DNA from: a virus
Direction: 5' to 3' (one strand)
DNA length: 64,000 nucleotides
Virus record (IMG/VR): IMGVR_UViG_3300037010_002464
The position numbers were made by a program, and so were the translations under genes. The notes beneath the pieces were generated by a model. The model did not search any database. It saw nothing but the letters and a program-made list of their open reading frames with translations, and was not told the DNA's origin. Positions 1-64,000 of this stretch are shown here, piece after piece. The stretch's first letter is position 1, and every line of letters begins with the position of its first letter.

Positions 1-7
1 GAAGGGG

Positions 8-790
8 ATGCAGCTTGTGCGAGACCCAGGTCACAGCAAGCTAACCAAGTTTGAGACAGGCATGAGCGACCTCAACTTTTGGGGGCGAGTGCTGTTCTAC
101 CCAACAGACCCGCAGGTGCAAAAGCTGATGGCGTTCGGCCACGCCGACCTCCTCGCCAAGGAGTCAGGCCGTATCCTGCACTCGCGCATCCAGAAGGTGA
201 TGCATGTACCGCTAACCGACCCGAAGAGCATCGATTGGGCCGAAACTACAGCCTCCCTAGTCGTGATGGCCCACCGTTTCGAGCTTAAGAGCTCCTACTA
301 CGGCCACGTTGTGCGCGCCATGCAAAAGTGGGATTCGCTGAGCGAAGCAGGCAAGCGCAAAGCCGTCGGCGACTCATTCCTCTACCTGATGCAGGCTGAC
401 CCAAAGTCAAACCTGCTAGCACGCATGCGGGAGCTGGCAGGCTCTACGATGCTCAATGACCTGAAAGCCCTCGCGATGAAAGTTGTCTCCTTCCGTAGGC
501 TCGGCGAATGCCGCCTCACTCTCAACGAGGATGGCGAGGTTGTGAGCGTTTCAGGCTTTGGCAACGCTAGCATGCCGATCTTCGGCAACACGAACAACAT
601 CATCAAGCCCGCGGGTGTTGATGCAGGTAGCCAGTACGGCTACCAAAACAAGTCCAGTACCCAAGTAAAGGGCACCAAGGGCGCCGACGCTACCGACAAG
701 CTGATCAAGAAGCGCAAGCGGAAGTTCAAAGCCATCAGGTTCAAGGCGCCTGCTGGCTTCAAGGTTAAGAAGAGGACAGACAATGACTGA
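8..790 (+). CDS. Hypothetical protein, probably 5'-truncated by the window edge; possible virion protein
   Basis: Frame is open from the window start; codon usage matches neighbours; basic C-terminal tail; overlaps the next gene start. Confidence 0.6.
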   Translation: MQLVRDPGHSKLTKFETGMSDLNFWGRVLFYPTDPQVQKLMAFGHADLLAKESGRILHSRIQKVMHVPLTDPKSIDWAETTASLVVMAHRFELKSSYYGHVVRAMQKWDSLSEAGKRKAVGDSFLYLMQADPKSNLLARMRELAGSTMLNDLKALAMKVVSFRRLGECRLTLNEDGEVVSVSGFGNASMPIFGNTNNIIKPAGVDAGSQYGYQNKSSTQVKGTKGADATDKLIKKRKRKFKAIRFKAPAGFKVKKRTDND

Positions 791-2594
791 CATGATCAAG
801 CAACTGATGGGCGAGTTTGGCTTCCTCAATGAGGACGCTGACATTGAACGCAATGTCAAAAACCAGATCACGCATGCGGCGACCAAAGATGAGGTCGACA
901 CAGTGGCTTTTGGCCTCGAAACCGATGACGGTCAGATTGTCAAAGTCTACGTCAAGGTTGAGGACGCTGACAAGTTTCAGCAAGAGATGGCCGCTATGCT
1001 CGGCGAGATCGATGACATCGAGGAGGCCTTGAACGAGATCTCCAAGGACATCGAGATCATCGACGTGGAGTGGCCTGAAGACTCAGAGGACACCGAAGGC
1101 GATGACGCTGAGGACGCTGACCCTGAAGCAACTGATGAGACTGATGGCTCTGAAGTCATGAATTCGAAAGTCTACTCGAAGGACAACAAGGCTAAAGAGA
1201 AGCAAGCCAACGAGGAGCTCTCCTACGGCGAGGAGCTGACGGCAGACCTGCTGGCCGAAGCGAACCACCACAGCATCGCCAACCAGCTGTCCACGGTCAA
1301 CCAGCACCTGATCTATCAGGCGATCCTGCACCTGGGCGTTCCTGAGCTGGCGCTCGACAAGAGCCCATACCGTAGCGCGATCCTCCGCGGCATCAAGGAC
1401 ACGGCCCTCGAGCTAGCCCACACGCCGACCATGCGCAGCACGCTGAAGACCTTCATCAAGCAGCAAGCGCTCGATGACCGCAGCAATAAGCATGACAAGG
1501 ACCTCGAAGACGCGCCTGCTGAGAATGTAGAGCCGAAGGTGCACGACAAGGCGCCGAAGCAGATGGCCAAGCACATGCCGAAGGACGAGCCGGTAGAACC
1601 GTCGTCTAAGAAGCCTGTCTTCAAGGAGCCTGTCAAGTCCTCCAAGCCTGCGCCGAAGCCAGTCAAAGAAGAGCTGAACCCTGACACGACGGCTGGTATG
1701 TACTGGGAAGCGGTCAGCGGCATCTTCAAGCTTGCCGACGGCACCAATGACAAGAGCTACGCCGAACGGGTCATGACCAACCAACAGTTCAAGTCGTTGG
1801 TGGCCCGTTCGAGCTCACGCATTGTGGGCCGCATGACTAACGGCTTGCGCACCAAGCTCAACCTGCTTGAAAAGGCGATCCTCGTCGCAAACAGCGTTGA
1901 CGCTGCCGGCGCACAGCTTGTGACAGAAGCGTTCACCTACGTTGAGATGGGCGAGCTGCTGGCTACGCTGTTACGAGTCGCCGATGACCCGAAGGCTGCC
2001 ATGGCTGACCGCATCATCATGTCGCAAGCCTTCAAGCGCCTGATGCTAGAAGCACGGAGCTCGTTCGGCTCGCTGAGCAGCAATGTTAAACGCCTGCTGC
2101 AAGCCGTCAAGCTCGAGCTTGATAAGCTTGACCTGTCTGAGGCTGACATGAGCTTCGACGAGCCGAAGAAGGATGAGGAGCCGGCTGAAGAGCCTGCCGA
2201 GGAGACCAGCGAAGAGGAGGAGCAGGCGACCGCAGCTCCCGAGCCTGCTAAGCCACCCGTCAACCTCGACGCAACGGACTCAGGCATCGCCTTTAAGTCA
2301 GAAGGTGACGCGCTGCATATGAGCTTCCCAGGCGGCACGTTGGAGCTGGCGGGCGAGAGCCTCGAACGCGCTATGAAGGCCCTCAACAACAAGCAGACCA
2401 TGTCGGTGCAGCTGGGTTCAGGCAAGTTTGCCACCTTCTCGCCGCGCGGCAGCTCAGCTGTAGTCAAGCTGATGGGCACCGACACCAAGATCCAGCTGGC
2501 TCCGCCGGACATCTCCGCCTTCCTCGATGCAGGCGGTCAGGTGCTGCAGGGTGACGCTGACAACGCCAAGAGCGACAAGCCGGACCAAGAATGA
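783..2594 (+). CDS. Large acidic hypothetical protein, possible head/internal virion protein
   Basis: 603 aa with D/E-rich and P/K-rich linkers; several L-x-E sites (FLNE, LLAE, LVTE, LMLE, LSE) resembling T4 prohead-protease sites; function inferred. Confidence 0.65.
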   Translation: MTDMIKQLMGEFGFLNEDADIERNVKNQITHAATKDEVDTVAFGLETDDGQIVKVYVKVEDADKFQQEMAAMLGEIDDIEEALNEISKDIEIIDVEWPEDSEDTEGDDAEDADPEATDETDGSEVMNSKVYSKDNKAKEKQANEELSYGEELTADLLAEANHHSIANQLSTVNQHLIYQAILHLGVPELALDKSPYRSAILRGIKDTALELAHTPTMRSTLKTFIKQQALDDRSNKHDKDLEDAPAENVEPKVHDKAPKQMAKHMPKDEPVEPSSKKPVFKEPVKSSKPAPKPVKEELNPDTTAGMYWEAVSGIFKLADGTNDKSYAERVMTNQQFKSLVARSSSRIVGRMTNGLRTKLNLLEKAILVANSVDAAGAQLVTEAFTYVEMGELLATLLRVADDPKAAMADRIIMSQAFKRLMLEARSSFGSLSSNVKRLLQAVKLELDKLDLSEADMSFDEPKKDEEPAEEPAEETSEEEEQATAAPEPAKPPVNLDATDSGIAFKSEGDALHMSFPGGTLELAGESLERAMKALNNKQTMSVQLGSGKFATFSPRGSSAVVKLMGTDTKIQLAPPDISAFLDAGGQVLQGDADNAKSDKPDQE

Positions 2595-3268
2595 TCCTCG
2601 ACCTGAACCGCTACAACTACGTGGACTACAAGACCGAGCAAGTCTTAGGTCGGCGGTTCTACGACCTAGGCGAGATCGGGCTCTACCCTAGCATTACTAC
2701 GGTGCTAGGTCACACGCCGACTGAAGAGACCAAGGCTTGGCTTGGCACTTGGAAGGCACGTGTGGGCGAATCAGAGGCCGCTAGGAAGTCAAAGCTGGCT
2801 ACGGACAGGGGTACAAACGTCCACACCATGTTGGAGCGTCACGTACGAGGCGAGGACATCCGCAAGGCTGAGTTCCCCGATGATCATGTCCGTGTCTTCA
2901 ACAGCATGAAGCTCGAGCTGACCAAAGTGGGCGCTGTGGTAGGTCAAGAGATGGTCCTCTACTCGAACACCTTCAAGGTAGCGGGACGCTGTGACATGGT
3001 CGCTGAGCACCAAGGCGAGCTCAGCATCGTCGACTACAAGACCTCGACTCGAATCAAGGACGCCTCTGACATCGGTGACTACTGGATCCAGACAGCGTTC
3101 TACGCCTTGGCTCACAATGAAATGTACGGCACCAATATCGAGAAGCTCGTCATCATGATGGGCGTCGAGAACAAGCTTCCGCTCGTCTTCAAGAAGCGGC
3201 TTGACGAGCAGATGATTCTCGACCTGCTCGCTCGTACTGACAAGTTCTACGCTGAGCTGCCCATCTAA
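2591..3268 (+). CDS. PD-(D/E)xK exonuclease (T4-like phage exonuclease, Cas4/RecB-like fold)
   Basis: YPSITTVLG, RGTNVHTMLE, VAGRCD...IVDYKTS and Y-x-x-Q-x-x-x-Y motifs. Confidence 0.88.
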   Translation: MILDLNRYNYVDYKTEQVLGRRFYDLGEIGLYPSITTVLGHTPTEETKAWLGTWKARVGESEAARKSKLATDRGTNVHTMLERHVRGEDIRKAEFPDDHVRVFNSMKLELTKVGAVVGQEMVLYSNTFKVAGRCDMVAEHQGELSIVDYKTSTRIKDASDIGDYWIQTAFYALAHNEMYGTNIEKLVIMMGVENKLPLVFKKRLDEQMILDLLARTDKFYAELPI

Positions 3269-3269
3269 C

Positions 3270-3276
3270 TAAATAG
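3270..3276 (+). promoter_or_regulatory. T4-like late promoter core TAAATAG
   Basis: Intergenic TAAATAG 17 nt before an ATG with a GGAG RBS; the same motif recurs before structural genes. Confidence 0.7.
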
Positions 3277-3293
3277 CCCATCTGGAGCTGCAC

Positions 3294-3737
3294 ATGACCA
3301 CTGACATTGATAAGCTAAAAGAGAGCATGCATGCTCTCGTGACACCGCCGTTTACCGGCACTCACGAAGAGATGATCGGAGCCGTGGGCTACTGGGTGAC
3401 GATGATCTCGCACCTGCGCTCGCTGTTCAACATCGTTAGCAGCCATGAGAACCGCTCGGCAATCGTTGATCAGCTTGAGAAGGAGGTCGGCATCATGAAA
3501 GCTGAGCTTGACAACCTCTCGGCTGAGCTTGTCACTGACAAGGCTACTGGCCAGACTTCGATGGTACAGCCTGTAGCATCGTTAGCTCCTGAACCTGCTT
3601 CGCAAACGGTGCCTGCAATGGTCGAGCCCACGGTTGACCTTAGCGTGCGTGAAAGCATGCTAGACCGGATCAAGGCTAACGCTGGAGTGCCGCAGAACAG
3701 CATCAAGGTCCACCCACTGTCTAAGCTGAGCAAGTAA
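3294..3737 (+). CDS. Hypothetical late protein
   Basis: 147 aa, RBS, downstream of late promoter, coiled-coil-like segment. Confidence 0.7.
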   Translation: MTTDIDKLKESMHALVTPPFTGTHEEMIGAVGYWVTMISHLRSLFNIVSSHENRSAIVDQLEKEVGIMKAELDNLSAELVTDKATGQTSMVQPVASLAPEPASQTVPAMVEPTVDLSVRESMLDRIKANAGVPQNSIKVHPLSKLSK

Positions 3738-4549
3738 TGAAGCTAGTTGAGCTTTCAGGTAGCGTCAAGCGCATCAAGACGGACATGAACGAAGAGGAGC
3801 TGGTCACGCTCCTCCGTGGCCCAGCGCGCAACGCCTATGACGCTATCAAGCGTCAACCGATCTACACCAAGGTCGAGACTAAGGACCCGTTCTTCGTCGT
3901 TGACCCCGCGCGTTCAGCCCGCAAGTCCAAGTTCATTATCGACGAGCTGACGGGCATGCTTAGCTCGTGGCGCGGTTGGACCTCACGCTTGAACGCTATT
4001 CGAGGCTGGACCAGCAAGGCTCTTGCAGAGAGCCGTGGTACCGGTCAAGTCTGCTTGCTGATCCCATTCGACGGCGCACGAGTCCACACAACCAGCGGCA
4101 CCAGCTTCTACCGCAGCTTCACGAAGGCTCACGCCAAGCTCGAGGTCGAGAAGGTTGACAACGAAGCCCTTTGCGGTTGGCTCAAGAGCCTGCATGAGGT
4201 TGTCAAGAAGGCGGACCCGGACTTTGGCCCGTGGGGCGAGCCTGAGAGCGCTGTCCAGTTTTTGAAGCTTGTCGACAAGCTGGACCAGGCTCGCAGCGTG
4301 GTCAACAAGCTCAAGCCTGACGACATCAAGGCCATTGACCGCTTGCACCTGCGGCGTGCGTTCAACATGTTTGACAGCAGCCTGGCTCTGCAGCTGAGCA
4401 AGCTGCTCGACCCCGATGACAACGGCTTTCACACGTTGACCTCCCTCTACAACCTGCCTGAGAACCGCGAGGTGTGGACCGGCGCCAAGTGCGTCGTGAT
4501 CACGCTGACTGAGTATGAGCAGCTGGTCAAGCGAGGCGCGCTGAAGTGA
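3737..4549 (+). CDS. Hypothetical protein with MKLxEL N-terminus (possible internal head protein)
   Basis: 270 aa, translationally coupled (TAATG). Confidence 0.7.
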   Translation: MKLVELSGSVKRIKTDMNEEELVTLLRGPARNAYDAIKRQPIYTKVETKDPFFVVDPARSARKSKFIIDELTGMLSSWRGWTSRLNAIRGWTSKALAESRGTGQVCLLIPFDGARVHTTSGTSFYRSFTKAHAKLEVEKVDNEALCGWLKSLHEVVKKADPDFGPWGEPESAVQFLKLVDKLDQARSVVNKLKPDDIKAIDRLHLRRAFNMFDSSLALQLSKLLDPDDNGFHTLTSLYNLPENREVWTGAKCVVITLTEYEQLVKRGALK

Positions 4550-4686
4550 AGCTCGCGGGCTTGTTAGAGGAGAAGCTACCTGAAAGGGAAGCACGTACCC
4601 TCCTGCTAACAATCCAGCAAGAGCTGATCGACAAGTTCACGACGGCTGAAAGCCTGATTGAGTACATCAAGGGCATCGTCGAATGA
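4546..4686 (+). CDS. Short member of the MKLxxLLE family (46 aa, probably internally deleted)
   Basis: Hand translation MKLAGLLEEKLPEREARTLLLTIQQELIDKFTTAESLIEYIKGIVE; GTGA and ATGA overlaps on both sides; absent from the ORF track. Confidence 0.6.
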   Translation: MKLAGLLEEKLPEREARTLLLTIQQELIDKFTTAESLIEYIKGIVE

Positions 4687-5003
4687 AGCTAGCTCAGCTG
4701 GTCGAGGACGTTAGCCGTGGGCGGCTGCTCAAGCTGCAGCAATATCTGCTTGACCATCTTCAAGGCAAGTTTGACATCAAGCTTGGAAAGCATGACAACG
4801 GGAAGCTATGCCTGTTCATCACCTACTTCACTATGGGCTTGGAGCCTAAGCTGGAGCTGATTCTCGAGCATGACGGTTGGCAGCTCTACGTGTATGAGAG
4901 CCGAGAGGATGAGTGGCGCGCCGTAACTGGCTCTAACAACAGCCAAGACGATGCTGACATTGCGGCCGAAGTACAGTCCTACACTTACGGCCCGCAAGGC
5001 TAG
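4683..5003 (+). CDS. MKLxxLLE-family protein
   Basis: N-terminus MKLAQLVEDVSRGRLLKLQQYLLD is shared with other small genes. Confidence 0.7.
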   Translation: MKLAQLVEDVSRGRLLKLQQYLLDHLQGKFDIKLGKHDNGKLCLFITYFTMGLEPKLELILEHDGWQLYVYESREDEWRAVTGSNNSQDDADIAAEVQSYTYGPQG

Positions 5004-5830
5004 CTCTTGTGCCCACCGTTAGTACTTATGATCATCCAGCCAACAGAATAGCCAACTTCTACTGGCTTTTTTGTTTGCTGTGTTTGAAGCAGTTTTGATA
5101 GACCAAGCTTATTAACCTGACAAAACTCTTTTAACCTCGTTACCGTGATAAATTCGCCGTCAGGTCGTTGTAACGTCCACTCTTTAAGAGCAATGACTTG
5201 CTTAGCACGAAACTCTCGTAGTTTTTGCTTAGTTTCATTAGACCGTTTTTGGCCCGTATTGGCTTTAGCAATTTGATCAATGAGCTCCTTCGGATGAGAA
5301 TATCCTGTAGCTAGCGCTGTCTTCTTTATTGCTGCTTTGTGTTCAGATGACAGAGTTTTACCAGTATGAGCTTTAGAAAGCAGCTCTCTGGTATGCATAG
5401 TCATTACTTTGCCTTTGTGAGCTAATGAAATTTTCTTCTTTGTCTCATCTGATTGCTTCCAGCCGCTAGAATGGGACTTATGTTTTAAACCTCTTCTTAG
5501 TAAAACACTCTGTTCTCTGATGGACTCAAACCATCGGCTCGATCTTGGTAAATATCTTTGATGTTTCAGCGTTGATTTACACATCATAGAAAGAGCAAAC
5601 GCCATCCTTCGCTTGTCATCGCCTTGAGTCATTTTAACAAGTAACACGTGACAAATAAAATGTTCTCGTGCTGTTAACTTGACAATATTTGACTTAAGAT
5701 CGGTGCCACCTAAGGCTTTAGGAAGAATATGATGTTTTTCAACGTATTGGGTCATTGATTCTCTATTCAAAGCTCGATCGACTAGCTTATTATAGAGTGC
5801 AGTATATTTGTTTGATAGAAAGTTATTCAT
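5000..5830 (-). mobile_element. Free-standing HNH homing endonuclease with NUMOD3 repeats
   Basis: EKHHILPKALGG...NIVKLTAREHFICH; repeats SDETKKKIS and SNETKQKL; visibly AT-rich; opposite strand to neighbours. Confidence 0.9.
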
Positions 5831-7355
5831 GCTACCTATTTACCTTCTTACGGCGGAGCCTAAAAACTTTGTCCCTGTTCAGCTAAAAGCTGAAGCTGAA
5901 AAATTAGGCTATGAATGCACTATCATCGACATTCGCCACACCTTCATCGTCGAGACCACGGGTAAGTCCAAGGTCATGTACAAGGTGGATGACGACAAGC
6001 TGGCCGAGCTGAAGCCGCCGTTTGCATGCATCCCGCGCCTTAACGAGCACCACATCATGTACAAGCTGAACGTGCTTAACCGGCTTGTGGCCGACGGCGC
6101 GTACATGGTCAACACGCCCGAAGCCATGGGTCTGTGTAATGACAAGCTAGGTTCGCAGGTCGCCTTGAACTCCGCCGGAATCCAGACACCGTACAGCACA
6201 GTCATCGGCTCGCTTGACATGCTCGACCTCACCTTGAAGCAGGTTGAGGAGGACGGTCAGCTGAAGTTCCCGATGATCATCAAGACGCTGCGCGGCACGC
6301 ACGGCATCGGCGTTATGAAGGTCGACTCGAAGTCCTCCCTCGTCTCAGTCGCTCAGGCGTTCCTCGCCAACAGCGGCTCCGAGGTGATGCTGCAGGAGTT
6401 CATCGAGCACAAGGAGTCCCTTCGCATCATCATGATCGGCGATGACCTGCTGGCGGCTAACCGTCGTGGTCAGCCGAAGGAGAAGGACGAGTTTCGCACC
6501 AACTCGCACTTGGGCTCCGAGACTGAGAAGTACGAGCCTAACGAGGAGGAGCTGGCGCTCGCTCGCAAGATCGTTGAGCTGTTTGGCGCCCGCTTCTGCG
6601 CGATCGACTATATCCAGCACAATGGCCAGCTAATCGTGCTCGAAGTCAACGGCTCGCCAGGCCTCGAAGCCATCCAGAAGAACTGGGAGGACAAGAACCT
6701 GCCTGAGGCTGTGATCAAGGGCTTGGTTAAGCTGTCAGGCAAGCATGATGCTCCGTTCGTCCCGGGCTCAGGCGAACCGGCGGTGGTCGACGGCATATAC
6801 GACGGTATTCCCGTCTCTGAGCCGAAGATCGCTCCTGAGATCGAACCAGCGGTTCCTAACGGCATTGAGGGTTCCCTCGACGTGCCGCACAATGACGCGC
6901 CGGTGCAAGTAACCCCGAATGTCAACGGTGACCAACCGCTTGGCGACACTGAGCAGCTGGTCATCGTCCGGCTTGCGGACCAAGGCATGCATGCACGAGT
7001 GGACACCGGTGCGGCGTTCTGTTCACTGCACGCCGAAGACGTGGGTGAAACTGGCGGCTGGGTCAAGTTCAAGCGCGACGGCATCACCTACCGCGTGTCG
7101 GTTGACCGTCATGTCAAGATCCGGAACGCTCACGGTAAGTCAACTCGGCCGTTGATCAAGCTTGACATCATCCTGCGGGGTGTCCGCTACAACCAGGTTG
7201 AGTTCTCAGTCACCTCTCGTGCTGACATGAAGTATGACGCTTTGATCGGTCGCAACCTGTTGAAGATCGCAGGCATCCCTGTGCTCGTACCGAATGACGA
7301 TAACCAACGGGCGGCCGACTTGCCACCGTCGGACATCGAGGTCGAAGAGGAATGA
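5829..7355 (+). CDS. rimK: RimK-family ATP-grasp ligase fused to a RimB-like retropepsin aspartyl protease
   Basis: CNDKL, PMIIKTLRGTHGIGV, LQEFI, FRTNSHLG, AIDYI, LEVNGSPG; C-terminal ARVDTGA...LIGRNLL. Likely start is the ATG at 5829. Confidence 0.88.
   Translation: MLPIYLLTAEPKNFVPVQLKAEAEKLGYECTIIDIRHTFIVETTGKSKVMYKVDDDKLAELKPPFACIPRLNEHHIMYKLNVLNRLVADGAYMVNTPEAMGLCNDKLGSQVALNSAGIQTPYSTVIGSLDMLDLTLKQVEEDGQLKFPMIIKTLRGTHGIGVMKVDSKSSLVSVAQAFLANSGSEVMLQEFIEHKESLRIIMIGDDLLAANRRGQPKEKDEFRTNSHLGSETEKYEPNEEELALARKIVELFGARFCAIDYIQHNGQLIVLEVNGSPGLEAIQKNWEDKNLPEAVIKGLVKLSGKHDAPFVPGSGEPAVVDGIYDGIPVSEPKIAPEIEPAVPNGIEGSLDVPHNDAPVQVTPNVNGDQPLGDTEQLVIVRLADQGMHARVDTGAAFCSLHAEDVGETGGWVKFKRDGITYRVSVDRHVKIRNAHGKSTRPLIKLDIILRGVRYNQVEFSVTSRADMKYDALIGRNLLKIAGIPVLVPNDDNQRAADLPPSDIEVEEE
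5836..5842 (-). promoter_or_regulatory. Late promoter core for the HNH gene, embedded in the rimK 5' codons
   Basis: CTATTTA on + (TAAATAG on -) 5 nt upstream of the HNH ATG. Confidence 0.55.
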
Positions 7356-7827
7356 AGCTGCAAGCCTTGCTTGAAGACGGTAGCCTGCGTAAGCGAGTCG
7401 CTCAAGTTTCAGCAGCTAGTGCTCGAGCACGTGCATGACGCCGATGTCAAGCTAAAGGCGAGCGCGAGGTGGAGGGACGAGTACATCACCCTCACTATTA
7501 AGCATGCTTTCCTTAACTGCAAGGTATTCATCCAGCCGACTGAAGTGGGATGGAGCACAACGGCACAGAGTCGTACATCGGCGACGGTAGCGACTTCGCA
7601 CGGCTTTGCGTGACGTGCGTGACGTGACTGAGACCAGCGTGTTTCTAAACGATCGGGTCCTCACGCTTGAAGTTGTCTACAACGGCGAGCGTGACGAGAA
7701 GTCGCTCCATATGAAGTGGAATGAAGATACCCAGTGCTTTGTCGATGAAGACGGCGACGAGCTGTCTGACGTAGCCGATGTCATCAAGCACATCGAAGGC
7801 AAGATCAGCCGGCGAGGTCGCGGATGA
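7352..7827 (+). pseudogene. Frameshifted MKLxxLLE-family gene
   Basis: ATG at 7352 gives MKLQALLEDGSLRK; SLKFQQLVLEH follows in another frame; C-terminal part lies in ORF 7606-7827. Confidence 0.6.
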
Positions 7828-8075
7828 AGCTAGGACACCTGCTCGAAGCGCCAAAGCCTGCCCATGACATTCGTGTAGATTCGCTGAAGCTTCAACAGCT
7901 AATCATCGACAACGAGTACGGCGCTGACCTTGACGCTAAGATGAATAGCATGGGTGGGATGCATGTCACCCTGCCCAACCTTGTTGACGAGCTCATTTGG
8001 CATAACGCTCACTCATTTCATGGCCAGGTCTGGTCATCATGCTACAAACAGCCGGATCTTAGGCTTAGCGCCTGA
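7824..8075 (+). CDS. MKLxxLLE-family protein (3' end possibly degraded)
   Basis: MKLGHLLEAPKPAHDIRVDSLKLQQLIID. Confidence 0.6.
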   Translation: MKLGHLLEAPKPAHDIRVDSLKLQQLIIDNEYGADLDAKMNSMGGMHVTLPNLVDELIWHNAHSFHGQVWSSCYKQPDLRLSA

Positions 8076-8183
8076 AGCCGCGATGCAGCTTTTCTTGCCC
8101 GAGGCATTTGGGTTGAAGCTTAAGCAGCAATCTGCACAGCTACTACGGCTCGAAGCATGATATCTACCTTCGGCCTCAACGAG

Positions 8184-8330
8184 CTAACAAGCATTTCCCA
8201 GTGTCAGTCGTAATCGAGTGGGATGGCATAATGCTAGCAGCGAAAGCAACACCGTCTTCGTGTTCAATTCAGGGTCTTCGATCAGCAGCTGTTGAAGCTT
8301 AAGAGCGCTTGTCCGAATCTCTCGAGCCGT
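8184..8330 (-). pseudogene. Remnant of an MKLxxLLE-family gene lacking its start
   Basis: REIRTSALKLQQLLIEDPELNTK, in a frame overlapping the 3' end of the upstream gene. Confidence 0.45.
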
Positions 8331-8820
8331 AGCTGAGGTAGTCGACGTAGGTGTGCTGGAACTTGACGCGGTTGAAGACGTCATTGCCTACTTTTCGCTT
8401 GATGTCAACGATATCAGTCAGCTCGAGAGCCGTGTCTGAGCCGACGAGCTTGACCTGCAGCGACTTGGTCGCGTTACCTCGTGCGTGCAAGCGAAGGTCC
8501 TTAACCTCAGCCTCAACCCGTTCTTCGTCATAGTCGGTCTCGACCAAGGTGTAGACAACGGTGTCGCCTGGCTGTGGCAGGTTAAAGGAGCGCTTCAGCG
8601 GGCCCAGCGCTTCGAGGAGCTTCGAGCTCTCGTCATACTGGACCTTGACGCCGTTGATTTCAACCACGTCTGCAAAGAAAGCGGCACGAGAGCCGTCAGG
8701 CAACGGCTCCTTGACATACACCGCGGGCTGGGTCTTGAGGCTCGTGTAGGAGCTGACCACGTGCACGCCGTCTTGGCCGAGCAGCTTGATCTTGTCATTC
8801 TTCACGAGTGCTACAAGCAT
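8299..8820 (-). CDS. Hypothetical protein
   Basis: 173 aa, typical codon usage, coupled to the upstream gene. Confidence 0.7.
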   Translation of the reverse strand: MLVALVKNDKIKLLGQDGVHVVSSYTSLKTQPAVYVKEPLPDGSRAAFFADVVEINGVKVQYDESSKLLEALGPLKRSFNLPQPGDTVVYTLVETDYDEERVEAEVKDLRLHARGNATKSLQVKLVGSDTALELTDIVDIKRKVGNDVFNRVKFQHTYVDYLSYGSRDSDKRS

Positions 8821-9017
8821 TACTCAGCTCCGGCGGTGTCGTCGACAACAGGCGTGGCCGTATCGATGGTCTCAGGCCCTGCCGTGCCCATGATGCGGGC
8901 TTTCATCTTGGACTGTAGCACGTTGCTGATGATCGATTGTGCGTTGCCTTCAGGGTCACCCTTGATGGTAGCGTTGATGAAGTTGCGCAGGGCGGCTTTG
9001 GTTTCTTCTGGAGTCAT
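8820..9017 (-). CDS. Small late protein with weak resemblance to T4 gp67-type prohead core proteins
   Basis: MTPEETKAALRNFINATIKGD...KMKARI plus acidic tail; late promoter upstream. Confidence 0.5.
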   Translation of the reverse strand: MTPEETKAALRNFINATIKGDPEGNAQSIISNVLQSKMKARIMGTAGPETIDTATPVVDDTAGAE

Positions 9018-9044
9018 ATGTTCCCAACGGTTAGGTTGTGCCAC

Positions 9045-9051
9045 CTATTTA
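9045..9051 (-). promoter_or_regulatory. Late promoter core TAAATAG
   Basis: CTATTTA on +, intergenic. Confidence 0.65.
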
Positions 9052-9056
9052 CCTCC

Positions 9057-9509
9057 TCAAGGAAGCGTCTGCTTCACCACGGCTTGCAACTCACCGGCAA
9101 GCTGCCGTAGGTGCTCAGCATTGAACCGCTCCTGGCCTCCAGTAGGCCGCGGGTTGCTGGCCAAGAAGAGCAGTCCTTCGATGATCGTCCGATTGCAGTC
9201 GTTGACCCACTGGACACGGGAGCTTTCATGAACGCCATGCCGACATGCTTCGAGCGCCGAGTTCCAGCCTCGAACAAAGCCTTCGCGCTCCTCGTTCGGC
9301 GGGACAAAGATTGTCCGCGCAGGCGATGACACCTTGGCCGGCCACTTGACAGCCAGCACCAAGCCGCGCTTTGCTGCGAGGCAATCGAGCCTTGCGTCCT
9401 CGAGCTGGCGAGTCAGCAGGCGCACCTGAGCCTCAAGCTCTTCGATCTTGTGCTTTGCTGCAATGGGTGACTCGCTATGAGGTGGGCCTTCAATGGGTAG
9501 CACGAACAT
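9057..9509 (-). CDS. Hypothetical phage protein
   Basis: 150 aa, AGGAGG RBS, GWN motif common in small phage proteins. Confidence 0.65.
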   Translation of the reverse strand: MFVLPIEGPPHSESPIAAKHKIEELEAQVRLLTRQLEDARLDCLAAKRGLVLAVKWPAKVSSPARTIFVPPNEEREGFVRGWNSALEACRHGVHESSRVQWVNDCNRTIIEGLLFLASNPRPTGGQERFNAEHLRQLAGELQAVVKQTLP

Positions 9510-9519
9510 GTGACCTCCT

Positions 9520-10032
9520 TTAACGGCAGTCGGCAGGCTCTGCCTTGACCGTGTACAGAATCAGCTGGCGGTTGACCGCCAAAGCCAAGCTGGTGGAGCT
9601 AGTGACCTTGACGATGACATCGCTGATCTCATTCCAGTCCCCGCCCGCCCGCCCGGCGCCGATCATTGGGAACAGCAGCGGCAGGCTGCCTGCGGAGATG
9701 CCGCTGCAGTACTCGTGCATGCTCATCATATACAGCGTCTTGCTGAAGCATTCAGCCAAGCCCTGCATGTCGAGCGGGTTCGGGCCGCCCAGCGTTTGGG
9801 TGACGGCGTTGACGATGAACAGCTCTGGGTTGTGCTGATAGAACGAGCAGGTGCCGATCTTCAAACCGAGCAGCTGCTCGGTTTGCTTGTAGACGGCGTA
9901 GGCGCCAGGGTAGCGGTTACGCACGCCGGCGGCGACGCCTGACCCCATGACACCCTTGTCATTGCAGCCGTGGATGATGAAGCCGCGAGGTGCGGATAGC
10001 AGGTCATCCTCGACGGTGAAGAATTTTTTCAT
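9520..10032 (-). CDS. Macrodomain protein (ADP-ribose/Appr-1-p processing)
   Basis: IIHGCNDKGVMGSGVA, IVNAVTQ, FPMIGAGRAGGDW. Confidence 0.9.
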   Translation of the reverse strand: MKKFFTVEDDLLSAPRGFIIHGCNDKGVMGSGVAAGVRNRYPGAYAVYKQTEQLLGLKIGTCSFYQHNPELFIVNAVTQTLGGPNPLDMQGLAECFSKTLYMMSMHEYCSGISAGSLPLLFPMIGAGRAGGDWNEISDVIVKVTSSTSLALAVNRQLILYTVKAEPADCR

Positions 10033-10754
10033 GATGTCCTAACTGAACAGAACAGGTTGAGCAGCTCGCGCTGCCAGTCGGCGGTGGGAACTTTGACGTG
10101 CTCATACACAAGCGCTTGCAAGGCTTCACCGTTGCAGAATGGGTCACGATGAGCGCGTTGTGCAAAGCGAAGGAGCTCATCCTTCAAGGCTTCATTGCCG
10201 CTTTGCCGAGCCTCGCCCTTCTTGCGACTGCGCACAACGCCTGGGATGAGCTCAGCCGCAGCGAGCGCCACAGCTACAGGGTAGCGAGGCGGTTCGGTGT
10301 GCATGTAGAAGTCCAGGCTTTCGCGTGCCACGGTCAAGTGAGCGTCATAGCTGAAGATCGGCTTGACTTGCAGCAGCTTGCGTAAGTTAGTCAGCTCAGG
10401 CGACACCACCTTCATGTACCAGAAGGCGGGATTCTTGCCGGACCATGGTGTGCGTTGCAGGGTAGTTGGGTCGAGCTCGACCGTGATTTGGCTGTTGACA
10501 ACCTGCTTGCACCGCTCTTCGTCAAAGCGGTCACCGTTGCCGCGGACCACCGTGATGTGGGTGCCGAACATTGGCTCAAGCAGGTTGCACCATGGGCCAT
10601 GCTCAAGCTCTATGAGCTTGGCATAGTAGCGAGCCAGCTCACGGTGCTTCTTCCCTGGGAGGTCCAGGATCAAGGTCTTGAGCTTGCCGGTCTTGCGGAA
10701 GTCCGCGCCGCGGTCAGGCTCGAAGACGAGGTTGCCGGTAACTTTCATGTTCAT
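10029..10754 (-). CDS. 2H phosphoesterase-family protein with C-terminal extension
   Basis: Two HxT motifs: THITVVR and AHLTVAR. Confidence 0.65.
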   Translation of the reverse strand: MNMKVTGNLVFEPDRGADFRKTGKLKTLILDLPGKKHRELARYYAKLIELEHGPWCNLLEPMFGTHITVVRGNGDRFDEERCKQVVNSQITVELDPTTLQRTPWSGKNPAFWYMKVVSPELTNLRKLLQVKPIFSYDAHLTVARESLDFYMHTEPPRYPVAVALAAAELIPGVVRSRKKGEARQSGNEALKDELLRFAQRAHRDPFCNGEALQALVYEHVKVPTADWQRELLNLFCSVRTS

Positions 10755-10780
10755 AAGTATTCAACTTGCCGATAGGTATA

Positions 10781-10809
10781 ATAGTACACCCTATCGAGCA
10801 AGTTGTAAA
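10781..10809 (-). promoter_or_regulatory. Sigma70-type early promoter TTTACA-N17-TACTAT inside an inverted repeat (10763-10804)
   Basis: Read directly; arms AACTTGC.CGATAGG / CCTATCG.GCAAGTT. Confidence 0.7.
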
Positions 10810-10812
10810 CAC

Positions 10813-11640
10813 TTAGAGTGGCCTCAATTTCGGCTCACCACCGTTGAAGAACTCGGCCACGTTGTCTAGCTGGTGGATGCTGAGCCATTGAGTATCAACG
10901 CGGACCTCATGCCTGGTCACAGGCTCGCCGGCGGCCGGACGCTTGGCCAAAGGGATGCGCTGTCGAACCTCCTCGTCCAGCGGCTTGAGGAAGGAGACAT
11001 GCCGCAGGTAGGCGCCGTTAGTGTAGGTAGGTGGCAGGCTCTCCCAGTCGAAGCCTCGCTCCTTGAGCAGCTCACGACGGTCTTGCATGCTGATGCCATG
11101 CAGCTCACGCTCAGGCGCAACGACACGGGCTGCGGTGCTCACAGCGTTCTTGACCGCGTCCTTCTCACGCCAGGTAAAAGCGTCCAACACGTCCAGCTCC
11201 GTGGGCACCTCCCACATGCGGCAGTCAAAGGCCGGCGGCTCGTTGAGCTCCAAGTAGCGAGTCGGGTCAGTCCGCATCAGGGTATCGAGGAATCGGCCAG
11301 TGAAGGTCGCCGACAGCAGGCTCACGTTCTTCTGCTCACGCATGTTGAACTCGAGCTTGTCACGATGCCAGCAGAAGGTGGCTTCATCAGACTGCACATA
11401 GGCCAAGCGCGGCCGCATCTTTGTGAAGGTACCGGCCGTAGCCTGAATCATGGCTTCGAGGATCCAGGAGTCGACGGGCTTCTGCATGCCCTTTGTGAAG
11501 GTGCTGAATGTACGGCCGTCAACGCGCGCGACAACCCACTCCCAGTCTTGGACAAGCGAGACTCCCGGACGAAAGAAGGAGCGCTCATTAGCCAAGCCCT
11601 CGTAGGCTTTGACCCGGTCACCGAGTGCGTCTGTTTTCAT
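10813..11640 (-). CDS. thg1: tRNA-His guanylyltransferase (Thg1 family)
   Basis: VARVDGRTFSTFT, AYVQSDE, PAFDCR, WREKDAVKN. Confidence 0.93.
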   Translation of the reverse strand: MKTDALGDRVKAYEGLANERSFFRPGVSLVQDWEWVVARVDGRTFSTFTKGMQKPVDSWILEAMIQATAGTFTKMRPRLAYVQSDEATFCWHRDKLEFNMREQKNVSLLSATFTGRFLDTLMRTDPTRYLELNEPPAFDCRMWEVPTELDVLDAFTWREKDAVKNAVSTAARVVAPERELHGISMQDRRELLKERGFDWESLPPTYTNGAYLRHVSFLKPLDEEVRQRIPLAKRPAAGEPVTRHEVRVDTQWLSIHQLDNVAEFFNGGEPKLRPL

Positions 11641-12149
11641 TCGAGAGAGTCCAAGTAGTCGTTGTAGGCACGGTGCGCCGAGCGAAGCACGAGCGGCCGC
11701 AGCTTGAGCTTTGACCGCACGTTCTTTGTAGTAAGCTTGCCGGAGCTTAACTTCGTTGCGCCAGAAGGTGTCAACCTTCTTCTGACGCTCTTCGCGCCAG
11801 TGTCGATGAAGTAGCTCTTCCCTACGCGCTCGATGACCTTCATCGCTTCGAATGGGTCAGAGCCGCCGTAGTCGTCCTCGCTGTCCGGGGTGACCGTGAC
11901 AGAGATGGCCATGAGGCCAGCGCCCGCGTCAAATGAGACAGCTAAGGCTGCAGAGTCCTCGTTGCGGAGGAGGTTGTAGCGACCTACGACACGGGTGAAC
12001 CGAGGAGCCTGCTTGATCGGATGATGCTTGGCTTGGAGCATGCGCAGCTGCTCCTTGAACTTGTCACCCTTCGGGACGCCGCTGCCCTGCTCGATGCCGA
12101 AGTCGCACCAGGAATCCGAGCTCACTTGTTGAGTGTCTTCTTGAGCCAT
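11637..12149 (-). CDS. Hypothetical protein
   Basis: 170 aa within the operon, ATGA overlap with thg1. Confidence 0.6.
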
Positions 12150-12501
12150 GCTTCACCACCTTTAGCTTGCAGCTTTTCGTGTTGCCGATAGGTGAGCTCG
12201 GTCGTAAAAGTGACCGTGCTCTTGGTTGTACGGCACCCCCGCTCCCGCAGCGTACCCATTGCCTCGTTGATCAGCTTGACGTAGTCGCCGACGGTCTTCA
12301 CATTCTCGATGTCATCGTCGCTGAGCTCGATACGAAACTCGTCTTCGACAGCCATGACCAGCTCAACCGCATCGAGGCTGTCCAGCATACCGTCGGCTTT
12401 GAGCTTCGAGAGCTGGGTATCAGGCGCTAGCTTAAGCACCTCCTCTGAGTAGCCGGTCTGCTCAAGATGGTCTTGAGCTAGTCAGGTGAGAGAGTCGTCA
12501 T
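12122..12501 (-). pseudogene. acpP: Acyl carrier protein; 5' end disrupted (TAG + frameshift) and 3' end fused to an unrelated small domain; the core could still be expressed from GTG 12439
   Basis: [17 protein letters not shown]...VKTVGDYV phosphopantetheine site; ATG 12501 MTTLSPD, then TAG at 12478-12480. Confidence 0.75.
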
Positions 12502-12655
12502 CTGGAATTGCCTTCTTGCGTTCGAATGAGCCCTTACCCTTGCGCTGCCGTTGGATGCGCTGCCGGTACTTGGGCGTTAGCAGGTCACGCGCGATCGGGT
12601 CACGCGGCCTTTGAATCGGGATGACGAGGGTGTTCTCGTCCTTCTCATCAGCCAT
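12482..12655 (-). CDS. arfA: ArfA-like alternative ribosome-rescue factor (57 aa)
   Basis: Hand translation MADEKDENTLVIPIQRPRDPIARDLLTPKYRQRIQRQRKGKGSFERKK matches the ArfA P-x-F/Y-RQR...KGKGS-Y/F-x-RK motif; below the ORF-track cutoff. Confidence 0.8.
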   Translation of the reverse strand: MADEKDENTLVIPIQRPRDPIARDLLTPKYRQRIQRQRKGKGSFERKKAIPDDDSLT

Positions 12656-13703
12656 GATGATAGACCTTGGTCAAGGCTTCGATGCGAGCATGCTTGAGAG
12701 CCAGGCCGATCTCCTTGCCAGGCAGGCCCAGGAACGGCTCGGCCAGCACGCCGTTGACTGCCTTAACGCCTTGCTCCAGGAGCTCGAGCTCAACAGGATC
12801 TGTGAACACCATGGCTCGACGCACTTGCGCCCACAGGCCACGGGTGGCTCCGGTTTGCTGCATGTCATCGAGCAGGCTGACAGGATTTGAGCGATCCCAT
12901 TTGCGAGTGATCACGTCAAAGGCCTTGACGGTCCCGCCAGGCAGGCCGCGTGCAGCGGCCTCGGTGATACGGTTGACGGCACCACCATGCTTGATCAGCC
13001 AAGCCAGCACTAAGTCAGGCTCTCGAGTCTTGTTGAGCAAAGCTTGGGTGAAGTCGGCGTCCATCGTGCGTAAAGCAGCAAGGCCTTTGACACGGCCGAA
13101 GGCCTTCATGACATAGAGCACCCTGAAGAAACGCATCGGGTCCGGCGTCTCCAAGGCTTTGACCAGCTCAGCCCAGATCCGCTCTTGGGACAGCTCGTTC
13201 AGCTGGCCGTGCTTGATCATGTCCTCGCACAGCTCGATAGTTTCGACGGCGATGTCAAAGTCCGGAAACTTGCCAGCGAAGCGGGCCAGCCGCAGGACAC
13301 GGAGCGGATCCTCGCAAAAGGCTTTGCTCGTGTGCCTCAACACCTTGACTTGTAGGTCACGCCTGCCACTGTAAGGGTCAACCAGCTCCCCTGTCTTCGT
13401 GTGCTTGGCCATCGAGTTGATGGTCAAGTCACGGCGGGCCAGGTCATCCTCAATCGTGACGGTGGGCGCGGCGTCAACCTCGAAGCCGTGATAGCCAACA
13501 GCCACCTTGCGTTCGATTCGAGCCAGCGCCCATTGGTCGCCGTTCTGTGGGTGCAAGAACACCGGAAAGTCGGCGCCGACCTTCTCAAAGCCGAGCTTCA
13601 ACATCTCGGCCTCGGTGGCGCCGGTGACCACGTAGTCATGGTCCGAAGGTGTCAAGCCCAGCAGCTCGTCACGGACTGAGCCGCCCACAGCGTAAACTTC
13701 CAT
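12648..13703 (-). CDS. cca: tRNA nucleotidyltransferase (CCA-adding enzyme, class II)
   Basis: YAVGGSVRDELLG, DHDYVV, EDDLARRDLTINSMA, EDPLRVLRLARF, ERIWAEL. Confidence 0.95.
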   Translation of the reverse strand: MEVYAVGGSVRDELLGLTPSDHDYVVTGATEAEMLKLGFEKVGADFPVFLHPQNGDQWALARIERKVAVGYHGFEVDAAPTVTIEDDLARRDLTINSMAKHTKTGELVDPYSGRRDLQVKVLRHTSKAFCEDPLRVLRLARFAGKFPDFDIAVETIELCEDMIKHGQLNELSQERIWAELVKALETPDPMRFFRVLYVMKAFGRVKGLAALRTMDADFTQALLNKTREPDLVLAWLIKHGGAVNRITEAAARGLPGGTVKAFDVITRKWDRSNPVSLLDDMQQTGATRGLWAQVRRAMVFTDPVELELLEQGVKAVNGVLAEPFLGLPGKEIGLALKHARIEALTKVYHHG

Positions 13704-13728
13704 GTCAGCCTCCGTTAGTATTGTACGG

Positions 13729-13757
13729 ATTGTACACCAGGAAGGCGCTGGTGTAAA
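13729..13757 (-). promoter_or_regulatory. Sigma70-type promoter TTTACA-N17-TACAAT within nested inverted repeats
   Basis: Inner arms TACACCAG/CTGGTGTA; outer arms CCTCCGTTA/TAACGGAGG. Confidence 0.75.
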
Positions 13758-13805
13758 TCACTTCTGTAACGGAGGCGCCCCCGAGACGGGCTCACGCCTG
13801 TCATC

Positions 13806-14381
13806 TCAGTCCCCGTGGTGCTTTGAGAAAGCCCGGGGCGCCATTAGAGCCTTGAGCTCCTCATAGGAGATGGGCGCATAGTTCATGCCTGGCGCGTCCA
13901 CGCCGATGTCCTGGATCTTGCCGCCCCAGGGGTGAATGGTCGTGCCATGACAGTGGCCGTGCAGCATCCAGGCTCCGTGGTGGCCGGACTCCCAGGTCAG
14001 CTCAGGCGTGTGGTTGAGCGTGATCTGCTGACGGTTGTACTTGCCCACGCCCTGGTCAGGAATGTTGATCACGCGCTTCTTCTCGATCAGCTCGAAGTAA
14101 GCGTGCAGCTGCTTGTTATCCTCGATGACCGAGTCGTGGTTGCCGAGGATCAAGCGCTTCTTGCCGTTGAGCCGGCACAGGATGTTCTCAGCCTTGACAG
14201 CTGGGAGGAAGGCAAAGTCGCCCAGATGCCAAACGATGTCATTCGGCTTGACCCGAGCATTCCATTTTTCGATCAACGCTTCGTTCATCTCGTTGACGTT
14301 ACCGAAAGGGCGCTTCGAGTACTTGATGACGTTGGCGTGTCCGAAGTGGGTGTCGGACGTGAAGAAGAGTGTCTGTGTCAT
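13806..14381 (-). CDS. Calcineurin-like metallophosphoesterase
   Basis: SDTHFGH, HLGDF, GNHD, HGHCH motifs. Confidence 0.92.
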   Translation of the reverse strand: MTQTLFFTSDTHFGHANVIKYSKRPFGNVNEMNEALIEKWNARVKPNDIVWHLGDFAFLPAVKAENILCRLNGKKRLILGNHDSVIEDNKQLHAYFELIEKKRVINIPDQGVGKYNRQQITLNHTPELTWESGHHGAWMLHGHCHGTTIHPWGGKIQDIGVDAPGMNYAPISYEELKALMAPRAFSKHHGD

Positions 14382-14508
14382 GATGTTATTATGATGCGCT
14401 CGAACCAGATGCCGAGCGTTGTTGACCTGCGCTCAACTTCGAGCTGCAAGTGGTTGGGCAGGTCAGTGACGTGATGCACGATGACATACTCGTTGGGCTC
14501 TCGCTTGG

Positions 14509-14847
14509 TCACGAGCCTAGCCCAAAGCTCGCGTGAGCAAGGGTGCATAGGTTGGCGACCGACGTAGGGGGGCTTTCATTTGACTTGTGCATGGTTGCAA
14601 TGCCAAGCATCTTGTTGCCGGTGTAGACCGGCACAGGCTTCAGCGCCGTACTTCCGCCAGGCGTGACAAGGCTCTGGGGCTTCGGGGTTTGCCGGATGAC
14701 AGTCTCAGGAGCCTTGACCGGCGCGACTTTGACTGGAGCCGGCGTGCGCGCAAACTTAGGTACGCTCGCCCACTTAGCCAGCATCTGTTCATTGGAGTCA
14801 TGCAGCGCCTGTTGCTTGCTTGTTAACTGATGCTTCTTTCGCTTCAT
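14509..14847 (-). CDS. Conserved T4-like phage hypothetical protein (GIATMHKSN family); C-terminus apparently deleted or fused
   Basis: YTGNKMLGIATMHKSN motif; ATG 14847 follows an early promoter. Confidence 0.6.
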   Translation of the reverse strand: MKRKKHQLTSKQQALHDSNEQMLAKWASVPKFARTPAPVKVAPVKAPETVIRQTPKPQSLVTPGGSTALKPVPVYTGNKMLGIATMHKSNESPPTSVANLCTLAHASFGLGS

Positions 14848-14854
14848 ACCTTGG

Positions 14855-14886
14855 ATTGTATTCGGCATTAGCCGCTTTGTAAATAC
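14855..14886. promoter_or_regulatory. Overlapping divergent promoters: early TTTACA-N17-TACAAT (-, 14855-14883) and late TAAATAC (+, 14880-14886)
   Basis: Read directly; CGGC/GCCG hairpin in the spacer. Confidence 0.65.
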
Positions 14887-14890
14887 TTCC

Positions 14891-15697
14891 ATGCTTAAGA
14901 CCTACATCATCCAACGTTCAATTCTCGAGCCTATCCCGTGCGAGCGCCTGCACCGTGTTGACTATGACGAGCTGCTCAAGACAATGCGCTTTCCGCTCAT
15001 GTGGGTATACGAGCACTACCTGCAGGCATGGCTACCGCGCGAGGTGGATGAGCGCTTGATCTTGTCGATGACCGGCTATAGGCTCGATAATGACCGGCTA
15101 ATGCGCAGGCTAACAGTCCTGGGTTTGCTCGAGGTGCCACAGCTGCGATGGGAGGACCTCAAGGACCAGCTTAAAGCTGACGGCTATGTCAAGGTTCCAG
15201 GCATAGTGCCTGCGGGTTACTGCGCTCAGCTAGCTGACTACTTCTACCGTCAACCTGAAGTCCATGAGCGCTGGCCTGACATGCCTGGCATCAAGCGTAC
15301 ATCGGTCAATGACTCGCCGTTGATGCGACTGGTCCATGAGGCTACGCTCAAGCTTGCACTCTACGTGCTTGACGCTGACATCAAGACCAGCTATAGCTTT
15401 ACAGCAGCATATGAGGCAGGTACCGTGCTGCCGCGGCACACTGACAGGCCGCAGTGCGTTTACAACGCGTCCGTCATCTTAGGTGTCGACCCGTCAAGCG
15501 CTGACCCTAAGGAGTGGCCGCTCTTCATCGAAGTCAACGGAGTGCCGCATGCTGCCAAGCTCAACGTAGGCGACGCTGTGTTCTATGCAGGTACCCGAGA
15601 CCCACATTGGCGGAACGAGCTCCCAGCAAACATGCACCGGCTACTGGGAACCTTTTTCCACTACGTGCCGGCGGACTTTGCCGGCTCGCTTGCTTAG
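14891..15697 (+). CDS. 2OG-Fe(II) oxygenase-family protein
   Basis: LPRHTDRPQC (HxD), GDAVFYAG, PHWR, FFHYV. Confidence 0.85.
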   Translation: MLKTYIIQRSILEPIPCERLHRVDYDELLKTMRFPLMWVYEHYLQAWLPREVDERLILSMTGYRLDNDRLMRRLTVLGLLEVPQLRWEDLKDQLKADGYVKVPGIVPAGYCAQLADYFYRQPEVHERWPDMPGIKRTSVNDSPLMRLVHEATLKLALYVLDADIKTSYSFTAAYEAGTVLPRHTDRPQCVYNASVILGVDPSSADPKEWPLFIEVNGVPHAAKLNVGDAVFYAGTRDPHWRNELPANMHRLLGTFFHYVPADFAGSLA

Positions 15698-17151
15698 ACC
15701 CAGTAGCCGGTGAATGTCACGATAGACGTGATCGACTGGGATGCGGTAGCCGTACCCACAAGCTGCTTGAAGTGGGTGTTGATGAATTCACCCGGGTGGA
15801 CAACGATCGGCGCGGACTGAAAGTCCATGACGAGGTCCGGCGCATAGACAGCGCCGATAGCAGCAGCGATAGGTACCGACTGGAAACCGAGGAAGATGCG
15901 GCGGGGCGTCTTCGTTGTACCTGTGGCGAATGAACCAGTCTCAGCGGTTTGCATCGACACGGCGGTATGGCCATAGCCGATCGCCCACTGAAGAGTAGTC
16001 GGCGTGGTTACAACAGCAGCGCCCGTGTTGATTGACGAGATGCGAACGCCGGTGATGATCAAGTTACGACCCGTAATGTTGATCGTCGCTGCTGGCACCT
16101 GGTAGCTTGTTGCGATGTAGTCGGTGTTCGCGCCCGCAGCAGCCGTGATGACCGTGACGCCTCCCAAGCCCGTCGAAGCGGCGGCGGTGTTCGAGCCGGC
16201 AGCCGTTGTTGGGTTCGTTGACGAGCCGGTAGTAATCGTGCCGGTGGCTTGCGTTGAACCGACAGTCGTACCGTTCTGACCTTGGTAGGCCATTAGGCCT
16301 GCAAGAGCTTGCTGATGAGCATACGGCAGGTTGGTGTCCAGGTCCATCAGCGACACCGTTAGGTCCGAGACACGCCACGTGTTCGTGTTTGAGACCGTAC
16401 CGGTGTTGTACTTCATCATGAATACAGGTAGCGAGCCAGCGATGAAGGGCTGTCCGTTGCCCGCTGGAACATTCAACGTGCCGATTAGCACGTCATCCAA
16501 CCAGAAGTATACGCTGTGCTCTGAGACAACGATCGTTGTCTTGAACATCGTACTGACCGTGAGCTGTGCGAGGGAGCGCATAACTGACGTCGTCGTCGTC
16601 GTGCCGTTAAACCTTACTTCACCGACCATGCCCACGGTAGTAATCCGAATCCAAGCACCGTCTGTCGGTTCCGTCGTGGCAGCTGTTGGGTTACCCAGGC
16701 CGAACATGACGTTCTCATTGGCTACGAGCGTTGCGGTGAAGAGCCCTTGGGTAAATTCCAGCGACAACGGCGCGGTGCCAACCACCGGGAAGTACTGGAA
16801 CGTCTTCATGTATGCGCCGTGCGATGAGGTCGTGCCTTGAACCGTGCCGAAGTTCAACGTGCCTGCGCCTGGCAAAGACGCTGTCAGTGTGTTGAAGGTG
16901 TATGACCAGTTGGACGTATTTTGCGCGGTTGCGTTGAACGTCTCGGTGAACAGCATCGTGTCCACGCCGATGCGCAGCCGATAGTCATTCGAGGTCTCAG
17001 GGCTACGCAGCGTCGCGGTGCCCAGGATCGTACCGTCATCGTTCTCGCTGAAGATGCGAGTCTTTGAGTTGTTGGTCAGGGCTACTGACAGCTCGCCAGA
17101 GCTGCTAACTTCGGCGCCTTGGCCAGTGGATGGGGAGTTGATGATTGCCAT
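15694..17151 (-). CDS. Virion structural protein (T/G/A-rich, beta-sandwich-like)
   Basis: 485 aa, late promoter upstream, fibre-like composition. Confidence 0.7.
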   Translation of the reverse strand: MAIINSPSTGQGAEVSSSGELSVALTNNSKTRIFSENDDGTILGTATLRSPETSNDYRLRIGVDTMLFTETFNATAQNTSNWSYTFNTLTASLPGAGTLNFGTVQGTTSSHGAYMKTFQYFPVVGTAPLSLEFTQGLFTATLVANENVMFGLGNPTAATTEPTDGAWIRITTVGMVGEVRFNGTTTTTSVMRSLAQLTVSTMFKTTIVVSEHSVYFWLDDVLIGTLNVPAGNGQPFIAGSLPVFMMKYNTGTVSNTNTWRVSDLTVSLMDLDTNLPYAHQQALAGLMAYQGQNGTTVGSTQATGTITTGSSTNPTTAAGSNTAAASTGLGGVTVITAAAGANTDYIATSYQVPAATINITGRNLIITGVRISSINTGAAVVTTPTTLQWAIGYGHTAVSMQTAETGSFATGTTKTPRRIFLGFQSVPIAAAIGAVYAPDLVMDFQSAPIVVHPGEFINTHFKQLVGTATASQSITSIVTFTGYWV

Positions 17152-17170
17152 GTAAGAGATCCTCTAGTTG

Positions 17171-17177
17171 CTATTTA
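17171..17177 (-). promoter_or_regulatory. Late promoter core TAAATAG
   Basis: CTATTTA on +. Confidence 0.7.
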
Positions 17178-17179
17178 TG

Positions 17180-19675
17180 CTAGTCGACGATGCGCATCCA
17201 GCATCCCAAGCCTTCATCAACCGTTGAGTTGCCTGACATGGGCATTTGCATTACGGATGTGTCAAATGACAGGATGTAGGGTGTTGTTGTTAAGCCTATA
17301 GGCTGATAGAGACTTTGCTTCCAAAGGATGAGCTGATTGCCAGAGCCGATGGTAAGCGGGTATCCGCCTGTGATAGGTTGCCTAAACACGTCCACTAAGG
17401 GCATGTTTAACGCATATGTCGGACCGTTCGGCGAAACTGCATACCGGCCGTAAGGTTCCATTATGTAGTTGCCGATGGTGTATTGGGCGTTCACTCGCAA
17501 GCCCGTCCGCGACACAGACCAGGTCGTCATATTATCTGTACTGGTGTAGCCGGTATATCGGTTTACGTCATATGTCATCCACGTGTTTGTAGGGATGTGA
17601 TAAACAAGTGACTCGCAAGCGATTGATCCGGCAGCGGTAGACGCTGAAATCTCAGTGAACGAGAGCATGTTTGACGACTTGTAGATGCCATACAAACATA
17701 GCACGTAATAGTCGCTGCCGATCTTCGTGATGTTATTGACCGCGCTAACCGTACCCGTAAGGGTTGTAATAAGCGTCCAGGAAGCACCATGGTTAGTAGT
17801 TTGGTAAACACTCCCGTTATGACCAAGCGCCACAGTGCTAGACGACGACACCGATACAACCCGGTAATTTTGCACGCCAGGGTAATTTGTAGGGTTGAGT
17901 GATGTCGCGGTCAAGGCGCCGGAGGGAGACGTGAACGTGTATACGACACCTTGATTGATGCTGTTTGTTGCGGCCAAGTAATATGTCGAGCCGTCATATG
18001 CGAGGCAACTTTGTGACGGTAAATTCAAGTCAGCATAGGCAACGCCGGCACCCGCAATTGTTTGCGCGACTGTCCATGTAGCGCCTTCATCAGTCGACGT
18101 GATAATACTGATGTCGTTTGTATTCGTGTTTACGTTTACCAACACGATTGTCGAGCCTGTATAGCAAGAGCCTAGGTGAACTGCGCCGAGTGCGGAGCGC
18201 TCGACCACCCCGCAAAAAGTTACATTGACTTTAGGAAATAGCGCCTTCAAGCTAGCTGATGCATTGCTATATGTCGATGAGCCGTCGCACTGTTTAAACT
18301 TGCCCTCAAGCGCAGTGCCATAGCCTGGGTTGTAATCCATGGTAGAATACCCTGGATAGTCTGCCGGGTTTACGTTGTCATCGATTGCGATGTATGAGGC
18401 AGCAAAGTCAGAAAGCTGAGGGAACATCACAAAGCGTGATGGAAACACAGCATATGACTTAGCCTTATCGATTGTGAACTTTTTAAAGAAGCCAACGCCG
18501 ACAGAGGGTGCATTGAACACACCGAACGTCGTGTCATCGAGCGTGACAGCATTGAAGCACAAGGACATAAAGCCTTCATATTGGACATTAAGCGGTGTAA
18601 CTTCAATGCCTGAAGCTTGAAGATTTTCCGTTAAGTCGCGAATCAAAATCCCTGTAACTGTACTATTGCTAAGAGACCCTGTGATCACATATTTGTTTGA
18701 CAAAGCCATCAATGCATTAGCTTCAAAGCCTTGCGCTAAATTTGCGTAGTTCTTGATCGTTGTGAAGTTATCATTAGTGATGTATACAGCGCCGTTTGTG
18801 GCAAGCATGTAAAATGAGTTGCCATATGACTTAAGCGGTCCTGTGAAGTCAGATGCTTGGAAATAGATTGACCCAATCAAATTATGCCTAGTCCATGTAC
18901 CCCCAACGGTAGAATTTGTGAAGAATGCCGTGTAGTTATAGTTGAGATAACTGCTATAGCTGGGAACTGCCGCTACTGCAAGCACTCCCGCGTCATTGAC
19001 AGCAAAGGCCCATGCCTTGCTAATAGTTGAATCAGATGCGTATGACCAAGACACGCAGTCGGATGATGACGCAATTACTGCTGTAGCATTTGTGTTGTAA
19101 GCAGCCGCAAATACATAAAAGGTACCAGCCTTAAAGATGAATTCGGACGTTGTCTGAGACAAGTCAGGTACCGTTACTGTACCTACATATGACCAGCTAG
19201 CCCCTGTTGTAGACGTGTAAATCTCACCCGTAGTAGCGAGGATGTAATAAGCGGCGCTTGTAGCGCATACAGCTGAATACTGCTTATCAGAAACAGTACC
19301 GATTGACCAAGATGAACCGCCGTCCGTCGAATATGTAACTTGAGTGATCGTATCGCTTCCATAGAGGTTATAAGGCACAGCTAAGATCTTTAAGCTGTCT
19401 ATGTTAGCGACCTTCCATTGATAGCCACCCGCAGCTATCGGCAAGGCAACGGAGGTAACAACCTCGGCCTTTTTGTTATAAATCCCAGGGGCGTCAAATG
19501 GCAGCTGTTCTCCTGGCAAGCGAATGCCGCCGTTGTATGCAGTAAGGCTATAGATGCCGTCGCCATAGCTGCCAGTGCGCTTAAACTTGTTGGACGGCGG
19601 AGGCAGAGCAAAATAACTGCTTTCACCCTTGACGCTACGCTTCTTATTTGCTCCGTAAAGGCTCTTATGAGTCAT
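17180..19675 (-). CDS. Asp-box/BNR beta-propeller virion (receptor-binding) protein
   Basis: STDGGSSWS, STTGASWS, STDEGATWT, TTNHGASWT, STDNMTTWS; AT-rich. Confidence 0.75.
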   Translation of the reverse strand: MTHKSLYGANKKRSVKGESSYFALPPPSNKFKRTGSYGDGIYSLTAYNGGIRLPGEQLPFDAPGIYNKKAEVVTSVALPIAAGGYQWKVANIDSLKILAVPYNLYGSDTITQVTYSTDGGSSWSIGTVSDKQYSAVCATSAAYYILATTGEIYTSTTGASWSYVGTVTVPDLSQTTSEFIFKAGTFYVFAAAYNTNATAVIASSSDCVSWSYASDSTISKAWAFAVNDAGVLAVAAVPSYSSYLNYNYTAFFTNSTVGGTWTRHNLIGSIYFQASDFTGPLKSYGNSFYMLATNGAVYITNDNFTTIKNYANLAQGFEANALMALSNKYVITGSLSNSTVTGILIRDLTENLQASGIEVTPLNVQYEGFMSLCFNAVTLDDTTFGVFNAPSVGVGFFKKFTIDKAKSYAVFPSRFVMFPQLSDFAASYIAIDDNVNPADYPGYSTMDYNPGYGTALEGKFKQCDGSSTYSNASASLKALFPKVNVTFCGVVERSALGAVHLGSCYTGSTIVLVNVNTNTNDISIITSTDEGATWTVAQTIAGAGVAYADLNLPSQSCLAYDGSTYYLAATNSINQGVVYTFTSPSGALTATSLNPTNYPGVQNYRVVSVSSSSTVALGHNGSVYQTTNHGASWTLITTLTGTVSAVNNITKIGSDYYVLCLYGIYKSSNMLSFTEISASTAAGSIACESLVYHIPTNTWMTYDVNRYTGYTSTDNMTTWSVSRTGLRVNAQYTIGNYIMEPYGRYAVSPNGPTYALNMPLVDVFRQPITGGYPLTIGSGNQLILWKQSLYQPIGLTTTPYILSFDTSVMQMPMSGNSTVDEGLGCWMRIVD

Positions 19676-20877
19676 TTGATTCTCAGCTTAGCGCCCGAGT
19701 ATTCAGTGGGCATGATGTCTTTTTTGATCAATGAAAAGTCGTGCTTAATAACAACCGAATGAGACGAATTTGAGATTGAATAAAGGTTATCATTAAGCAT
19801 GAACGTTTCATTATAGCCGATGCCTAGCAAAACTCTTGCATTATCGTAGCTAGTCCATGTTTTAAGGTCGTATGACATGTATGGACCAATAACGTAAATC
19901 GCCCGTCCGGTTGAGTCTGTTGTCTTAAACAGCTTGTTAGTCCCAAAAAAGCCTACGGTTGAATTCATTGAATTCAGCCTCACTTTAGTCCAGTTAAGCC
20001 CATCAGCTGACACTAGCATCTGGAGGGTATAAGACATTGATGTCCTGTACGCCGTGAACAGCTGACCGCTTTTATTGTAAGGCAGAGCTTCTACGACCCA
20101 TCCATTTTCGAGCACCTTGGTGAAGGTTGACATGTCCTCTGTGTAATATGCATTGTCAACTATGACCCCCTTTGAAGTTGGGCCGGTACCTGTTATTTTA
20201 AAGCCCACCGGACCTACAATGGGGTTCCTGGTCATCGTCGGCGATGCTGACAATGGCTTATTGATTACTAACGGTATTCCCACTACACCGCTGTCATTCT
20301 TCAAAGTAGTAAAGATCTTTGTTTGAGTAGCTGCTGACTGGATGCCATTGCCATATGATAGCAAAGCTTCTGTGATAGAAATTGTGAATTGCGTCCAACC
20401 CGACAACCCGTCCGCTGAATAGCAGCCAAATGTGCGAGTGTTGACAAAATCATAGCAGAACATTAGGTACTCGCTACCTGTCCATAAAATGCTACCTGCA
20501 AACTGGGTGCTAGCCCACGCAATTGATGATGTCTCCCAATTAACAAAGTCAGCGGTTTTCCAAACTAGCAAATTCGCGCCGCTGGCGTCATAAGTGACTA
20601 GGAGGTATGCAGGGCCACCTATGCATACAATTGCGCCCGGCGCAAGGGTCAAGACATCAGTGCCAGGAACAAACAGCATGGGTGTAGAGTTAACTACACC
20701 GAAGCGCTGCTGTTGCAGCAACGTCATCTTAGACGTGTCAACGGGTTGCCCACCTTGGTTAAGGTCGATCTCGTCAGGATGCGTTAGCATTGAGTAGGTA
20801 AGCTTACCTACTTCACTGTTGGTTACATCGGCTGGATTCTTGTCGCCTCGAAAGCCGATTCGCTGACCCTTATTCAT
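19672..20877 (-). CDS. Asp-box beta-propeller virion protein
   Basis: TADFVNWE, SADGLSGWT, SADGLNWT, SYDLKTWT. Confidence 0.72.
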   Translation of the reverse strand: MNKGQRIGFRGDKNPADVTNSEVGKLTYSMLTHPDEIDLNQGGQPVDTSKMTLLQQQRFGVVNSTPMLFVPGTDVLTLAPGAIVCIGGPAYLLVTYDASGANLLVWKTADFVNWETSSIAWASTQFAGSILWTGSEYLMFCYDFVNTRTFGCYSADGLSGWTQFTISITEALLSYGNGIQSAATQTKIFTTLKNDSGVVGIPLVINKPLSASPTMTRNPIVGPVGFKITGTGPTSKGVIVDNAYYTEDMSTFTKVLENGWVVEALPYNKSGQLFTAYRTSMSYTLQMLVSADGLNWTKVRLNSMNSTVGFFGTNKLFKTTDSTGRAIYVIGPYMSYDLKTWTSYDNARVLLGIGYNETFMLNDNLYSISNSSHSVVIKHDFSLIKKDIMPTEYSGAKLRIK

Positions 20878-22109
20878 CTGACCTTCACGTAAAGGTTGTT
20901 AGCTGTTAAGAGGTCCCAAGTAATTAACGGTACCTGCATAGTAGATGGATCGATGATAACTTCACCGATAAATGGAGCCGTCATGAATTCATCATCCGCT
21001 GAGTATTTAGTATACATGAATGCCCTGCTATTAGCAGCATACACTCCATTCAAAATCATCGGAACTTCGTAAAAGTCATATACTACCGGAACTTGATCTA
21101 GCCCAGCGCTAACTGAAAGCAAGTTTTCGCCTTGGCATGGCACATCGTCATAGCCTGATCGTGCACTAATGTTGACAAAGGCTCTTAACCAATAGCTGCC
21201 TAGGCTCATCACCGGCGAATTTGCACACGCCAATATGTTGTCATCATCTCCCGCGGCTAGATTAAAGGTGCCTGTCCAGGACGTGCCGTTAGCCGATGAC
21301 ATCAGCCTACCATTTCGAGTAGAGACTACCCACGTGCTGTTAACATAGCAGAACGGGTGAGCGCTAGAAGCATATCCGGCACGAGTCCAAGTCACGCCAT
21401 GGTCTGTTGACTTATAGATTTCGGTAGTACCTGGTACGGTAGTTGCTAAAAGCAATGAGCTTGTGCCGCTTACATGCTTAACGTCACGACCGCTAAACAC
21501 CGTTGTCCAAGTTGACCCGTTAGTCGACCTAATCATGCCACCATAATCAGTTTGGTATGAATCATGCTGCATGATGCTAGCGATCCAAGCTGTGCCGTCC
21601 CACAAGAGAGCGCTTATAAGCGCGCCTGTTGAAGCGCAAAAGCCAGTCAGCGTCGAACCTGCAGTCCAAGTTGTACCGGCTGTCGAATATGCTGTATAGA
21701 CGCTGGCGCCAAGCGTGTCGAAGGGTGACCGTTTTCCTATAGCTGTGCCGATTACGACATACTGCGAGCCGTTATAGCCTAGCATACGCCAAACATAGCC
21801 TGTATTTGCAGGCAGTGTAACAGGCGATGACCACGTGATAAAGTCGGTTGTTGTTGAAAATTGAGTAGCGCTTATAGCCGCCCACAACGACCCTGTCCAA
21901 ATGATGTCGACAACCAAGAACGGGGTGAAGTGCTGTTTAAGCGTGATCTTGGGATAGATCCTCTTAAGATCCGCAGGTGCATTCGTAACATAGGTCTTTT
22001 GACCCATCACGGGTGCATAGTCCTTGTTCTGATAGTCGATGCCGTAAGTCAGCTTGCCAAAGCCGACAATAGGCCTTGCGCCTGCACCCGCAAACACACC
22101 CTTGTTCAT
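20874..22109 (-). CDS. Asp-box beta-propeller virion protein
   Basis: STNGSTWT, STDHGVTWT, SANGTSWT. Confidence 0.72.
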   Translation of the reverse strand: MNKGVFAGAGARPIVGFGKLTYGIDYQNKDYAPVMGQKTYVTNAPADLKRIYPKITLKQHFTPFLVVDIIWTGSLWAAISATQFSTTTDFITWSSPVTLPANTGYVWRMLGYNGSQYVVIGTAIGKRSPFDTLGASVYTAYSTAGTTWTAGSTLTGFCASTGALISALLWDGTAWIASIMQHDSYQTDYGGMIRSTNGSTWTTVFSGRDVKHVSGTSSLLLATTVPGTTEIYKSTDHGVTWTRAGYASSAHPFCYVNSTWVVSTRNGRLMSSANGTSWTGTFNLAAGDDDNILACANSPVMSLGSYWLRAFVNISARSGYDDVPCQGENLLSVSAGLDQVPVVYDFYEVPMILNGVYAANSRAFMYTKYSADDEFMTAPFIGEVIIDPSTMQVPLITWDLLTANNLYVKVR

Positions 22110-22492
22110 TAGAAGTCACCGGCCCGAGTCACAAGCACGTTGAAGGACTCAGCGTTGTGAGTGCTAGCGCGCAGCTTCCAGCCTGACTTAATGATGAGCG
22201 CAAGGTCAGACACGCTATAGGACCAAGTGGCGTTGGTCGTTGACGGTGTATTTGCCGGCACCAGGATTTCCTTCCACAAGCGCGTGTTCGTGCCGTCTGA
22301 AACGAAGATGCGCACTACGCCGGCCGTGGTAGTACCTTGGGCCGTGACCGTCAGGTCATCAATGCGAGTACCGCTTGAACCACCGGTTAGCACGTCTACG
22401 ATCGTGCCTGTGCCGTCACGGGCTGTGTTAGCGGCGCTGATGACAACGGCTGCGGCCGCAACGGTTGACGCATACTGTGCATATTGGGACAT
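22109..22492 (-). CDS. Small virion/fibre-associated protein
   Basis: 127 aa beta-rich, RBS, in late operon. Confidence 0.7.
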   Translation of the reverse strand: MSQYAQYASTVAAAAVVISAANTARDGTGTIVDVLTGGSSGTRIDDLTVTAQGTTTAGVVRIFVSDGTNTRLWKEILVPANTPSTTNATWSYSVSDLALIIKSGWKLRASTHNAESFNVLVTRAGDF

Positions 22493-22501
22493 GGGAACCT
22501 C

Positions 22502-24214
22502 TTAGATGATGTTAGCCGCTTGGAGCGTGAAGTCAGGAACCGTCGGTTGACCCGACGTGATGAACATTTGCGATGTGCCGACCTTCGCCGTCACTTGGCA
22601 GATGCGTTGGCCTTTGATCGGGCTTGTAGACGTGCCTAGCAGCAGCAGCGTGTCAGCGGTTACGACCTTGCCGACCCATTGCAGCACGCCGAACTCATGC
22701 TCGTCAAAGTAGACGCCGATTGGTGTGTAGCCTGAGGTGACACACTGCACACGCTGACCAACCTGTAGGCCTGCAAGGGAGATTGAGAACTGCTTAGCAT
22801 AAGTTGGGATCGTGCCGAAGTCAACGGTCACATCAGTCGAGATTATGACTGTGCCGTTCTGGCTGATCTGCGTGAAGGCGAGGGACGTGGTGTTAAGGGT
22901 GATCGGCTGGTAGGTGCTTAGCATCCACACCGTTGTGGCGTTTGCGGTGCCTTCAGCCACGGTTACCAGCAAGCCAGTGATCGCTTCGGCGCTTGAATCC
23001 AGGCCTGAGATGCGCGTCATCGTTGACGCTGAGCCGTTGTAAGTGTAGACGCCGTTTTGAGAGCCGGTGGTCTGATTCTTAACCAGCACCATGTCACCGC
23101 TCACCATGATGACACCGTCAATTGTCGGGCCAGGAGCTGTTAGGGTCAGGTTAGCTGTTGACGCCACGCGAGCGTTGATGCCTGTACCGCCGCTTGAAGA
23201 CGGTAAGACTGCCGGGTCGATCAAGTCTCCGCTTTGCATAACGGTCAAGCGACCATTCTTAAGCACAACAGGCTTTAAGCCGACAACCACTGTCAAGGTA
23301 GCAGCCGTTGTTGTCGACGACCCGTTGCTATCCGTGACTACGCACTGGTACCAGTCGCCGTTGTTTGCGCTGCCACCTGTAACGGTCGCTGCAGCGGTTG
23401 TATAAGAGGCTGTCGTGCCACCAGTACCTGTTGAGACATTTGACCAGCTCGAACCGCTATTGACGCTGCACTGCCATTGATAAGTCAGCGAGCCTGCATT
23501 TGCGGTCGCGGTAACAGTAAATGTAGCCGTAACGCCTGCTGTTACAGTTACGCTTGATGGCTGGTTGTTGATCGTCGGTCCGAGAACTGTAGCAGGCGCA
23601 GCAAAGTATGCGTCGAGCTCAGCTTGCGTGAGCGTACGCGACCAAACAGCGACATTCTTAAAACGCCAGCCGGTGTTAACATTGCCCGACGCTGTAGTAC
23701 CGTCAAAGATCGAGCCGATAGTTAGGTACTTCGAGCTACCCGTAGGTGTAACCGATGTTGTATTAGCGGATGACAGCGTGCCACCCAGGTATACCTGACG
23801 ACTTGTAGCACCGCCGTATACACACGCCGTGTTGTTATAAACAGCTCCAGAAAGAGCGGCGCTTAGCGCTTCATCCGCGGTGCCACCGTTACGCGTCTTA
23901 GCGCTTGCTGTGTTTGTGCTACCGGTTTGATAAAGCTGCCAATAGTTACCTGCGCTTGTCGTGTAACCGATGAACGTGTAGTCACCGCTTGCACCACCGT
24001 TAACGTAAGCCTGTACAGCTATAGTAAACGGCGTGCCCAATGTGATCGTGGTGCACAGCAAGTACGGATTCGTAGCTGAAGTTACGGTCCAGCATGAATT
24101 TGTCGAGTCCCATGTCAAGCCGCCACCTTGTGAGAAGGTGTTGCCTCCGAATGAACCGACCAGATTGTTAGTCGTTAGCGGCCAGTATTCTACGAGGTTG
24201 GTATTGAGGGACAT
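22502..24214 (-). CDS. Fibre protein: LamG-like + Ig-like + tail-fibre anchor-type domain
   Basis: NVAVWSRTLT (LamG); PTINNQPSSVTV...YQWQ...YQCVVT (Ig); RVAST.N...IDGV...VLVKNQT.SQNGVY. Confidence 0.8.
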   Translation of the reverse strand: MSLNTNLVEYWPLTTNNLVGSFGGNTFSQGGGLTWDSTNSCWTVTSATNPYLLCTTITLGTPFTIAVQAYVNGGASGDYTFIGYTTSAGNYWQLYQTGSTNTASAKTRNGGTADEALSAALSGAVYNNTACVYGGATSRQVYLGGTLSSANTTSVTPTGSSKYLTIGSIFDGTTASGNVNTGWRFKNVAVWSRTLTQAELDAYFAAPATVLGPTINNQPSSVTVTAGVTATFTVTATANAGSLTYQWQCSVNSGSSWSNVSTGTGGTTASYTTAAATVTGGSANNGDWYQCVVTDSNGSSTTTAATLTVVVGLKPVVLKNGRLTVMQSGDLIDPAVLPSSSGGTGINARVASTANLTLTAPGPTIDGVIMVSGDMVLVKNQTTGSQNGVYTYNGSASTMTRISGLDSSAEAITGLLVTVAEGTANATTVWMLSTYQPITLNTTSLAFTQISQNGTVIISTDVTVDFGTIPTYAKQFSISLAGLQVGQRVQCVTSGYTPIGVYFDEHEFGVLQWVGKVVTADTLLLLGTSTSPIKGQRICQVTAKVGTSQMFITSGQPTVPDFTLQAANII

Positions 24215-24218
24215 GCTG

Positions 24219-24225
24219 CTATTTA
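24219..24225 (-). promoter_or_regulatory. Late promoter core TAAATAG
   Basis: CTATTTA 4 nt from the ATG. Confidence 0.7.
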
Positions 24226-24240
24226 TTATCGAGCAAAGTA

Positions 24241-24268
24241 AAAGGCCTGGTCAACTGACCAGGCCTTT
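24241..24268 (-). terminator. Rho-independent terminator
   Basis: Perfect IR AAAGGCCTGGTCA/TGACCAGGCCTTT with T-tract on the minus strand. Confidence 0.8.
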
Positions 24269-24313
24269 AGGTTTTAAGTTCGCACTTAAGGGTAGCGCAT
24301 CACCCGAACCAGC

Positions 24314-24607
24314 TTACGCGAGTTCGCCAGCGCCGTACTTGGTCGTGACAGCGCTTGAAGCGGCCGTGACCAGGTTAGCCAGCGTTGTGCTGGTTGCAGG
24401 CACCGAGCCGTTCGGGTAAGCGATCTTGACGGTGTACGTGTCATTGATCGTCATCGCGATGTCGTCCTTCGTGACCGAAGTTGCGGTAGCGGCGCCCGAC
24501 TCATGGATGAAGTCGACTGCGGAGAACGAAACCAGGGTGATGACTGGTGAACCAGACGGGCCGGTGCGGTTGATCGTGATGGTGTGAACTTTTCCGGTGA
24601 GGGACAT
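24314..24607 (-). CDS. Small late protein with its own promoter and terminator (probably an abundant virion component)
   Basis: AGGAG RBS; TAAATA at 24661-24666; terminator downstream. Confidence 0.75.
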   Translation of the reverse strand: MSLTGKVHTITINRTGPSGSPVITLVSFSAVDFIHESGAATATSVTKDDIAMTINDTYTVKIAYPNGSVPATSTTLANLVTAASSAVTTKYGAGELA

Positions 24608-24659
24608 GTGAGCTCCTAGGCGTGAGGGTTCGCACGCCTATGCGTGCATTGTTGTACCC

Positions 24660-24884
24660 TTATTTATCGGCCAGCAACCTGCTAAGTTCATTAAAGCCGC
24701 CGACCGACCGGTCTTCAGCGACGATGAACGGCACGGCTTTAACGGCTGGGTAAAGCTGACGGAAGGCTTCGAGTGTGATGTCAGCTCCGATCTTAACTGC
24801 TTGAAACGGCTCGCTCTTGGAGGTTAGCATGGCTTTTGCGCGGTCGCACTGGGGGCAGCCGTCTTTGGTGTAGACTGTGTACAT
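24660..24884 (-). CDS. nrdC: Glutaredoxin
   Basis: CPQC active site, VPFI, GGF; adjacent to nrdB. Confidence 0.92.
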   Translation of the reverse strand: MYTVYTKDGCPQCDRAKAMLTSKSEPFQAVKIGADITLEAFRQLYPAVKAVPFIVAEDRSVGGFNELSRLLADK

Positions 24885-25240
24885 GGTTGGTTAGGGTTTT
24901 AGGGAGGTGGCCTATGATATAGGTATGGGCTAGGTCAACGGTAGCAAGGATGTTTTGAATCGGCTGATCGACCCTGAAAAAGCCTGAGCTGGTGACCTTT
25001 ACGGCTATCCGCTCAACTTCGCGAAGGTTTAGCGCGTTAACCGCGATGTCTGAAACCACAGCCGCCGAGATGATGTAGTCGCCGACTCGTGTGCAGCTTA
25101 ACACTGACACGCATGAGGTTGCCCTGCTGCTTAGCGGAGCTCGTGTTGACGCGCCGATTTGCTTAAGGGAAGTATCTATCCCTGAGTCGACTAGCAGCTG
25201 CTGCAGCTTGAGGGCCACAGCGCTTCTGGCTCTTGACCGG
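24881..25240 (-). pseudogene. Degraded MKLxxLLE-family gene (boundaries approximate)
   Basis: RSAVALKLQQLLVDSGIDT; upstream frame closed by TAG; fills the nrdB-nrdC gap. Confidence 0.45.
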
Positions 25241-25283
25241 GACTATCCCGGACATGTACTCGCGCTGCAGTTCAAGCTCGTAG

Positions 25284-26372
25284 TCAGAGAGTCGGGAGTG
25301 TGCTGAGGTCAAGCTCATCGTCGAGGGCTCCGATGACGTAAGCGGTGGACTCGTTCTCCTGCAGCGCGGTCTGCTTCATCGAGGTGTTCGAGTGCTTGTT
25401 GAACCAGGGCAGCGGGTTGCTCTTCGGCACCACCGCGGTGTACTTGACGCCGATGGCCTTCAGCACGTCAATGGCTGTCCAATCCACGAAGTCCTTCATG
25501 ATCTGTGCATTCAAGCCTATGACCACGCCCTTCTTGAACAGGTAGTCAGCCCAAGCCTTCTCCTCAGCGATCACGTCGAGGTAAAGTTGGTAGGCCTTGT
25601 CCTTGCAGCGCTCCTTGGCGGCTTTGAACCGGTCATCATCCTTAACGCATTGGTTGATGATGTAGGCGGTCCAGTCCTTGTGCAGCAGCTCATCCTGCAG
25701 GATCAGGCTGATGATGTTGCCGTTGCCGATGAAGATCTTGTTCTCAACCATGCCGAGGCTGGTTGCGAATGAAACCATGAAACGGATCGCCTCGAGCGCG
25801 TAGCTGGCGTTAAGGGCCATCCAGATGGCGTCGACATGCAGCTCTTCATGCACATGTTGGCCGGTAGCGATCAGCGAATTAAGCCGATGAAGCTCATCAT
25901 AGTGCTCGCCGATCCTGGCAGCCATCTGCACGATCTCGACCGTGTCATGGATCTTGTTGAACTCATCCTTGGGCTGGCCGTAGATGTTACGGATGATCCA
26001 GCTGTAGGCCTTCGAGTGGATGTTCGCCTCGAAGAAACCCCAGTTGTTGAACAACAGCTCAAGCTCAGGGATCGAAGCGATCGGTGTAAAGACCTGAGTT
26101 GGGCCTCGGCCCTGGATCGAATCGAGCGCTGTTTGCCGAAGGAGGTTACTCGTGAAGATGTGCCGAACGGCATCAGATGCCTCCTTAAAGTCGGTCTTGT
26201 CCTTCATTAAGGTGATTTCCTGCGGGCGCCAGAAAAACCCCTCCGCCGTGTCATTGAACTTCTCGATCTTTGGGTAGCGAACCTCCTCGAAGCGCTGAAC
26301 GGTCACGCGACCGTCAAGGAACATCCGGCGGCTCAGGTAGTTTGTTGGCTTAGAAAAGTCGTAAGTGCTCAT
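25284..26372 (-). CDS. nrdB: Ribonucleotide reductase class Ia beta subunit
   Basis: FFWRPQEI, QTALDSIQGR, EANIHSKAY, EAIRFMVSF, DELLH, ALQENES. Confidence 0.97.
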   Translation of the reverse strand: MSTYDFSKPTNYLSRRMFLDGRVTVQRFEEVRYPKIEKFNDTAEGFFWRPQEITLMKDKTDFKEASDAVRHIFTSNLLRQTALDSIQGRGPTQVFTPIASIPELELLFNNWGFFEANIHSKAYSWIIRNIYGQPKDEFNKIHDTVEIVQMAARIGEHYDELHRLNSLIATGQHVHEELHVDAIWMALNASYALEAIRFMVSFATSLGMVENKIFIGNGNIISLILQDELLHKDWTAYIINQCVKDDDRFKAAKERCKDKAYQLYLDVIAEEKAWADYLFKKGVVIGLNAQIMKDFVDWTAIDVLKAIGVKYTAVVPKSNPLPWFNKHSNTSMKQTALQENESTAYVIGALDDELDLSTLPTL

Positions 26373-26738
26373 ACGAAGATATTGTCGGTGAAGAATCGGG
26401 CTACATCGCTAGCGTCAGCAAATGAAGGCGTGTCGGTGTAGAGGTAGTCGGTGGGGGTCAAGGGAGTCAGGATCGCTGGCTCGACACTGATACAAATCTC
26501 ATTTTCATGGTTGTCAGGGGACATGCACCATGTAGCGAGTTTGCACATACGGCTTTATCGGGCCGTTGATGAGCACGAACACGCAAACATTTGTGATGTC
26601 ACCGATGTTGGTCTTTGCGATCTACCAAGTCAGCTTGCTCGAGACCTCGTAGCCTGCATCAATGAGCAGCTGCTGGAGCCTGAGAGCCTCTTGCCTGGTG
26701 TTCCAGCCCTCAAGCAGGCTCTTGAAGTAGCTGATCAC
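26369..26738 (-). pseudogene. MKLxxLLE-family gene with in-frame TAG and a frameshift
   Basis: GTG 26738 MISYFKSLLEGWNTRQEALRLQQLLIDAGY; TAG at 26622-26624; the final frame ends in a TGA overlapping the nrdB ATG. Confidence 0.6.
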
Positions 26739-27070
26739 AGTAGCCGTGCGTGAGCAAACGAGATCGCGATGTCGGACTTCGTCCGCAGGTCAAGCGACTC
26801 AAACGAACAGCAGTGGAGGTACCAGCACTCGCCCGTACCCAGGTCAACCTCCATGTCAAAGACGTTGTCATGCTCGTAAGCCTCAGCGATGGCCTCATTG
26901 GTGTCTTCGAAGCCGGCAATCGCCAATGCCCATCGCGGATTGGTCAGGTTCATAACACGCCCATCAGGCGATGCCTCGGTCGGAGGAATCATGACCTCTT
27001 GCTCGTCATATTCCATGGACGGACGCGACATGTAAGTAACAGTCGCTTTTAGCTTAGGAAGGGATGTCAT
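26735..27070 (-). CDS. Hypothetical protein between nrdA and nrdB
   Basis: ATGA overlap with the nrdA stop. Confidence 0.6.
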   Translation of the reverse strand: MTSLPKLKATVTYMSRPSMEYDEQEVMIPPTEASPDGRVMNLTNPRWALAIAGFEDTNEAIAEAYEHDNVFDMEVDLGTGECWYLHCCSFESLDLRTKSDIAISFAHARLL

Positions 27071-29391
27071 AGTTTGCACGTCTCGCAATCATCTTCGAGC
27101 TCTAGCTCGGGAGTGGGTGTCATGGATGGGGCGACCTCAGCGTCAGCCTTGGCACCTTGCTTGTCAATCAGGCTGTAGTAGAAGGTCTTCAAGCCCCACT
27201 TGTAGCCCTTCATCAGGTTGCCGATGACCAGGTTAACAGGGACCTTGCGGTCCTTCTTCGGGTCATCGCTTCGGAAGAATTTCGGGTTGTAGAACGTGTT
27301 GGTGCTGATGGATTGATCGGTGTAAGCCGCAATGACCGCCACCGTTTTGAGGTACTGGATGCAGTCGGTCTGTTCCCACATCAGCTGATAGCGGTTCTTC
27401 AGCTTCGAGTACTCAGGCACCACCTGGATCAGCAGCGAGCCCTTGGACTCCTTGATCGAGATGAGGGCCATCGGCATCTCAACGCCGTTGGTTGAGTTGA
27501 TGACCACGGAGGAGCTCTCAACCGGCGCCACCGCGCTGTTAGTAGCACAGCGCACGCCGTGCTGTAGCATGCGGTCGCGCAACGGCTCCCAATCAATCTC
27601 AGGCGAGAAGTCGGTCAGCTCGTTGACGCCGAAAGCTCGACGCTCCCAAGGGAAGACGCCGTGGCCGTAGTAGGTATGCTGTGAGCGAGTGCATGCGCCG
27701 CGCTCTTCAGCCAGGTCAACGGAAGCTTCTGTCAGGAAGTAGACCTGCTGCTCCATCCAACGCTTGACCTCGCCTAGGGCTTCATCATCACCGTACTTGA
27801 AGTTGCGCTTAGCGTGCCAGTAAGCCAAGTTGGTGATGCCGACGCCTAACGGCCTGAACTCAAGGTTGGACAGTTCAGACTGGACGGACAGGAAGTCCTG
27901 GTAGGAGAGCAGGTTGTCAAGCGAGCGGACCAGCACGCGGCAAGCGCGCTTCATGTCCTCCGGGTTGCGGAAGGCACCCCAGTTGATCGAGCCCAAGGTG
28001 CACAGCGCGATCCGACCGTTCGGGTCATCAACGCGTTGGAAGGCGCGAGTCGGCAGCAGGATCTCTTGACAGAGGTTGGACTGGTAGATCGGGTCGAGCG
28101 TGGTGTCAAACGGGCCTTGCTTCTGCACGTTGTCGACGAACATCATGTAGATGCGACCGGTGTCGGTGCGCTCCTTGATGAAGAGCGCGCGGACAACCTG
28201 GTCAGCCGTCAGCACCTTCTTGGTAATGTCGGTACGACGTTCAGCCTCTACGTACAGCTTGTCGAAGAGGTCGATGTCCGAGTAGAAGGCCTCATACAGC
28301 TCGGGGACTTGGCTCGGGTCAAACAGCGTAATCGTGCCTTGGCTCAACAGGCGCTTCCAGAATAAGCCTGACAGCGCAACGCTGTAGTCCATGTGGCGGA
28401 CACGAGTCTCGTCGGTGCCTTGGTTGTTCTTCAGGACGATCAGGTCTTCAAACTGCGCGTGCCAGATCGGGAAGGTGACCGTAGCCGAAGCGTTGCGGAT
28501 GCCGCCTTGCGAGCATGAACGGAGGTCAGCGAACCACTTCTTGAGAAACGGAACCAGACCAGTGTGCTTGATCTCACCGCCTCGGATTGCGGCTCCCAAC
28601 GGGCGGATCCTACCAACTTCGAGGCCGATTCCTGCCCGCTTTGAGGCGTAGTCGGCCATCATTTCACCCGCCGCAAAGATGCTCTTCAGAGTGTCGTCGG
28701 ACTTGATGAGAACGCAGGAGCTGAACTGCTTGGTCGGGGTGCCGAGGCCGGCGAGCACCGGCGTGGCCAGCGTGAACAGGCCGTCGGAGCCGCAGTTGTA
28801 GTAGTCCTTGACCCAGCGCATCCGCACGTTCTTGGCTTCAGCGTGGAAGGCCGTAGCGCCCGCAACTGCATAGCGGACCTGCGGGGTCTCGTACATCTTG
28901 CCGGTCACCCTGTTGCGCACCAAGTACTTGTCGATAAGCTGCTCGATGGCCGCGTACGAGTAGTCCTCATCCTTCTCATGGTCAATGAAGGAGCCGATCT
29001 GGTCCCACTCCTCCTTCGTGTACCACTCGAGGAGGTCCTTGGTGTAGACGCCGGCCGCAACATTGGTGACCACAATGTCGTAGAGGCTAGGCGGCGTGTA
29101 CCTGCCGTAGACCTCCTTGCGCAGGGTCGAGACCCGAAGCCGACCTGCTACGTACTGATAGTTGACATGCCCAACCGGGTCGGTAATCAAGTTGACCGCT
29201 GAACGGATCAGCAGCTCGTCAATGGTCGTGGTCTCAATGCCATCAAAGAGCTCAATGTTGGCCCGCATCTCAACCAAGGATTGGGACACGTCCGCGATGC
29301 CTGCGCAGGCCATCGCTACTTGCTTTTGGATCTTCTCAATCTGAAGCGGTACCCGCACCCCAGTGCGTTTGATCACCGTTATCTTTGTCAT
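27067..29391 (-). CDS. nrdA: Ribonucleotide reductase class Ia alpha subunit with ATP cone
   Basis: VIKRTG ATP cone, QFSSCVL, SQGGIR, QSNLCQEI, LKTFYY, C-terminal CETC. Confidence 0.98.
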   Translation of the reverse strand: MTKITVIKRTGVRVPLQIEKIQKQVAMACAGIADVSQSLVEMRANIELFDGIETTTIDELLIRSAVNLITDPVGHVNYQYVAGRLRVSTLRKEVYGRYTPPSLYDIVVTNVAAGVYTKDLLEWYTKEEWDQIGSFIDHEKDEDYSYAAIEQLIDKYLVRNRVTGKMYETPQVRYAVAGATAFHAEAKNVRMRWVKDYYNCGSDGLFTLATPVLAGLGTPTKQFSSCVLIKSDDTLKSIFAAGEMMADYASKRAGIGLEVGRIRPLGAAIRGGEIKHTGLVPFLKKWFADLRSCSQGGIRNASATVTFPIWHAQFEDLIVLKNNQGTDETRVRHMDYSVALSGLFWKRLLSQGTITLFDPSQVPELYEAFYSDIDLFDKLYVEAERRTDITKKVLTADQVVRALFIKERTDTGRIYMMFVDNVQKQGPFDTTLDPIYQSNLCQEILLPTRAFQRVDDPNGRIALCTLGSINWGAFRNPEDMKRACRVLVRSLDNLLSYQDFLSVQSELSNLEFRPLGVGITNLAYWHAKRNFKYGDDEALGEVKRWMEQQVYFLTEASVDLAEERGACTRSQHTYYGHGVFPWERRAFGVNELTDFSPEIDWEPLRDRMLQHGVRCATNSAVAPVESSSVVINSTNGVEMPMALISIKESKGSLLIQVVPEYSKLKNRYQLMWEQTDCIQYLKTVAVIAAYTDQSISTNTFYNPKFFRSDDPKKDRKVPVNLVIGNLMKGYKWGLKTFYYSLIDKQGAKADAEVAPSMTPTPELELEDDCETCKL

Positions 29392-29412
29392 TTGTCTGTA
29401 GCTAGAAGAGTA

Positions 29413-29448
29413 AAATGCCGCTATGATATTGTAATCACGGCGGCATTT
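29413..29448. promoter_or_regulatory. Hairpin upstream of nrdA with TACAAT (- strand) at the loop
   Basis: AAATGCCGC/GCGGCATTT arms with further inner pairing. Confidence 0.5.
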
Positions 29449-29476
29449 GCGAGGCTAATTAGCCTGGTAGAATTAG

Positions 29477-29560
29477 GTGTAGCTGCAGCGAGGGTAAATC
29501 ATTTCGGTCTGCATTGCACTTAGCGTGAGCAGCTTTTCTCAAGAATGCTTGCAGCTACAC
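29477..29560 (-). ncRNA. Candidate structured small RNA or leader (84 nt, 11-bp terminal stem)
   Basis: GTGTAGCTGCA...TGCAGCTACAC; begins 3 nt after the late core TAAATA (29564-29569). Confidence 0.35.
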
Positions 29561-29580
29561 TTGTATTTACTAGTCAGCTT

Positions 29581-29814
29581 TCAAAGGACGTCAAATTCCG
29601 CTTGAGCTTGCTCGCGCCGACCGGTCATGATCTCGATCATCAGGTCAACGACCCGGTTGTACCCCTCATCGCCGAGGTAGGCGATCTTGACTTGCTGCGG
29701 GTACATGTAACTGTTCCGGTCCCGAATGTTCCGCATGCTATTGATCTCGGTCTCGAGGTCATCGATGAGGCCTTGGAGGCCGACGGCTTTCTTCAACAGC
29801 TCAGCGTTCATCAC
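29581..29814 (-). CDS. Hypothetical protein (tandem paralog 2)
   Basis: MNAELLKKAVGL...AQAEFDVL resembles the upstream gene. Confidence 0.65.
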   Translation of the reverse strand: MMNAELLKKAVGLQGLIDDLETEINSMRNIRDRNSYMYPQQVKIAYLGDEGYNRVVDLMIEIMTGRREQAQAEFDVL

Positions 29815-30074
29815 AAGTCCCTGAAGCCTTCCTTGGCACGGCCGAGCTTCAGCTCATACAGCGTACGTACCTTCTCGAGCGCAGCGATGAAGAACTCCTT
29901 GCCCACCTTGCCAAGCTCGAGGTTGAAGTTGACGTCGATTGACATTTGCGGATCGAAGACTTCAGGTTGGCGCTTGGCGCATTCTAGAGCTTCATCAAGG
30001 CGGCGGATATTGACCGATTGACAGTTAATCTCTTCCTTGAGGGCGAGGGCTTCAGCGAGGGTTTCGTTATTCAT
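29811..30074 (-). CDS. Hypothetical protein (tandem paralog 1)
   Basis: MNNETLAEALAL...AKEGFRDL. Confidence 0.65.
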   Translation of the reverse strand: MNNETLAEALALKEEINCQSVNIRRLDEALECAKRQPEVFDPQMSIDVNFNLELGKVGKEFFIAALEKVRTLYELKLGRAKEGFRDL

Positions 30075-30354
30075 AGTTTAGCAGCTGTTTTGGTGGGTTA
30101 AGCAGTTCTAGAAGCACGTCGCCGTGGCATGCCTTAGGCGCACAGTGGCAAACAAGCCACTTGCCGCGAAGCTCTTCAAGCTGTCCTAGGAGCTCTGGGT
30201 TATTCAACAGGTAGGTGCGGTACTTTTCGATGACTACCGTCCTCGTGCCGTCCTGGCCAAGGATGAACGGGTTGCCCCACTTCCCGGGCCGCCCGATATA
30301 GACCGAGTTGAGGGGCGCGGGCCCATCCTTCAAGTTTACTAGCGAGCGGCTCAT
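30067..30354 (-). CDS. DUF4326-family protein
   Basis: VYIGRPGKWGNPF, LRGKWLVCHCAPKACHGDVL. Confidence 0.88.
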   Translation of the reverse strand: MSRSLVNLKDGPAPLNSVYIGRPGKWGNPFILGQDGTRTVVIEKYRTYLLNNPELLGQLEELRGKWLVCHCAPKACHGDVLLELLNPPKQLLNYE

Positions 30355-30663
30355 GCGGTGTATACGGGTGGTGCTTAGGCTTGATATCAAGCAAGGGTAC
30401 ATAAGGGCAATAGAAATAGCCGTCGGCTATCGGGCCATCTTTTGCCTTGTACCCTAATGCTACTATCTCTTCAAGAGCTTCCTCGATTGCTTCAGCTGCC
30501 GCTCGAGCAATTTCCTCGCTCAAGATCCTAGCAATTTCGTCCTCGAGATCCAGGCCATGCTCTTGCTGCTCTTGCTTTAGATCTTGCACCTGCTCGTCCA
30601 ATTAGCCTTAAGCTTACGCGGAGCCACTTCGATTGACCAGGAGCTTATGCTGAAGGTTGACAT
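30351..30663 (-). pseudogene. Miniature gp23 (major capsid protein)-derived gene, frameshifted
   Basis: RKLKANWT / QDLK...HGLDLEDEIARILSEEI and GYK...DGYFYCPYVPL; ATG coupled (TGATG) to the methyltransferase stop. Confidence 0.7.
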
Positions 30664-31898
30664 CAGAAGCTAATCAGCTTGCTCTCGCCGTTGATCTTAT
30701 CAACGGTATGCTTGAAGTTGTTCTGCCAGACCACGTCGCCGTCGGTAAACGGTAGCCGACCTTCGAGGTAGTCAACCACACCGCGAGTCATGTCCGAAGC
30801 CGTGCAGACTGGGACATTCTGGCAGATGTGGTTGATGGTCTTCGTCACGAGGTTGAAGTCGTTTGGCAGGGCCATCATGTGCAGGCACTCACGGATGGTC
30901 AGCGAGCGGTGCTCATACGGGTGAGCCGCATCGGTGGTCCGACCGATCAGGGCGTTGAAGTTGACCTCAGGTAGGAAGATGGACGGCGAGTCGTCCCAGA
31001 TGCCCTTGTCCTCAACAAACATCTTGTGATGGATGCGGTCAAAGTAGGCCGCGGCGCGCGGGTCAGCCGCAGCTTGCGCAGGCTCGGAATACCAGTCACG
31101 CATCTCTTTTGGCCGCTCGGGAGCCTTCGGGTCCTTCAACACAAAGTCTTGAACGGTCACCATCGTCTTGCCCTGCTCACGCATCCGCTCACGGATCACG
31201 TCAGGGAAGCCTTCGCCGAAGCGTGCGTGGGCAAACTTGGCGAAGCGAGTGGAGCGCAGCTGCTTGTAGGCGCGTTCCTTGTCGTCATCATGCTGGGTAG
31301 CGCCGGCCGGGATCTGAGCCATATACTCGCCCCAGGTTGGAGCCTGCTTGTGGTAGTACGGCATGACCGGCACGCGGCCTTGCTCGCGCCAGAAGAAGTA
31401 GAACGTGCGGTGACGCCGTTGCGGCACTCCATGCAGGTGGGTGCTGGTGAAGTAGAACGACATCGTGTAGCCGTTGTCGTCGGCGATCTGCTTGAGGCGC
31501 TCACGGACAGACTCGCCGAGCTTGCTCTCATACATCGCAGGAGCGTTCTCGCCCCAAAAGACCTTCGGCTTTAGCGTGCCGAGCACGTGCTTCGCTGAGG
31601 CAAACATCCAGCTGTTGGCGTTCTCACGCATCGTCGCATCGCCGGTGCCCAGCGTGGACAGGCCGGCACACGGGCAGAGAGCCGTGATGAAGTCAGCACC
31701 GGCGAGAGCAGCTTGGTCGCCGCCGTCATCCAGCACCTCATAAGGAACCTGCGGCATGTAAGCGCGGAGGTTCTTCTCATTGTCGGCGAAGGCCTTGTAG
31801 GTCAGCAATGCTTCAGGATCATAACCTAGCACGTTCCTCGCGGCAATCGTGTTCCCACCGATAAGAGGGACAATACTGCCGTATCGGTATATAGTCAT
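30663..31898 (-). CDS. DNA cytosine-C5 methyltransferase-like protein (T4-like phage clade, atypical motif I)
   Basis: LCPCAGLS (IV), WGENAP (VI), PQRRHRTF (VIII), RSLTIRECLHMMALPNDF (IX), ICQNVPV (X). Confidence 0.85.
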   Translation of the reverse strand: MTIYRYGSIVPLIGGNTIAARNVLGYDPEALLTYKAFADNEKNLRAYMPQVPYEVLDDGGDQAALAGADFITALCPCAGLSTLGTGDATMRENANSWMFASAKHVLGTLKPKVFWGENAPAMYESKLGESVRERLKQIADDNGYTMSFYFTSTHLHGVPQRRHRTFYFFWREQGRVPVMPYYHKQAPTWGEYMAQIPAGATQHDDDKERAYKQLRSTRFAKFAHARFGEGFPDVIRERMREQGKTMVTVQDFVLKDPKAPERPKEMRDWYSEPAQAAADPRAAAYFDRIHHKMFVEDKGIWDDSPSIFLPEVNFNALIGRTTDAAHPYEHRSLTIRECLHMMALPNDFNLVTKTINHICQNVPVCTASDMTRGVVDYLEGRLPFTDGDVVWQNNFKHTVDKINGESKLISF

Positions 31899-32294
31899 AT
31901 ATTTCTGCTTAACAAATATACCATCTGGTATACAAAATTGTTGATCGTGCTAAGACTCGATCAAACAGTGGATATGTTGAAAACCATCATGTAATCCCAC
32001 TGTCGTTGGGAGGATTAGATGATGACTCTAATAAGGTTCAATTAACAGCCTGTGAACATTTTCTTTGCCATAGGATGCTTATCAAGATGACTCAAGGTAA
32101 AGCCAAAAACAAGATGTTGTTGGCAGTTCACATGATGCTTAACACAAAGAGCCGAACTCATGGAAGTAACCGTGAAGTTGACAATGACGCCGGAACATCG
32201 TGCTCATCTTTCGATGATGGCAAAGAAGCGACCGCCTGTTTCAGCTGAAACTCGTCAAAAGATGCGCGAGTCTCACTTGGCCATGCGCTGTTAA
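31899..32294 (+). pseudogene. Degenerate HNH/NUMOD3 homing endonuclease, paralog of 5000-5830
   Basis: FLLNKYT, frameshift, then ENHHVIPLSLGG...LTACEHFLCH...KMTQG; SAETRQKMRESH in another frame; no ATG. Confidence 0.85.
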
Positions 32295-32305
32295 GAAAAC
32301 AGTGA

Positions 32306-32797
32306 TCATTGCATATTGTCTGTGATGTGATGATCAACGCTAACGAACGCGATCTGTAGGAGCTTAGCTGACAGCTCCCGAGCCTCTGGCTGCTTAAGCT
32401 TCCCGATGTGGCTAATGTACTTATGGCTGCCCAGTTGAACCTCAAAACGCTCGTCTTGGCTCTCGCGAGTAAAGATTGAGTGCTGCACGGCATTAAGCAT
32501 TGCGTGCTCAAACACGTAGAGGTCCTTGACGCCGCCGCCTTCTTTCAGCACCTTCATGCTCAAGGTGAACTGCGCGTTGCCCTTTTTGACCCAGGCGCGA
32601 ATGGCTCCCATGACCTGGTTTGCCTCATCATCCTCGAGCCAGACGATGAGCGTGTGGGTCCGGTGATCAGTGCCGCCCGCTTCGTTGAAGAGCTCGGTGC
32701 CGAGGTCAACGGCGAGCACGTGCGACTCGAGAGCGGCTAGCTCCGGCGCGCCGGTAAAGGTGACGCTGAATGCGTCTCGCTTGACGATATTTGTCAT
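32306..32797 (-). CDS. Hypothetical protein with weak resemblance to tail-tube-like folds
   Basis: 163 aa; resemblance judged by eye only. Confidence 0.55.
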   Translation of the reverse strand: MTNIVKRDAFSVTFTGAPELAALESHVLAVDLGTELFNEAGGTDHRTHTLIVWLEDDEANQVMGAIRAWVKKGNAQFTLSMKVLKEGGGVKDLYVFEHAMLNAVQHSIFTRESQDERFEVQLGSHKYISHIGKLKQPEARELSAKLLQIAFVSVDHHITDNMQ

Positions 32798-32835
32798 GAT
32801 ATGCTATTCTAATATGAAGGCCGCTAAAGCGGCAT

Positions 32836-34059
32836 TTATGAGTAGTAGGGAAAGCCGATCATTACGTCATCAAAGGTAGGCGCATCGCTAGAAGTTGATG
32901 ACGTGACCGTCACCGACGTGATCTTGTGGCCGCCGTTGCACTTGAAGCCCCAGAACGCACGGCTGCCTGTAGCCCCAGTCGTGGTGACAGGCAGCGTGAA
33001 GTTGTAAGTGGCTTGGGTCGTCACGACTTGGGCCGAGTAGGTTGTGCCTACGGTCTTGCCGTAGTCAAGCAGTGTCAAGCCGAAGGCCTTCATCGGGTTC
33101 GGGTTGAGCACCATCATGCCGCACGCAGTGATCACCTGATCAATGCCGTAGATGTCCACGGGTGTGGCACAGACTAGACGCACTCGGGTATACCGCTTGG
33201 TGGGGTTGGTGAAGCCAAAAAAGACTAGGTTGCCGTTAGTACCTGCCGTTGCCTTTGCCACCACAGACTCTTCAGCGCCGCCATCATCAGGCAGCATGTA
33301 AAGCATTAGGGCTCCTTCAACGTCGCCAAGGTCCGTAGCATAGAAGCCAAAAGCCGAAATACCATAGTCGAAGGTGAAGACGACGTCTGTGCCCGATGTA
33401 CATGCTAGGTACTTGCCGTTGGTGCCCAGGCCGCCGTCCACGTTGAACCTGCCAAGGGTCTGAGTTGCGGCAACGGTAGCGCCTGTGACCGTGCATGTTG
33501 TTGGGCTATAGATGGTTGGGGTGAAACCCGTGCCAGATTGGGTCGAGTAGTAGTTTGCAACGTCAATCGTCAGCGAGGTGGCGCCCGTAGTTTGACCTTC
33601 AAAGTTGACCACTGTGGGCGGTGCCGAGTTCATCGACGAGCCGATAGCCGCAAGGTAACGCTGCTTTGCCAAGTACGGGCCCCCTAGCACGTCAGGCACG
33701 CCTGGTGTTGGGCTTGCGGTCTCACCGAAGTAAGTGACCAGCGCCGTCGAGTAAGCGGGCGTGAACGTCGTGCTAGCGCTTGTGCTCACAAAGCCGTTAG
33801 CCGCTACAGCGCCGGCTCCTGCAATGGCAAACGTCACCCCGCCGGCGCCCGATGCGCTCGCTGTCAGCGGCGCGACCTGGCCGTTCTCAGCGGTAAAGTC
33901 CGCGACGGCGGCCGCCTGCATAGTTCTCTTTAAGTTAGCAAACAGCGCTTGCGAGGGTGTTGCACCTTCAGCAAAGCAGGTTGTCACTGGCTCGATGAGG
34001 GCTGGACGAGGGGCGTGCCGCTCATACACGTCAAACTGGCTAATTGTAGTAAGTGTCAT
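32836..34059 (-). CDS. Virion protein with PEP-CTERM-exoprotein-like beta domains
   Basis: GRFN, ISAFGFYATDLGD, LVFFGF, YGIDQV; partial second repeat. Confidence 0.72.
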   Translation of the reverse strand: MTLTTISQFDVYERHAPRPALIEPVTTCFAEGATPSQALFANLKRTMQAAAVADFTAENGQVAPLTASASGAGGVTFAIAGAGAVAANGFVSTSASTTFTPAYSTALVTYFGETASPTPGVPDVLGGPYLAKQRYLAAIGSSMNSAPPTVVNFEGQTTGATSLTIDVANYYSTQSGTGFTPTIYSPTTCTVTGATVAATQTLGRFNVDGGLGTNGKYLACTSGTDVVFTFDYGISAFGFYATDLGDVEGALMLYMLPDDGGAEESVVAKATAGTNGNLVFFGFTNPTKRYTRVRLVCATPVDIYGIDQVITACGMMVLNPNPMKAFGLTLLDYGKTVGTTYSAQVVTTQATYNFTLPVTTTGATGSRAFWGFKCNGGHKITSVTVTSSTSSDAPTFDDVMIGFPYYS

Positions 34060-34064
34060 ATCTG

Positions 34065-37000
34065 TTATAGCGAAGGTTGCTTGATGGTGAAGCCATGCTG
34101 AGTGCCTGTCAAATTACGGTCGTCGACAATTTGGCAGAGGATGCCGTCATAGTTAACGCCGCCAGGCAGCGCTGGGTTGTTGCCGTAAAATGACTCGACG
34201 TATAACGTATGAGTGTTACCTTGAATGTCCCACCTGATGGTACCGAATGATGGGTCGCTGTAGTAGTACGGCCCAAAGAGCACCTCGCCCGACGGGTAGT
34301 GGGTCAACGTAACCATAGTAGTCCAGTCGCCGTTATCATACGTGCGTTCAAAGGCAGGCGCGCCCGCCGCATAGTACGTATAGGTCAAGTGGTAGTAGTC
34401 ATTGCCGTTCTTACGAGCGATGACTCCGAGCTCAAGATCAGGTTGAACAAAGAACAGCGGCGTGATGTTGAAGTTAACAAACAGCGTGACATCGGGCGTT
34501 GATGTGCCCTTATCAAGGTAGACGCCGTAGCGCGTGTTGCCCACCTTTGAGGTGTCAACTTGAACTGTACCAGCGCCTGTTTCAACAAGAGCTGTGTGGC
34601 TGTTGTTGCCGTACAGGTCAACCCAAGCACCGCCGTTGCTAGCACGAGAGCTGCCAATTGGTGACAGTGCTGAGGCGGTGAATGGGCTAGTAAGCGTTTG
34701 TACCAGCTGATTCAGCTGGCTCCGAGTGCCGACAAACAGGTCATCGATGCCCATGTCGCCGAAGGTAGTCGTGTTGCTGATCGTTACGCTAACATACTCG
34801 TTGCCTGGGTGGTGGAAGCCGATGTAGTTCTGCAACCCGCTAGCTTGAGCCAAGCTATGCTTCAGCACGACCTCCTTAACCGTGCCCGTCGTGTCTGTCA
34901 ACAAGAGCTTGACATAGCCGCCGTCACCGATGTCTGTTGTGTAGCAGCCAAATGCTGTAATTGGCGAGTCAAAGGTGAAGGTCGTTGGACCGCTAAGCGA
35001 GAGCCAACGTTGGCCTGCAACGGTAGTGTTACGTTGGCCTGTAGCCGACGAGCTAGCGATGACAGCTGAACCTGTAACCGTGCAGGTGATCAGCGAACCG
35101 TCGGCCTCATCGACAAAGTTGAGAACCAACGGGGTCGCCGACCCCGATGTGAAGCTTTCAAAAGTCTCTTCACGGAACTTGAAATGCCTGTTACGCAGTG
35201 CGTTGCGCGCATCGCTAAACGTGCTCTGATCAGTAAAGACTTCGAACTTACCTTGAGTCAACAATGTTGTCTGGCGATAGATTAACTGAGCGCCGCCGAC
35301 AATGGCGTGACCCACACCCTTCAAGTTAGCCGCACCGTTACCCAGCGACTCGGCCACGATGTTTGCGCCGGCGCTGTCTGTTGCAATTTGAAAGCGTAAT
35401 GTCAGGAGATTATTGTATCGGTGATTGATGCCAAATGAACGAGGCACGTCCATCTTATGCCAGGTGTAAAGCTCCTCGCCTGCATATGCATCAGGGATAT
35501 TAAAGCCGCTGGCGGGATCTTGCTCGCCGGCCGCTGACGAAACAGGGTAAGCACGGATCCACCGGGTTTGACCCTCAAATTCATATGGGGTCTGAGCGGT
35601 GAAGGCTGCTGTCGGTAGGGTGTAAGCGCCGGTGTAACGCTGCGTGCCTCGAGTCAAACGCACGTCAGACAGGTAGTAGCTGAAGGTGCCTGTTCGGTCA
35701 GACTGACCAACGACAACGAGCGAGAAGTCAGGGTTCGAGTAGTTAACGCCGGTAACCGAGCCGGTTGCAACCTGCGCACCGTTAACAAAGAAGGTCATGA
35801 ACTGACCACCAGACCCGGCATTCAATGTAAATGCTACATGGTGGAACTGGCTATTAGCAACGGATATGCTGCCGATGAAGCGTTGATTGAGCCAGGCTTC
35901 GAGCACTGTTTGACCTGGTGTCGTACTAGCATGAGCGTAGATGATGCCCATGCCTGGTGTGTAAGCCGAGCCTGTGCTGCTGGCACCCTGGTTCCACGGC
36001 GTGCTGGTGTTACCATAGCCGTAGATCCAATACATGATGGCAGTTTTACCGTACGGCTCGGAAGCACCTACTTCAGGACGCACCCAAGCTTCAAGCGTGC
36101 CTACTTGCGATCGCAAGTAGAACATTGTCGGCCAAATCAGCTTGATGGCATGCTCACTGTTGTTCGGAGTCACGTGGAGCGATGACGTGCCCCACTTTGA
36201 AGCATTAGTGCTCGCTGAACAGTTTGAACCTGTTGAGCTCCAGGTACCGCCTAAAGTGCCGCTGTTCGGGAACGCGGTTGCGCCGTCTGTTAGCCCGTCA
36301 AATGAGAACTGTACTAACGTACCTACGTTTGAATACGGCGTTGGCTCGCGCATCCAATGGCTAGCCGATGGGGAGAATTGGGTGTCTCGATAGATTAAAC
36401 CGTCGGGTAGGAAAATGATCGGTGTTTCACTGTCATTGGTTAGTTGGTTTACACCTTCTACAATGTTTGTGGAATCTGAGTCAAAAATTTCAGGCGAAGG
36501 TACAGTGGGAATAATCGAGTTTGTTGATGAATAGCCAAAGCGCAAGCCATCAACAATAGCGGGATCGGTGTCAAAGGCAATCGAACGGGCCCAACCCCCA
36601 AATGTAAACTTAGTGTAGCCTCCATCTGTATAGCTGTGCTGCACGTCGGGTGTACTTTGCAGTAATGTACCTGTACCGTTCAAGCCTGAGTAGACGCCTA
36701 CAATTGTACCCATGAGCACAAACAGCGAGCATTCATTGATGAAGCCGTCAACTACATTGATGTACTTTGGGTCATTGCTAAGGTTCTGCAGCGCGGTCCA
36801 GCTGTAGATGCCTGGGTAGATGCCCTCGCCTGACTTGTAGTAAAAGTCAGGCGCAATCTCAGGGCCGTCAGAATAGCATGCACGAACCCAGCTAGGAGCC
36901 TGCACGCCGTAAATGTGCGGGTACGGTGGTCCAGACGGTACTAGCGGGCCTGAAATGCCACGCGAATCTGTGCCATTGTTGAAGTAGTCGTCAACCAGGT

Positions 37001-38639
37001 TATCAACTGTCGGCAGCGCACCTGACAGCGGGATCGGGTAGCCATTGGTCAGGTTATCGACCATCATGTTCGGATCAGCGCTTGAGATAGTCAGCGAGTT
37101 GATCGTAGCGTTTTCGCTCTCAAGCCTGCAAAGCTTCCACTGGCAGTAGACATTGTCAACGTCAGGCAAGCTGCAAGTGCCTGTAGCAGGCAATGTTTTA
37201 GTGCCGACGCCAGCGATCAAAGTAACCGGAGAGGCTGATGCATAGTAGAACGAGATAGCACCTTTGGTGCTTGTGCTCGGCAACGCAATAGTCATGCTCG
37301 CCTGACCGGTCGCAACTTTCAGCGCCGTTTTGCCTAAGTTGAGCACCGCGCCTGACGGTGAGTCGAGCGTGCGAACGTTGAACTGGGCCGTGCCGCCGGT
37401 AGCCTTGGAGCGCACAGCTACCGCATTAGTAAAGACGGTGCCGGGGTACAAGCTATCGTAGAACGAGCCCACGCTGACAGGTGCATAGGTGCCGGCAGAG
37501 GCATTAGCTCCTGGAATGAGGCCCTCAAAGTCCATGCCGTACTTAACACCGTCCCATTGAGACTGACTGCTTGTTGTCAACAAGCCGCCTAGCTCCCAGT
37601 TAAACGTGAGAATAGGAGCGTCAGGCAAGTCAGGCGGTGTGCCGAATTCCATGTGGTCAAAGAAGACCTCATTGTTGAAGCTGGCTTTGCCTGTTGTAAC
37701 CTTAATCGAGCGAGCAACCCCCGAGAAGTAAAACACAGTTTGGTAGAACGCATTCAAGAGACCTGCCGCTACGCCGCTAGGTCCGGCGAGCAACGTGCCA
37801 GTGCCGTTAACACCCGAGTAGATGCTAATGATCGGCGTTGCGTTGCTTACTGAAAGGCAGGTCCACACCGACCAACGATCCTTGAAACCTGCAGGCACGT
37901 TGATGTAAGCTACGTTCTGGTCCTCAGGCGGTGAGGATGTGATGCACTGCGTCGGAGCGTTAACAAAGGAGCCTACGCCGTTATAGGGCAGCTTGATGCT
38001 GTCAAGCGTGCCGTATACCATGTCATCGAAGCCAACGAGCTGCTCGTTGCCAGCTGTGGTACCAGGCCCTTGTGTAACCGTGAATCGAATCTCGTTGAAC
38101 GGGTGGACATCGTTCGTGTAGCCGAAGAACAGCAGGGTTGCGTTGATCCCGCTGGTATCAGGGCCTACTTCAACGTTGAGGTCAACTGGGAAGCCGTTGC
38201 TGTAGAAGCTGAGCTTGACCGTGCCGCCGGCCGCTCCTAGGTCGCCGAAGTCAGTTCCGTAGAAGCCAAAGGCTTGGGTGTGGCTAGTAAACTTTAGCGT
38301 GAACTCACCCGATGACTGCCACCACTTACCGTCTTCAAGCAGACCGCTACCTGAGTCAATGGTCGTGTTGAACCGACCTGGGAAGTCTTGCCCAACGGTC
38401 TTAATGCCTTGCACGTTGCCGTCAATCGGCGCGGCTTGTGTCAGCTGGCACGTGCTGCCGAAGAGGTAAAGCGTGAAGTCATCAGACGGCCTGCTACCCG
38501 CAATTGAGAACTCAAAGGTCTCCACCTTGGAGGTGGCGAGAGCCGTCATGAACTCGGCTCGCTTAGCGGCTGCAAGGCTGGTAACGGGGAACGTTCCGCC
38601 CGAGTTTGTATCTACGGCGTAGTAGGTAGTCGCGGTCAT
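34065..38639 (-). CDS. Large multidomain fibre/adhesin (PEP-CTERM-like repeats + LamG)
   Basis: AFGFYGTDFGD and AFGCYTTDIGD; two YINV...YSGxNGTGTLL...FxGxARSI repeats; LamG TLEAWV...HHVAFT...SDVRLTRG. Confidence 0.8.
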   Translation of the reverse strand: MTATTYYAVDTNSGGTFPVTSLAAAKRAEFMTALATSKVETFEFSIAGSRPSDDFTLYLFGSTCQLTQAAPIDGNVQGIKTVGQDFPGRFNTTIDSGSGLLEDGKWWQSSGEFTLKFTSHTQAFGFYGTDFGDLGAAGGTVKLSFYSNGFPVDLNVEVGPDTSGINATLLFFGYTNDVHPFNEIRFTVTQGPGTTAGNEQLVGFDDMVYGTLDSIKLPYNGVGSFVNAPTQCITSSPPEDQNVAYINVPAGFKDRWSVWTCLSVSNATPIISIYSGVNGTGTLLAGPSGVAAGLLNAFYQTVFYFSGVARSIKVTTGKASFNNEVFFDHMEFGTPPDLPDAPILTFNWELGGLLTTSSQSQWDGVKYGMDFEGLIPGANASAGTYAPVSVGSFYDSLYPGTVFTNAVAVRSKATGGTAQFNVRTLDSPSGAVLNLGKTALKVATGQASMTIALPSTSTKGAISFYYASASPVTLIAGVGTKTLPATGTCSLPDVDNVYCQWKLCRLESENATINSLTISSADPNMMVDNLTNGYPIPLSGALPTVDNLVDDYFNNGTDSRGISGPLVPSGPPYPHIYGVQAPSWVRACYSDGPEIAPDFYYKSGEGIYPGIYSWTALQNLSNDPKYINVVDGFINECSLFVLMGTIVGVYSGLNGTGTLLQSTPDVQHSYTDGGYTKFTFGGWARSIAFDTDPAIVDGLRFGYSSTNSIIPTVPSPEIFDSDSTNIVEGVNQLTNDSETPIIFLPDGLIYRDTQFSPSASHWMREPTPYSNVGTLVQFSFDGLTDGATAFPNSGTLGGTWSSTGSNCSASTNASKWGTSSLHVTPNNSEHAIKLIWPTMFYLRSQVGTLEAWVRPEVGASEPYGKTAIMYWIYGYGNTSTPWNQGASSTGSAYTPGMGIIYAHASTTPGQTVLEAWLNQRFIGSISVANSQFHHVAFTLNAGSGGQFMTFFVNGAQVATGSVTGVNYSNPDFSLVVVGQSDRTGTFSYYLSDVRLTRGTQRYTGAYTLPTAAFTAQTPYEFEGQTRWIRAYPVSSAAGEQDPASGFNIPDAYAGEELYTWHKMDVPRSFGINHRYNNLLTLRFQIATDSAGANIVAESLGNGAANLKGVGHAIVGGAQLIYRQTTLLTQGKFEVFTDQSTFSDARNALRNRHFKFREETFESFTSGSATPLVLNFVDEADGSLITCTVTGSAVIASSSATGQRNTTVAGQRWLSLSGPTTFTFDSPITAFGCYTTDIGDGGYVKLLLTDTTGTVKEVVLKHSLAQASGLQNYIGFHHPGNEYVSVTISNTTTFGDMGIDDLFVGTRSQLNQLVQTLTSPFTASALSPIGSSRASNGGAWVDLYGNNSHTALVETGAGTVQVDTSKVGNTRYGVYLDKGTSTPDVTLFVNFNITPLFFVQPDLELGVIARKNGNDYYHLTYTYYAAGAPAFERTYDNGDWTTMVTLTHYPSGEVLFGPYYYSDPSFGTIRWDIQGNTHTLYVESFYGNNPALPGGVNYDGILCQIVDDRNLTGTQHGFTIKQPSL

Positions 38640-38642
38640 CGA

Positions 38643-38649
38643 CTATTTA
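38643..38649 (-). promoter_or_regulatory. Late promoter core TAAATAG
   Basis: CTATTTA 3 nt from the ATG. Confidence 0.7.
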
Positions 38650-38667
38650 CTACAGCCGATGGCCTGC

Positions 38668-39597
38668 TCAGAGAGTCAGCATGAGAGCTTGCTGAATGGT
38701 GACGCCCGAGTACACGCCGATGGAGTCGATGCACTTTGCGTCATTCGGGTTCAAGATCTCGACATAAGCTGTGTGCATGTTGGCAGAGCTGCCGATATTA
38801 GCGGACTGGCCTACTTGAGCGCCGTTCGCCATCGAGATAGTGGTTGACGCCGTGACATAGATTCCGATCTTGTTAGTGCCTGGCGTGAGCGGGAAGCGAG
38901 GCAGGTTGTTGTTGCCCGTCTCACCGACCTGCTTGATCTCAACGAGCCCGTCGGAAGCTACCGTTAGCTTTGTCTCAGACAATGATGAACCGTACAAGCC
39001 GAACCGCACGTAGCTGGTGGCTGGGTTACCTGCGGTCTCGCTGTTTGTCGCGGTCATTGTAACGAAGTAAGGGAATGACGTGACGAAGGGCGTTCTAGAA
39101 GGCGTTGCATGACATTCCAGCAGCACAGGCAGGTTATCTATCGTCGCTGGGCCAAAGAGCGCCTTGTACATGACTTTCCCAGCGTTCTTGGCGTCACCTG
39201 TGGTTGTTACCCACTGTGACAGCCCAGTTACCACAGGGAAGGTAGTCAGGGTGCTGGTTGTCGGATCCGTGCCGTCAACCGAGTTGAACTGGTCATAAAG
39301 CAGTGCTGCTGGACCCACTGTTGAGATCGAGCATGAGGTTGACACGCACTTGTACCAGCCGTATGGGAAGCTGATGCCCCATGACGGGCCAAAGACGCCG
39401 CCGATCTCAGTGCCGCCGTTATAGAACTCTTGGATCTGGTTTAGGTTGCCGGTTGCATCAGATGATGTGCCTGCAACCGGTCGTTCAGCATTAACCTGCC
39501 CGACATCATTGAAGATGAGCAAGCGGTATGGGATCGGCGGAATGTCGCCGGTTAGCTTCTTGACCCAGTAGGGGCCTAGCTTCTCCGGAGTTGTCAT
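38668..39597 (-). CDS. Virion structural protein
   Basis: 309 aa in fibre operon; N-terminal repeat related to the neighbour (QEFYNGGT...WGISF). Confidence 0.68.
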   Translation of the reverse strand: MTTPEKLGPYWVKKLTGDIPPIPYRLLIFNDVGQVNAERPVAGTSSDATGNLNQIQEFYNGGTEIGGVFGPSWGISFPYGWYKCVSTSCSISTVGPAALLYDQFNSVDGTDPTTSTLTTFPVVTGLSQWVTTTGDAKNAGKVMYKALFGPATIDNLPVLLECHATPSRTPFVTSFPYFVTMTATNSETAGNPATSYVRFGLYGSSLSETKLTVASDGLVEIKQVGETGNNNLPRFPLTPGTNKIGIYVTASTTISMANGAQVGQSANIGSSANMHTAYVEILNPNDAKCIDSIGVYSGVTIQQALMLTL

Positions 39598-40058
39598 ACG
39601 TGAACGACGGGAACGATGTCTCGATATGCTACAACGTTACGCATGTCGCCGGCAGCTGGGATAGCGATGACAGTCACCTTGGCTTCATTTGCACAGACAA
39701 GCTGCAACGTAAATGCACCGGTTGACGGGTCACTAACTGATGAGCCAACGACAGCGTTATTTGTTTGGCTGATTGCAATGACCGTGCGTGCAATGCCGGT
39801 ACCCGCCCCGTTTTGTACGAAGCCGCGGAGCTCTTTAGTATTTGGGTACAGGTCAAAGGATGACCGATTGGCGTTATTGCCTAGAACAAACTCTGGCCAA
39901 CCTGTAGCTGTCCACAAGCTACCGCCAAAAGCGCCAGGGATTCGGTCAGTGTAGCCCTTTGTGAAGGCGCGTCCGATTGTTTGAACAGCGCCAGCTTGCG
40001 TGACCTGCGCGGCGATTCGCTGGTCAAACGTTGTGCCGACATATGAAAGAGCTGCCAT
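39594..40058 (-). CDS. Tail-fibre-associated small protein
   Basis: RGFVQ...ARTV...SDPSTGAF beta-sandwich of the type seen next to the paralogs below. Confidence 0.68.
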   Translation of the reverse strand: MAALSYVGTTFDQRIAAQVTQAGAVQTIGRAFTKGYTDRIPGAFGGSLWTATGWPEFVLGNNANRSSFDLYPNTKELRGFVQNGAGTGIARTVIAISQTNNAVVGSSVSDPSTGAFTLQLVCANEAKVTVIAIPAAGDMRNVVAYRDIVPVVHV

Positions 40059-40061
40059 GGC

Positions 40062-41036
40062 TTACCAGGTATCGCTGATTTCAATGAAGCACCGACCTGC
40101 TGTGCTGCCTGTGTACACAACAACGCAAAGCAGGGTCTTGCCAGCTACTACGCCGGTGCCGGTGATGATGTCGCCGTGCGAGCCGGCGAGAGACGAGATC
40201 GGAGCCCACATGCCTGGCATCCGCCCGCGCACGACATGGTAGCTGCTTGCCACAATCTCAGCAAGCTCAACCGACGTTAGTAAGATGCCGCCTGTCAGTG
40301 GGTCGGGATACGTGTTTGACGAGCTAGACGCGCCCATCGTAGTTACGCTGGCATACTGGCCTGGAAGCCCCTTGTGGAACTTAACGCCGCCCTGACCTTG
40401 GCCCAAGTAGCCACGGCAGATGTAGTGCCCGCTGGCTGCCGATGAGGAGATGCTGTTTGAGCAAGAGCCGAACTGTCCGGTACCGGCCGTTGTGTTCACA
40501 GGCCCGAAGATAGCCGTGTTGTATGTGTCGCCCGGACGGTAGCTAATGAAGTCACCGAAGAAGAACTGCCCGTTGCTCGAGTTTGTGGTGTTGGTCGAAG
40601 CCTCCCACGTAGTCGGGGTCGAGGTTGGCTCGATGAACATGTACATCGCGGTAGCCGATGTAATGATTACCCACGCACGAGCGGTAGCATCAGCGGTGCT
40701 GCTCTTCATGATCGGGTAGCCAGCCGCTTGCGAGAATGACGTGCCTAGGTCTTGTGAAAAATTATTGACTCCCACTGAGTCGCTTGACATCGTTTCATAG
40801 CCGTGGAAACGCGCTGGCGTAGCGTTTGAGTCATCCAGGCGCAGGTATCGTTGATTGCCGCCTGCAGTACGGTAAACAGCGATATTGGTAGCGCTATACG
40901 GCTTGGTCCAACCAGAACCAGTAGACGAGCCATAGCCGCTAATGAGGACCGAATCTAGCAAGGCTAGAAGGCTACCGGTTGTGCCGGAAAGGGTCGGCGC
41001 ACCTGCGTCGGACGAGCGATAAACGCGAACAGTCAT
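40062..41036 (-). CDS. Tail fibre/tip protein, paralog 3
   Basis: YRSSDAGAPTLSGTTGSLLALLDSVLISGYG. Confidence 0.8.
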   Translation of the reverse strand: MTVRVYRSSDAGAPTLSGTTGSLLALLDSVLISGYGSSTGSGWTKPYSATNIAVYRTAGGNQRYLRLDDSNATPARFHGYETMSSDSVGVNNFSQDLGTSFSQAAGYPIMKSSTADATARAWVIITSATAMYMFIEPTSTPTTWEASTNTTNSSNGQFFFGDFISYRPGDTYNTAIFGPVNTTAGTGQFGSCSNSISSSAASGHYICRGYLGQGQGGVKFHKGLPGQYASVTTMGASSSSNTYPDPLTGGILLTSVELAEIVASSYHVVRGRMPGMWAPISSLAGSHGDIITGTGVVAGKTLLCVVVYTGSTAGRCFIEISDTW

Positions 41037-41049
41037 ATGATCTCCTAAG

Positions 41050-41056
41050 CTATTTA
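41050..41056 (-). promoter_or_regulatory. Late promoter core TAAATAG overlapping a stop codon
   Basis: CTATTTA followed by an AGGAG RBS. Confidence 0.65.
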
Positions 41057-42034
41057 CCAGGTATTGCTAGTCTCGAGAAAGGCTTTCCCGGTGACAGTTG
41101 TAGTTAGCGCGTTGTTGCGCGTGTAAGCGGTGACAACGAGATAGGTCTGTGAAGCGGTGCCATTGAACGTATCACCGTGGTTGAAGCCAGTCTGTTGCGG
41201 AGCCCACAAGCCAGGCAGGTAGCCGCGCGCCACAATTATGTCCGTGGCTAGGTTAGGATTTTGTTGCAACCCACGTTCAGAAATTTGAATCCGTTGCATC
41301 GTGATCATTCCAGAGACAGGATCAGGATACGATGTCACAAAGCCGTTCCACACGCCCAGGGCAAAGTCCGAGTAGTTATTGCTGGCAAGGTACCGCATGG
41401 CTGACTTATAGCAACCGATTGACCTCTTTAGCTGCAGGATGCCGCGGCAGATGTAGTGGCCAAGATGACCTGCAGCCGGTGAGCCGCTTGAGTTTAGCTG
41501 TGCAAAGTTACCCATGCCAGCGGTGCTCGAAGTTGAGCCGATGATCATTGTGTTGAACTGGTCACCAGAACGATAGCTAATAAAGTCACCAAAGAAGAAC
41601 TGTCCGCATGATGAACCGGTTGTAGAACCTGCAGCCCACGCATTTCCAACCTCAGGGAAGAAGTAGAAGCAACGGTCATTACCCGCTAGGATCCAACCCG
41701 ACGTGCCGCCGCTGGTCTTTCGCAAGTACAAGCCACCCGATACCTGCGCATCAGTTGGGAACTGGTTAAAGCCTGTGCTCAATCCGGTCATTGACTCAAA
41801 ACCTACCACGCGTACAACTTGCGTGTCAGTATCGTCAACTCGGATGTAGTGCCTGTTACCGCCTGGTGCCCGGTAAACAGCAACATTGGTACCTGAATAG
41901 TCCTTGGTCCAACCAAGGCCTGTTTTTGAACCGTACCCTGTGACCAAGCATGCGTCAAGCAGCGCGATGAACGAACCTGCGCTGCTTGTCAGAGTCGGCG
42001 CGGAGGCATCGCTGTCATAGAAAGTTGTTGCCAT
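41054..42034 (-). CDS. Tail fibre/tip protein, paralog 2
   Basis: YDSDASAPTLTSSAGSFIALLDACLVTGYG. Confidence 0.8.
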   Translation of the reverse strand: MATTFYDSDASAPTLTSSAGSFIALLDACLVTGYGSKTGLGWTKDYSGTNVAVYRAPGGNRHYIRVDDTDTQVVRVVGFESMTGLSTGFNQFPTDAQVSGGLYLRKTSGGTSGWILAGNDRCFYFFPEVGNAWAAGSTTGSSCGQFFFGDFISYRSGDQFNTMIIGSTSSTAGMGNFAQLNSSGSPAAGHLGHYICRGILQLKRSIGCYKSAMRYLASNNYSDFALGVWNGFVTSYPDPVSGMITMQRIQISERGLQQNPNLATDIIVARGYLPGLWAPQQTGFNHGDTFNGTASQTYLVVTAYTRNNALTTTVTGKAFLETSNTW

Positions 42035-43053
42035 TATGCGTACCAGTTATCCGTTAGTTCGATGATGAAAGGGGCAACACCGTTGCTGCTGGTATAGTAG
42101 AACGTAAGGCCTATAAACTGGCGACCTGCATACGCGCCTGTACCGTTCCAAATATAGCCTGAATTTTCAAGACCACCGTTGATAACCGACGCAGCATATG
42201 TCAGGCCACCATAACCTCCTGGCAAACGGCCACGAATCAGCCATTGCACCAAATTGGTAGAATTTTCAGACTGCTCAGCAAGCTCAATGCCCACAATACC
42301 TACTTCGCCCGTACCCTGCTCAGGGAAACCCAAGAAGCCCGTAGAGTCAGGTGCCATGATAGTCATGCCGTTGACCATGCCGGTGACTTGGCATGCACAA
42401 GGGTGAGAGATCTTAGCACCGTTGTAGTTGCGCGCCATCCAGTGATTGGACATCGTTGTCCCCCAGGTTGATTCAGAGCCTAAGCCTTGATACAGTGTAT
42501 TTGTCAGGTTGGTCAGCAGGAAGCAATTGTACGTGTCCGTAGTCTGCTTGTGACTCTTGATCTCGCCAAAGAACCACATATCAAACGCTTGGTTCAAGCC
42601 AGAACCGGTGATTTGTGTATAGACAGCCGACGAGCTAGCGCTGCCGCACATGAAGTAAAACGCGCGGTCATGAACGATGGCCATCCACGGGCGCGCGGTT
42701 GCGCTAACTGTTGAGCTTTTATTAACGGTCTGCCCGTTTGTTGCTTGAGCGACGCTTGGAAACGGATTCGTGCCATCATCCGTTGCGTCAGTCATTGTCT
42801 CATAGCCGCGCAGCTCGGCAAAGGCGGCTGTCACAAAAGTAGCTGAATCATCAACCATCAAGTAATAGCGGGTGCCGGTTGCTGCACGATATGAAGCGGT
42901 GTTGGTACCTGCAAATGCTTTTGACCAGCCAGCGCCAGGCTGCGAGCCGTAACCGTTCACAAGCACAGCATCGAGCAGCGCGACAAGCGCGCCGGCGGTG
43001 CCGCTCAAGACCGGCGCTCCAGTATCTGTTGACTTATAAAGGCGAACTGTCAT
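42034..43053 (-). CDS. Tail fibre/tip protein, paralog 1
   Basis: YKSTDTGAPVLSGTAGALVALLDAVLVNGYG. Confidence 0.8.
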   Translation of the reverse strand: MTVRLYKSTDTGAPVLSGTAGALVALLDAVLVNGYGSQPGAGWSKAFAGTNTASYRAATGTRYYLMVDDSATFVTAAFAELRGYETMTDATDDGTNPFPSVAQATNGQTVNKSSTVSATARPWMAIVHDRAFYFMCGSASSSAVYTQITGSGLNQAFDMWFFGEIKSHKQTTDTYNCFLLTNLTNTLYQGLGSESTWGTTMSNHWMARNYNGAKISHPCACQVTGMVNGMTIMAPDSTGFLGFPEQGTGEVGIVGIELAEQSENSTNLVQWLIRGRLPGGYGGLTYAASVINGGLENSGYIWNGTGAYAGRQFIGLTFYYTSSNGVAPFIIELTDNWYA

Positions 43054-43214
43054 ACAGTAGGTGGTGTGTAGTTTGAGTTGGAAAACTGCAGGATCAAGCT
43101 GTCACCGGCTTGAGGCGTATATGTCAGGCTGGTCTGCTTAAGCACCAAGTTGAGCGGCATGGTAGACAGCCGAAGTTCGGCTGAAACTACAGCATTTGAA
43201 AAGCCATTGTTCAC
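43050..43214 (-). CDS. Small 54 aa protein filling an operon gap
   Basis: GTGA and ATGA overlaps at both ends; ends [23 protein letters not shown]. Confidence 0.45.
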
Positions 43215-44446
43215 GCTACGTCTCCTGTCACGTCCCAGGTATCTGAACCCACGTACATCGCTAGGATGACAGCGCCGCGGCGACCCGTCGCGCCCGCATA
43301 CCCAACGGGGATGTTGAGCGTCACACCGCCTGCTGGTGAAAGCGTAATCTGACCTGTGCCGACTTGTCGAACGCTGATAAACTGCCCGAGCGTGAACGGC
43401 ACGGTCGAGTTGAGTGGCACCGACACGATACCTGCACCTGACACATTGATGCGGATTAAGCCACCGGCGTCAGCAAGCAAGAAGCTCTCAGTTGTCGATG
43501 TAGAGTTCCGAAAGGCGATGGCTGTTGCCCCGCCTGCTGGACCGGTTGGGCCAGGACCTCCCATGCCGTTAGCGCCGGTCGGACCCGTCGGACCACCGAA
43601 CGCTCCTGTTGGGCCAAGCGGGCCTGTTGGGCCGGTGACATTTGAAGCAGCGCCGGTTGGGCCGGTGACTGAGTCGCCGGTTGGGCCGGTGATGCTTAGG
43701 CCGTTAAGGCCGGTTGGACCTGCATTCCCGGTTGCGCCCTTAGCGCCAGTTGGGCCTGTCAAAGACGGTCCTGTTGGGCCGCGGGCGCCGGCAGGACCAG
43801 CCGGGCCTGTAGCCAGGATCGAGCCAGTGACCGAAACACCGAAGCCGAACAGGTTGCCCTCGATATCCCACTCGTTGGCACCTACCTTCGTGACTGAGAC
43901 CTTGCCGTAGCGTTGGCCGATCTGGAGGGTGCCGCCAGGCGAGTTGAGGGTAACCGAGCCGTTCTTTGGGGTGATAAATGTAGGGTCAGTGCCTACTTGC
44001 GACGCCACCACGGTCGTGCCGATGGGGAAGTTAACCGTTGCGTCATCAGGAATGACCAGCGATGCATTGACTCCACCTGTGCTGTTAAAGCGGAACAAGT
44101 AAGAGACATCCGTGATGACAAGCTCGTAGTTAACGGCCTTCGTGCGGATACGGGGCGACGACAAGTCAAAGTAGGTACCGCTGTCAACTACGGACGGGTA
44201 TTCGATGGTGTCTCGGGTGGCGTTGTAACGTACAGGGCTCGAGCCGATAGGGATCCACGTGTCCCGGGCGGCGTTCATGATGTAGGCTACATCCTCCTCC
44301 AGGTCTGCAACGATCTGGCCACCGTAACGGCGAGGTGAAGTCAGGTAGTCGAGCCGCTCAGCCGTTGTCGCAAACGAGCTATCGATGTCAATCGGAACTG
44401 AGTCCTGCCGCTTATACTGGAGCGGAAAGAGAGTAAGCGCAGCCAT
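43211..44446 (-). CDS. Collagen-like fibre protein with duplicated globular domains
   Basis: GPT/GAT triplets flanked by two copies of a ...FxxG...QVGT...VTLN.P...W(D/E)xxG domain. Confidence 0.85.
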
Positions 44447-46359
44447 TAGATGAAGACCCTGTAGTGGTTCGTGATCGAGAAGGGCTCAACCGGGGTATAG
44501 GTGTAGACTCGGTAGGTTATGGGGCCGTACCCATTATTGCCGTACACTTGCATCGAGCTTTCTACAAAGTTGCCCTTAACTTCAGAGTCAGCGAGCTCTT
44601 GATAACGCACGGAGGCAACCGCTCGCCGGTCCGCTGGGTATGCAAAAGTTACGCTAGGTGAGCCAGGCGGGATCGTAATGACAAAGTTCGGAAGAATCGA
44701 CCCACCGATGGCTACACCGGCTGAATCCACCGTAGCATTTACGTCTGAGCTAAACGTCGGTGTCAGGTTGTTTCGCACGTCGGCGCCGGTCATCGGCGCG
44801 CCTTCAGATGGCGAGCCATAGTATGCCAGCCATTTACCTACATAAGAGATGGAATTTGAGGGCGCTGTACCTGCAAGAATATGGCCAGTGCAATCCTCAA
44901 CGCCCATGTTGTTGAGCTTGCAGTCGCCCTCGTTATAGCTCGTCGTACCCGAATAGACAACAGGCGAGAGCGTCTGTTGTATAAAATTGTCGGTGTTCGG
45001 GTAGCTAGTTGCAAGCAGCACCGAGTTCTTTGACAGCGTAGTGCCGTTTTCAGGGCCACCGTCCCCTGGGTTGTAGCTTCGGTTGACCTCGATGTCCAAG
45101 AACGTGCCGATCTCAGACACAGTAATTGAACCGATTTGATAGCTGTTCAGCAGCGGAATCTGAGATGACGGGTCCGGGTCAGGGATGCTGTTGCCTGTGA
45201 TGCCCATTGACGGCGCAACATAGCCAGGAGGCAGGGTACGCTGCGAGACTAGCAGCACAAACTGCGAGAATGTCAAGCCTTGAGTGAAGGTAAAGCCCTC
45301 ATCGACCGCGCCGACGGAAGTGCCGATGACCTCAACGTCTTGGTCAAGCGGGCCCATGCCTTGACCGCCCATGCCTGCGGCGCCGAAGCGGTCAATGTCA
45401 AGCTGAATCGAGACCTCAGAGAGGATCGTGCCGACCTTTAGCTCGCCTAGCTGCGTTGCGTTGGACGGCGGACCCTGGTACAGCACGCCGTTCACGCCGC
45501 AGAAGATGTCCTTGCCGAGCGAGAAGTCCCAGTTCCACTGGTCATTGTAAAGGATGCCGTCCTGCAGGTACTCGACCACGTCTCCGACGGCGGCTTCATG
45601 CGTAGAGATGCCGATCGGCCACTTCATGGCGTCAACGGGGCTTGCGAGTGCGGCGGTTGACAGGTTGATGTTGGTGACGCACACGAAGGCCGGAATCGGC
45701 TCTTGGGCGATCATCGCTGTCGAGCCAGCCTCGAGGTTGACCGGCGAGCTGTAGCGGCCAGTGTTGATGACGATGTTCGTCGCCGAAGTCAGCAGGGTGC
45801 CGTCGTCAAGCCTGATCGCTTTCAGGTCCTCGCCGTAGGTGATGTAACCCGCAGTGACGTTGACGTTTAAGCCCACCTGCGAGCCGAAGCTCCGGTGCGT
45901 GATGACTTGTGTGCTCGGGCCAAACGAAGCGGCGAAGACGCGGCAGCACTGCTTCCAGGTCGTCGAGTCCCAGTAGTACATGATGTGCTCGTTCGTGTTG
46001 AACCAGCACTGGTCAACACGTTGGCCTGTAGGCGCTGTCGGGCCGTAGGTGACCGACCACGGCGTGTAGCCCTTGGTCACATGACCTGTAGCCAGGTTGA
46101 TGTCCCAATACAGCTGATAGGTGATCAGCGAAGGAGGCGCGCCCCAAATAGGCAGCCAGTTGAACGGGCCCCATGACTGGGACTGGTTCACGCGCTCCTC
46201 GATGAGGTAATCCTTGTCACGATACGCGGCAGCCACGATCAACCACGGCGACGTGATGTTCACGTTTACGGTGCTATGGGTGTTGTTGTAGGTGAGGAAG
46301 TCGGGCTTGGACAGGATAGACCGAGCGCGAACGATGCCTTGACGAAAGTTGAGTTGCAT
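44446..46359 (-). CDS. Virion structural protein; N-terminal half paralogous to 48349-49716
   Basis: QGI...WGP...LYWDIN.AT...EPIPA shared. Confidence 0.8.
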
Positions 46360-46368
46360 AACTAGCCG

Positions 46369-46372
46369 CTAT

Positions 46373-46375
<3 letters not shown>
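46369..46375 (-). promoter_or_regulatory. Late promoter core TAAATAG
   Basis: CTATTTA overlapping the upstream stop. Confidence 0.65.
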
Positions 46376-48348
<1,973 letters not shown>

Positions 48349-48352
<4 letters not shown>

Positions 48353-49716
48353 TGTGGAACGATCATCCAAGAGATCAGCGATGTATCAGCCGCCTGAACA
48401 GCACCGAGATAGTCTCGAGAGGTAATCGTGAAGCTGTTTTCAAGCTTCACGATTGAGTAGCTGCAACCGATGGTGCCGCCGTCTGACAGCCGGTTGACAA
48501 ACACAAGGTCAGAGTCGCCCATCGTAGCTGTGACTGTAGCCGTACCGTTGACAAGCGTAGTGATGCCGACGGTTGTCGTAGTTTGCGGCGCTGGGCCAGT
48601 CGGACCTTCGGGACCCGTTGGCCCAGCAGAACCGTCTGCCCCTGTCGGGCCAGCGGCTCCAGCTGGGCCGGTAGAACCTACACCCCCTAAGGCTCCGGTC
48701 GGGCCGGTAAGGCCGCGCGGGCCCGTCGGGCCTGCATCGCCGCCACCAGGGCCAGTAGGACCGACAACCGAAGACATGTTGTCCAGCATGAAGCTGAGCA
48801 ACAGCGACTTGTGGCCTCGTACCACGCCGACGGCTTGCGCGATGCTATTGAACGGCCGGGAGGTCGTAACGGCGCCGCCTGAGTCGAGCCAAAGCAGCTT
48901 GCCGATGTCTTCATCATCGAAGTCAAACTGGTCATTGATGACCACGCCGCTCGACACGACATGTGCAGGCAGACCTGTGCCTGTTGCCTGCCGAACATAG
49001 CCAGACGCCCACCGATCAAGGTCAGGGTCAGCGACTACGAGTGCACCTGGCGCTTGAATGGCGACAAATGAGCCGGCTGGGATCGGCTCAGCGGCCAGCG
49101 TGTACTCCTGCTCGGCATCGAGCGAGACCACGTTGTCGAAGCCGCCGACTATGACCTTGAAGCCGTTGGCCGAGTTGATGAAGGTGCCGTCAAGCGGGTC
49201 TTGCACGCCGCGGCCGCTCAGGCCGTACACGATGTAGCCGGCGCTAGAAGGAGTGGCAAGACCTACCTGTGACGCAAACGGCCAAGGCTCTACGGCGAGG
49301 TTCAGCACGTGGCCAGCAAACACTCGGATCTTAGGGACCCAGGCGCCGTCGTAGCCGTAGTACATGACCTTTTCTGTCGTGTTGAAGTAGTGGAGGCCGT
49401 TCGTAACAGTCAACGGCATCAACGGGCCATACTGCGGCGCCGTAGTTGTGAAGCCGCGTGAGACAGCGGCTGTTGCGGTGTTGATGTCCCAATAGAGCCA
49501 TGCGTTGCCTGTTGTCGGCAGCGGGCCCCAAGCGTGCGAGACGTTATATGGCTCGTCAAGCAGGTAGTTTCGAGTCTTGTGAGCGGTCGTAGCGAGGAGC
49601 TTTTGATCCGTGACGTAGATGTCAACGTAAGCTCCGTCCATCTGAAGAAACAGGCGCGCATTGCCAGGCAGGGCGGTCTGTCCCTTAAGAATGCCTTGAA
49701 TGTACGGTACCTGCAT
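48349..49716 (-). CDS. Virion protein with a short collagen-like tract
   Basis: [23 protein letters not shown]...; first gene after late promoter 49780-49786. Confidence 0.85.
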
Positions 49717-49742
49717 GAAGACCCTCTTAAAATGCTTCTATG

Positions 49743-49811
49743 TGACAGCCATAGATATAATGTCTGTCGGTCAATCCCTCTATTTATGCATAGAGGGCTG
49801 ACAGCTATAGA
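49743..49811. promoter_or_regulatory. Divergent control region: late core TAAATAG (-, 49780-49786) in a hairpin, flanked by 13-bp direct repeats
   Basis: TGACAGCCATAGA (49743) and TGACAGCTATAGA (49799); CCCTCTAT/ATAGAGGG arms. Confidence 0.6.
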
Positions 49812-49822
49812 ATAGGATACAC

Positions 49823-51589
49823 ATGCCGTATAGCTCAGAATCGGGTAAGCCGATCATCAAAGCCGTCCTCCAACGGCTCGCAAGCCGTCGCAAGAATGAA
49901 GAGCTCAAAGCTCTCGACATTGGTGCGGGTAGTGGGACCTACCCGAAGCTCGTCAACCAGCTCTTTCCAAAGATCGCTTGGACAGGGGTTGAAATCTGGG
50001 AGCCGTATGTCGAACAGTTTGGCCTCAACGAGCTATATGACCAGCTGCTAATCCAGGACGCGCAGTCAGCCATGGCTTGGCTGCTCACCGAACAGCAGCA
50101 TCTTCAGCGCTTCGACCTGATCTTCATCGGTGACGTGCTTGAGCACATGACACGACCTGTTGCGCTGTACGTGCTCAACATGGCGAAGCAGCTGCTCAGC
50201 GAACGTGGCATGCTGATTGTGTCGGTGCCTATCGGCGACTACCCCCAAGGCGAGTACTTGGGCAACCCGCACGAAGCGCACGTTGACACCTGGTTGACCC
50301 TTAAGGAGCTAGAGCTGGCGTTAATGCCCGAGTCTGTCAAGAGCGGTCACATTGGGCCGTGGTCATCACGGGCTGTGCAAGATAATGAGATCGGCGTGGG
50401 CTTCTACTACGCATCGCATATCTACGGCACGCTTCGACCTAGCATTGGCGCTTACCTGATTTGCAAGAACGAGGGTGAGTTCATCAATCGTTGCTTAGAC
50501 AGCCTGGATGACTGCAATGTCGTTATCGCTTGCGACACCGGCTCGACCGATGACACGCTTGCCAGGCTCAATACGTATGCCGAGTCGCCTGACTTCGGCC
50601 CAGAGATGCAAGTGCACGAGCTTTGCGTCTCTCCTTGGCGCTTTGATGACGCGCGCAACGCCGCGCTCAGCTTCATGCCGAGCGACATCGACTTGTGCAT
50701 CTCAATCGATGCCGATGAGACTCTCGAAGGCTCATTCGTGCCTGACCTGCGCAAAGCGTGGTGGGACACCTTCTGGCAAGGTAAAATCATCGACCGGGTC
50801 TACCACTCGTTTTCGACCCACTGGAACTGGGACAAGCCTGACGAAGCCCCGAACGTCTCGAACCACTTCCATGAGCGGATCCATAGCCGGTTCGGCTACC
50901 GCTGGTTCCACCCAGTGCATGAGAAGCTGGTAGCGAGCAATGAAGCTTGCGCGATCTGGCGCACTGGCCTGCTGATGAAGCAACAGCCTGACAATAGCAA
51001 GAGCAGGTCATCCTACTTGCCGCTGCTCGAACAGGCTGTCAAAGAGGACCCGACCGACTGGAAGCTGTGGTCCTTCTTATCGAGCGACCTCGCTGCAGCC
51101 GGACGAATTGATGAGGCTCTGGCAGCCCTTGAAACTTGCGGCCAACAGCCTGAGGCTGACAAGGCGTTCATCTGCTGGCGTAAAGCAGGCCTCTATGAGC
51201 ACAAGGGCGACATCGACAAGGCCTTGGTTGAGCTCGAAAGCTCAACCAAGCTGAAGCGAATCCGTGAAAGCTTCGTGCTGTGGGCTGAGATGCTTGAACG
51301 GCATGCCAGGCCAGCACAGAACGCCTGGCATGCAGCTCTTCGCTGTGAACAACCCACCCAAGGCTACATGCGGCGCGAGGACGTGTGGACGCCTGAGTTC
51401 AAGGCGATGCTCGAAGAGAAGGTGGACTGGGAGCCACCTAACTTTGTCTACAATGCAGGCGGCGAGCTGCTCAAGCTCTATAACGCGGGCTCGATCGGCG
51501 CCGATGAGTACTTGTCGGTGATGAACGCGCTCGGCGCCGCCATCGATCCAGCAACATTCAAAGCCTCAGAGGCAGAACGGAAGACCTAA
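49823..51589 (+). CDS. SAM methyltransferase + GT2 glycosyltransferase + TPR fusion
   Basis: LDIGAGSG, GVEIW, GDVLEHM; ICKNE, DTGSTDDT, PWRFDDARN, IDADE, WFHPVHE; helical TPR-like tail. Confidence 0.9.
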   Translation: MPYSSESGKPIIKAVLQRLASRRKNEELKALDIGAGSGTYPKLVNQLFPKIAWTGVEIWEPYVEQFGLNELYDQLLIQDAQSAMAWLLTEQQHLQRFDLIFIGDVLEHMTRPVALYVLNMAKQLLSERGMLIVSVPIGDYPQGEYLGNPHEAHVDTWLTLKELELALMPESVKSGHIGPWSSRAVQDNEIGVGFYYASHIYGTLRPSIGAYLICKNEGEFINRCLDSLDDCNVVIACDTGSTDDTLARLNTYAESPDFGPEMQVHELCVSPWRFDDARNAALSFMPSDIDLCISIDADETLEGSFVPDLRKAWWDTFWQGKIIDRVYHSFSTHWNWDKPDEAPNVSNHFHERIHSRFGYRWFHPVHEKLVASNEACAIWRTGLLMKQQPDNSKSRSSYLPLLEQAVKEDPTDWKLWSFLSSDLAAAGRIDEALAALETCGQQPEADKAFICWRKAGLYEHKGDIDKALVELESSTKLKRIRESFVLWAEMLERHARPAQNAWHAALRCEQPTQGYMRREDVWTPEFKAMLEEKVDWEPPNFVYNAGGELLKLYNAGSIGADEYLSVMNALGAAIDPATFKASEAERKT

Positions 51590-51592
51590 GTA

Positions 51593-52147
51593 GTGTTTCA
51601 TTACATCTACAAAACTACTTGTTTAGTTACAGGTCGATATTACATCGGCATGCATACTACCAAGAAGCTCGAAGATGGCTATTTGGGCTCTGGGAAGTTG
51701 ATCCGTAGGTCTATTGAAAAATATAGATCGGATCAACATGCCAAGATCATCCTCGAGTATTGCCAGAGCTTAGATGAAGTAAAGCGACGTGAACGCGAAA
51801 TCGTCACACATGCGTTAATTGCCGATGACCTATGCATGAATTTGAAAATCGGTGGTGAAGGTGGCGGTGAGCGCGGCGTTAAACGATCAGCTGAAACGCG
51901 GGCACGAATGTCGGCTTCAATGAAAGGCATTCCTAAAAGCCCCGAGCATGCTGAGAAAATGTGGCAAGCTAAAATAGGCACAACCGCATCCGCAGAAACC
52001 CGTGCCAAAATGTCAACATCTCGGATAGGGAAGAAATTGCCCTTCAGTGCTGAGCACATTGCAAAACTAACAGAAGCACGCCAAAACCGCCGCGATGAAG
52101 GTCGAGACAAGCATAATCTAGGACGTAAATTTCCAAGGACCGAATAA
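51593..52147 (+). mobile_element. GIY-YIG (Seg-like) homing endonuclease with NUMOD3 repeats
   Basis: YIYKTT...YYIGMH...YLGSG, NLKIGGEGG, SAETRARMS/SAETRAKMS. Confidence 0.9.
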
Positions 52148-53235
52148 TGAAAGTTTCTGTTTATACAATTGCCCTCAATGAGTCCAAGCATGTGAACCGC
52201 TTCATGGACTGCCTGGTCAATGAGGCTGATGATGTCTACGTGCTTGACACGGGCTCCACAGACGACACGGTAAAAAAGCTCCGAGCACGCGGCGCTATAG
52301 TCAAGACGGGCGTCTTCTCTCCGTGGCGCTTTGACACGCCGCGCAACGCTTCGCTCGCTATGGTGCCTGCAAGCACCGACATCTGCGTCTGTATCGACCT
52401 TGACGAGGTCCTGACACCCGGCTGGCGGGCGGCCGTGGAGAGGGCTTGGGTGCCTGGCACGACACGCCTACGTTACAAGTACGCATGGAGCCACAACGCC
52501 GACGATACGCCGGCTACCACATTCTACTACGACAAGATCCACCAGCGCAAGAACTACCGTTGGGTCAAGCCTGTGCACGAAATCCTTCAGCTCTACAACG
52601 AGCCCGAGGTGCAAGCGTGGTCGGAGGAGTTCATGCTTCACCACTACCCAGACGTGTCCAAGAGCAGGTCATCCTACCTGCCGCTGCTCGAGCTAGCTGT
52701 CAAGGAGGAGCCGCATGATGACCGCAGCTGCCATTATCTGGGCCGTGAGTATATGTACTATGGCCACTACGACAAGGCTATCACAGAGCTGCAACGTCAC
52801 CTGAGCTTGCCGTCGGCTACGTGGGCCTCCGAGCGCGCGGCATCGATGCGGTTCATCAGTCGCTGCCACATGTTCAGAGGTGACTATGAGGCCGCCAAGG
52901 TCTGGGCGCTGAAGGCGTGCGCTGAAGCACCTAATGACCGCGAGCCGTGGTACGAGCTAGCCAAGGTCGCCTACTTGCTGAAGGACTTCAACCTGCTATA
53001 CAGCTCAGCCGAAGCAACCCTGAAGACCGGCGAGCAAGGCCGTACCTACATCAGCGATCCAGAGGCATGGGGCTACTTGCCGTATGACTATGCGGCGCTC
53101 GGAGCTTGGAACATCGGCTTCAAGAGCAAGGCGCTTGAGCACGGCCGACTGGCTTATGAGCGGGCGTTGAAGCTGCAAGAGCCTGAGCAGGTTATTGAAA
53201 GGCTCAAAACAAACATCACATTCTACAACAGCTGA
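52147..53235 (+). CDS. GT2 glycosyltransferase with TPR repeats
   Basis: IALNE, DTGSTDDT, PWRFDTPRN, IDLDE, WVKPVHE, YLGREY. Confidence 0.92.
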   Translation: MKVSVYTIALNESKHVNRFMDCLVNEADDVYVLDTGSTDDTVKKLRARGAIVKTGVFSPWRFDTPRNASLAMVPASTDICVCIDLDEVLTPGWRAAVERAWVPGTTRLRYKYAWSHNADDTPATTFYYDKIHQRKNYRWVKPVHEILQLYNEPEVQAWSEEFMLHHYPDVSKSRSSYLPLLELAVKEEPHDDRSCHYLGREYMYYGHYDKAITELQRHLSLPSATWASERAASMRFISRCHMFRGDYEAAKVWALKACAEAPNDREPWYELAKVAYLLKDFNLLYSSAEATLKTGEQGRTYISDPEAWGYLPYDYAALGAWNIGFKSKALEHGRLAYERALKLQEPEQVIERLKTNITFYNS

Positions 53236-53249
53236 ATACAATCAAATCT

Positions 53250-54092
53250 ATGTCTGAAATTGAACAAGCATTCCGCAAGATCTACGCTGATGTCGCTGCC
53301 GGCCAAGAGTGCTCACCCCGTGGCCAGAAGGTCATCGAGGTCGAGAACTATGCTTACGAGCTGCCGCCTTATGCTCGCTTCGCCAACTTTGACGCTCGCA
53401 AGCTGAAGCTTGGCTACGTCAAGAAAGAGCTTCTCTGGTACCTGAAGGCCGACCCGTTTGACCTCAGCATCGTGGACGCCGCCTCTCTCTGGCAAGAGCT
53501 GCCCAACCCCGACGGCACCATCAACTCGCACTACGGCGCTCACGTCTTCGGTCGTGGTGATGATCAGTGGCGCACGCCGTTGAGCATCGGAGTTCCGTTG
53601 GCGCACAAGAGCCAGTTCTCGGCGATCATCGCTGAGCTGCAGCGCGACAAGGACTCTCGCCGTGCCTCGGCGACCATCCTCAATCGCAGCCACCTGCTCA
53701 ACCCAGCGACCAAGGACTTTCCTTGCACCTACGCCCTCAACTTCCGCATCCGCGACAACGAGCTAAAGATGAGCGTGCACATGCGCAGTCAGGACGCTGT
53801 CTTCGGCATGGGCAATGACGCGCCGGCTTTCTCGTTGATTCAAGAGATGGTCTACGTCTGTCTGCGTGACTTCGCTTACCCTGACCTGCAGATGGGCTCT
53901 TACCACCACATCGCCGACTCGTTCCACTACTACGAGAGGCACTTCGACATGGTGAAGGAAATCAATGCAGGCTCGGCCTTCACGCCCATCGAAGTACCCC
54001 GCATCCGTGACGCTAGCGAGGTAATCTACCTGCTAGGTAACATCAGCAAGGATTCCAAGCCGGGCGACTTCACCGCCTGGCTCAACTCTTAA
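53250..54092 (+). CDS. Thymidylate-synthase-family enzyme with dCMP-type signature (dCMP hydroxymethylase-like)
   Basis: DSRRA, DFPCT catalytic Cys; MRSQDAVFGMGND aligns with T4 gp42 RSND..FG..ND; SFHYYERHF. Confidence 0.85.
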   Translation: MSEIEQAFRKIYADVAAGQECSPRGQKVIEVENYAYELPPYARFANFDARKLKLGYVKKELLWYLKADPFDLSIVDAASLWQELPNPDGTINSHYGAHVFGRGDDQWRTPLSIGVPLAHKSQFSAIIAELQRDKDSRRASATILNRSHLLNPATKDFPCTYALNFRIRDNELKMSVHMRSQDAVFGMGNDAPAFSLIQEMVYVCLRDFAYPDLQMGSYHHIADSFHYYERHFDMVKEINAGSAFTPIEVPRIRDASEVIYLLGNISKDSKPGDFTAWLNS

Positions 54093-54116
54093 CCTAACAG
54101 TATCGGAAATAACATC

Positions 54117-54392
54117 ATGAAGATCATCGCAATCAAGTTCCCGCAAGGTGACGAAATCATCGGCCGCCTGGCCTCCGAGACCGATACCACGGTCACCATC
54201 GAGTCGCCGCGAGCCATCGGCATTCAAGAGAATGAAAATGGTGTCGGCTTGGGATTCATGCCTTGGCTTTTGTCCGCTCCTGACGCCACGGTCACGATTG
54301 ACCGTAACCAGGTGGCAGCCCTATTTGAGCCGCGTGCGGACATCGAGAAGGCCTACCTCCAACAGACCTCCCGCATTCAGCTGATGGGCTGA
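54117..54392 (+). CDS. Small conserved T4-like phage protein (Sm-like fold)
   Basis: IKFPQGDEIIGRL...FMPWL...YLQQTSRI pattern. Confidence 0.75.
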   Translation: MKIIAIKFPQGDEIIGRLASETDTTVTIESPRAIGIQENENGVGLGFMPWLLSAPDATVTIDRNQVAALFEPRADIEKAYLQQTSRIQLMG

Positions 54393-54396
54393 AATA

Positions 54397-54885
54397 ATGC
54401 ATAAGATCTACCTTGCAGGCCCGATTACGGGCTGTTCTTGGGGAGAGTCCGAAAATTGGCGTGACAAGTTCAAAGCCTTCGAGATTCCCAATGTCCAGTG
54501 CTACAGTCCGCTTCGGGGCAAGGAGTACCTCAAGGGTGACCGCATGATCGCCGACAGCTACATGCAGCATCGCATGAGCACAGCCAAGGCGATCATGGTC
54601 AGGGACGCCTTTGATGTGCGCAGCGCAGACGCCGTCGTGGTCAACTTCCAGGGTGCTCAACGAGTTAGCATTGGCACCGTCATGGAGATCGCTTGGGCTT
54701 GGGACCGCAACAAGCCTGTGATCGCCATCTTTGACGAGCCAGGAACGCCAGACCCAGCCGTCTACGCTCCTGGTACCGCACCGCGAGACATTCATGAGCA
54801 TGCTATGCTAAATGAGGCAATCTCGTGGAAGGTGTACAATCTCGAAGACGCCGCTGAAATTTGTCGGCTGTTGTTCAACGCATAA
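54397..54885 (+). CDS. Nucleoside 2-deoxyribosyltransferase / dNMP N-glycosidase family (DNPH1/MilB-like)
   Basis: IYLAGPI, RD..DVRSADAVVVN, SIGTVMEIAWA. Confidence 0.88.
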   Translation: MHKIYLAGPITGCSWGESENWRDKFKAFEIPNVQCYSPLRGKEYLKGDRMIADSYMQHRMSTAKAIMVRDAFDVRSADAVVVNFQGAQRVSIGTVMEIAWAWDRNKPVIAIFDEPGTPDPAVYAPGTAPRDIHEHAMLNEAISWKVYNLEDAAEICRLLFNA

Positions 54886-54936
54886 AATATCTAATCGGTC
54901 AATGCCTTCTACAGATACATATTTGTAGGAGGTATT

Positions 54937-55842
54937 ATGCTATTAGAGATTATTGATACATCACAAAAGTTTGACAGAGCTATTAGGCTATGGAAAGTTG
55001 CTTGTGATGACTGCACAATAGAACAACTTAGAACATTCAATCAAATTCGTAACAGCGAACAACGATGGAACGGATTCCATATTTGTAAGCCTTGTGCAAC
55101 ACGAAGAACCAACAAGACCAAGACACAAGAGGATTATGCAATCGCTGGAGAGGCTGGGCGATTGGCAACCAAAAATAAACGCTTAGAAGAAATCGTGGGT
55201 GAGACTAAGGCAAAACGAATCAAAACGGAGTATACAGCTAAAAGATCTGGGAAAAATAATCCAAACTTTGGTGGCAAATTATCACGCGGATTCGCGGATA
55301 GACCTCTCAGAGGAAAATGGGAGGATTTGTTCGGAATAGAAAAAGCAGCTGACATGAAACTTAACATGTCAATTCGCAATAGCGGTTCTGGCAATCCAAT
55401 GTACGGTCAACCTACACCAAAGAAGGCCGGGTGTGGTATTAGCGGTCACTACAAAAACTTCTATTTTCGCAGCTTGCTTGAGTTATCAATGATGCTCATG
55501 TTAGAAGCAAATAGCATAGTTTGGATATCAGCAGAGTCTAAAAATCATCGTTTCAAATATATGATAGACGGAAGAGAACGATCATACTTCCCTGATTTCT
55601 ATCTACCGGCAACTGATGAGTACATCGAAATCAAACCGAAATCGCTTAGCAGATCTAGAGAGGTCCTAGCTAAACTTGATGCAGTACGAGCTACTGGGAA
55701 GAGAATAAAATTGCTCTCGGATGAGAATGTGAATAAAATCTCATATGCTAAGTTGATAAAGTTGATGGCTGATCAAACAATTGTCATTGACAATAGTAAG
55801 TTAAAAAGAGTTGAAAAATATGCTGCAAAACATAATTTGTGA
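54937..55842 (+). mobile_element. Free-standing TnsA-like PD-(D/E)xK homing endonuclease
   Basis: FRSLLEL, RSYFPDFYL, IEIKP; N-terminal CxxC pairs; GKNNPNFG/GSGNPMYG repeats; AT-rich. Confidence 0.82.
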
Positions 55843-56401
55843 AGGTTTGGACAGGCTTGGTAAAAGCACGCTTGTTGACAACCTTAAGCAACGGCTCGGC
55901 CACTTCACCAGCCTGCATTACAGCAAGCCTGAGCTGCTGTCCTACTACGAGCTACGAGTCGGGCGGGGCAAGGCGCACGAGTTCTACCAGCGCGATTCCT
56001 TCGGTGGCATGTTCAAGCTTCTCGCTTCGGACGCTCGGGTCATCATGGACCGCGGCCACCTCGGCGAGATGGTCTATGCCCATCGCTATCGCGGCTATGA
56101 CGGCAGCTACGTGCTCGACCTCGAGCAAGGCAAGGGCGTTGACAACACCCTGCTCGTCCTGCTCGTCAATCATGACGTGGACCTCGAAGCAAGGCTCGTC
56201 GATGACGGCCTCGGCTTTGACTGGGGCAAGCGCAAGGAGGAGCAAGAGGACTTCATCACCGCCTTCCGCCGCTCCAAGATCAGCCACAAGGCGCTCATCA
56301 ATGTAGGACGACAGGGCCACTTCATCGACCAAGCGGAGATCATCGATGCTGTCTCCCAAGCCTACCTCAAAGCCGCCTGGTACACCAGCATCGATGCTTG
56401 A
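55820..56401 (+). CDS. dNMP (thymidylate-like) kinase
   Basis: IICEGLDRLGKSTL P-loop; IMDRGHLGEMVY. Confidence 0.88.
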   Translation: MLQNIICEGLDRLGKSTLVDNLKQRLGHFTSLHYSKPELLSYYELRVGRGKAHEFYQRDSFGGMFKLLASDARVIMDRGHLGEMVYAHRYRGYDGSYVLDLEQGKGVDNTLLVLLVNHDVDLEARLVDDGLGFDWGKRKEEQEDFITAFRRSKISHKALINVGRQGHFIDQAEIIDAVSQAYLKAAWYTSIDA

Positions 56402-56792
56402 CTTCTCCCACGAAGCGGCTTACAAGCTGCTTCTTAGGTTTAGGCACGTACCGACGGCGATCAAGGGTTTCCTCGCCCTCACCTCGGCAAATGTGCACAT
56501 CACGGATGCGAGCATGTCTCAGACGCTGATTGGCAGCACCGACGGCAACGTCCTGACCGGCACCGTACTGAACTTTAGCGGCGGGCCGTACGTTGAGCTG
56601 TTTGACGGCTTATGCGCGCTAAGCTCAAGCTCAACGCCGATGCTAACGGTTCACGAGCTAAGCTCATATGATACAATCGAGGCCGCCTACATAGACTCGA
56701 GGCTGGGCTCATTCTTGGTGAGCAAGGTTGCGTGCAGGACGCATCGAGGCCTCTCATTGACAGCTCACATCAAGTACCCAACATGGTGCTGA
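56394..56792 (+). CDS. Hypothetical protein
   Basis: ATG 56394 overlaps the kinase end. Confidence 0.45.
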   Translation: MLDFSHEAAYKLLLRFRHVPTAIKGFLALTSANVHITDASMSQTLIGSTDGNVLTGTVLNFSGGPYVELFDGLCALSSSSTPMLTVHELSSYDTIEAAYIDSRLGSFLVSKVACRTHRGLSLTAHIKYPTWC

Positions 56793-57005
56793 TGCACTTT
56801 GACTCCAAGACCAAGTCGCCCAGCATGGCGGCGTAGCGCTCGGCTTGTTCGCTACCTCCGACAAGGTCTATGTCAGCTGTGCGCCTGAGTTCTGGCGCTA
56901 CGGTAATGTCGAAATCGTCTGCCAACGGCATGGCATCCCGTTGCACCCAACCCTGCAAGAGCTGCTCGGCGCAACGCTGCCGCTCGTCCAAGGAGCCGGA
57001 TTGTC

Positions 57006-57209
57006 ATGGAGATAGGATTCCTCATCTTCATGGTCGCTATCCTAGGTTTTGAGATGGCGATCAGCATCAAGGCCCGCGACGGCTATGAGCATGACAAGCG
57101 CATCAATGAACAGTTGCGTGCTGAGATTCGAGCAGGCTTGACACAGCTTGCCGAGAAAAATAGTGCCAAGCCAAAGCTGCGCAAGGTCAGCCGAAAGCGG
57201 CCGAGATAG
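57006..57209 (+). CDS. Small membrane-anchored protein
   Basis: N-terminal hydrophobic helix, basic tail, AAGGAG upstream. Confidence 0.6.
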   Translation: MEIGFLIFMVAILGFEMAISIKARDGYEHDKRINEQLRAEIRAGLTQLAEKNSAKPKLRKVSRKRPR

Positions 57210-57210
57210 G

Positions 57211-57240
57211 TTTACACCAAGCCGCTTTAGCGGTTACAAT
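57211..57240 (+). promoter_or_regulatory. Sigma70-type promoter TTTACA-N18-TACAAT with spacer hairpin
   Basis: CCGC-TTTA-GCGG in the spacer. Confidence 0.7.
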
Positions 57241-57271
57241 CCTCATAGCTTAACTAACTGTGAGGATTGCG

Positions 57272-58518
57272 ATGCCAAAGATCATCGTGATTGGCGGTGG
57301 GACATTCTCCCACGTACGAAACCACCTGAGCCTCTGCGCCTCTGCTTTCGGGGAGACGGCGCGTACGCTAGCCGAAACCCTCAGGGCCGAGGTCAGGAAG
57401 AGGGGCCAACGCTTCTACGGCGTTGACCTTTACCTGACCAAGATGGCGGACCCGACCTCGAAGCTGGTCACCAATGAGGATGTCGACAAGCTGCTTGACA
57501 AGCTCATCGCCACCCTGATGTCCGCGCCATCATCTTCAACCCAGCGCTCGTGGACTTTGACGGCCATGTCGATGAACGCCGTGTCGCCTCAGGCAAGCAG
57601 AACGGCTTCGCACGGATGCCGGGGAGCAAGTGATGACGCTTCGGCCGGCGCCTAAGCTCATCGGCAAGATCCGCAAGACGCGCAAGGACATCTTCGTCGT
57701 CGGCTTCAAGACCACGACGGACGCCAATCCAGGTGAGCAGTATGCGGCAGACCTCAGGCTGCTGAAGACCAACTCGCTCAACCTGGTCCTGGCCAACGAT
57801 ACGATCACGAGGCGCAACGTCATCATCGCGCCTGAAGAGACCCAATACACACCGACCACCGACCGCACCTACGCTCTCAATACGCTGGTCGAGATCATGC
57901 TGTCTCGCATGACCAACACCTTCACCCGCAGCACGGTCGTGCCTGGCGATGCGGTACCCTGGAACTCTGAGCTGGTGCCTGTCAACCTCCGCGAGGTCGT
58001 GGACTTCTGCAAGACCGTGCTCGGCAAGACCGCCGGCCACTTCGCCGTCAAGCTCAGCGACACCGAGGTGCTGACTAGCATCCGCAAGTCCAACTTTAAC
58101 GAGCTGGCCAAGGTCGGCATGGTCAAGATCGTGAGCTCTGGCCATGACTCCGTCGTGGCACATGGCTTCAAGCCCTCAGTCGGTGGCCAGTCGCAGCGCA
58201 TCGTCTTCAGCAAGCACCAAGACGTGGACTGCATCGTCCACTTCCACTGCCCCGCTAAGCGGACCTACGACATTGCCACTCGGTCCCAGTGGCAAAACGA
58301 GTGCGGCTCGCATCAATGCGGCCAGAACACCGCCGACGGGCTGCAGGTCGTTGACCTCGGCGACGGTGACCGGCTGAAGGTCGTCTACCTCGAGGACCAC
58401 GGCCCCCAACATCGTCTTCGACCGCCATACGCCTGCTTGGAAGGTCAAGCAGTTCATCACCGACAACTTCGAGCTCGCCAGCAAGACCGGTGGCTTGATT
58501 CCTGAAAGCGTGCAGTGA
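57272..58518 (+). pseudogene. CoaB-like (phosphopantothenate-cysteine ligase fold) + class II aldolase-like fusion with three frameshifts
   Basis: IGGGT; IIFNPALVDF (alternate frame); LRPAPKLI...FVVGFK...LVLAND; GHFAVK, KPSVG, IVHFHC, DHGPNIV; shifts near 57510, 57600 and 58405. Confidence 0.72.
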
Positions 58519-58787
58519 TGCTCAAGCTTGCCCAACTTCGCCCTGGCCTCATCCTCGAGAAGGATGACGCGCCTTACATCATCAACACCCTGACGCTGGA
58601 TGACGGTGACACCCTTTGGAACGTGTACCGCTACGACCAGGTTGACCCGGAGCCGTTCTTCACAGAGTCGGCTGACTGGTACATCGTCGTCGCCCGTGAC
58701 ACCCACAAGGGCTTCCTGTCCAAGGACTTGCTGCTCGTAGCGCTCAATGTCAACAGCTTCAACCTTGACCATGCCGAGATTGACTGA
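58518..58787 (+). CDS. Hypothetical protein
   Basis: TGATG coupling, typical codon usage. Confidence 0.6.
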   Translation: MLKLAQLRPGLILEKDDAPYIINTLTLDDGDTLWNVYRYDQVDPEPFFTESADWYIVVARDTHKGFLSKDLLLVALNVNSFNLDHAEID

Positions 58788-59109
58788 CTTCGGCAAGAGC
58801 GACGTCGGCGTCTTCCGCTACTCGCTCGTAGCGGTAGCTGACTTCAGCCGCATCGCCGAGCTCAAGGCCAGGGTGACGCTAACAACCGGCGAGGTGCTGC
58901 CGCTCTCAGGGTCCCACGCCCTGGAAGCCGCCTACATCCTGCACCCGTCGGTGGTTGAAGGCCAACACCTTCGCTTCGCTCGCCACGCATGGGCCTTGCA
59001 TAACCTGCTCGGCCACCCGGTCATGCAGCTGCTCGCATTCTGCAAGCTATACAAGCAAGCGATGTGGGTCCATGAGGTCACCGTGCCTAAGTGCAAGAGC
59101 CCAGAGTGA
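58771..59109 (+). CDS. Hypothetical phage protein (HNLLGHP motif)
   Basis: WALHNLLGHPVMQLL...WVHEVTVP, His-rich motif. Confidence 0.6.
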   Translation: MPRLTDFGKSDVGVFRYSLVAVADFSRIAELKARVTLTTGEVLPLSGSHALEAAYILHPSVVEGQHLRFARHAWALHNLLGHPVMQLLAFCKLYKQAMWVHEVTVPKCKSPE

Positions 59110-59211
59110 CGCCGACGATGGCCGATGCCGAGGTGACGGCCCAGCTGCTGCTGAAGATCACCGAGATGTCACCGAGGTGTCGCATTGCTCTTCAGTGGCT
59201 GTCGTTGAGAT

Positions 59212-59418
59212 GTGAACCTCATTGATCTGCCGCCCGCTTTCCGATGCTGTACCGATTTTGACAACAGTAAAGCTCAGCTCAGCGTCAATGTCATCAACAT
59301 CGCTCGGCTAGAAAAGCTTGAAGCTGAGGTGCTTGTGCTCAAGCGCATGAAGAACCAAGCCGTCATACACAAAGTTCCAAAAATCAGTGTACAACCAACG
59401 AAGGTTGGGGTACAATAA
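59212..59418 (+). CDS. Hypothetical protein
   Basis: 68 aa GTG-start ORF before a promoter. Confidence 0.35.
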   Translation: MNLIDLPPAFRCCTDFDNSKAQLSVNVINIARLEKLEAEVLVLKRMKNQAVIHKVPKISVQPTKVGVQ

Positions 59419-59421
59419 ATA
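59388..59421 (+). promoter_or_regulatory. Early promoter TGTACA-N17-TACAAT with spacer hairpin, followed directly by a TAAATA core
   Basis: CCAAC-GAAG-GTTGG in the spacer; upstream of the NAD genes. Confidence 0.65.
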
Positions 59422-59467
59422 TGTCTGACGCACAAAGAGCGCGTCAACCCACCAACGGAGAGTTCCA

Positions 59468-60655
59468 ATGGCATCAGTAATCCCCACCAAGAAGCATGAG
59501 GTTAGCGCCGTGTTTAGGGACGTCATCGTCTACAACGGTCGCTTCAATCCCTTCCACCTCGGGCACGCCCATGTCCTGCAAGAAGCGCTCAGGCGCGGCA
59601 GGTTGGTCATCGTGCTTGTCGGTTCAAGTGGCCTATCCCGCTCGCTGAAGAACCCCTTCACGTTCGCCGAGCGGAAGCAGATGATCGTCCAGTGGTATGA
59701 ACGCAACATGCCGCTGGATGACAGCTGGGGCACGCTCTCCGTTCGGCCGTCGCGCGACTACCCGTACAACGACATGCTGTGGCAGCGCAGCGTCCAAAGC
59801 ATCGTCAAGACCGCAATCGAAAGCCGGATGTGGAAGGAGCAAGCAGCTCCTAACATCAACCTGATCGGCTCTGATCGTGACGAGAGCACCTGGTACCTGC
59901 ACGCCTTCCCGCAGTGGAAGACGATCTTTGTCGAGCCCTACCGGCAGAACGGCGTGCTCAATGTGAGCGCCACCGACGTGCGTTCGTGGCTGTTCGGCGG
60001 CGAGGGGACTCACATCCCGGATGTCGTGCCTGACACAACACTTCTCAACATGGAGCGCTTCAAGAGCACGCCCGAGTTTGCATCGCTGGTCGAGACCTAC
60101 AAACACGTCTGCGCCTACAAGGAGCGCGCCAAAGCCTACCCGTATCCGCCGATCTACCAGACGGTGGACGGCGTCATCGTGCAATCCGGTCACATCCTCA
60201 CGGTGGTGCGTGGCCACGAGCCTGGCAAGGGTCTTTGGGCGCTTCCTGGCGGCTTTGTGAACGCCAATGAGCGCCTCCGTAGCGCATGCATTCGCGAAGT
60301 GATCGAAGAGACCAAGATCAAGCTGACCGAAGGCAAGGACCCAGTCAAGGTCAAGAAGATCACGACTGACATCCTGCGCGGCTCGATCCGTGCGGAGCAG
60401 GTCTTCGACAAGCCGGACCGTTCGGACCGTGGCCGCACGATCACGCACGCCTACTTCTTCCGGCTCGATGACATGAAGCCGTTGCCCCAAGTCAAGGGCA
60501 TGAAGCAGGGCAACACCGATCCTGAGTGCGACGTGATCGAATGCTTCTGGCTGCCGATCAGCGAGGCGCTCGAGCGCATGGACATGTGGTTCGAGGACCA
60601 CCACGCAATTGTTGAATGGGCCATGGGCCACATCGACCGCGAGACGTTGACGTGA
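59468..60655 (+). CDS. nadM: Bifunctional NMN adenylyltransferase / Nudix ADP-ribose pyrophosphatase (NadM-Nudix, NatV-like)
   Basis: GRFNPFHLGH, KNPFTFAER, SATDVR; Nudix box PGGFV...CIREVIEET; FEDH. Confidence 0.95.
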   Translation: MASVIPTKKHEVSAVFRDVIVYNGRFNPFHLGHAHVLQEALRRGRLVIVLVGSSGLSRSLKNPFTFAERKQMIVQWYERNMPLDDSWGTLSVRPSRDYPYNDMLWQRSVQSIVKTAIESRMWKEQAAPNINLIGSDRDESTWYLHAFPQWKTIFVEPYRQNGVLNVSATDVRSWLFGGEGTHIPDVVPDTTLLNMERFKSTPEFASLVETYKHVCAYKERAKAYPYPPIYQTVDGVIVQSGHILTVVRGHEPGKGLWALPGGFVNANERLRSACIREVIEETKIKLTEGKDPVKVKKITTDILRGSIRAEQVFDKPDRSDRGRTITHAYFFRLDDMKPLPQVKGMKQGNTDPECDVIECFWLPISEALERMDMWFEDHHAIVEWAMGHIDRETLT

Positions 60656-60831
60656 TCTACTACTGTCCAGTTCATCGGCTGTAGCTCTGACGACTATGTT
60701 TCTTCGGCATCCTCATCATCCTCTTCTTTGCCGTGGACATCCCAATGCTGCTCATTGGCAAGATTCACGAGCTGATTCAAAAGTATCGTGCCACCCAAGC
60801 GGCAGCACCGTTCTTCCTGATTGGAGCAATC

Positions 60832-62283
60832 ATGACAACCCTGCAATTCAACCCCATCCTGGACACCGACAGCTACAAGCTGTGCCACGCCTTCGCCTAC
60901 CCTGAGTATGTGAGGGGCATGTTCTCCTACATCGAAGCCCGCACCGGCGGTCGCGACATCATGGTCCCGTTCGGCCTGCAAGTCTGGCTGCGCGAGTACC
61001 TGTCGGTGCAGATCACGCTCGAGATGATCGACGAGGCTGAAGCCTTCGCCGCCGCCCACGGTGAGCCTTTCAGCCGTGACGGTTGGCTCAAGGTGGTTAA
61101 CAAGTACAACGGCTACCTGCCCCTGACGATCCGCGCCGTCCCTGAGGGCACGCCGGTCCGCAGCGGCAACGCCTTGGTCACGGTCAAGTGCGTCGACCCT
61201 GACCTCTACTGGCTGACCTCCTACATCGAGACCTCGCTGCTCCGGGCCGTCTGGTACCCGACCACCATCGCCTCCTTGGACTACGACACCAAGCTCGAGA
61301 TCAAGCGCTTCTACGAGGTCGCTGGCGCCGACCTCGGCTTCCTGCCCTTCTCGCTGCACGACTTCGGCGCACGCGGCGTCACCAGCCGCGGCCAAGCCTG
61401 CATCGGCGGCGCCGCCCACTTGGTCAACTTCATGGGCTCCGACACCATCGATGGCGTTCGGACCGCGAACTTCTACTACGACCACTCGATGGCTGGCTTC
61501 TCGGTGCGCGCCACGGAGCACAGCGTTGCCTGCTCTTTCGGCCTGTCTGTCGAAGATGAGATCGCCTACATCGACCACGCCCTGACCAAGTTTGAAGGCC
61601 AAGGCAACATCATTTCCCTGGTCGGCGACACGAAGGACATCTACCGCTTCGCTGAACAGCTGTGCACCGTCTTCAAGGACCGCATCATCGACCTGCACAC
61701 CCGCCTGGGCATGAAGCTGGTCTGCCGCCCCGACAGCGGCGACGCCCTCGAGGTGATCCCGCGTGTGATGCGCCTCTTCTGCTCGGCCTTCCCGACCACG
61801 AAGACCAGCAAGGGCTACGTCAAGATGTATCCAGGCATCGGCATCCTGCAGGGCGACGGTGTTGACCGCATGACCCTGAAGACCCTGCTGGGCAACCTGA
61901 TGGCGATGAACTTCTCGCCCGACAACATCGTCTTCGGCTCTGGCGGCGGCCTGCTGCAGAAGGTCAACCGTGATACCTTCAAGTTCGCGATGAAGGCTTC
62001 GGCGATCCTTGTCAAGGACACGAATACGAACAACCCGATTGATTTTCCGAAGGACCTCTGGGTCGGCATCGTCAAGGACCCGATCACGGACCCGGGCAAG
62101 AAGTCCAAGGAAGGCGTCTTGACGCTGGCTCGATCGAAGATGACCGGTGAGTACTCGACGGTACGCATCGATCAAGGCCCGCTGAGCGACGAGTTCGAGG
62201 ACGTGATGGTGACGGTCTACGAGTACGGCGTGCTGAGCAATCAAACCACACTGGACGAAGTCCGCGCTCGCTGCGCTGTATGA
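60832..62283 (+). CDS. nadV: Nicotinamide phosphoribosyltransferase (NAMPT/NadV family)
   Basis: TDSYKLCH, LHDFGARG, ATEHS, RPDSGD, QGDG, FGSGGGLLQKVNRDT, KKSK; start MTTLQF after a GGAG RBS. Confidence 0.95.
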   Translation: MTTLQFNPILDTDSYKLCHAFAYPEYVRGMFSYIEARTGGRDIMVPFGLQVWLREYLSVQITLEMIDEAEAFAAAHGEPFSRDGWLKVVNKYNGYLPLTIRAVPEGTPVRSGNALVTVKCVDPDLYWLTSYIETSLLRAVWYPTTIASLDYDTKLEIKRFYEVAGADLGFLPFSLHDFGARGVTSRGQACIGGAAHLVNFMGSDTIDGVRTANFYYDHSMAGFSVRATEHSVACSFGLSVEDEIAYIDHALTKFEGQGNIISLVGDTKDIYRFAEQLCTVFKDRIIDLHTRLGMKLVCRPDSGDALEVIPRVMRLFCSAFPTTKTSKGYVKMYPGIGILQGDGVDRMTLKTLLGNLMAMNFSPDNIVFGSGGGLLQKVNRDTFKFAMKASAILVKDTNTNNPIDFPKDLWVGIVKDPITDPGKKSKEGVLTLARSKMTGEYSTVRIDQGPLSDEFEDVMVTVYEYGVLSNQTTLDEVRARCAV

Positions 62284-62469
62284 GCTAGGGAGCTCACATG
62301 ACCCATGTGGGTCCCGTGATAGCGCATAGCCTAGCGCCGTAGCCCTATCAAGCCGAGGGCAGAACGGCGAGCCATCAAGCCCGGCGACACTGCTGAGGTC
62401 CAGAACATCCTGCGCACGATAGTCAAGGAAATCTTCGATGAGCGGTCATAAGGATGATTCAATCAAATA

Positions 62470-63090
62470 ATGCAACCCAATCCCATCCTCATTGACCAAG
62501 ACGGCGTGCTCGCAGACTTCGTGCTAGGGCTCTACCAGGAGCTCGAGCGTCGCCTCGCACCAGCTGACTTCGCTCACATGCCTGACATGAACACGGCAGA
62601 GACCTTCTACGTTGAGGACTGCATCAACAGCGGTGATCCTAAGTATGACATCTGGCTGAAGAACCAGGTCATCCATGTCGTGGATACTTGGGAGGGCATG
62701 TTCCGTGACATCCCACCGATTCCCGGCGCTGTTGAGCACGTCCAACTGTTGCAGGACCTAGCAGCCAAGCATAACATCGGCGTCCGCATCTGCACAGCGC
62801 CGCACGTCGAGCACAAGACGTGCCACTCCGACAAAGCGGCCTGGGCGGCCAAGCACTTGGGAGACACCTGGGCCAAGCAGATGATCATGTCGCACGACAA
62901 GACCGTCGTCCGCGGCTTGGTGCTGCTCGATGACAAGCCCAAGGTGACCGGCTCGCTAGAGCCCATGTGGGAGCACGTGGTCTTCGGCGCACCCTGCAAC
63001 CGACACACCGATCGAATCCGGGTGGATGGCTGGTCAGAAGCCAGCGTCATGACGATCCTCAACCGAGCTCTGGAGCGTAACCGTGAATAA
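62470..63090 (+). CDS. 5'(3')-deoxyribonucleotidase (HAD, NT5C family)
   Basis: IDQDGVLADF, ICTAP, DKAAW, DKT, LLDDKP. Confidence 0.9.
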   Translation: MQPNPILIDQDGVLADFVLGLYQELERRLAPADFAHMPDMNTAETFYVEDCINSGDPKYDIWLKNQVIHVVDTWEGMFRDIPPIPGAVEHVQLLQDLAAKHNIGVRICTAPHVEHKTCHSDKAAWAAKHLGDTWAKQMIMSHDKTVVRGLVLLDDKPKVTGSLEPMWEHVVFGAPCNRHTDRIRVDGWSEASVMTILNRALERNRE

Positions 63091-63242
63091 GGGCCTTGCC
63101 TCCCTCGGGCTATGCGTTGTCGCATGCTACCTGCTCTACCTTGACCACTGCCGCGGCCGATCCACGAGGTCGTGTTATTTCCCAAGAACCACAAGAAGCG
63201 CTGCACCCTCTACTACGAGACGCCAGCTGAAAGGGACTTGCC

Positions 63243-64000
63243 ATGAAGATCGTTGTCACCGGCGGCGCCGGGTCAGATAAATCCACGCTCATCAAGAGCC
63301 TCCGAGAGGCGCTAGGTTCGACCTTTGCTTACGCCAACGTAGACGACGCTGTTTGGGCGAACCCGCAGATCCTCTTACAGCCGAGCGAGCTTGAGACCTT
63401 CCGAGGCATGGTCAACGGCAAGACCATGGAGCAGGTGCGTGAGCAGGTGTTCACCGACGAGCGCTTCAAGTTCAAGCTCGAGGAGGTCTTCAAGGGCGCC
63501 GTTCGGTACCAGATCGAAGAGGCCATGGAGCACCTGGACTTGGTGCTCGAGTCCCGCTCTTGTATGAGCGCTTCGACCGCGAGCTCTATGATCGGTTTGA
63601 CGCGGTCGTCGTGGTCGAAGCAGGCTATGATAACAACAACGAGCGGAAGCAGCGACTCAAGGCTCGTGGCTGGCAGCCACGATCAAGGGTGTGTTCAAGT
63701 CACAGATGACTGACAGCGCTCGGCATGACTTCATCAGCGTCATCAAGAACGGCCTTAAGGTTTTCAGAGTCAACACCGGCAAGAGCGATGTATCTGCACC
63801 GCATGATCGGCTCCCAGCCAACATTCGCTTCATCGCCAACTGGCTAAAGGGTGAGAGCTACAAGCGGCGCTTACCTACAGCCAAAGTGGGCGTTGTCGCC
63901 GGCTCGTTTGACCCGGTCACCTCAAGGGTTGGGAGCTCATGCTTAAGGCTTACACCAGCGATCCAGTCTGGCGCTACATCCTTGAAACCTACGGGAAGGA
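63243..64000 (+). pseudogene. coaE: Dephospho-CoA kinase (CoaE)-like gene fused to a CoaD-like adenylyltransferase; frameshifted and apparently internally deleted; runs off the window
   Basis: IVVTGGAGSDKST (P-loop with G>D), VF.D...KLE, VLE/PLLYE, VVVVEA, RLKARG, FKSQM; then KVGVVAGSFDPVT with the following HxGH histidines missing. Confidence 0.72.

Follow-up and report, generated by a model that had tools for sequence, protein, structure and literature searches.

Collagen-like fiber genes paired with SgtA- and SunS-related glycosyltransferases suggest O-glycosylation of phage fibers

The window (the whole 64,000-nucleotide stretch of DNA analyzed here, from an uncultured large phage) carries four fiber genes on the minus strand (43211-49716), three of which encode Gly-X-Thr-rich collagen repeats, and, diverging from them, two glycosyltransferase (GT) genes on the plus strand (Table 1). 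A preliminary description of this DNA had given the same coordinates and the same divergent arrangement of fiber and enzyme genes around a 106-bp gap, both of which the list of open reading frames (ORFs) confirms. As a counterpoint to fiber glycosylation, the GT genes lie opposite in strand to the fiber genes and are co-oriented with genes of nucleotide metabolism. The gap contains two copies of TGACAGCyATAGA (at 49743 and 49799), a perfect 8-bp hairpin (49776-49797), and a TATAAT box that is kept in a relative; a search of the region for a sigma-70 consensus promoter found none.

Table 1. Features of the fiber and glycosyltransferase locus, with positions in the window
Feature	Position	Strand	Basis
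Fiber protein, 411 aa	43211-44446	-	PHROG matches, triplet count
Fiber-module protein without collagen repeats, 637 aa	44446-46359	-	no G-X-Y runs; paralogy
Main collagen-like fiber protein, 665 aa	46373-48370	-	Pfam Collagen, PHROG tail-fiber families
Fiber protein, 455 aa	48349-49716	-	ORF, Pfam, triplet count
Divergent intergenic region, 106 bp	49717-49822	.	ORF coordinates
MTase-GT2-TPR enzyme, 588 aa	49823-51589	+	Pfam, AF2 model, Foldseek
GIY-YIG/NUMOD3 homing endonuclease, 184 aa	51593-52147	+	Pfam, PHROG
SgtA-like GT2-TPR glycosyltransferase, 362 aa	52147-53235	+	PHROG, hhalign, AF2, Foldseek
Thymidylate-synthase homolog with 5hm-dCMP synthase signature (neighbor, outside the proposed system)	53250-54092	+	
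Thymidylate-kinase-like dNMP kinase	55811-56401		

Collagen content is unequal among the three collagen genes, and for this reason the earlier statement that they are dominated by Gly-Pro-Thr (GPT) is fully true only for the gene encoding the 665-aa protein. This protein has 128 G-X-Y triplets, with GPT the commonest (39 triplets) and Thr at Y in 71 of the 128, matches Pfam Collagen (1.2e-45) and PHROG tail-fiber families, and has an ortholog in another locus, L254; we predict that it is the main acceptor of O-glycosylation. The 455-aa protein, which has a positionally equivalent ortholog in L254, comprises an N-terminal domain of ~300 aa, a single run of 17 G-X-Y triplets (residues 326-376, 5 GPT) with a Pfam Collagen score under the cut-off, and a K1-lyase_C-type domain at its C terminus. 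In the 411-aa protein, for which Pfam gave no match, 25 triplets (6 GPT) are spread over short, interrupted runs (residues 214-299), and the C-terminal domain resembles phrog_21978 and tail-fiber families. The gene for the 637-aa protein lies amid the collagen genes and was absent from the preliminary description; its product, in which a triplet count detected no G-X-Y runs, is paralogous to the first 300 aa of the 455-aa fiber (27% identity, E = 6e-37).

Within the 588-aa enzyme, Pfam detects a class I SAM methyltransferase (residues 13-147), a Glycos_transf_2 domain (213-316), and TPRs, and the modules extend over residues ~1-200 (methyltransferase), ~205-390 (GT-A), and ~395-588 (TPR-like helical repeat). 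The 362-aa enzyme, a soluble protein, is by Pfam made up of Glycos_transf_2 (GT-A) plus TPR and matches phrog_13126 (5.6e-107). AF2 models of the two are confident (pLDDT 91 and 94.7, respectively) and both have SunS/ThuS as their top Foldseek matches (4e-18 and 1e-14), with wall-teichoic-acid and other GT-A enzymes ranking lower, at only ~1e-6; the methyltransferase part of the 588-aa enzyme resembles RedM, MfnG, SgvM, and BamL in the same type of search. Among solved structures, the best sequence matches of the GT domain are GmaR (weak) and SunS, and a search for transmembrane segments in the two enzymes found none. The pairing of two such enzymes is conserved, and fusions of the MTase-GT2-TPR type make up a large family. 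Two paralogous GT subfamilies are conserved, in one of which fusion to a methyltransferase is frequent, and in a tree the GT part of the 588-aa enzyme falls into the "type 2" subfamily together with the second GTs of locus L008 and of Bacillota loci. The motifs DTGSTD, D-x-DE, and W-x(3)-VHE, which had been quoted for GT2-TPR enzymes, are indeed found in both; the fourth, F-x-x-ARN, is present in the 588-aa enzyme, but the 362-aa enzyme has F-x-x-PRN in its place. Pfam and PHROG agree with the domains previously assigned to the 588-aa, 362-aa, and 184-aa proteins, the last being a GIY-YIG/NUMOD3 protein (phrog_314 homing endonuclease, 3.5e-38). This free-standing homing endonuclease gene is inserted between the two GT genes, is missing from L008 and L254 (where the GT genes abut), and is outside the proposed glycosylation pathway.

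A characterized enzyme for comparison is SgtA of Clostridioides difficile, a 358-aa protein with a GT-A domain and four TPRs that is encoded directly upstream of bclA3 and that in vitro transfers beta-O-GlcNAc onto Thr of GPT-repeat peptides, BclA3 being the exosporium substrate (PMC7157674). A C. difficile GT2-TPR protein of 358 aa (P0121), whose gene immediately precedes a 687-aa GAT/GPT collagen ORF, is probably this enzyme, and we identify it as SgtA because of its length and its position adjoining a bclA3-like gene. An hhalign comparison of the 362-aa family profile with P0121 covers 345 columns (99.5% probability, E = 2e-22) with DTGSTD, F..(A/P)RN, DxD, and P(V/I)HE in register, that is, the homology is full length, at a pairwise identity of only ~22-25%; nearer kin of the 362-aa enzyme (46-53%) are found in another Bacillota subfamily and a viral clade. 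Sequence and modeled fold thus support placing both enzymes in the protein/peptide-glycosylating class of GT2-plus-helical-repeat enzymes, as had been proposed, SunS/ThuS being the best folds and the presumed SgtA a full-length homolog of the 362-aa enzyme, and we predict that the latter is the initiating Thr/Ser O-glycosyltransferase for collagen repeats.

In both phages and Bacillota, genes of this GT family are linked in the genome to Thr-rich collagen-like genes. A collagen-like ORF lies within 10 kb of a GT homolog in 50 of 82 viral loci (39 of the 53 that are at least 12 kb long) and in 51 of 80 loci from Bacillota genomes, compared with 0/80 control viral loci picked by the RNR small subunit, a strongly positive outcome for the co-occurrence across phages that the preliminary description had proposed to examine. 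Collapsing the viral GTs into clusters preserves the link (23/35 at 70% identity, 11/17 at 60%), and unbiased clustering of neighboring genes returns collagen as the commonest family. The collagen gene is on the strand of the GT in 47/50 viral and 49/51 bacterial cases, usually just upstream, at a median distance of 1.2 kb and 80 bp, respectively; in a Christensenellales genome, an 879-aa collagen (179 triplets) is followed by a type-2 GT and then two type-1 GTs. In the reverse direction, the enzyme was found in 6 of 62 viral loci picked solely by a (Gly-Pro-X)5 DNA pattern, and in none of 919 kb of control loci; it occurs in 5/24 collagen loci with Thr at Y at a frequency of at least 0.4, versus 1/38 below this value (Fisher p = 0.03). 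Phage collagen loci picked at random carry the enzyme in only ~10% of cases in the stretch fetched, and about a third of the viral enzyme loci have no collagen within 10 kb; some of these are truncated, whereas PaBG and Erwinia phage Y3, which are among them, are represented by complete records. We found no paper reporting a pairing of GT and collagen genes in phages. This co-occurrence is the decisive evidence for the reading that the two enzymes glycosylate the fibers.

The main rival is that the enzymes glycosylate and methylate hydroxymethylcytosine in the phage DNA, finishing a pre-replicative hypermodification pathway encoded downstream and shielding the genome from host nucleases. It is more serious than was allowed for earlier, because genes for a protein resembling T4-type 5hm-dCMP synthase and for a dNMP kinase, both overlooked in the preliminary description, lie directly downstream, in a linkage kept in the phage's lineage. 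The synthase-like gene begins 14 nt past the second GT, and its product has the catalytic Cys, an Asp at Cys-3 (the E. coli L143 position), an Asp at the D169 position, and an Asp replacing N177; a PDB sequence search and alignments identify this pattern as the T4-type 5hm-dCMP synthase signature, the diagnostic residues being those defined in PMC13326640. Relatives with an MTase-GT or GT 42-58% identical to that in the window, namely L008, L254, and a 718-kb contig, retain the order MTase-GT, GT, thymidylate-synthase homolog, and a search of the 134-kb contig found no further glycosyltransferase. Phage enzymes of GT-A fold that glycosylate 5hmC do exist, many of them encoded near ThyS homologs, and like these and the T4 alpha/beta-GT the enzymes in the window are phage-encoded beside a thymidylate-synthase-type hydroxymethylase gene; however, the DNA enzymes described are either GT-B (T4) or JGT/TarP-like GT-A proteins with R...DDD...EDY/F motifs (bioRxiv 10.1101/2023.12.21.572611), whereas for both enzymes in the window the match to SunS/ThuS surpasses that to TarP by about eight orders of magnitude, and both carry TPRs, a protein-binding module unreported for DNA glycosyltransferases. 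The GT family as a whole, moreover, tracks collagen genes and not base-modification genes: outside the window's own lineage, the thymidylate-synthase homolog is absent from all other viral enzyme loci (81), and DNA glycosylation leaves the Bacillota homologs that adjoin collagen genes unexplained. Since the contig represents only ~37% of the genome (CheckV), a dedicated DNA enzyme may also sit elsewhere. On balance, we consider DNA an unlikely substrate.

About as improbable, in our estimate, is that the acceptors are proteins other than collagens, namely capsid or tail subunits, or host flagellin or surface proteins during infection. GmaR, the weak GT-domain match, is a flagellin O-GlcNAc transferase, and the homolog of the jumbo phages PaBG and Y3 is encoded amid head and tail genes, away from any collagen gene; one bacterial cassette adjoins flagellar genes, but it itself starts with an 879-aa collagen gene. 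Although phages such as mycobacteriophages are known to encode enzymes that glycosylate their capsid and tail-tube subunits (Freeman et al. 2023, Cell Host Microbe, cited in PMC12619734), the strong and specific adjacency of the enzyme family to collagen genes and its bias to Thr-rich collagens oppose this explanation. Superinfection exclusion through modification of host envelope glycans (such as LPS, O-antigen, or wall polymers), a role that, like DNA protection, has been proposed for phage glycosyltransferases in papers on aquatic phages (PMC10202952, PMC7029224) and that is echoed in annotations of the PaBG and Lu11 homologs such as "LOS beta-1,4-glucosyltransferase", is very improbable: these annotations are transferred names with no experimental basis, both enzymes lack membrane segments, the neighboring genes that were scanned include no flippase of the Gtr type and no membrane partner, and the fold and TPR domain indicate a peptide acceptor.

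We consider it probable that both enzymes encoded on the plus strand act in the cytoplasm as protein O-glycosyltransferases on the collagen-like fibers of the phage itself. Gene anatomy, homology, folds, and genomic co-occurrence are observed; the acceptor, the sugar, the order of the enzymes, and the methyl acceptor we infer, as follows. The TPR domain of the 362-aa enzyme would hold unfolded or trimerizing Gly-X-Thr repeats, while its metal-dependent GT-A domain (DxD = DLDE) would transfer sugar from a nucleotide-sugar to Thr (and Ser) hydroxyls, as SgtA does on BclA3. The 588-aa paralog may add a second sugar or serve other repeat contexts, and its fused SAM methyltransferase may methylate the product, most simply at a sugar hydroxyl, after which the glycosylated fibers would be assembled into the virion. 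The hairy coat envisaged in the preliminary description, and its assignment of priming to one GT and of extension and methyl-capping to the other, go beyond this evidence, which for the enzymes shows only a pair of conserved paralogous subfamilies and which, being sequence, does not place the fibers on the virion.

The SgtA/BclA3 pair is similar in that a soluble GT-A enzyme of ~360 aa with C-terminal TPRs, homologous over its full length and with motifs in register, is encoded next to a Gly-Pro/Ala-Thr collagen-like gene; it differs in that the enzyme in the window is phage-encoded, is paired with a second paralog carrying a methyltransferase, is divergent from rather than in tandem with the collagen genes, and has virion fibers rather than spore-coat proteins as presumed acceptors. 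SunS/ThuS (PDB 7MSN, 7MSP, 7MSK), the best structural match, likewise combine a GT-A domain with a helical-repeat domain handling the peptide acceptor, but they share 15-19% sequence identity with the enzymes in the window, which reach 19-23 bits with the NCBIfam SunS model (cut-off, 350), and SunS is a peptide S-glycosyltransferase acting on Cys of a small bacteriocin, with no bacteriocin-type gene among the window's neighbors scanned. Chlorovirus PBCV-1 A064R is a multi-domain protein with glycosyltransferase domains and a methyltransferase domain, which methylates a sugar on a virion protein glycan; it differs in coming from a eukaryotic virus, in acting on an N-linked capsid-protein glycan, and in its domain families. 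In mycobacteriophages (Freeman et al. 2023, cited in PMC12619734), GTs encoded by the phage likewise add sugars to its structural proteins within the host cytoplasm, with capsid and tail-tube C termini as acceptors instead of the collagen-like repeats predicted here. With the same enzyme family standing beside Thr-rich collagens in phages and in spore-formers, this phage therefore most likely sugar-coats its own fibers, a modification that may serve to stabilize the collagen helix, to shield the fibers, or to promote adhesion.

The window comes from a 133.9-kb IMG/VR viral contig (CheckV completeness 37%), and the gene arrangement proposed in the preliminary description is indeed present in it, with fiber genes and enzyme genes divergent and separated by 106 bp. 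The three genes described there as collagen-like are not equally so: only the 665-aa protein, with 128 G-X-Y triplets, 39 GPT triplets, and Thr at the Y position in 71, scores above the Pfam Collagen cut-off (PF01391, 153.5 bits, 1.2e-45), whereas the 455-aa protein is borderline (21.6 bits against a cut-off of 27.2 in hmmscan, 27.0-27.7 in a second search) and the 411-aa protein is weak, returning no match in a Pfam Collagen search. PHROG matches of the fiber genes are to tail-fiber families, mostly by way of the repeats, and a megablast comparison of the region with GenBank phages gave no match. The only hit to Pfam Gp23 was a small remnant of a capsid gene, and the assignment of the phage as T4-like therefore relies on indirect signs. 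Three tandem paralogs lie directly downstream of the fiber genes, and further along the same flank is a 1524-aa protein with a Laminin_G_3 (concanavalin-like) domain that has no match in a PHROG search and is probably a large fiber or baseplate component. A fourth collagen-like ORF lies in another part of the contig, distant from every glycosyltransferase.

Features of the window and its contig that bear on the fiber and enzyme genes
Feature	Coordinates	Strand	Remarks
1524-aa Laminin_G_3 protein	34065-38639	minus	
Three tandem paralogs, 324-339 aa	40062-43053		phrog_9600 'tail assembly' / phrog_9998
Fiber module, four genes	43211-49716	minus	
455-aa fiber protein		minus	single 17-triplet run; K1-lyase_C-type C-terminus
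665-aa fiber protein		minus	true collagen-like
637-aa fiber-module protein		minus	without collagen; N-terminal 300 aa common to 455-aa protein
411-aa fiber protein		minus	25 triplets, short runs (at most 7 triplets)
Divergent gap, repeat pair	49743-49811		TGACAGCyATAGA, two copies 56 bp apart
Divergent gap, hairpin	49776-49797		perfect, 8 bp; between the repeat copies
588-aa MTase-GT2-TPR gene	49823-51589	plus	
GIY-YIG/NUMOD3 homing endonuclease	51593-52147	plus	exactly between the two GT genes
362-aa GT2-TPR gene	52147-53235	plus	
Thymidylate synthase (TS) homolog	53250-54092	plus	5-hydroxymethyl-dCMP synthase signature; 14 nt after second GT
301-aa ORF	54937-55842		among nucleotide-metabolism genes
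dNMP-kinase-like gene	55811-56401		downstream of TS homolog
NAD salvage pair	59468-62283		cytidylyltransferase-like domain fused to NUDIX, then NAMPT-type phosphoribosyltransferase
Fourth collagen-like ORF (386-aa frame)	G000:C1:119651-119824		whole-contig numbering, outside window; Pfam Collagen 29.5 bits

The 362-aa enzyme carries Pfam Glycos_transf_2 and TPR matches, and its AlphaFold2 model (pLDDT 94.7) consists of a beta/alpha domain (residues 1-170) followed by helical repeats (178-361); the model of the 588-aa enzyme (pLDDT 91.0) has the same GT-A plus TPR-like core with a Rossmann methyltransferase N-terminal to it. The two glycosyltransferases are 35% identical over 240 aa and, judged by their sequences, are paralogs. 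In Foldseek searches with either model, the peptide S-glycosyltransferases SunS and ThuS came out on top (E between 1e-14 and 4e-18), followed among glycosyltransferases by TarP, TarS, and RmlT at about 1e-6; by sequence, the best solved GT-domain matches were GmaR and SunS, both weak. The earlier placement in a SunS-like class holds for the fold and not for the family: the two enzymes score 19.3 and 22.8 bits where the SunS family model (TIGR04195) has its cut-off at 350, and membership had to be rejected despite the strong fold resemblance. As had been anticipated, the enzymes are not T4-type DNA glucosyltransferases, which have the wrong fold (GT-B, with two Rossmann domains) compared with the single GT-A domain of both models; a PF09198 search of the contig gave no match, but neither did the search's own controls. 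Transmembrane segments were sought in both enzymes and none was found, and Gtr-type O-antigen modification was rejected for want of membrane parts in the enzymes and the neighboring genes scanned.

A closer counterpart is SgtA of Clostridioides difficile, a protein of 358 aa in which a GT-A domain is joined to four TPRs; its gene lies immediately upstream of bclA3, and in vitro the enzyme transfers beta-O-GlcNAc from UDP-GlcNAc, with Mn, onto GPT-repeat peptides, at Thr and also at Ser (PMC7157674). In six Peptostreptococcales genomes of about 4 Mb each, a GAT/GPT collagen ORF of 549-780 aa directly follows an ORF of 357-359 aa. Exact look-up assigned the shorter ORFs to GT2-TPR proteins of C. 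difficile or Clostridioides, in a database that does not use the name SgtA; we took one of them (P0121) as SgtA because of its species, its length of 358 aa, and its location ahead of a BclA3-like gene. When the family profile of the 362-aa enzyme was aligned with P0121 by hhalign, the match covered the whole length (99.5%, E = 2e-22, 345 columns) with DTGSTD, DxD, and P(V/I)HE in register; pairwise identity is only 22-25%. Like SgtA, the 362-aa enzyme is soluble and about 360 aa long, with an N-terminal GT-A (GT2) domain and C-terminal TPRs, and the enzyme genes of the window also adjoin a Thr-rich collagen-like gene, though divergently. The Mn-dependent transfer of GlcNAc to Thr or Ser of G-X-T is an activity of SgtA, to which the phage enzyme is likened by sequence and context.

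To follow the pairing beyond the window, as the preliminary description had suggested, we collected the enzyme family, which comprises 5,680 protein clusters at E <=1e-10 among the candidates scored and matches at least 598 viral (IMG/VR) and at least 582 bacterial stretches. A single-protein query retrieved two loci, and the family alignment was used for the wider set; a collagen ORF was called when it contained at least 15 triplets in total, with 8 or more of them in one run. Such an ORF lies within 10 kb of the enzyme in 50 of 82 viral loci (39 of 53 among loci of at least 12 kb), whereas none of 80 viral control loci, retrieved by means of the RNR small subunit of the window, contains one, and the predicted co-occurrence across phages is thereby borne out. 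It is also found at 51 of 80 bacterial enzyme loci, all from Bacillota, and the collagen family ranks first when neighboring ORFs are clustered all against all. Enzyme and collagen genes almost always share a strand, with the collagen gene mostly just upstream (median distance 1.2 kb in phages, 80 bp in bacteria), and the association persists when counted by enzyme cluster (23/35 at 70% identity, 11/17 at 60%). Among annotated cultured phages the closest is Actinomycetia phage DSL-LC01 (44.6% identity), with two annotated collagen genes 2-4 kb upstream, and the 'Ca. Nanopelagicales' phages have a glycosyltransferase, possibly of this family, together with collagen-like proteins. In the reverse direction, the enzyme is present in 6 of 62 viral loci chosen solely by a (Gly-Pro-X)5 DNA pattern, and in none of 919 kb of control loci; it accompanies 5 of 24 Thr-rich collagens and 1 of 38 others (Fisher p = 0.03). 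These counts indicate that a small share of phage collagens has the enzyme nearby and that this share is Thr-rich, the fraction being a lower bound because the loci in this test were short. Jumbo phages of the groups of Pseudomonas phage PaBG, Erwinia phage Y3, and Dickeya phages carry a GT2-TPR homolog flanked by genes for DNA ligase and prohead protease; a collagen gene is missing there within 8 kb, and the acceptor in these phages must therefore differ or be encoded elsewhere.

The N-terminal domain of the 588-aa enzyme is predicted to be a class I SAM-dependent methyltransferase with Rossmann-type SAM binding (Methyltransf_12, 30.0 against a cut-off of 30; Methyltransf_23, 27.9 against 27), and in Foldseek it resembles the natural-product methyltransferases RedM, MfnG, SgvM, and BamL. 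A FastTree phylogeny of 199 sequences places the 362-aa enzyme (type 1) inside a viral clade of 67 rows and the glycosyltransferase portion of the 588-aa enzyme (type 2) in a separate long-branched group, where it is joined by the second GTs of four Bacillota loci and of the lineage relative L008. MTase-GT2-TPR fusions make up the majority of the best 120 clusters listed, many of them on contigs of the same size as those bearing type 1 homologs, and homologs of the methyltransferase domain are present at Brevibacillus and Desulforamulus loci. A Christensenellales MAG (L255, 5251-11750) encodes a collagen of 879 aa, in which 179 G-X-Y triplets run without interruption, and after it first a type 2 GT and then two type 1 GTs; precomputed Pfam lists overlook collagen repeats, so that a '-' there does not mean that collagen is absent. 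Taken together, the tree group, the fusion family, and the Christensenellales cassette show a two-enzyme cassette conserved in phages and bacteria. As proposed in the preliminary description, one of the two enzymes may prime and the other extend and methyl-cap, and the fibers may form a hairy coat. The Christensenellales cassette adjoins flagellar motor and switch genes.

Between the fiber and enzyme genes, a search of the 106-bp gap for sigma-70 promoter or terminator consensus sequences found none. The gap holds two copies of a 13-nt repeat, located nowhere else in the window, on either side of a hairpin, and the first copy leads into a TATAAT box that is kept in L254, a second lineage relative. 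In L008 and L254 the two GT genes abut or overlap without the homing endonuclease, which is therefore a later insertion in the window. The 301-aa ORF, with weak matches to DUF7487 and a TnsA-like endonuclease, may be a second mobile endonuclease.

A different substrate is suggested by the genes on the far side of the GT pair. In alignments, the TS homolog has the catalytic Cys, an Asp at Cys-3 as in T4 gp42, an Asp kept at the E. coli D169 position, and an Asp replacing N177; by the criteria of PMC13326640, its signature is of the 5-hydroxymethyl-dCMP synthase type rather than that of a thymidylate or 5-hydroxy-dCMP synthase, and the phage DNA probably contains 5hmC. We nevertheless consider it improbable that both enzymes glycosylate the phage's own hydroxymethylcytosine DNA, in that, outside the window's own lineage, the TS homolog is missing from all the other enzyme-bearing viral loci (81), bacterial homologs adjoin collagen genes, and the fold class and TPR domain favor a peptide acceptor. 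Other observations keep DNA glycosylation in play for the window's own lineage: the synthase-like gene, with the dNMP-kinase-like gene beyond it, is an immediate neighbor; L008, L254, and a 718-kb contig all retain the order GT-GT-TS homolog; and known GT-A-fold phage enzymes glycosylate 5hmC (bioRxiv 10.1101/2023.12.21.572611). Those metavirome enzymes neighbor a ThyS homolog or 5mYOX, and the GT pair also sits beside a ThyS homolog; by description they have a JGT/TarP-like fold with R...DDD...EDY/F motifs, and in the fold comparison the 362-aa enzyme matches TarP at 3e-6 and SunS at 1e-14. On its other side, the GT pair is bordered by conserved collagen fiber genes in those lineage relatives whose DNA was available, and the pair therefore stands on a module border, where local synteny alone cannot choose between fiber and DNA. 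The NAD salvage pair is also found downstream in L254.

Given the strong comparative support, we think it likely that these are protein-glycosylating enzymes tied to Thr-rich collagen fibers. On balance, it also seems probable that several phage lineages, including a large T4-like or jumbo group, freshwater actinophages, and others (at least 598 IMG/VR stretches), make O-glycosylated and in some cases methylated collagen-like virion fibers with a Bacillota exosporium-type cassette. A literature search for glycosylated phage collagen fibers found no report, and papers on related aquatic phages interpret such enzymes as DNA-protection or superinfection genes (PMC10202952, PMC7029224). Cultured phages that show this pairing, for example DSL-LC01, open the idea to a direct test. 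If it is true, such fibers would form a class of viral glycoproteins that is widespread yet has gone unrecognized, with an evolutionary tie to the BclA/SgtA exosporium system, and many phage 'glycosyltransferase' genes would serve fiber maturation rather than DNA protection or modification of the host surface. The GT, second GT, and methyltransferase would provide a compact enzyme set for producing glycosylated bacterial collagens, and glycans on receptor-binding fibers could alter stability and adsorption as well as host range and recognition by the immune system.

Follow-up and report, generated by a model that had tools for sequence, protein, structure and literature searches.

Evidence for a partly decayed cofactor-gene block in a large uncultured phage, with intact NAD+ salvage genes between remnants of CoaB-aldolase and CoaE-CoaD fusions

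The 64,000-nucleotide stretch of viral DNA analysed here (the window; IMG/VR record IMGVR_UViG_3300037010_002464) very probably belongs to a large uncultured phage in which an early-gene block conserved among large T4-like phages has partly decayed: a NARP2-type NAD+ salvage pair and an NT5C-family gene are intact, the CoaB-aldolase and CoaE-CoaD genes on either side are dead, and intact CoaE-CoaD fusions in relatives would finish CoA synthesis. Four elements lie co-oriented on the plus strand, namely a CoaB-like gene, an NMNAT-Nudix gene, a NAMPT gene and a CoaE-like kinase that continues into the motif GVVAGSFDPVT. All four had been named in an earlier note made from the DNA letters, and its reading of the NAD genes as intact and the CoA-type genes as decayed held up in the comparisons below. 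The contig represents about 37% of the phage genome, and absences reported for it apply to that share; intact second copies may lie in the remainder.

The first gene of the NAD pair (59468-60655) encodes a bifunctional NMN adenylyltransferase/Nudix protein of the NadM/NatV type, with Pfam matches to CTP_transf_like (2.2e-14) and NUDIX (2e-13); its architecture is complete, with an NF003786 score of 319 bits that lies under the equivalog cutoff of 397. The metagenome contig L061 proved to be a close relative, with the same gene order and with both the CoaB-aldolase and CoaE-CoaD genes intact, and against its homolog the NMNAT-Nudix protein shows 89% amino-acid identity and no frame breaks. The gene lies 177 nt upstream of that for nicotinamide phosphoribosyltransferase (NadV/NAMPT), which has its true start at 60832 and ends at 62283. 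NAMPT contains the PF18127 (NAMPT_N) and PF04095 (NAPRTase) domains, passes NF006629 (476.5 bits, cutoff 405) and is 93% identical to the L061 protein over residues 1-472. The two genes together have the make-up of NARP2, as its first and second halves, and form an intact pair that presumably functions. Between NAMPT and the kinase lies an intact plus-strand 5'(3')-deoxyribonucleotidase-like gene of the NT5C family (62470-63090; Pfam NT5C 8.3e-20, 83% identity to L061), which is absent from the earlier note.

NARP2, the KVP40 Nampt and Nmnat/NatV pathway of NAD+ reconstitution, has been established experimentally (Osterman et al. 2024, bioRxiv 10.1101/2024.02.11.579819). The same two enzymes are found here, adjacent and co-oriented, the NMNAT with its fused Nudix domain, and of the 30 NadV loci sampled at least 26 have an NMNAT gene beside that for NAMPT, in agreement with the 94% co-occurrence given in that study (bioRxiv 10.1101/2024.02.11.579819). 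The locus differs from NARP2 as described in that a CoaE-CoaD fusion follows the pair, dead in the window and present at 9 other loci; 'coenzyme A' appears nowhere in the text of Osterman et al. (bioRxiv 10.1101/2024.02.11.579819).

Judged against its intact homologs, the kinase-GSFDP gene is the remnant of a true CoaE-CoaD (dephospho-CoA kinase/phosphopantetheine adenylyltransferase) fusion belonging to a genuine phage family. It occupies 63243 to the end of the window at 64000, with a tail to 64016, and aligns with the 392-residue L061 protein (E = 2.1e-70) in pieces: residues 1-106 at 63243-63551 (frame 0), 108-149 at 63554-63685 (frame 2), 145-230 at 63667-63921 (frame 1) and, beyond a 391-nt deletion, the last 32 codons (residues 361-392) at 63921-64016 (frame 0). 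The frame is broken twice, by loss of one nucleotide near 63552 and of four near 63678, and a two-base change has replaced Gly by Asp in the Walker A motif (GxxxxGK[ST]), which reads GGAGSDKS in the window and GGAGSGKS in L061. The CoaD part is decayed, as had been noted, but rather than being merely frameshifted it is almost wholly deleted: the 391-nt deletion directly past GSFDPVT, with its junction at 63913, has left little of the domain and has taken with it the ISSS motif and the final GH of T/HxGH. What is left of CoaD is the first strand and GSFDPVT, with neither the T/HxGH nor the ISxxxxR (ISSS) motif; 63676-63927 has no Pfam match, the remnant falls short of the CoaD equivalog model TIGR01510, and the missing part was not found elsewhere on the contig. 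The CoaE piece reaches 16.6 bits with PF01121, against a cutoff of 27. Two other accounts of the lesion were discarded. Truncation of CoaD by insertion of the HNH-like gene at 64226-64519 was ruled out by L061, where this gene (90% identity) occupies the same position beside an intact CoaE-CoaD, and a frame-0 'PGH' past GSFDPVT is not a T/HxGH motif shifted by a 10-nt slippage deletion, since that stretch corresponds to the C-terminal residues 361-392 and the lesion is the 391-nt deletion.

The fusion of PF01121 with PF01467 is represented by about 44 protein clusters, nearly all of them metagenomic, on contigs of up to 360 kb. Whereas the window copy is a pseudogene, intact phage homologs share both catalytic domains and the Walker A, GSFDPxTxGH and ISSS motifs with bacterial CoaE (DPCK, TIGR00152) and CoaD (PPAT, TIGR01510), and GSFDPxTxGH and [IV]SS[ST] are kept in all 12 intact fusions examined. 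The intact L061 and L005 proteins, encoded at L061:10001-11179 and L005:8001-9092, both pass TIGR01510 (111.5 and 139.1 bits, cutoff 103.3), and the earlier assignment of a CoaE-like kinase running into a CoaD signature was thus confirmed. The CoaE half of L005 also passes TIGR00152 (88.6 bits, cutoff 65.55), with a Pfam score of 89.3 bits. With TIGR00152 the CoaE half of L061 reaches only 42.7 of the required 65.55 bits, and this protein sits on a long branch within the family, so the intact copy of its lineage may be drifting or changed in specificity. Like COASY, the phage fusion carries the two final steps of CoA synthesis in one polypeptide, but it is encoded by large phages and has CoaE before CoaD; the bifunctional eukaryotic enzyme has the opposite domain order. 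NMNAT-Nudix and NAMPT genes lie within 3.5 kb of the CoaE-CoaD gene in 10 of 13 loci, across 28-61% sequence divergence, and in some phages the block also includes an NAD kinase (L067), NADAR (L068) or PanD-like (L063) gene.

On the other side of the NAD pair, at 57272-58515, lies a pseudogene of a fusion enzyme that joins a CoaB fold to a class II aldolase-like domain. Its four in-frame pieces (57272-57508, frame 2; 57514-57600, frame 1; 57591-58409, frame 0; 58402-58515, frame 1) match an intact 426-residue L061 protein with a linked E-value of 8.5e-155; intact relatives are 404-456 residues long. Three frameshifts separate the pieces: one nucleotide is lost near 57510 and four near 57600, and the C-run at 58402-58406 is one C too long. 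In-frame deletions of 21 and 18 nt occur as well, the latter taking out the conserved IERGAY. The CoaB fold that had been proposed for this gene was borne out when the intact homolog L050 was modelled with AF2 (pLDDT 91.4): the best Foldseek matches were all CoaB structures (2gk4, 6thc and 1u7z), with Cab2 and the CoaB proteins of M. smegmatis and E. coli among those represented. The fold covers the N-terminal 230 residues (Foldseek probability 1.0, TM-score normalised to target length about 0.7), the fusion-family profile matches 2gk4 with E = 1.8e-11, and the GGGT, ALCDF, VGFKTT and LANDV motifs are kept.

The phage fusion departs from CoaB in its substrate loop, however. The CoaB pattern E.ID.VR.I.N.S.G is replaced by HVRNHLALAAPAFG (family consensus HVRxHLALxAPAxG) and the conserved Asn is gone; in the HMMER alignment to 2gk4 the Asn of ITNHS stands opposite Ala in the family consensus. 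We take this Asn to be E. coli N210, needed in the cysteine-ligation half-reaction. Canonical CoaB pairs with the flavoprotein CoaC, whereas the phage domain has no fused CoaC and is joined to a class II aldolase-like metal domain. The L061 fusion scores far below the CoaB/CoaBC models (35 bits with TIGR00521, cutoff 219.7; 21.8 with TIGR02114, cutoff 217.2), and Pfam DFP gave no match for the L003 fusion and a marginal one (23.5, cutoff 22) for the stand-alone CcrSC gp055c. For the C-terminal domain, Pfam gives Aldolase_II (PF00596; 23.7-30.2 bits, cutoff 22.2) and Foldseek gives 2irp; compared with class II aldolase/adducin proteins (2irp, AraD 1k0w) this domain retains HxH and HG as metal-ligand motifs, but has PSVGGQSQ in place of the usual PSSE catalytic stretch and an additional ECGSHxCGxNTS element. 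By these features the CoaB-aldolase fusion is a separate, large and mostly viral orphan enzyme family and not canonical CoaB, and the present comparison sets it apart from CoA synthesis proper.

Nor does the CoaB-aldolase fusion travel with the other genes elsewhere. It showed no linkage to CoaE-CoaD or NadV at 20 IMG/VR loci and in 3 near-complete or complete phage genomes, and it is absent from the complete genome G001, which has CoaE-CoaD and NARP2, and from the complete NARP2 genome G003. CoaE-CoaD was not found in G003 or in four genomes with the CoaB-aldolase fusion, these absences being soft as they come from a narrow profile built on the two-sequence alignment A1. When the neighbours at 21 loci were clustered all against all and 133 neighbouring ORFs were scanned with Pfam, no recurrent partner emerged, the commonest neighbour families being DNMK, Nuc_deoxyri_tr2 and PTH2, with 3 each. 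Two small conserved plus-strand ORFs with no assigned function follow the pseudogene (58518-59109), at 58518-58787 and at 58747 or 58777 to 59109, with 49% and 79% identity to L061 g3940 and g4521; a Pfam scan of both gave no matches, and the g4521-like ORF is likewise a near neighbour of the CoaB-aldolase fusion in L050, L051 and L056.

The early promoters under which the genes had been placed could not be substantiated: the sigma-70-like sequences at 57211-57240 (TTTACA-18-TACAAT, upstream of the CoaB-like gene) and 59388-59416 (upstream of NMNAT-Nudix), both on the plus strand, are consensus matches only, and their number in the region, 3, does not differ significantly from the mean of 1.6 for shuffled sequence. 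A megablast search of the GenBank phage collection gave no close relatives, blastn of the same collection gave only distant NAMPT matches in Caulobacter, Stenotrophomonas and other phages, and tblastn with the GSFDP piece gave no matches.

Gene identities, breaks, intact relatives and synteny were observed directly, and from them we infer the activities of the block. NAMPT would convert nicotinamide and PRPP to NMN, and NMNAT-Nudix would convert NMN to NAD+. The intact CoaE-CoaD of relatives would join 4'-phosphopantetheine with ATP to give dephospho-CoA and phosphorylate this to CoA, so drawing on the host phosphopantetheine pool during infection, and may thus act as an auxiliary metabolic gene that raises cofactor supply. 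The window phage would have lost this CoA capacity through small deletions, the Walker A substitution and the 391-nt deletion.

A more ambitious proposal, put forward in the earlier note, is that the CoaB-like, CoaD and CoaE proteins form a phage route of CoA reconstitution parallel to NARP2, directed against a CoA-depleting or CoA-modifying host defence, functional in relatives and now being lost here. We consider this unlikely. The linkage of CoaE-CoaD to a proven counter-defence pair at most loci despite deep divergence, and the NAD or pantothenate genes that join the block in L067, L068 and L063, are consistent with it, and the expected synteny with nadV was indeed found for CoaE-CoaD, but the CoaB-like fusion is unlinked to either at the other loci examined. 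A three-enzyme route is therefore not indicated, since the fusion is non-canonical, with its CoaB substrate loop replaced and scores far under the CoaB models, and does not travel with CoaE-CoaD or NadV elsewhere. Furthermore, a literature search gave nothing relevant on phage CoaD or CoaE or on a CoA-depleting defence, the linkage may merely be that of an inherited block for cofactor and nucleotide metabolism, and gene loss in the window phage shows dispensability in its niche. A narrower version, in which CoaE-CoaD after NARP2 would be a second cofactor-reconstitution module that rebuilds CoA from 4'-phosphopantetheine after a host immune effector has cleaved or depleted it, and which the window phage would have lost in hosts lacking the effector, is offered as speculation of low probability.

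It is quite improbable that the phage CoaE-CoaD makes no CoA and acts instead, as adenylyltransferase and ribose-3'-kinase, on an NAD- or ADP-ribose-related substrate. Such an activity would explain the place of the gene beside NARP2, and it fits the way in which NMNAT-Nudix/NAMPT, NADAR and NAD kinase genes are kept as close neighbours, as well as the divergent CoaE half in the lineage of the window and L061. The CoaD halves, however, retain the PPAT motifs and score above the cutoff of the CoaD equivalog model, scores with the NadD, NadR and NMNAT models are far lower for the CoaD domain, and the CoaE half of L005 passes TIGR00152. Completion of CoA synthesis remains our preferred function for the intact fusions.

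As for the breaks, the lesion pattern in the comparison with L061 is the signature of real decay. Eight frame-disrupting indels fall within about 2.6 kb (CoaB-aldolase, CoaE-CoaD and the homologs of g11166 and g11913) and none within about 5.7 kb of neighbouring genes, a clustering with a chance of about 0.004 under a uniform rate (calculated here from the L061 comparison). Deletions, of 1, 4, 19 and 391 nt, make up most of the lesions, alongside loss of conserved motifs. Amino-acid identity to L061 is 86% for NDT1, beside the values given above for NMNAT, NAMPT and NT5C. Since both genes are intact in L061 and the gene order is shared, the breaks are to be read as real decay in selected accessory genes, sequencing noise being very unlikely. 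Decay is read from an assembled contig and not at read level, and single-base changes, one of them in the C5 run, could be assembly errors; the junction of the 391-nt deletion had no independent copy in public metagenome contigs. That errors of sequencing or assembly account for the frameshifts, with both genes functional in the real phage, is hardly credible. In its favour, the break in the C5 homopolymer consists of a single added C, no independent copy of the metagenome-assembled contig was found, and a homolog on another IMG/VR contig (L040) is frameshifted as well. Against it, the breaks are concentrated in four accessory genes, include 4-, 19- and 391-nt deletions, an 18-nt in-frame motif loss and the two-base Walker A change, and have further remnants nearby (NDT2, mini-gp23).

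To our knowledge, NAD+ is the only depleted cofactor that phages have been proven to rebuild. The window phage provides a natural loss-of-function case that forms a matched pair with its close intact relative L061. The presence of the canonical CoA-finishing pair, fused and beside NARP2 in 10 of 13 loci of deeply diverged large phages, provides a concrete and cheap hypothesis: either infecting phages may replenish CoA in addition to NAD+, or bacteria may have an as yet unseen CoA-directed defence.

On a 133,943-bp IMG/VR virus contig, the window spans bases 15364-79363 and is read from the reverse strand. Since this contig is estimated by CheckV to be 37% complete at that length, the window derives from a large phage; reading was extended on the same contig to 15 kb beyond the window end. 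Every gene between 57.2 and 64.0 kb lies on the + strand. Pfam searches of the open frames placed Aldolase_II in a 291-aa frame (57630-58505), CTP_transf_like and NUDIX domains in an NMNAT-Nudix gene (59468-60655), NAMPT_N and NAPRTase domains in the NAMPT open frame (60733-62283), the nucleotidase gene NT5C (62470-63090) and a sub-threshold CoaE match of 16.6 bits (63243-63713). Against NCBIfam models NAMPT scored 476.5 bits (equivalog cutoff 405) and NMNAT-Nudix was clearly related to the bifunctional NadM type (319 bits). By sequence, the two together make up the NARP2 pathway described by Osterman et al. (10.1101/2024.02.11.579819), which occurs in about 1.1% of phages; experiments showed that it restores NAD+ and overcomes Thoeris and DSR2.

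Scanning IMG/VR with the window's kinase piece identified an intact CoaE-CoaD fusion (CoaED) of 363 aa on L005, a phage contig of 345 kb on which NAMPT lies 2.7 kb upstream of the fusion gene. In Pfam this protein matches CoaE at 89 bits and CTP_transf_like at 53 bits, and it exceeds the cutoffs of both TIGR01510 (139.1 versus 103.3) and TIGR00152 (88.6 versus 65.55), upholding the earlier note's reading of the window's kinase-GSFDP gene as a CoaE-CoaD remnant. A search of 5.8 billion proteins gave about 44 clusters with the CoaE-then-CoaD architecture, metagenomic almost throughout and on contigs of up to 360 kb; after these clusters, scores dropped sharply to ordinary bacterial CoaE. One cluster member, P0043, sits on L061, a 132,757-bp ENA contig closely related to, and syntenic with, the window phage. 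Relative to L061, the window copy has a 1-nt deletion near 63552, a 4-nt deletion near 63678 and a 391-nt deletion directly after GSFDPVT that removes residues 231-360, leaving a 32-codon C-terminal tail out of frame at 63921-64016; its Walker A motif is GGAGSDKS versus GGAGSGKS in L061. The missing CoaD segment was not found elsewhere on the window's contig. The window gene reads as a dead CoaE-CoaD fusion. The intact L061 protein (L061:10001-11179) lies on a very long branch, with its CoaE half below the TIGR00152 cutoff, which suggests that constraint had already been relaxed or altered when the window copy began to decay.

The CoaB-like gene, a CoaB-fold/class II aldolase-like fusion, has also been broken. 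A tblastn search of GenBank phages with the frame at 57576-58502 showed that the uncultured phage LR756511.1 (595 kb) encodes an intact homolog of 442 aa and that Caulobacter Bertelyvirus phages have homologs of the N-domain as stand-alone proteins. IMG/VR yielded 20 loci for the fusion, the longest contig measuring 415 kb; 17 of the loci encode uninterrupted, full-length proteins of 404-456 aa. Against all intact homologs the window gene aligns in four pieces, in frames 2, 1, 0 and 1. Base-level alignment to its closest relative revealed a 1-nt deletion near 57510, a 4-nt deletion near 57600, one extra C in the C-run at 58402-58406, and two in-frame deletions, of 21 nt and of 18 nt, the latter removing the conserved IERGAY stretch. 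The gene is thus, as judged from these alignments, real and broken. The fusion on a 390-kb IMG/VR contig (L040:10001-11297) is interrupted too, by a frame change after 69 codons, so breaks in this family occur in at least two assemblies that are unrelated to each other.

That this protein has a CoaB fold, as had been claimed, proved right: the family profile matches the S. pneumoniae CoaB structure 2gk4 (E = 1.8e-11), and the best Foldseek matches of a confident AlphaFold model of an intact member (pLDDT 91.4, pTM 0.88) are all CoaB structures. The C-terminal domain of the model matches the class II aldolase 2irp. However, the fusion is not a canonical CoaB, because it scores 35 bits against a TIGR00521 cutoff of 219.7, the substrate loop with its conserved Asn is replaced, the partner domain is aldolase-like whereas that of CoaB is the flavoprotein CoaC, and the ESM Atlas clusters that hold it are 77-97% viral.

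In L061 the gene order is as in the window, and both the CoaB-aldolase fusion (426 aa) and CoaED (392 aa) are intact. Identity between the two phages is 93% for NAMPT, 89% for NMNAT-Nudix, 86% for the nucleoside 2-deoxyribosyltransferase-like NDT1 and 83% for NT5C; these four genes are intact in the window phage, as are g12209, g13902, the AAA_33 kinase and an HNH-like gene (64226-64519, 90% identity). A second such transferase gene, NDT2, directly upstream of the dead CoaB-like gene, is cut down to residues 99-152 of the 159-aa L061 protein (56833-56994, 59% identity), and the mini-gp23 gene is almost gone. Two small conserved genes flanking the HNH-like gene, past the window end on the minus strand of the contig, are also broken: the g11166 homolog (window-equivalent 64006-64229) by a 19-nt deletion and the g11913 homolog (64519-64810) by a frameshift. 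Eight frame-disrupting lesions are concentrated in about 2.6 kb, whereas about 5.7 kb is free of them; at a uniform rate, such an absence has a probability of about 0.004. Given this clustering, and because most lesions are multi-base deletions and some strike invariant motifs, we conclude that they represent real, gene-selective decay rather than error, as far as sequence comparison can tell. No second copy of the deletion junction was found in public metagenome contigs. The earlier contrast between decayed CoA-type genes and intact NAD genes holds.

The proposed synteny of CoaED with nadV was borne out among 13 CoaED loci (the window and 12 with intact proteins): NMNAT-Nudix and NAMPT lie within 3.5 kb of CoaED in 10 (the window, L061, L063, L060, L037, L038, L065, L066, L067 and L068), mostly in the order NMNAT, NAMPT, CoaED, and neither lies within 10 kb in L059, L062 and L064. 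The 12 intact proteins all retain the PPAT motifs and share only 28-61% pairwise identity, so the linkage spans deep divergence. Nevertheless, much of this linkage could reflect gene order inherited within a single broad T4-like group, since the downstream region repeatedly holds AAA_33 kinase and topoisomerase II genes. In the reverse direction, CoaED was present at none of 30 NadV loci sampled from IMG/VR. Extended cofactor blocks occur at L067:4812-11116 (NAD kinase, AAA_28 kinase, NMNAT-Nudix, NAMPT and CoaED in a row) and L068:5571-11071 (a NADAR-domain protein between NAMPT and CoaED). At L063:11145-11519 a PanD-like gene (aspartate 1-decarboxylase, precomputed PF02261) overlaps the CoaED stop, joining a pantothenate-pathway gene to a CoA-finishing gene; Asn-Ser apparently replaces its Gly-Ser self-cleavage site.

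The linkage behind the earlier note's cofactor 'island' does not extend to the CoaB-aldolase fusion, which has no NadV, NMNAT or CoaED within 10 kb at any of the 20 IMG/VR loci. It is missing from the complete genome G001, which carries CoaED and NARP2, from the complete NARP2 genome G003, where CoaED was not detected either, and from the syntenic relative L063. These absences indicate that its position next to NARP2 is peculiar to the window/L061 lineage. Neither CoaED nor NadV is present in three genomes that do carry the fusion, G004 (near-complete, 98%) and G006 and G008 (both complete). Among 133 ORFs neighbouring the fusion, Pfam searches gave no recurrent partner. A small protein of about 110 aa (58777-59109), with 79% identity to L061 g4521 and no Pfam family, may be one; in L050, L051 and L056, g4521-like genes (33-37% identity) follow the fusion downstream at a distance of 1.2-1.5 kb. 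In about a third of loci the fusion has neighbouring genes resembling Nuc_deoxyri_tr2, drawn from several subfamilies (L003:7153-7605, L040:9128-9673, L050:3382-3921, L056:11652-12155, L061:1887-2366); such genes also occur near CoaED/NARP2 blocks in L059, L060, L065 and L068.

With gene identities, lesions, intact relatives and CoaED-NARP2 synteny observed directly, the observation in the earlier note is confirmed, and its interpretation, a phage route rebuilding CoA against a CoA-depleting or CoA-modifying defence, is partly supported. Neither this analysis nor the literature searched gave any pointer to a CoA-depleting defence. Given what CoaD and CoaE are known to catalyse, intact CoaED would convert 4'-phosphopantetheine to dephospho-CoA and then CoA, and would draw on the host phosphopantetheine pool, because these phages carry just the last two CoA steps. 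Most simply, the enzyme would serve as an auxiliary metabolic function that raises the supply of an adenylate cofactor in parallel with NAD+; it might also act in counter-defence, since the neighbouring NARP2 is a proven counter-defence pathway. In the window phage, to judge from its lesions, the function of CoaED has been lost.
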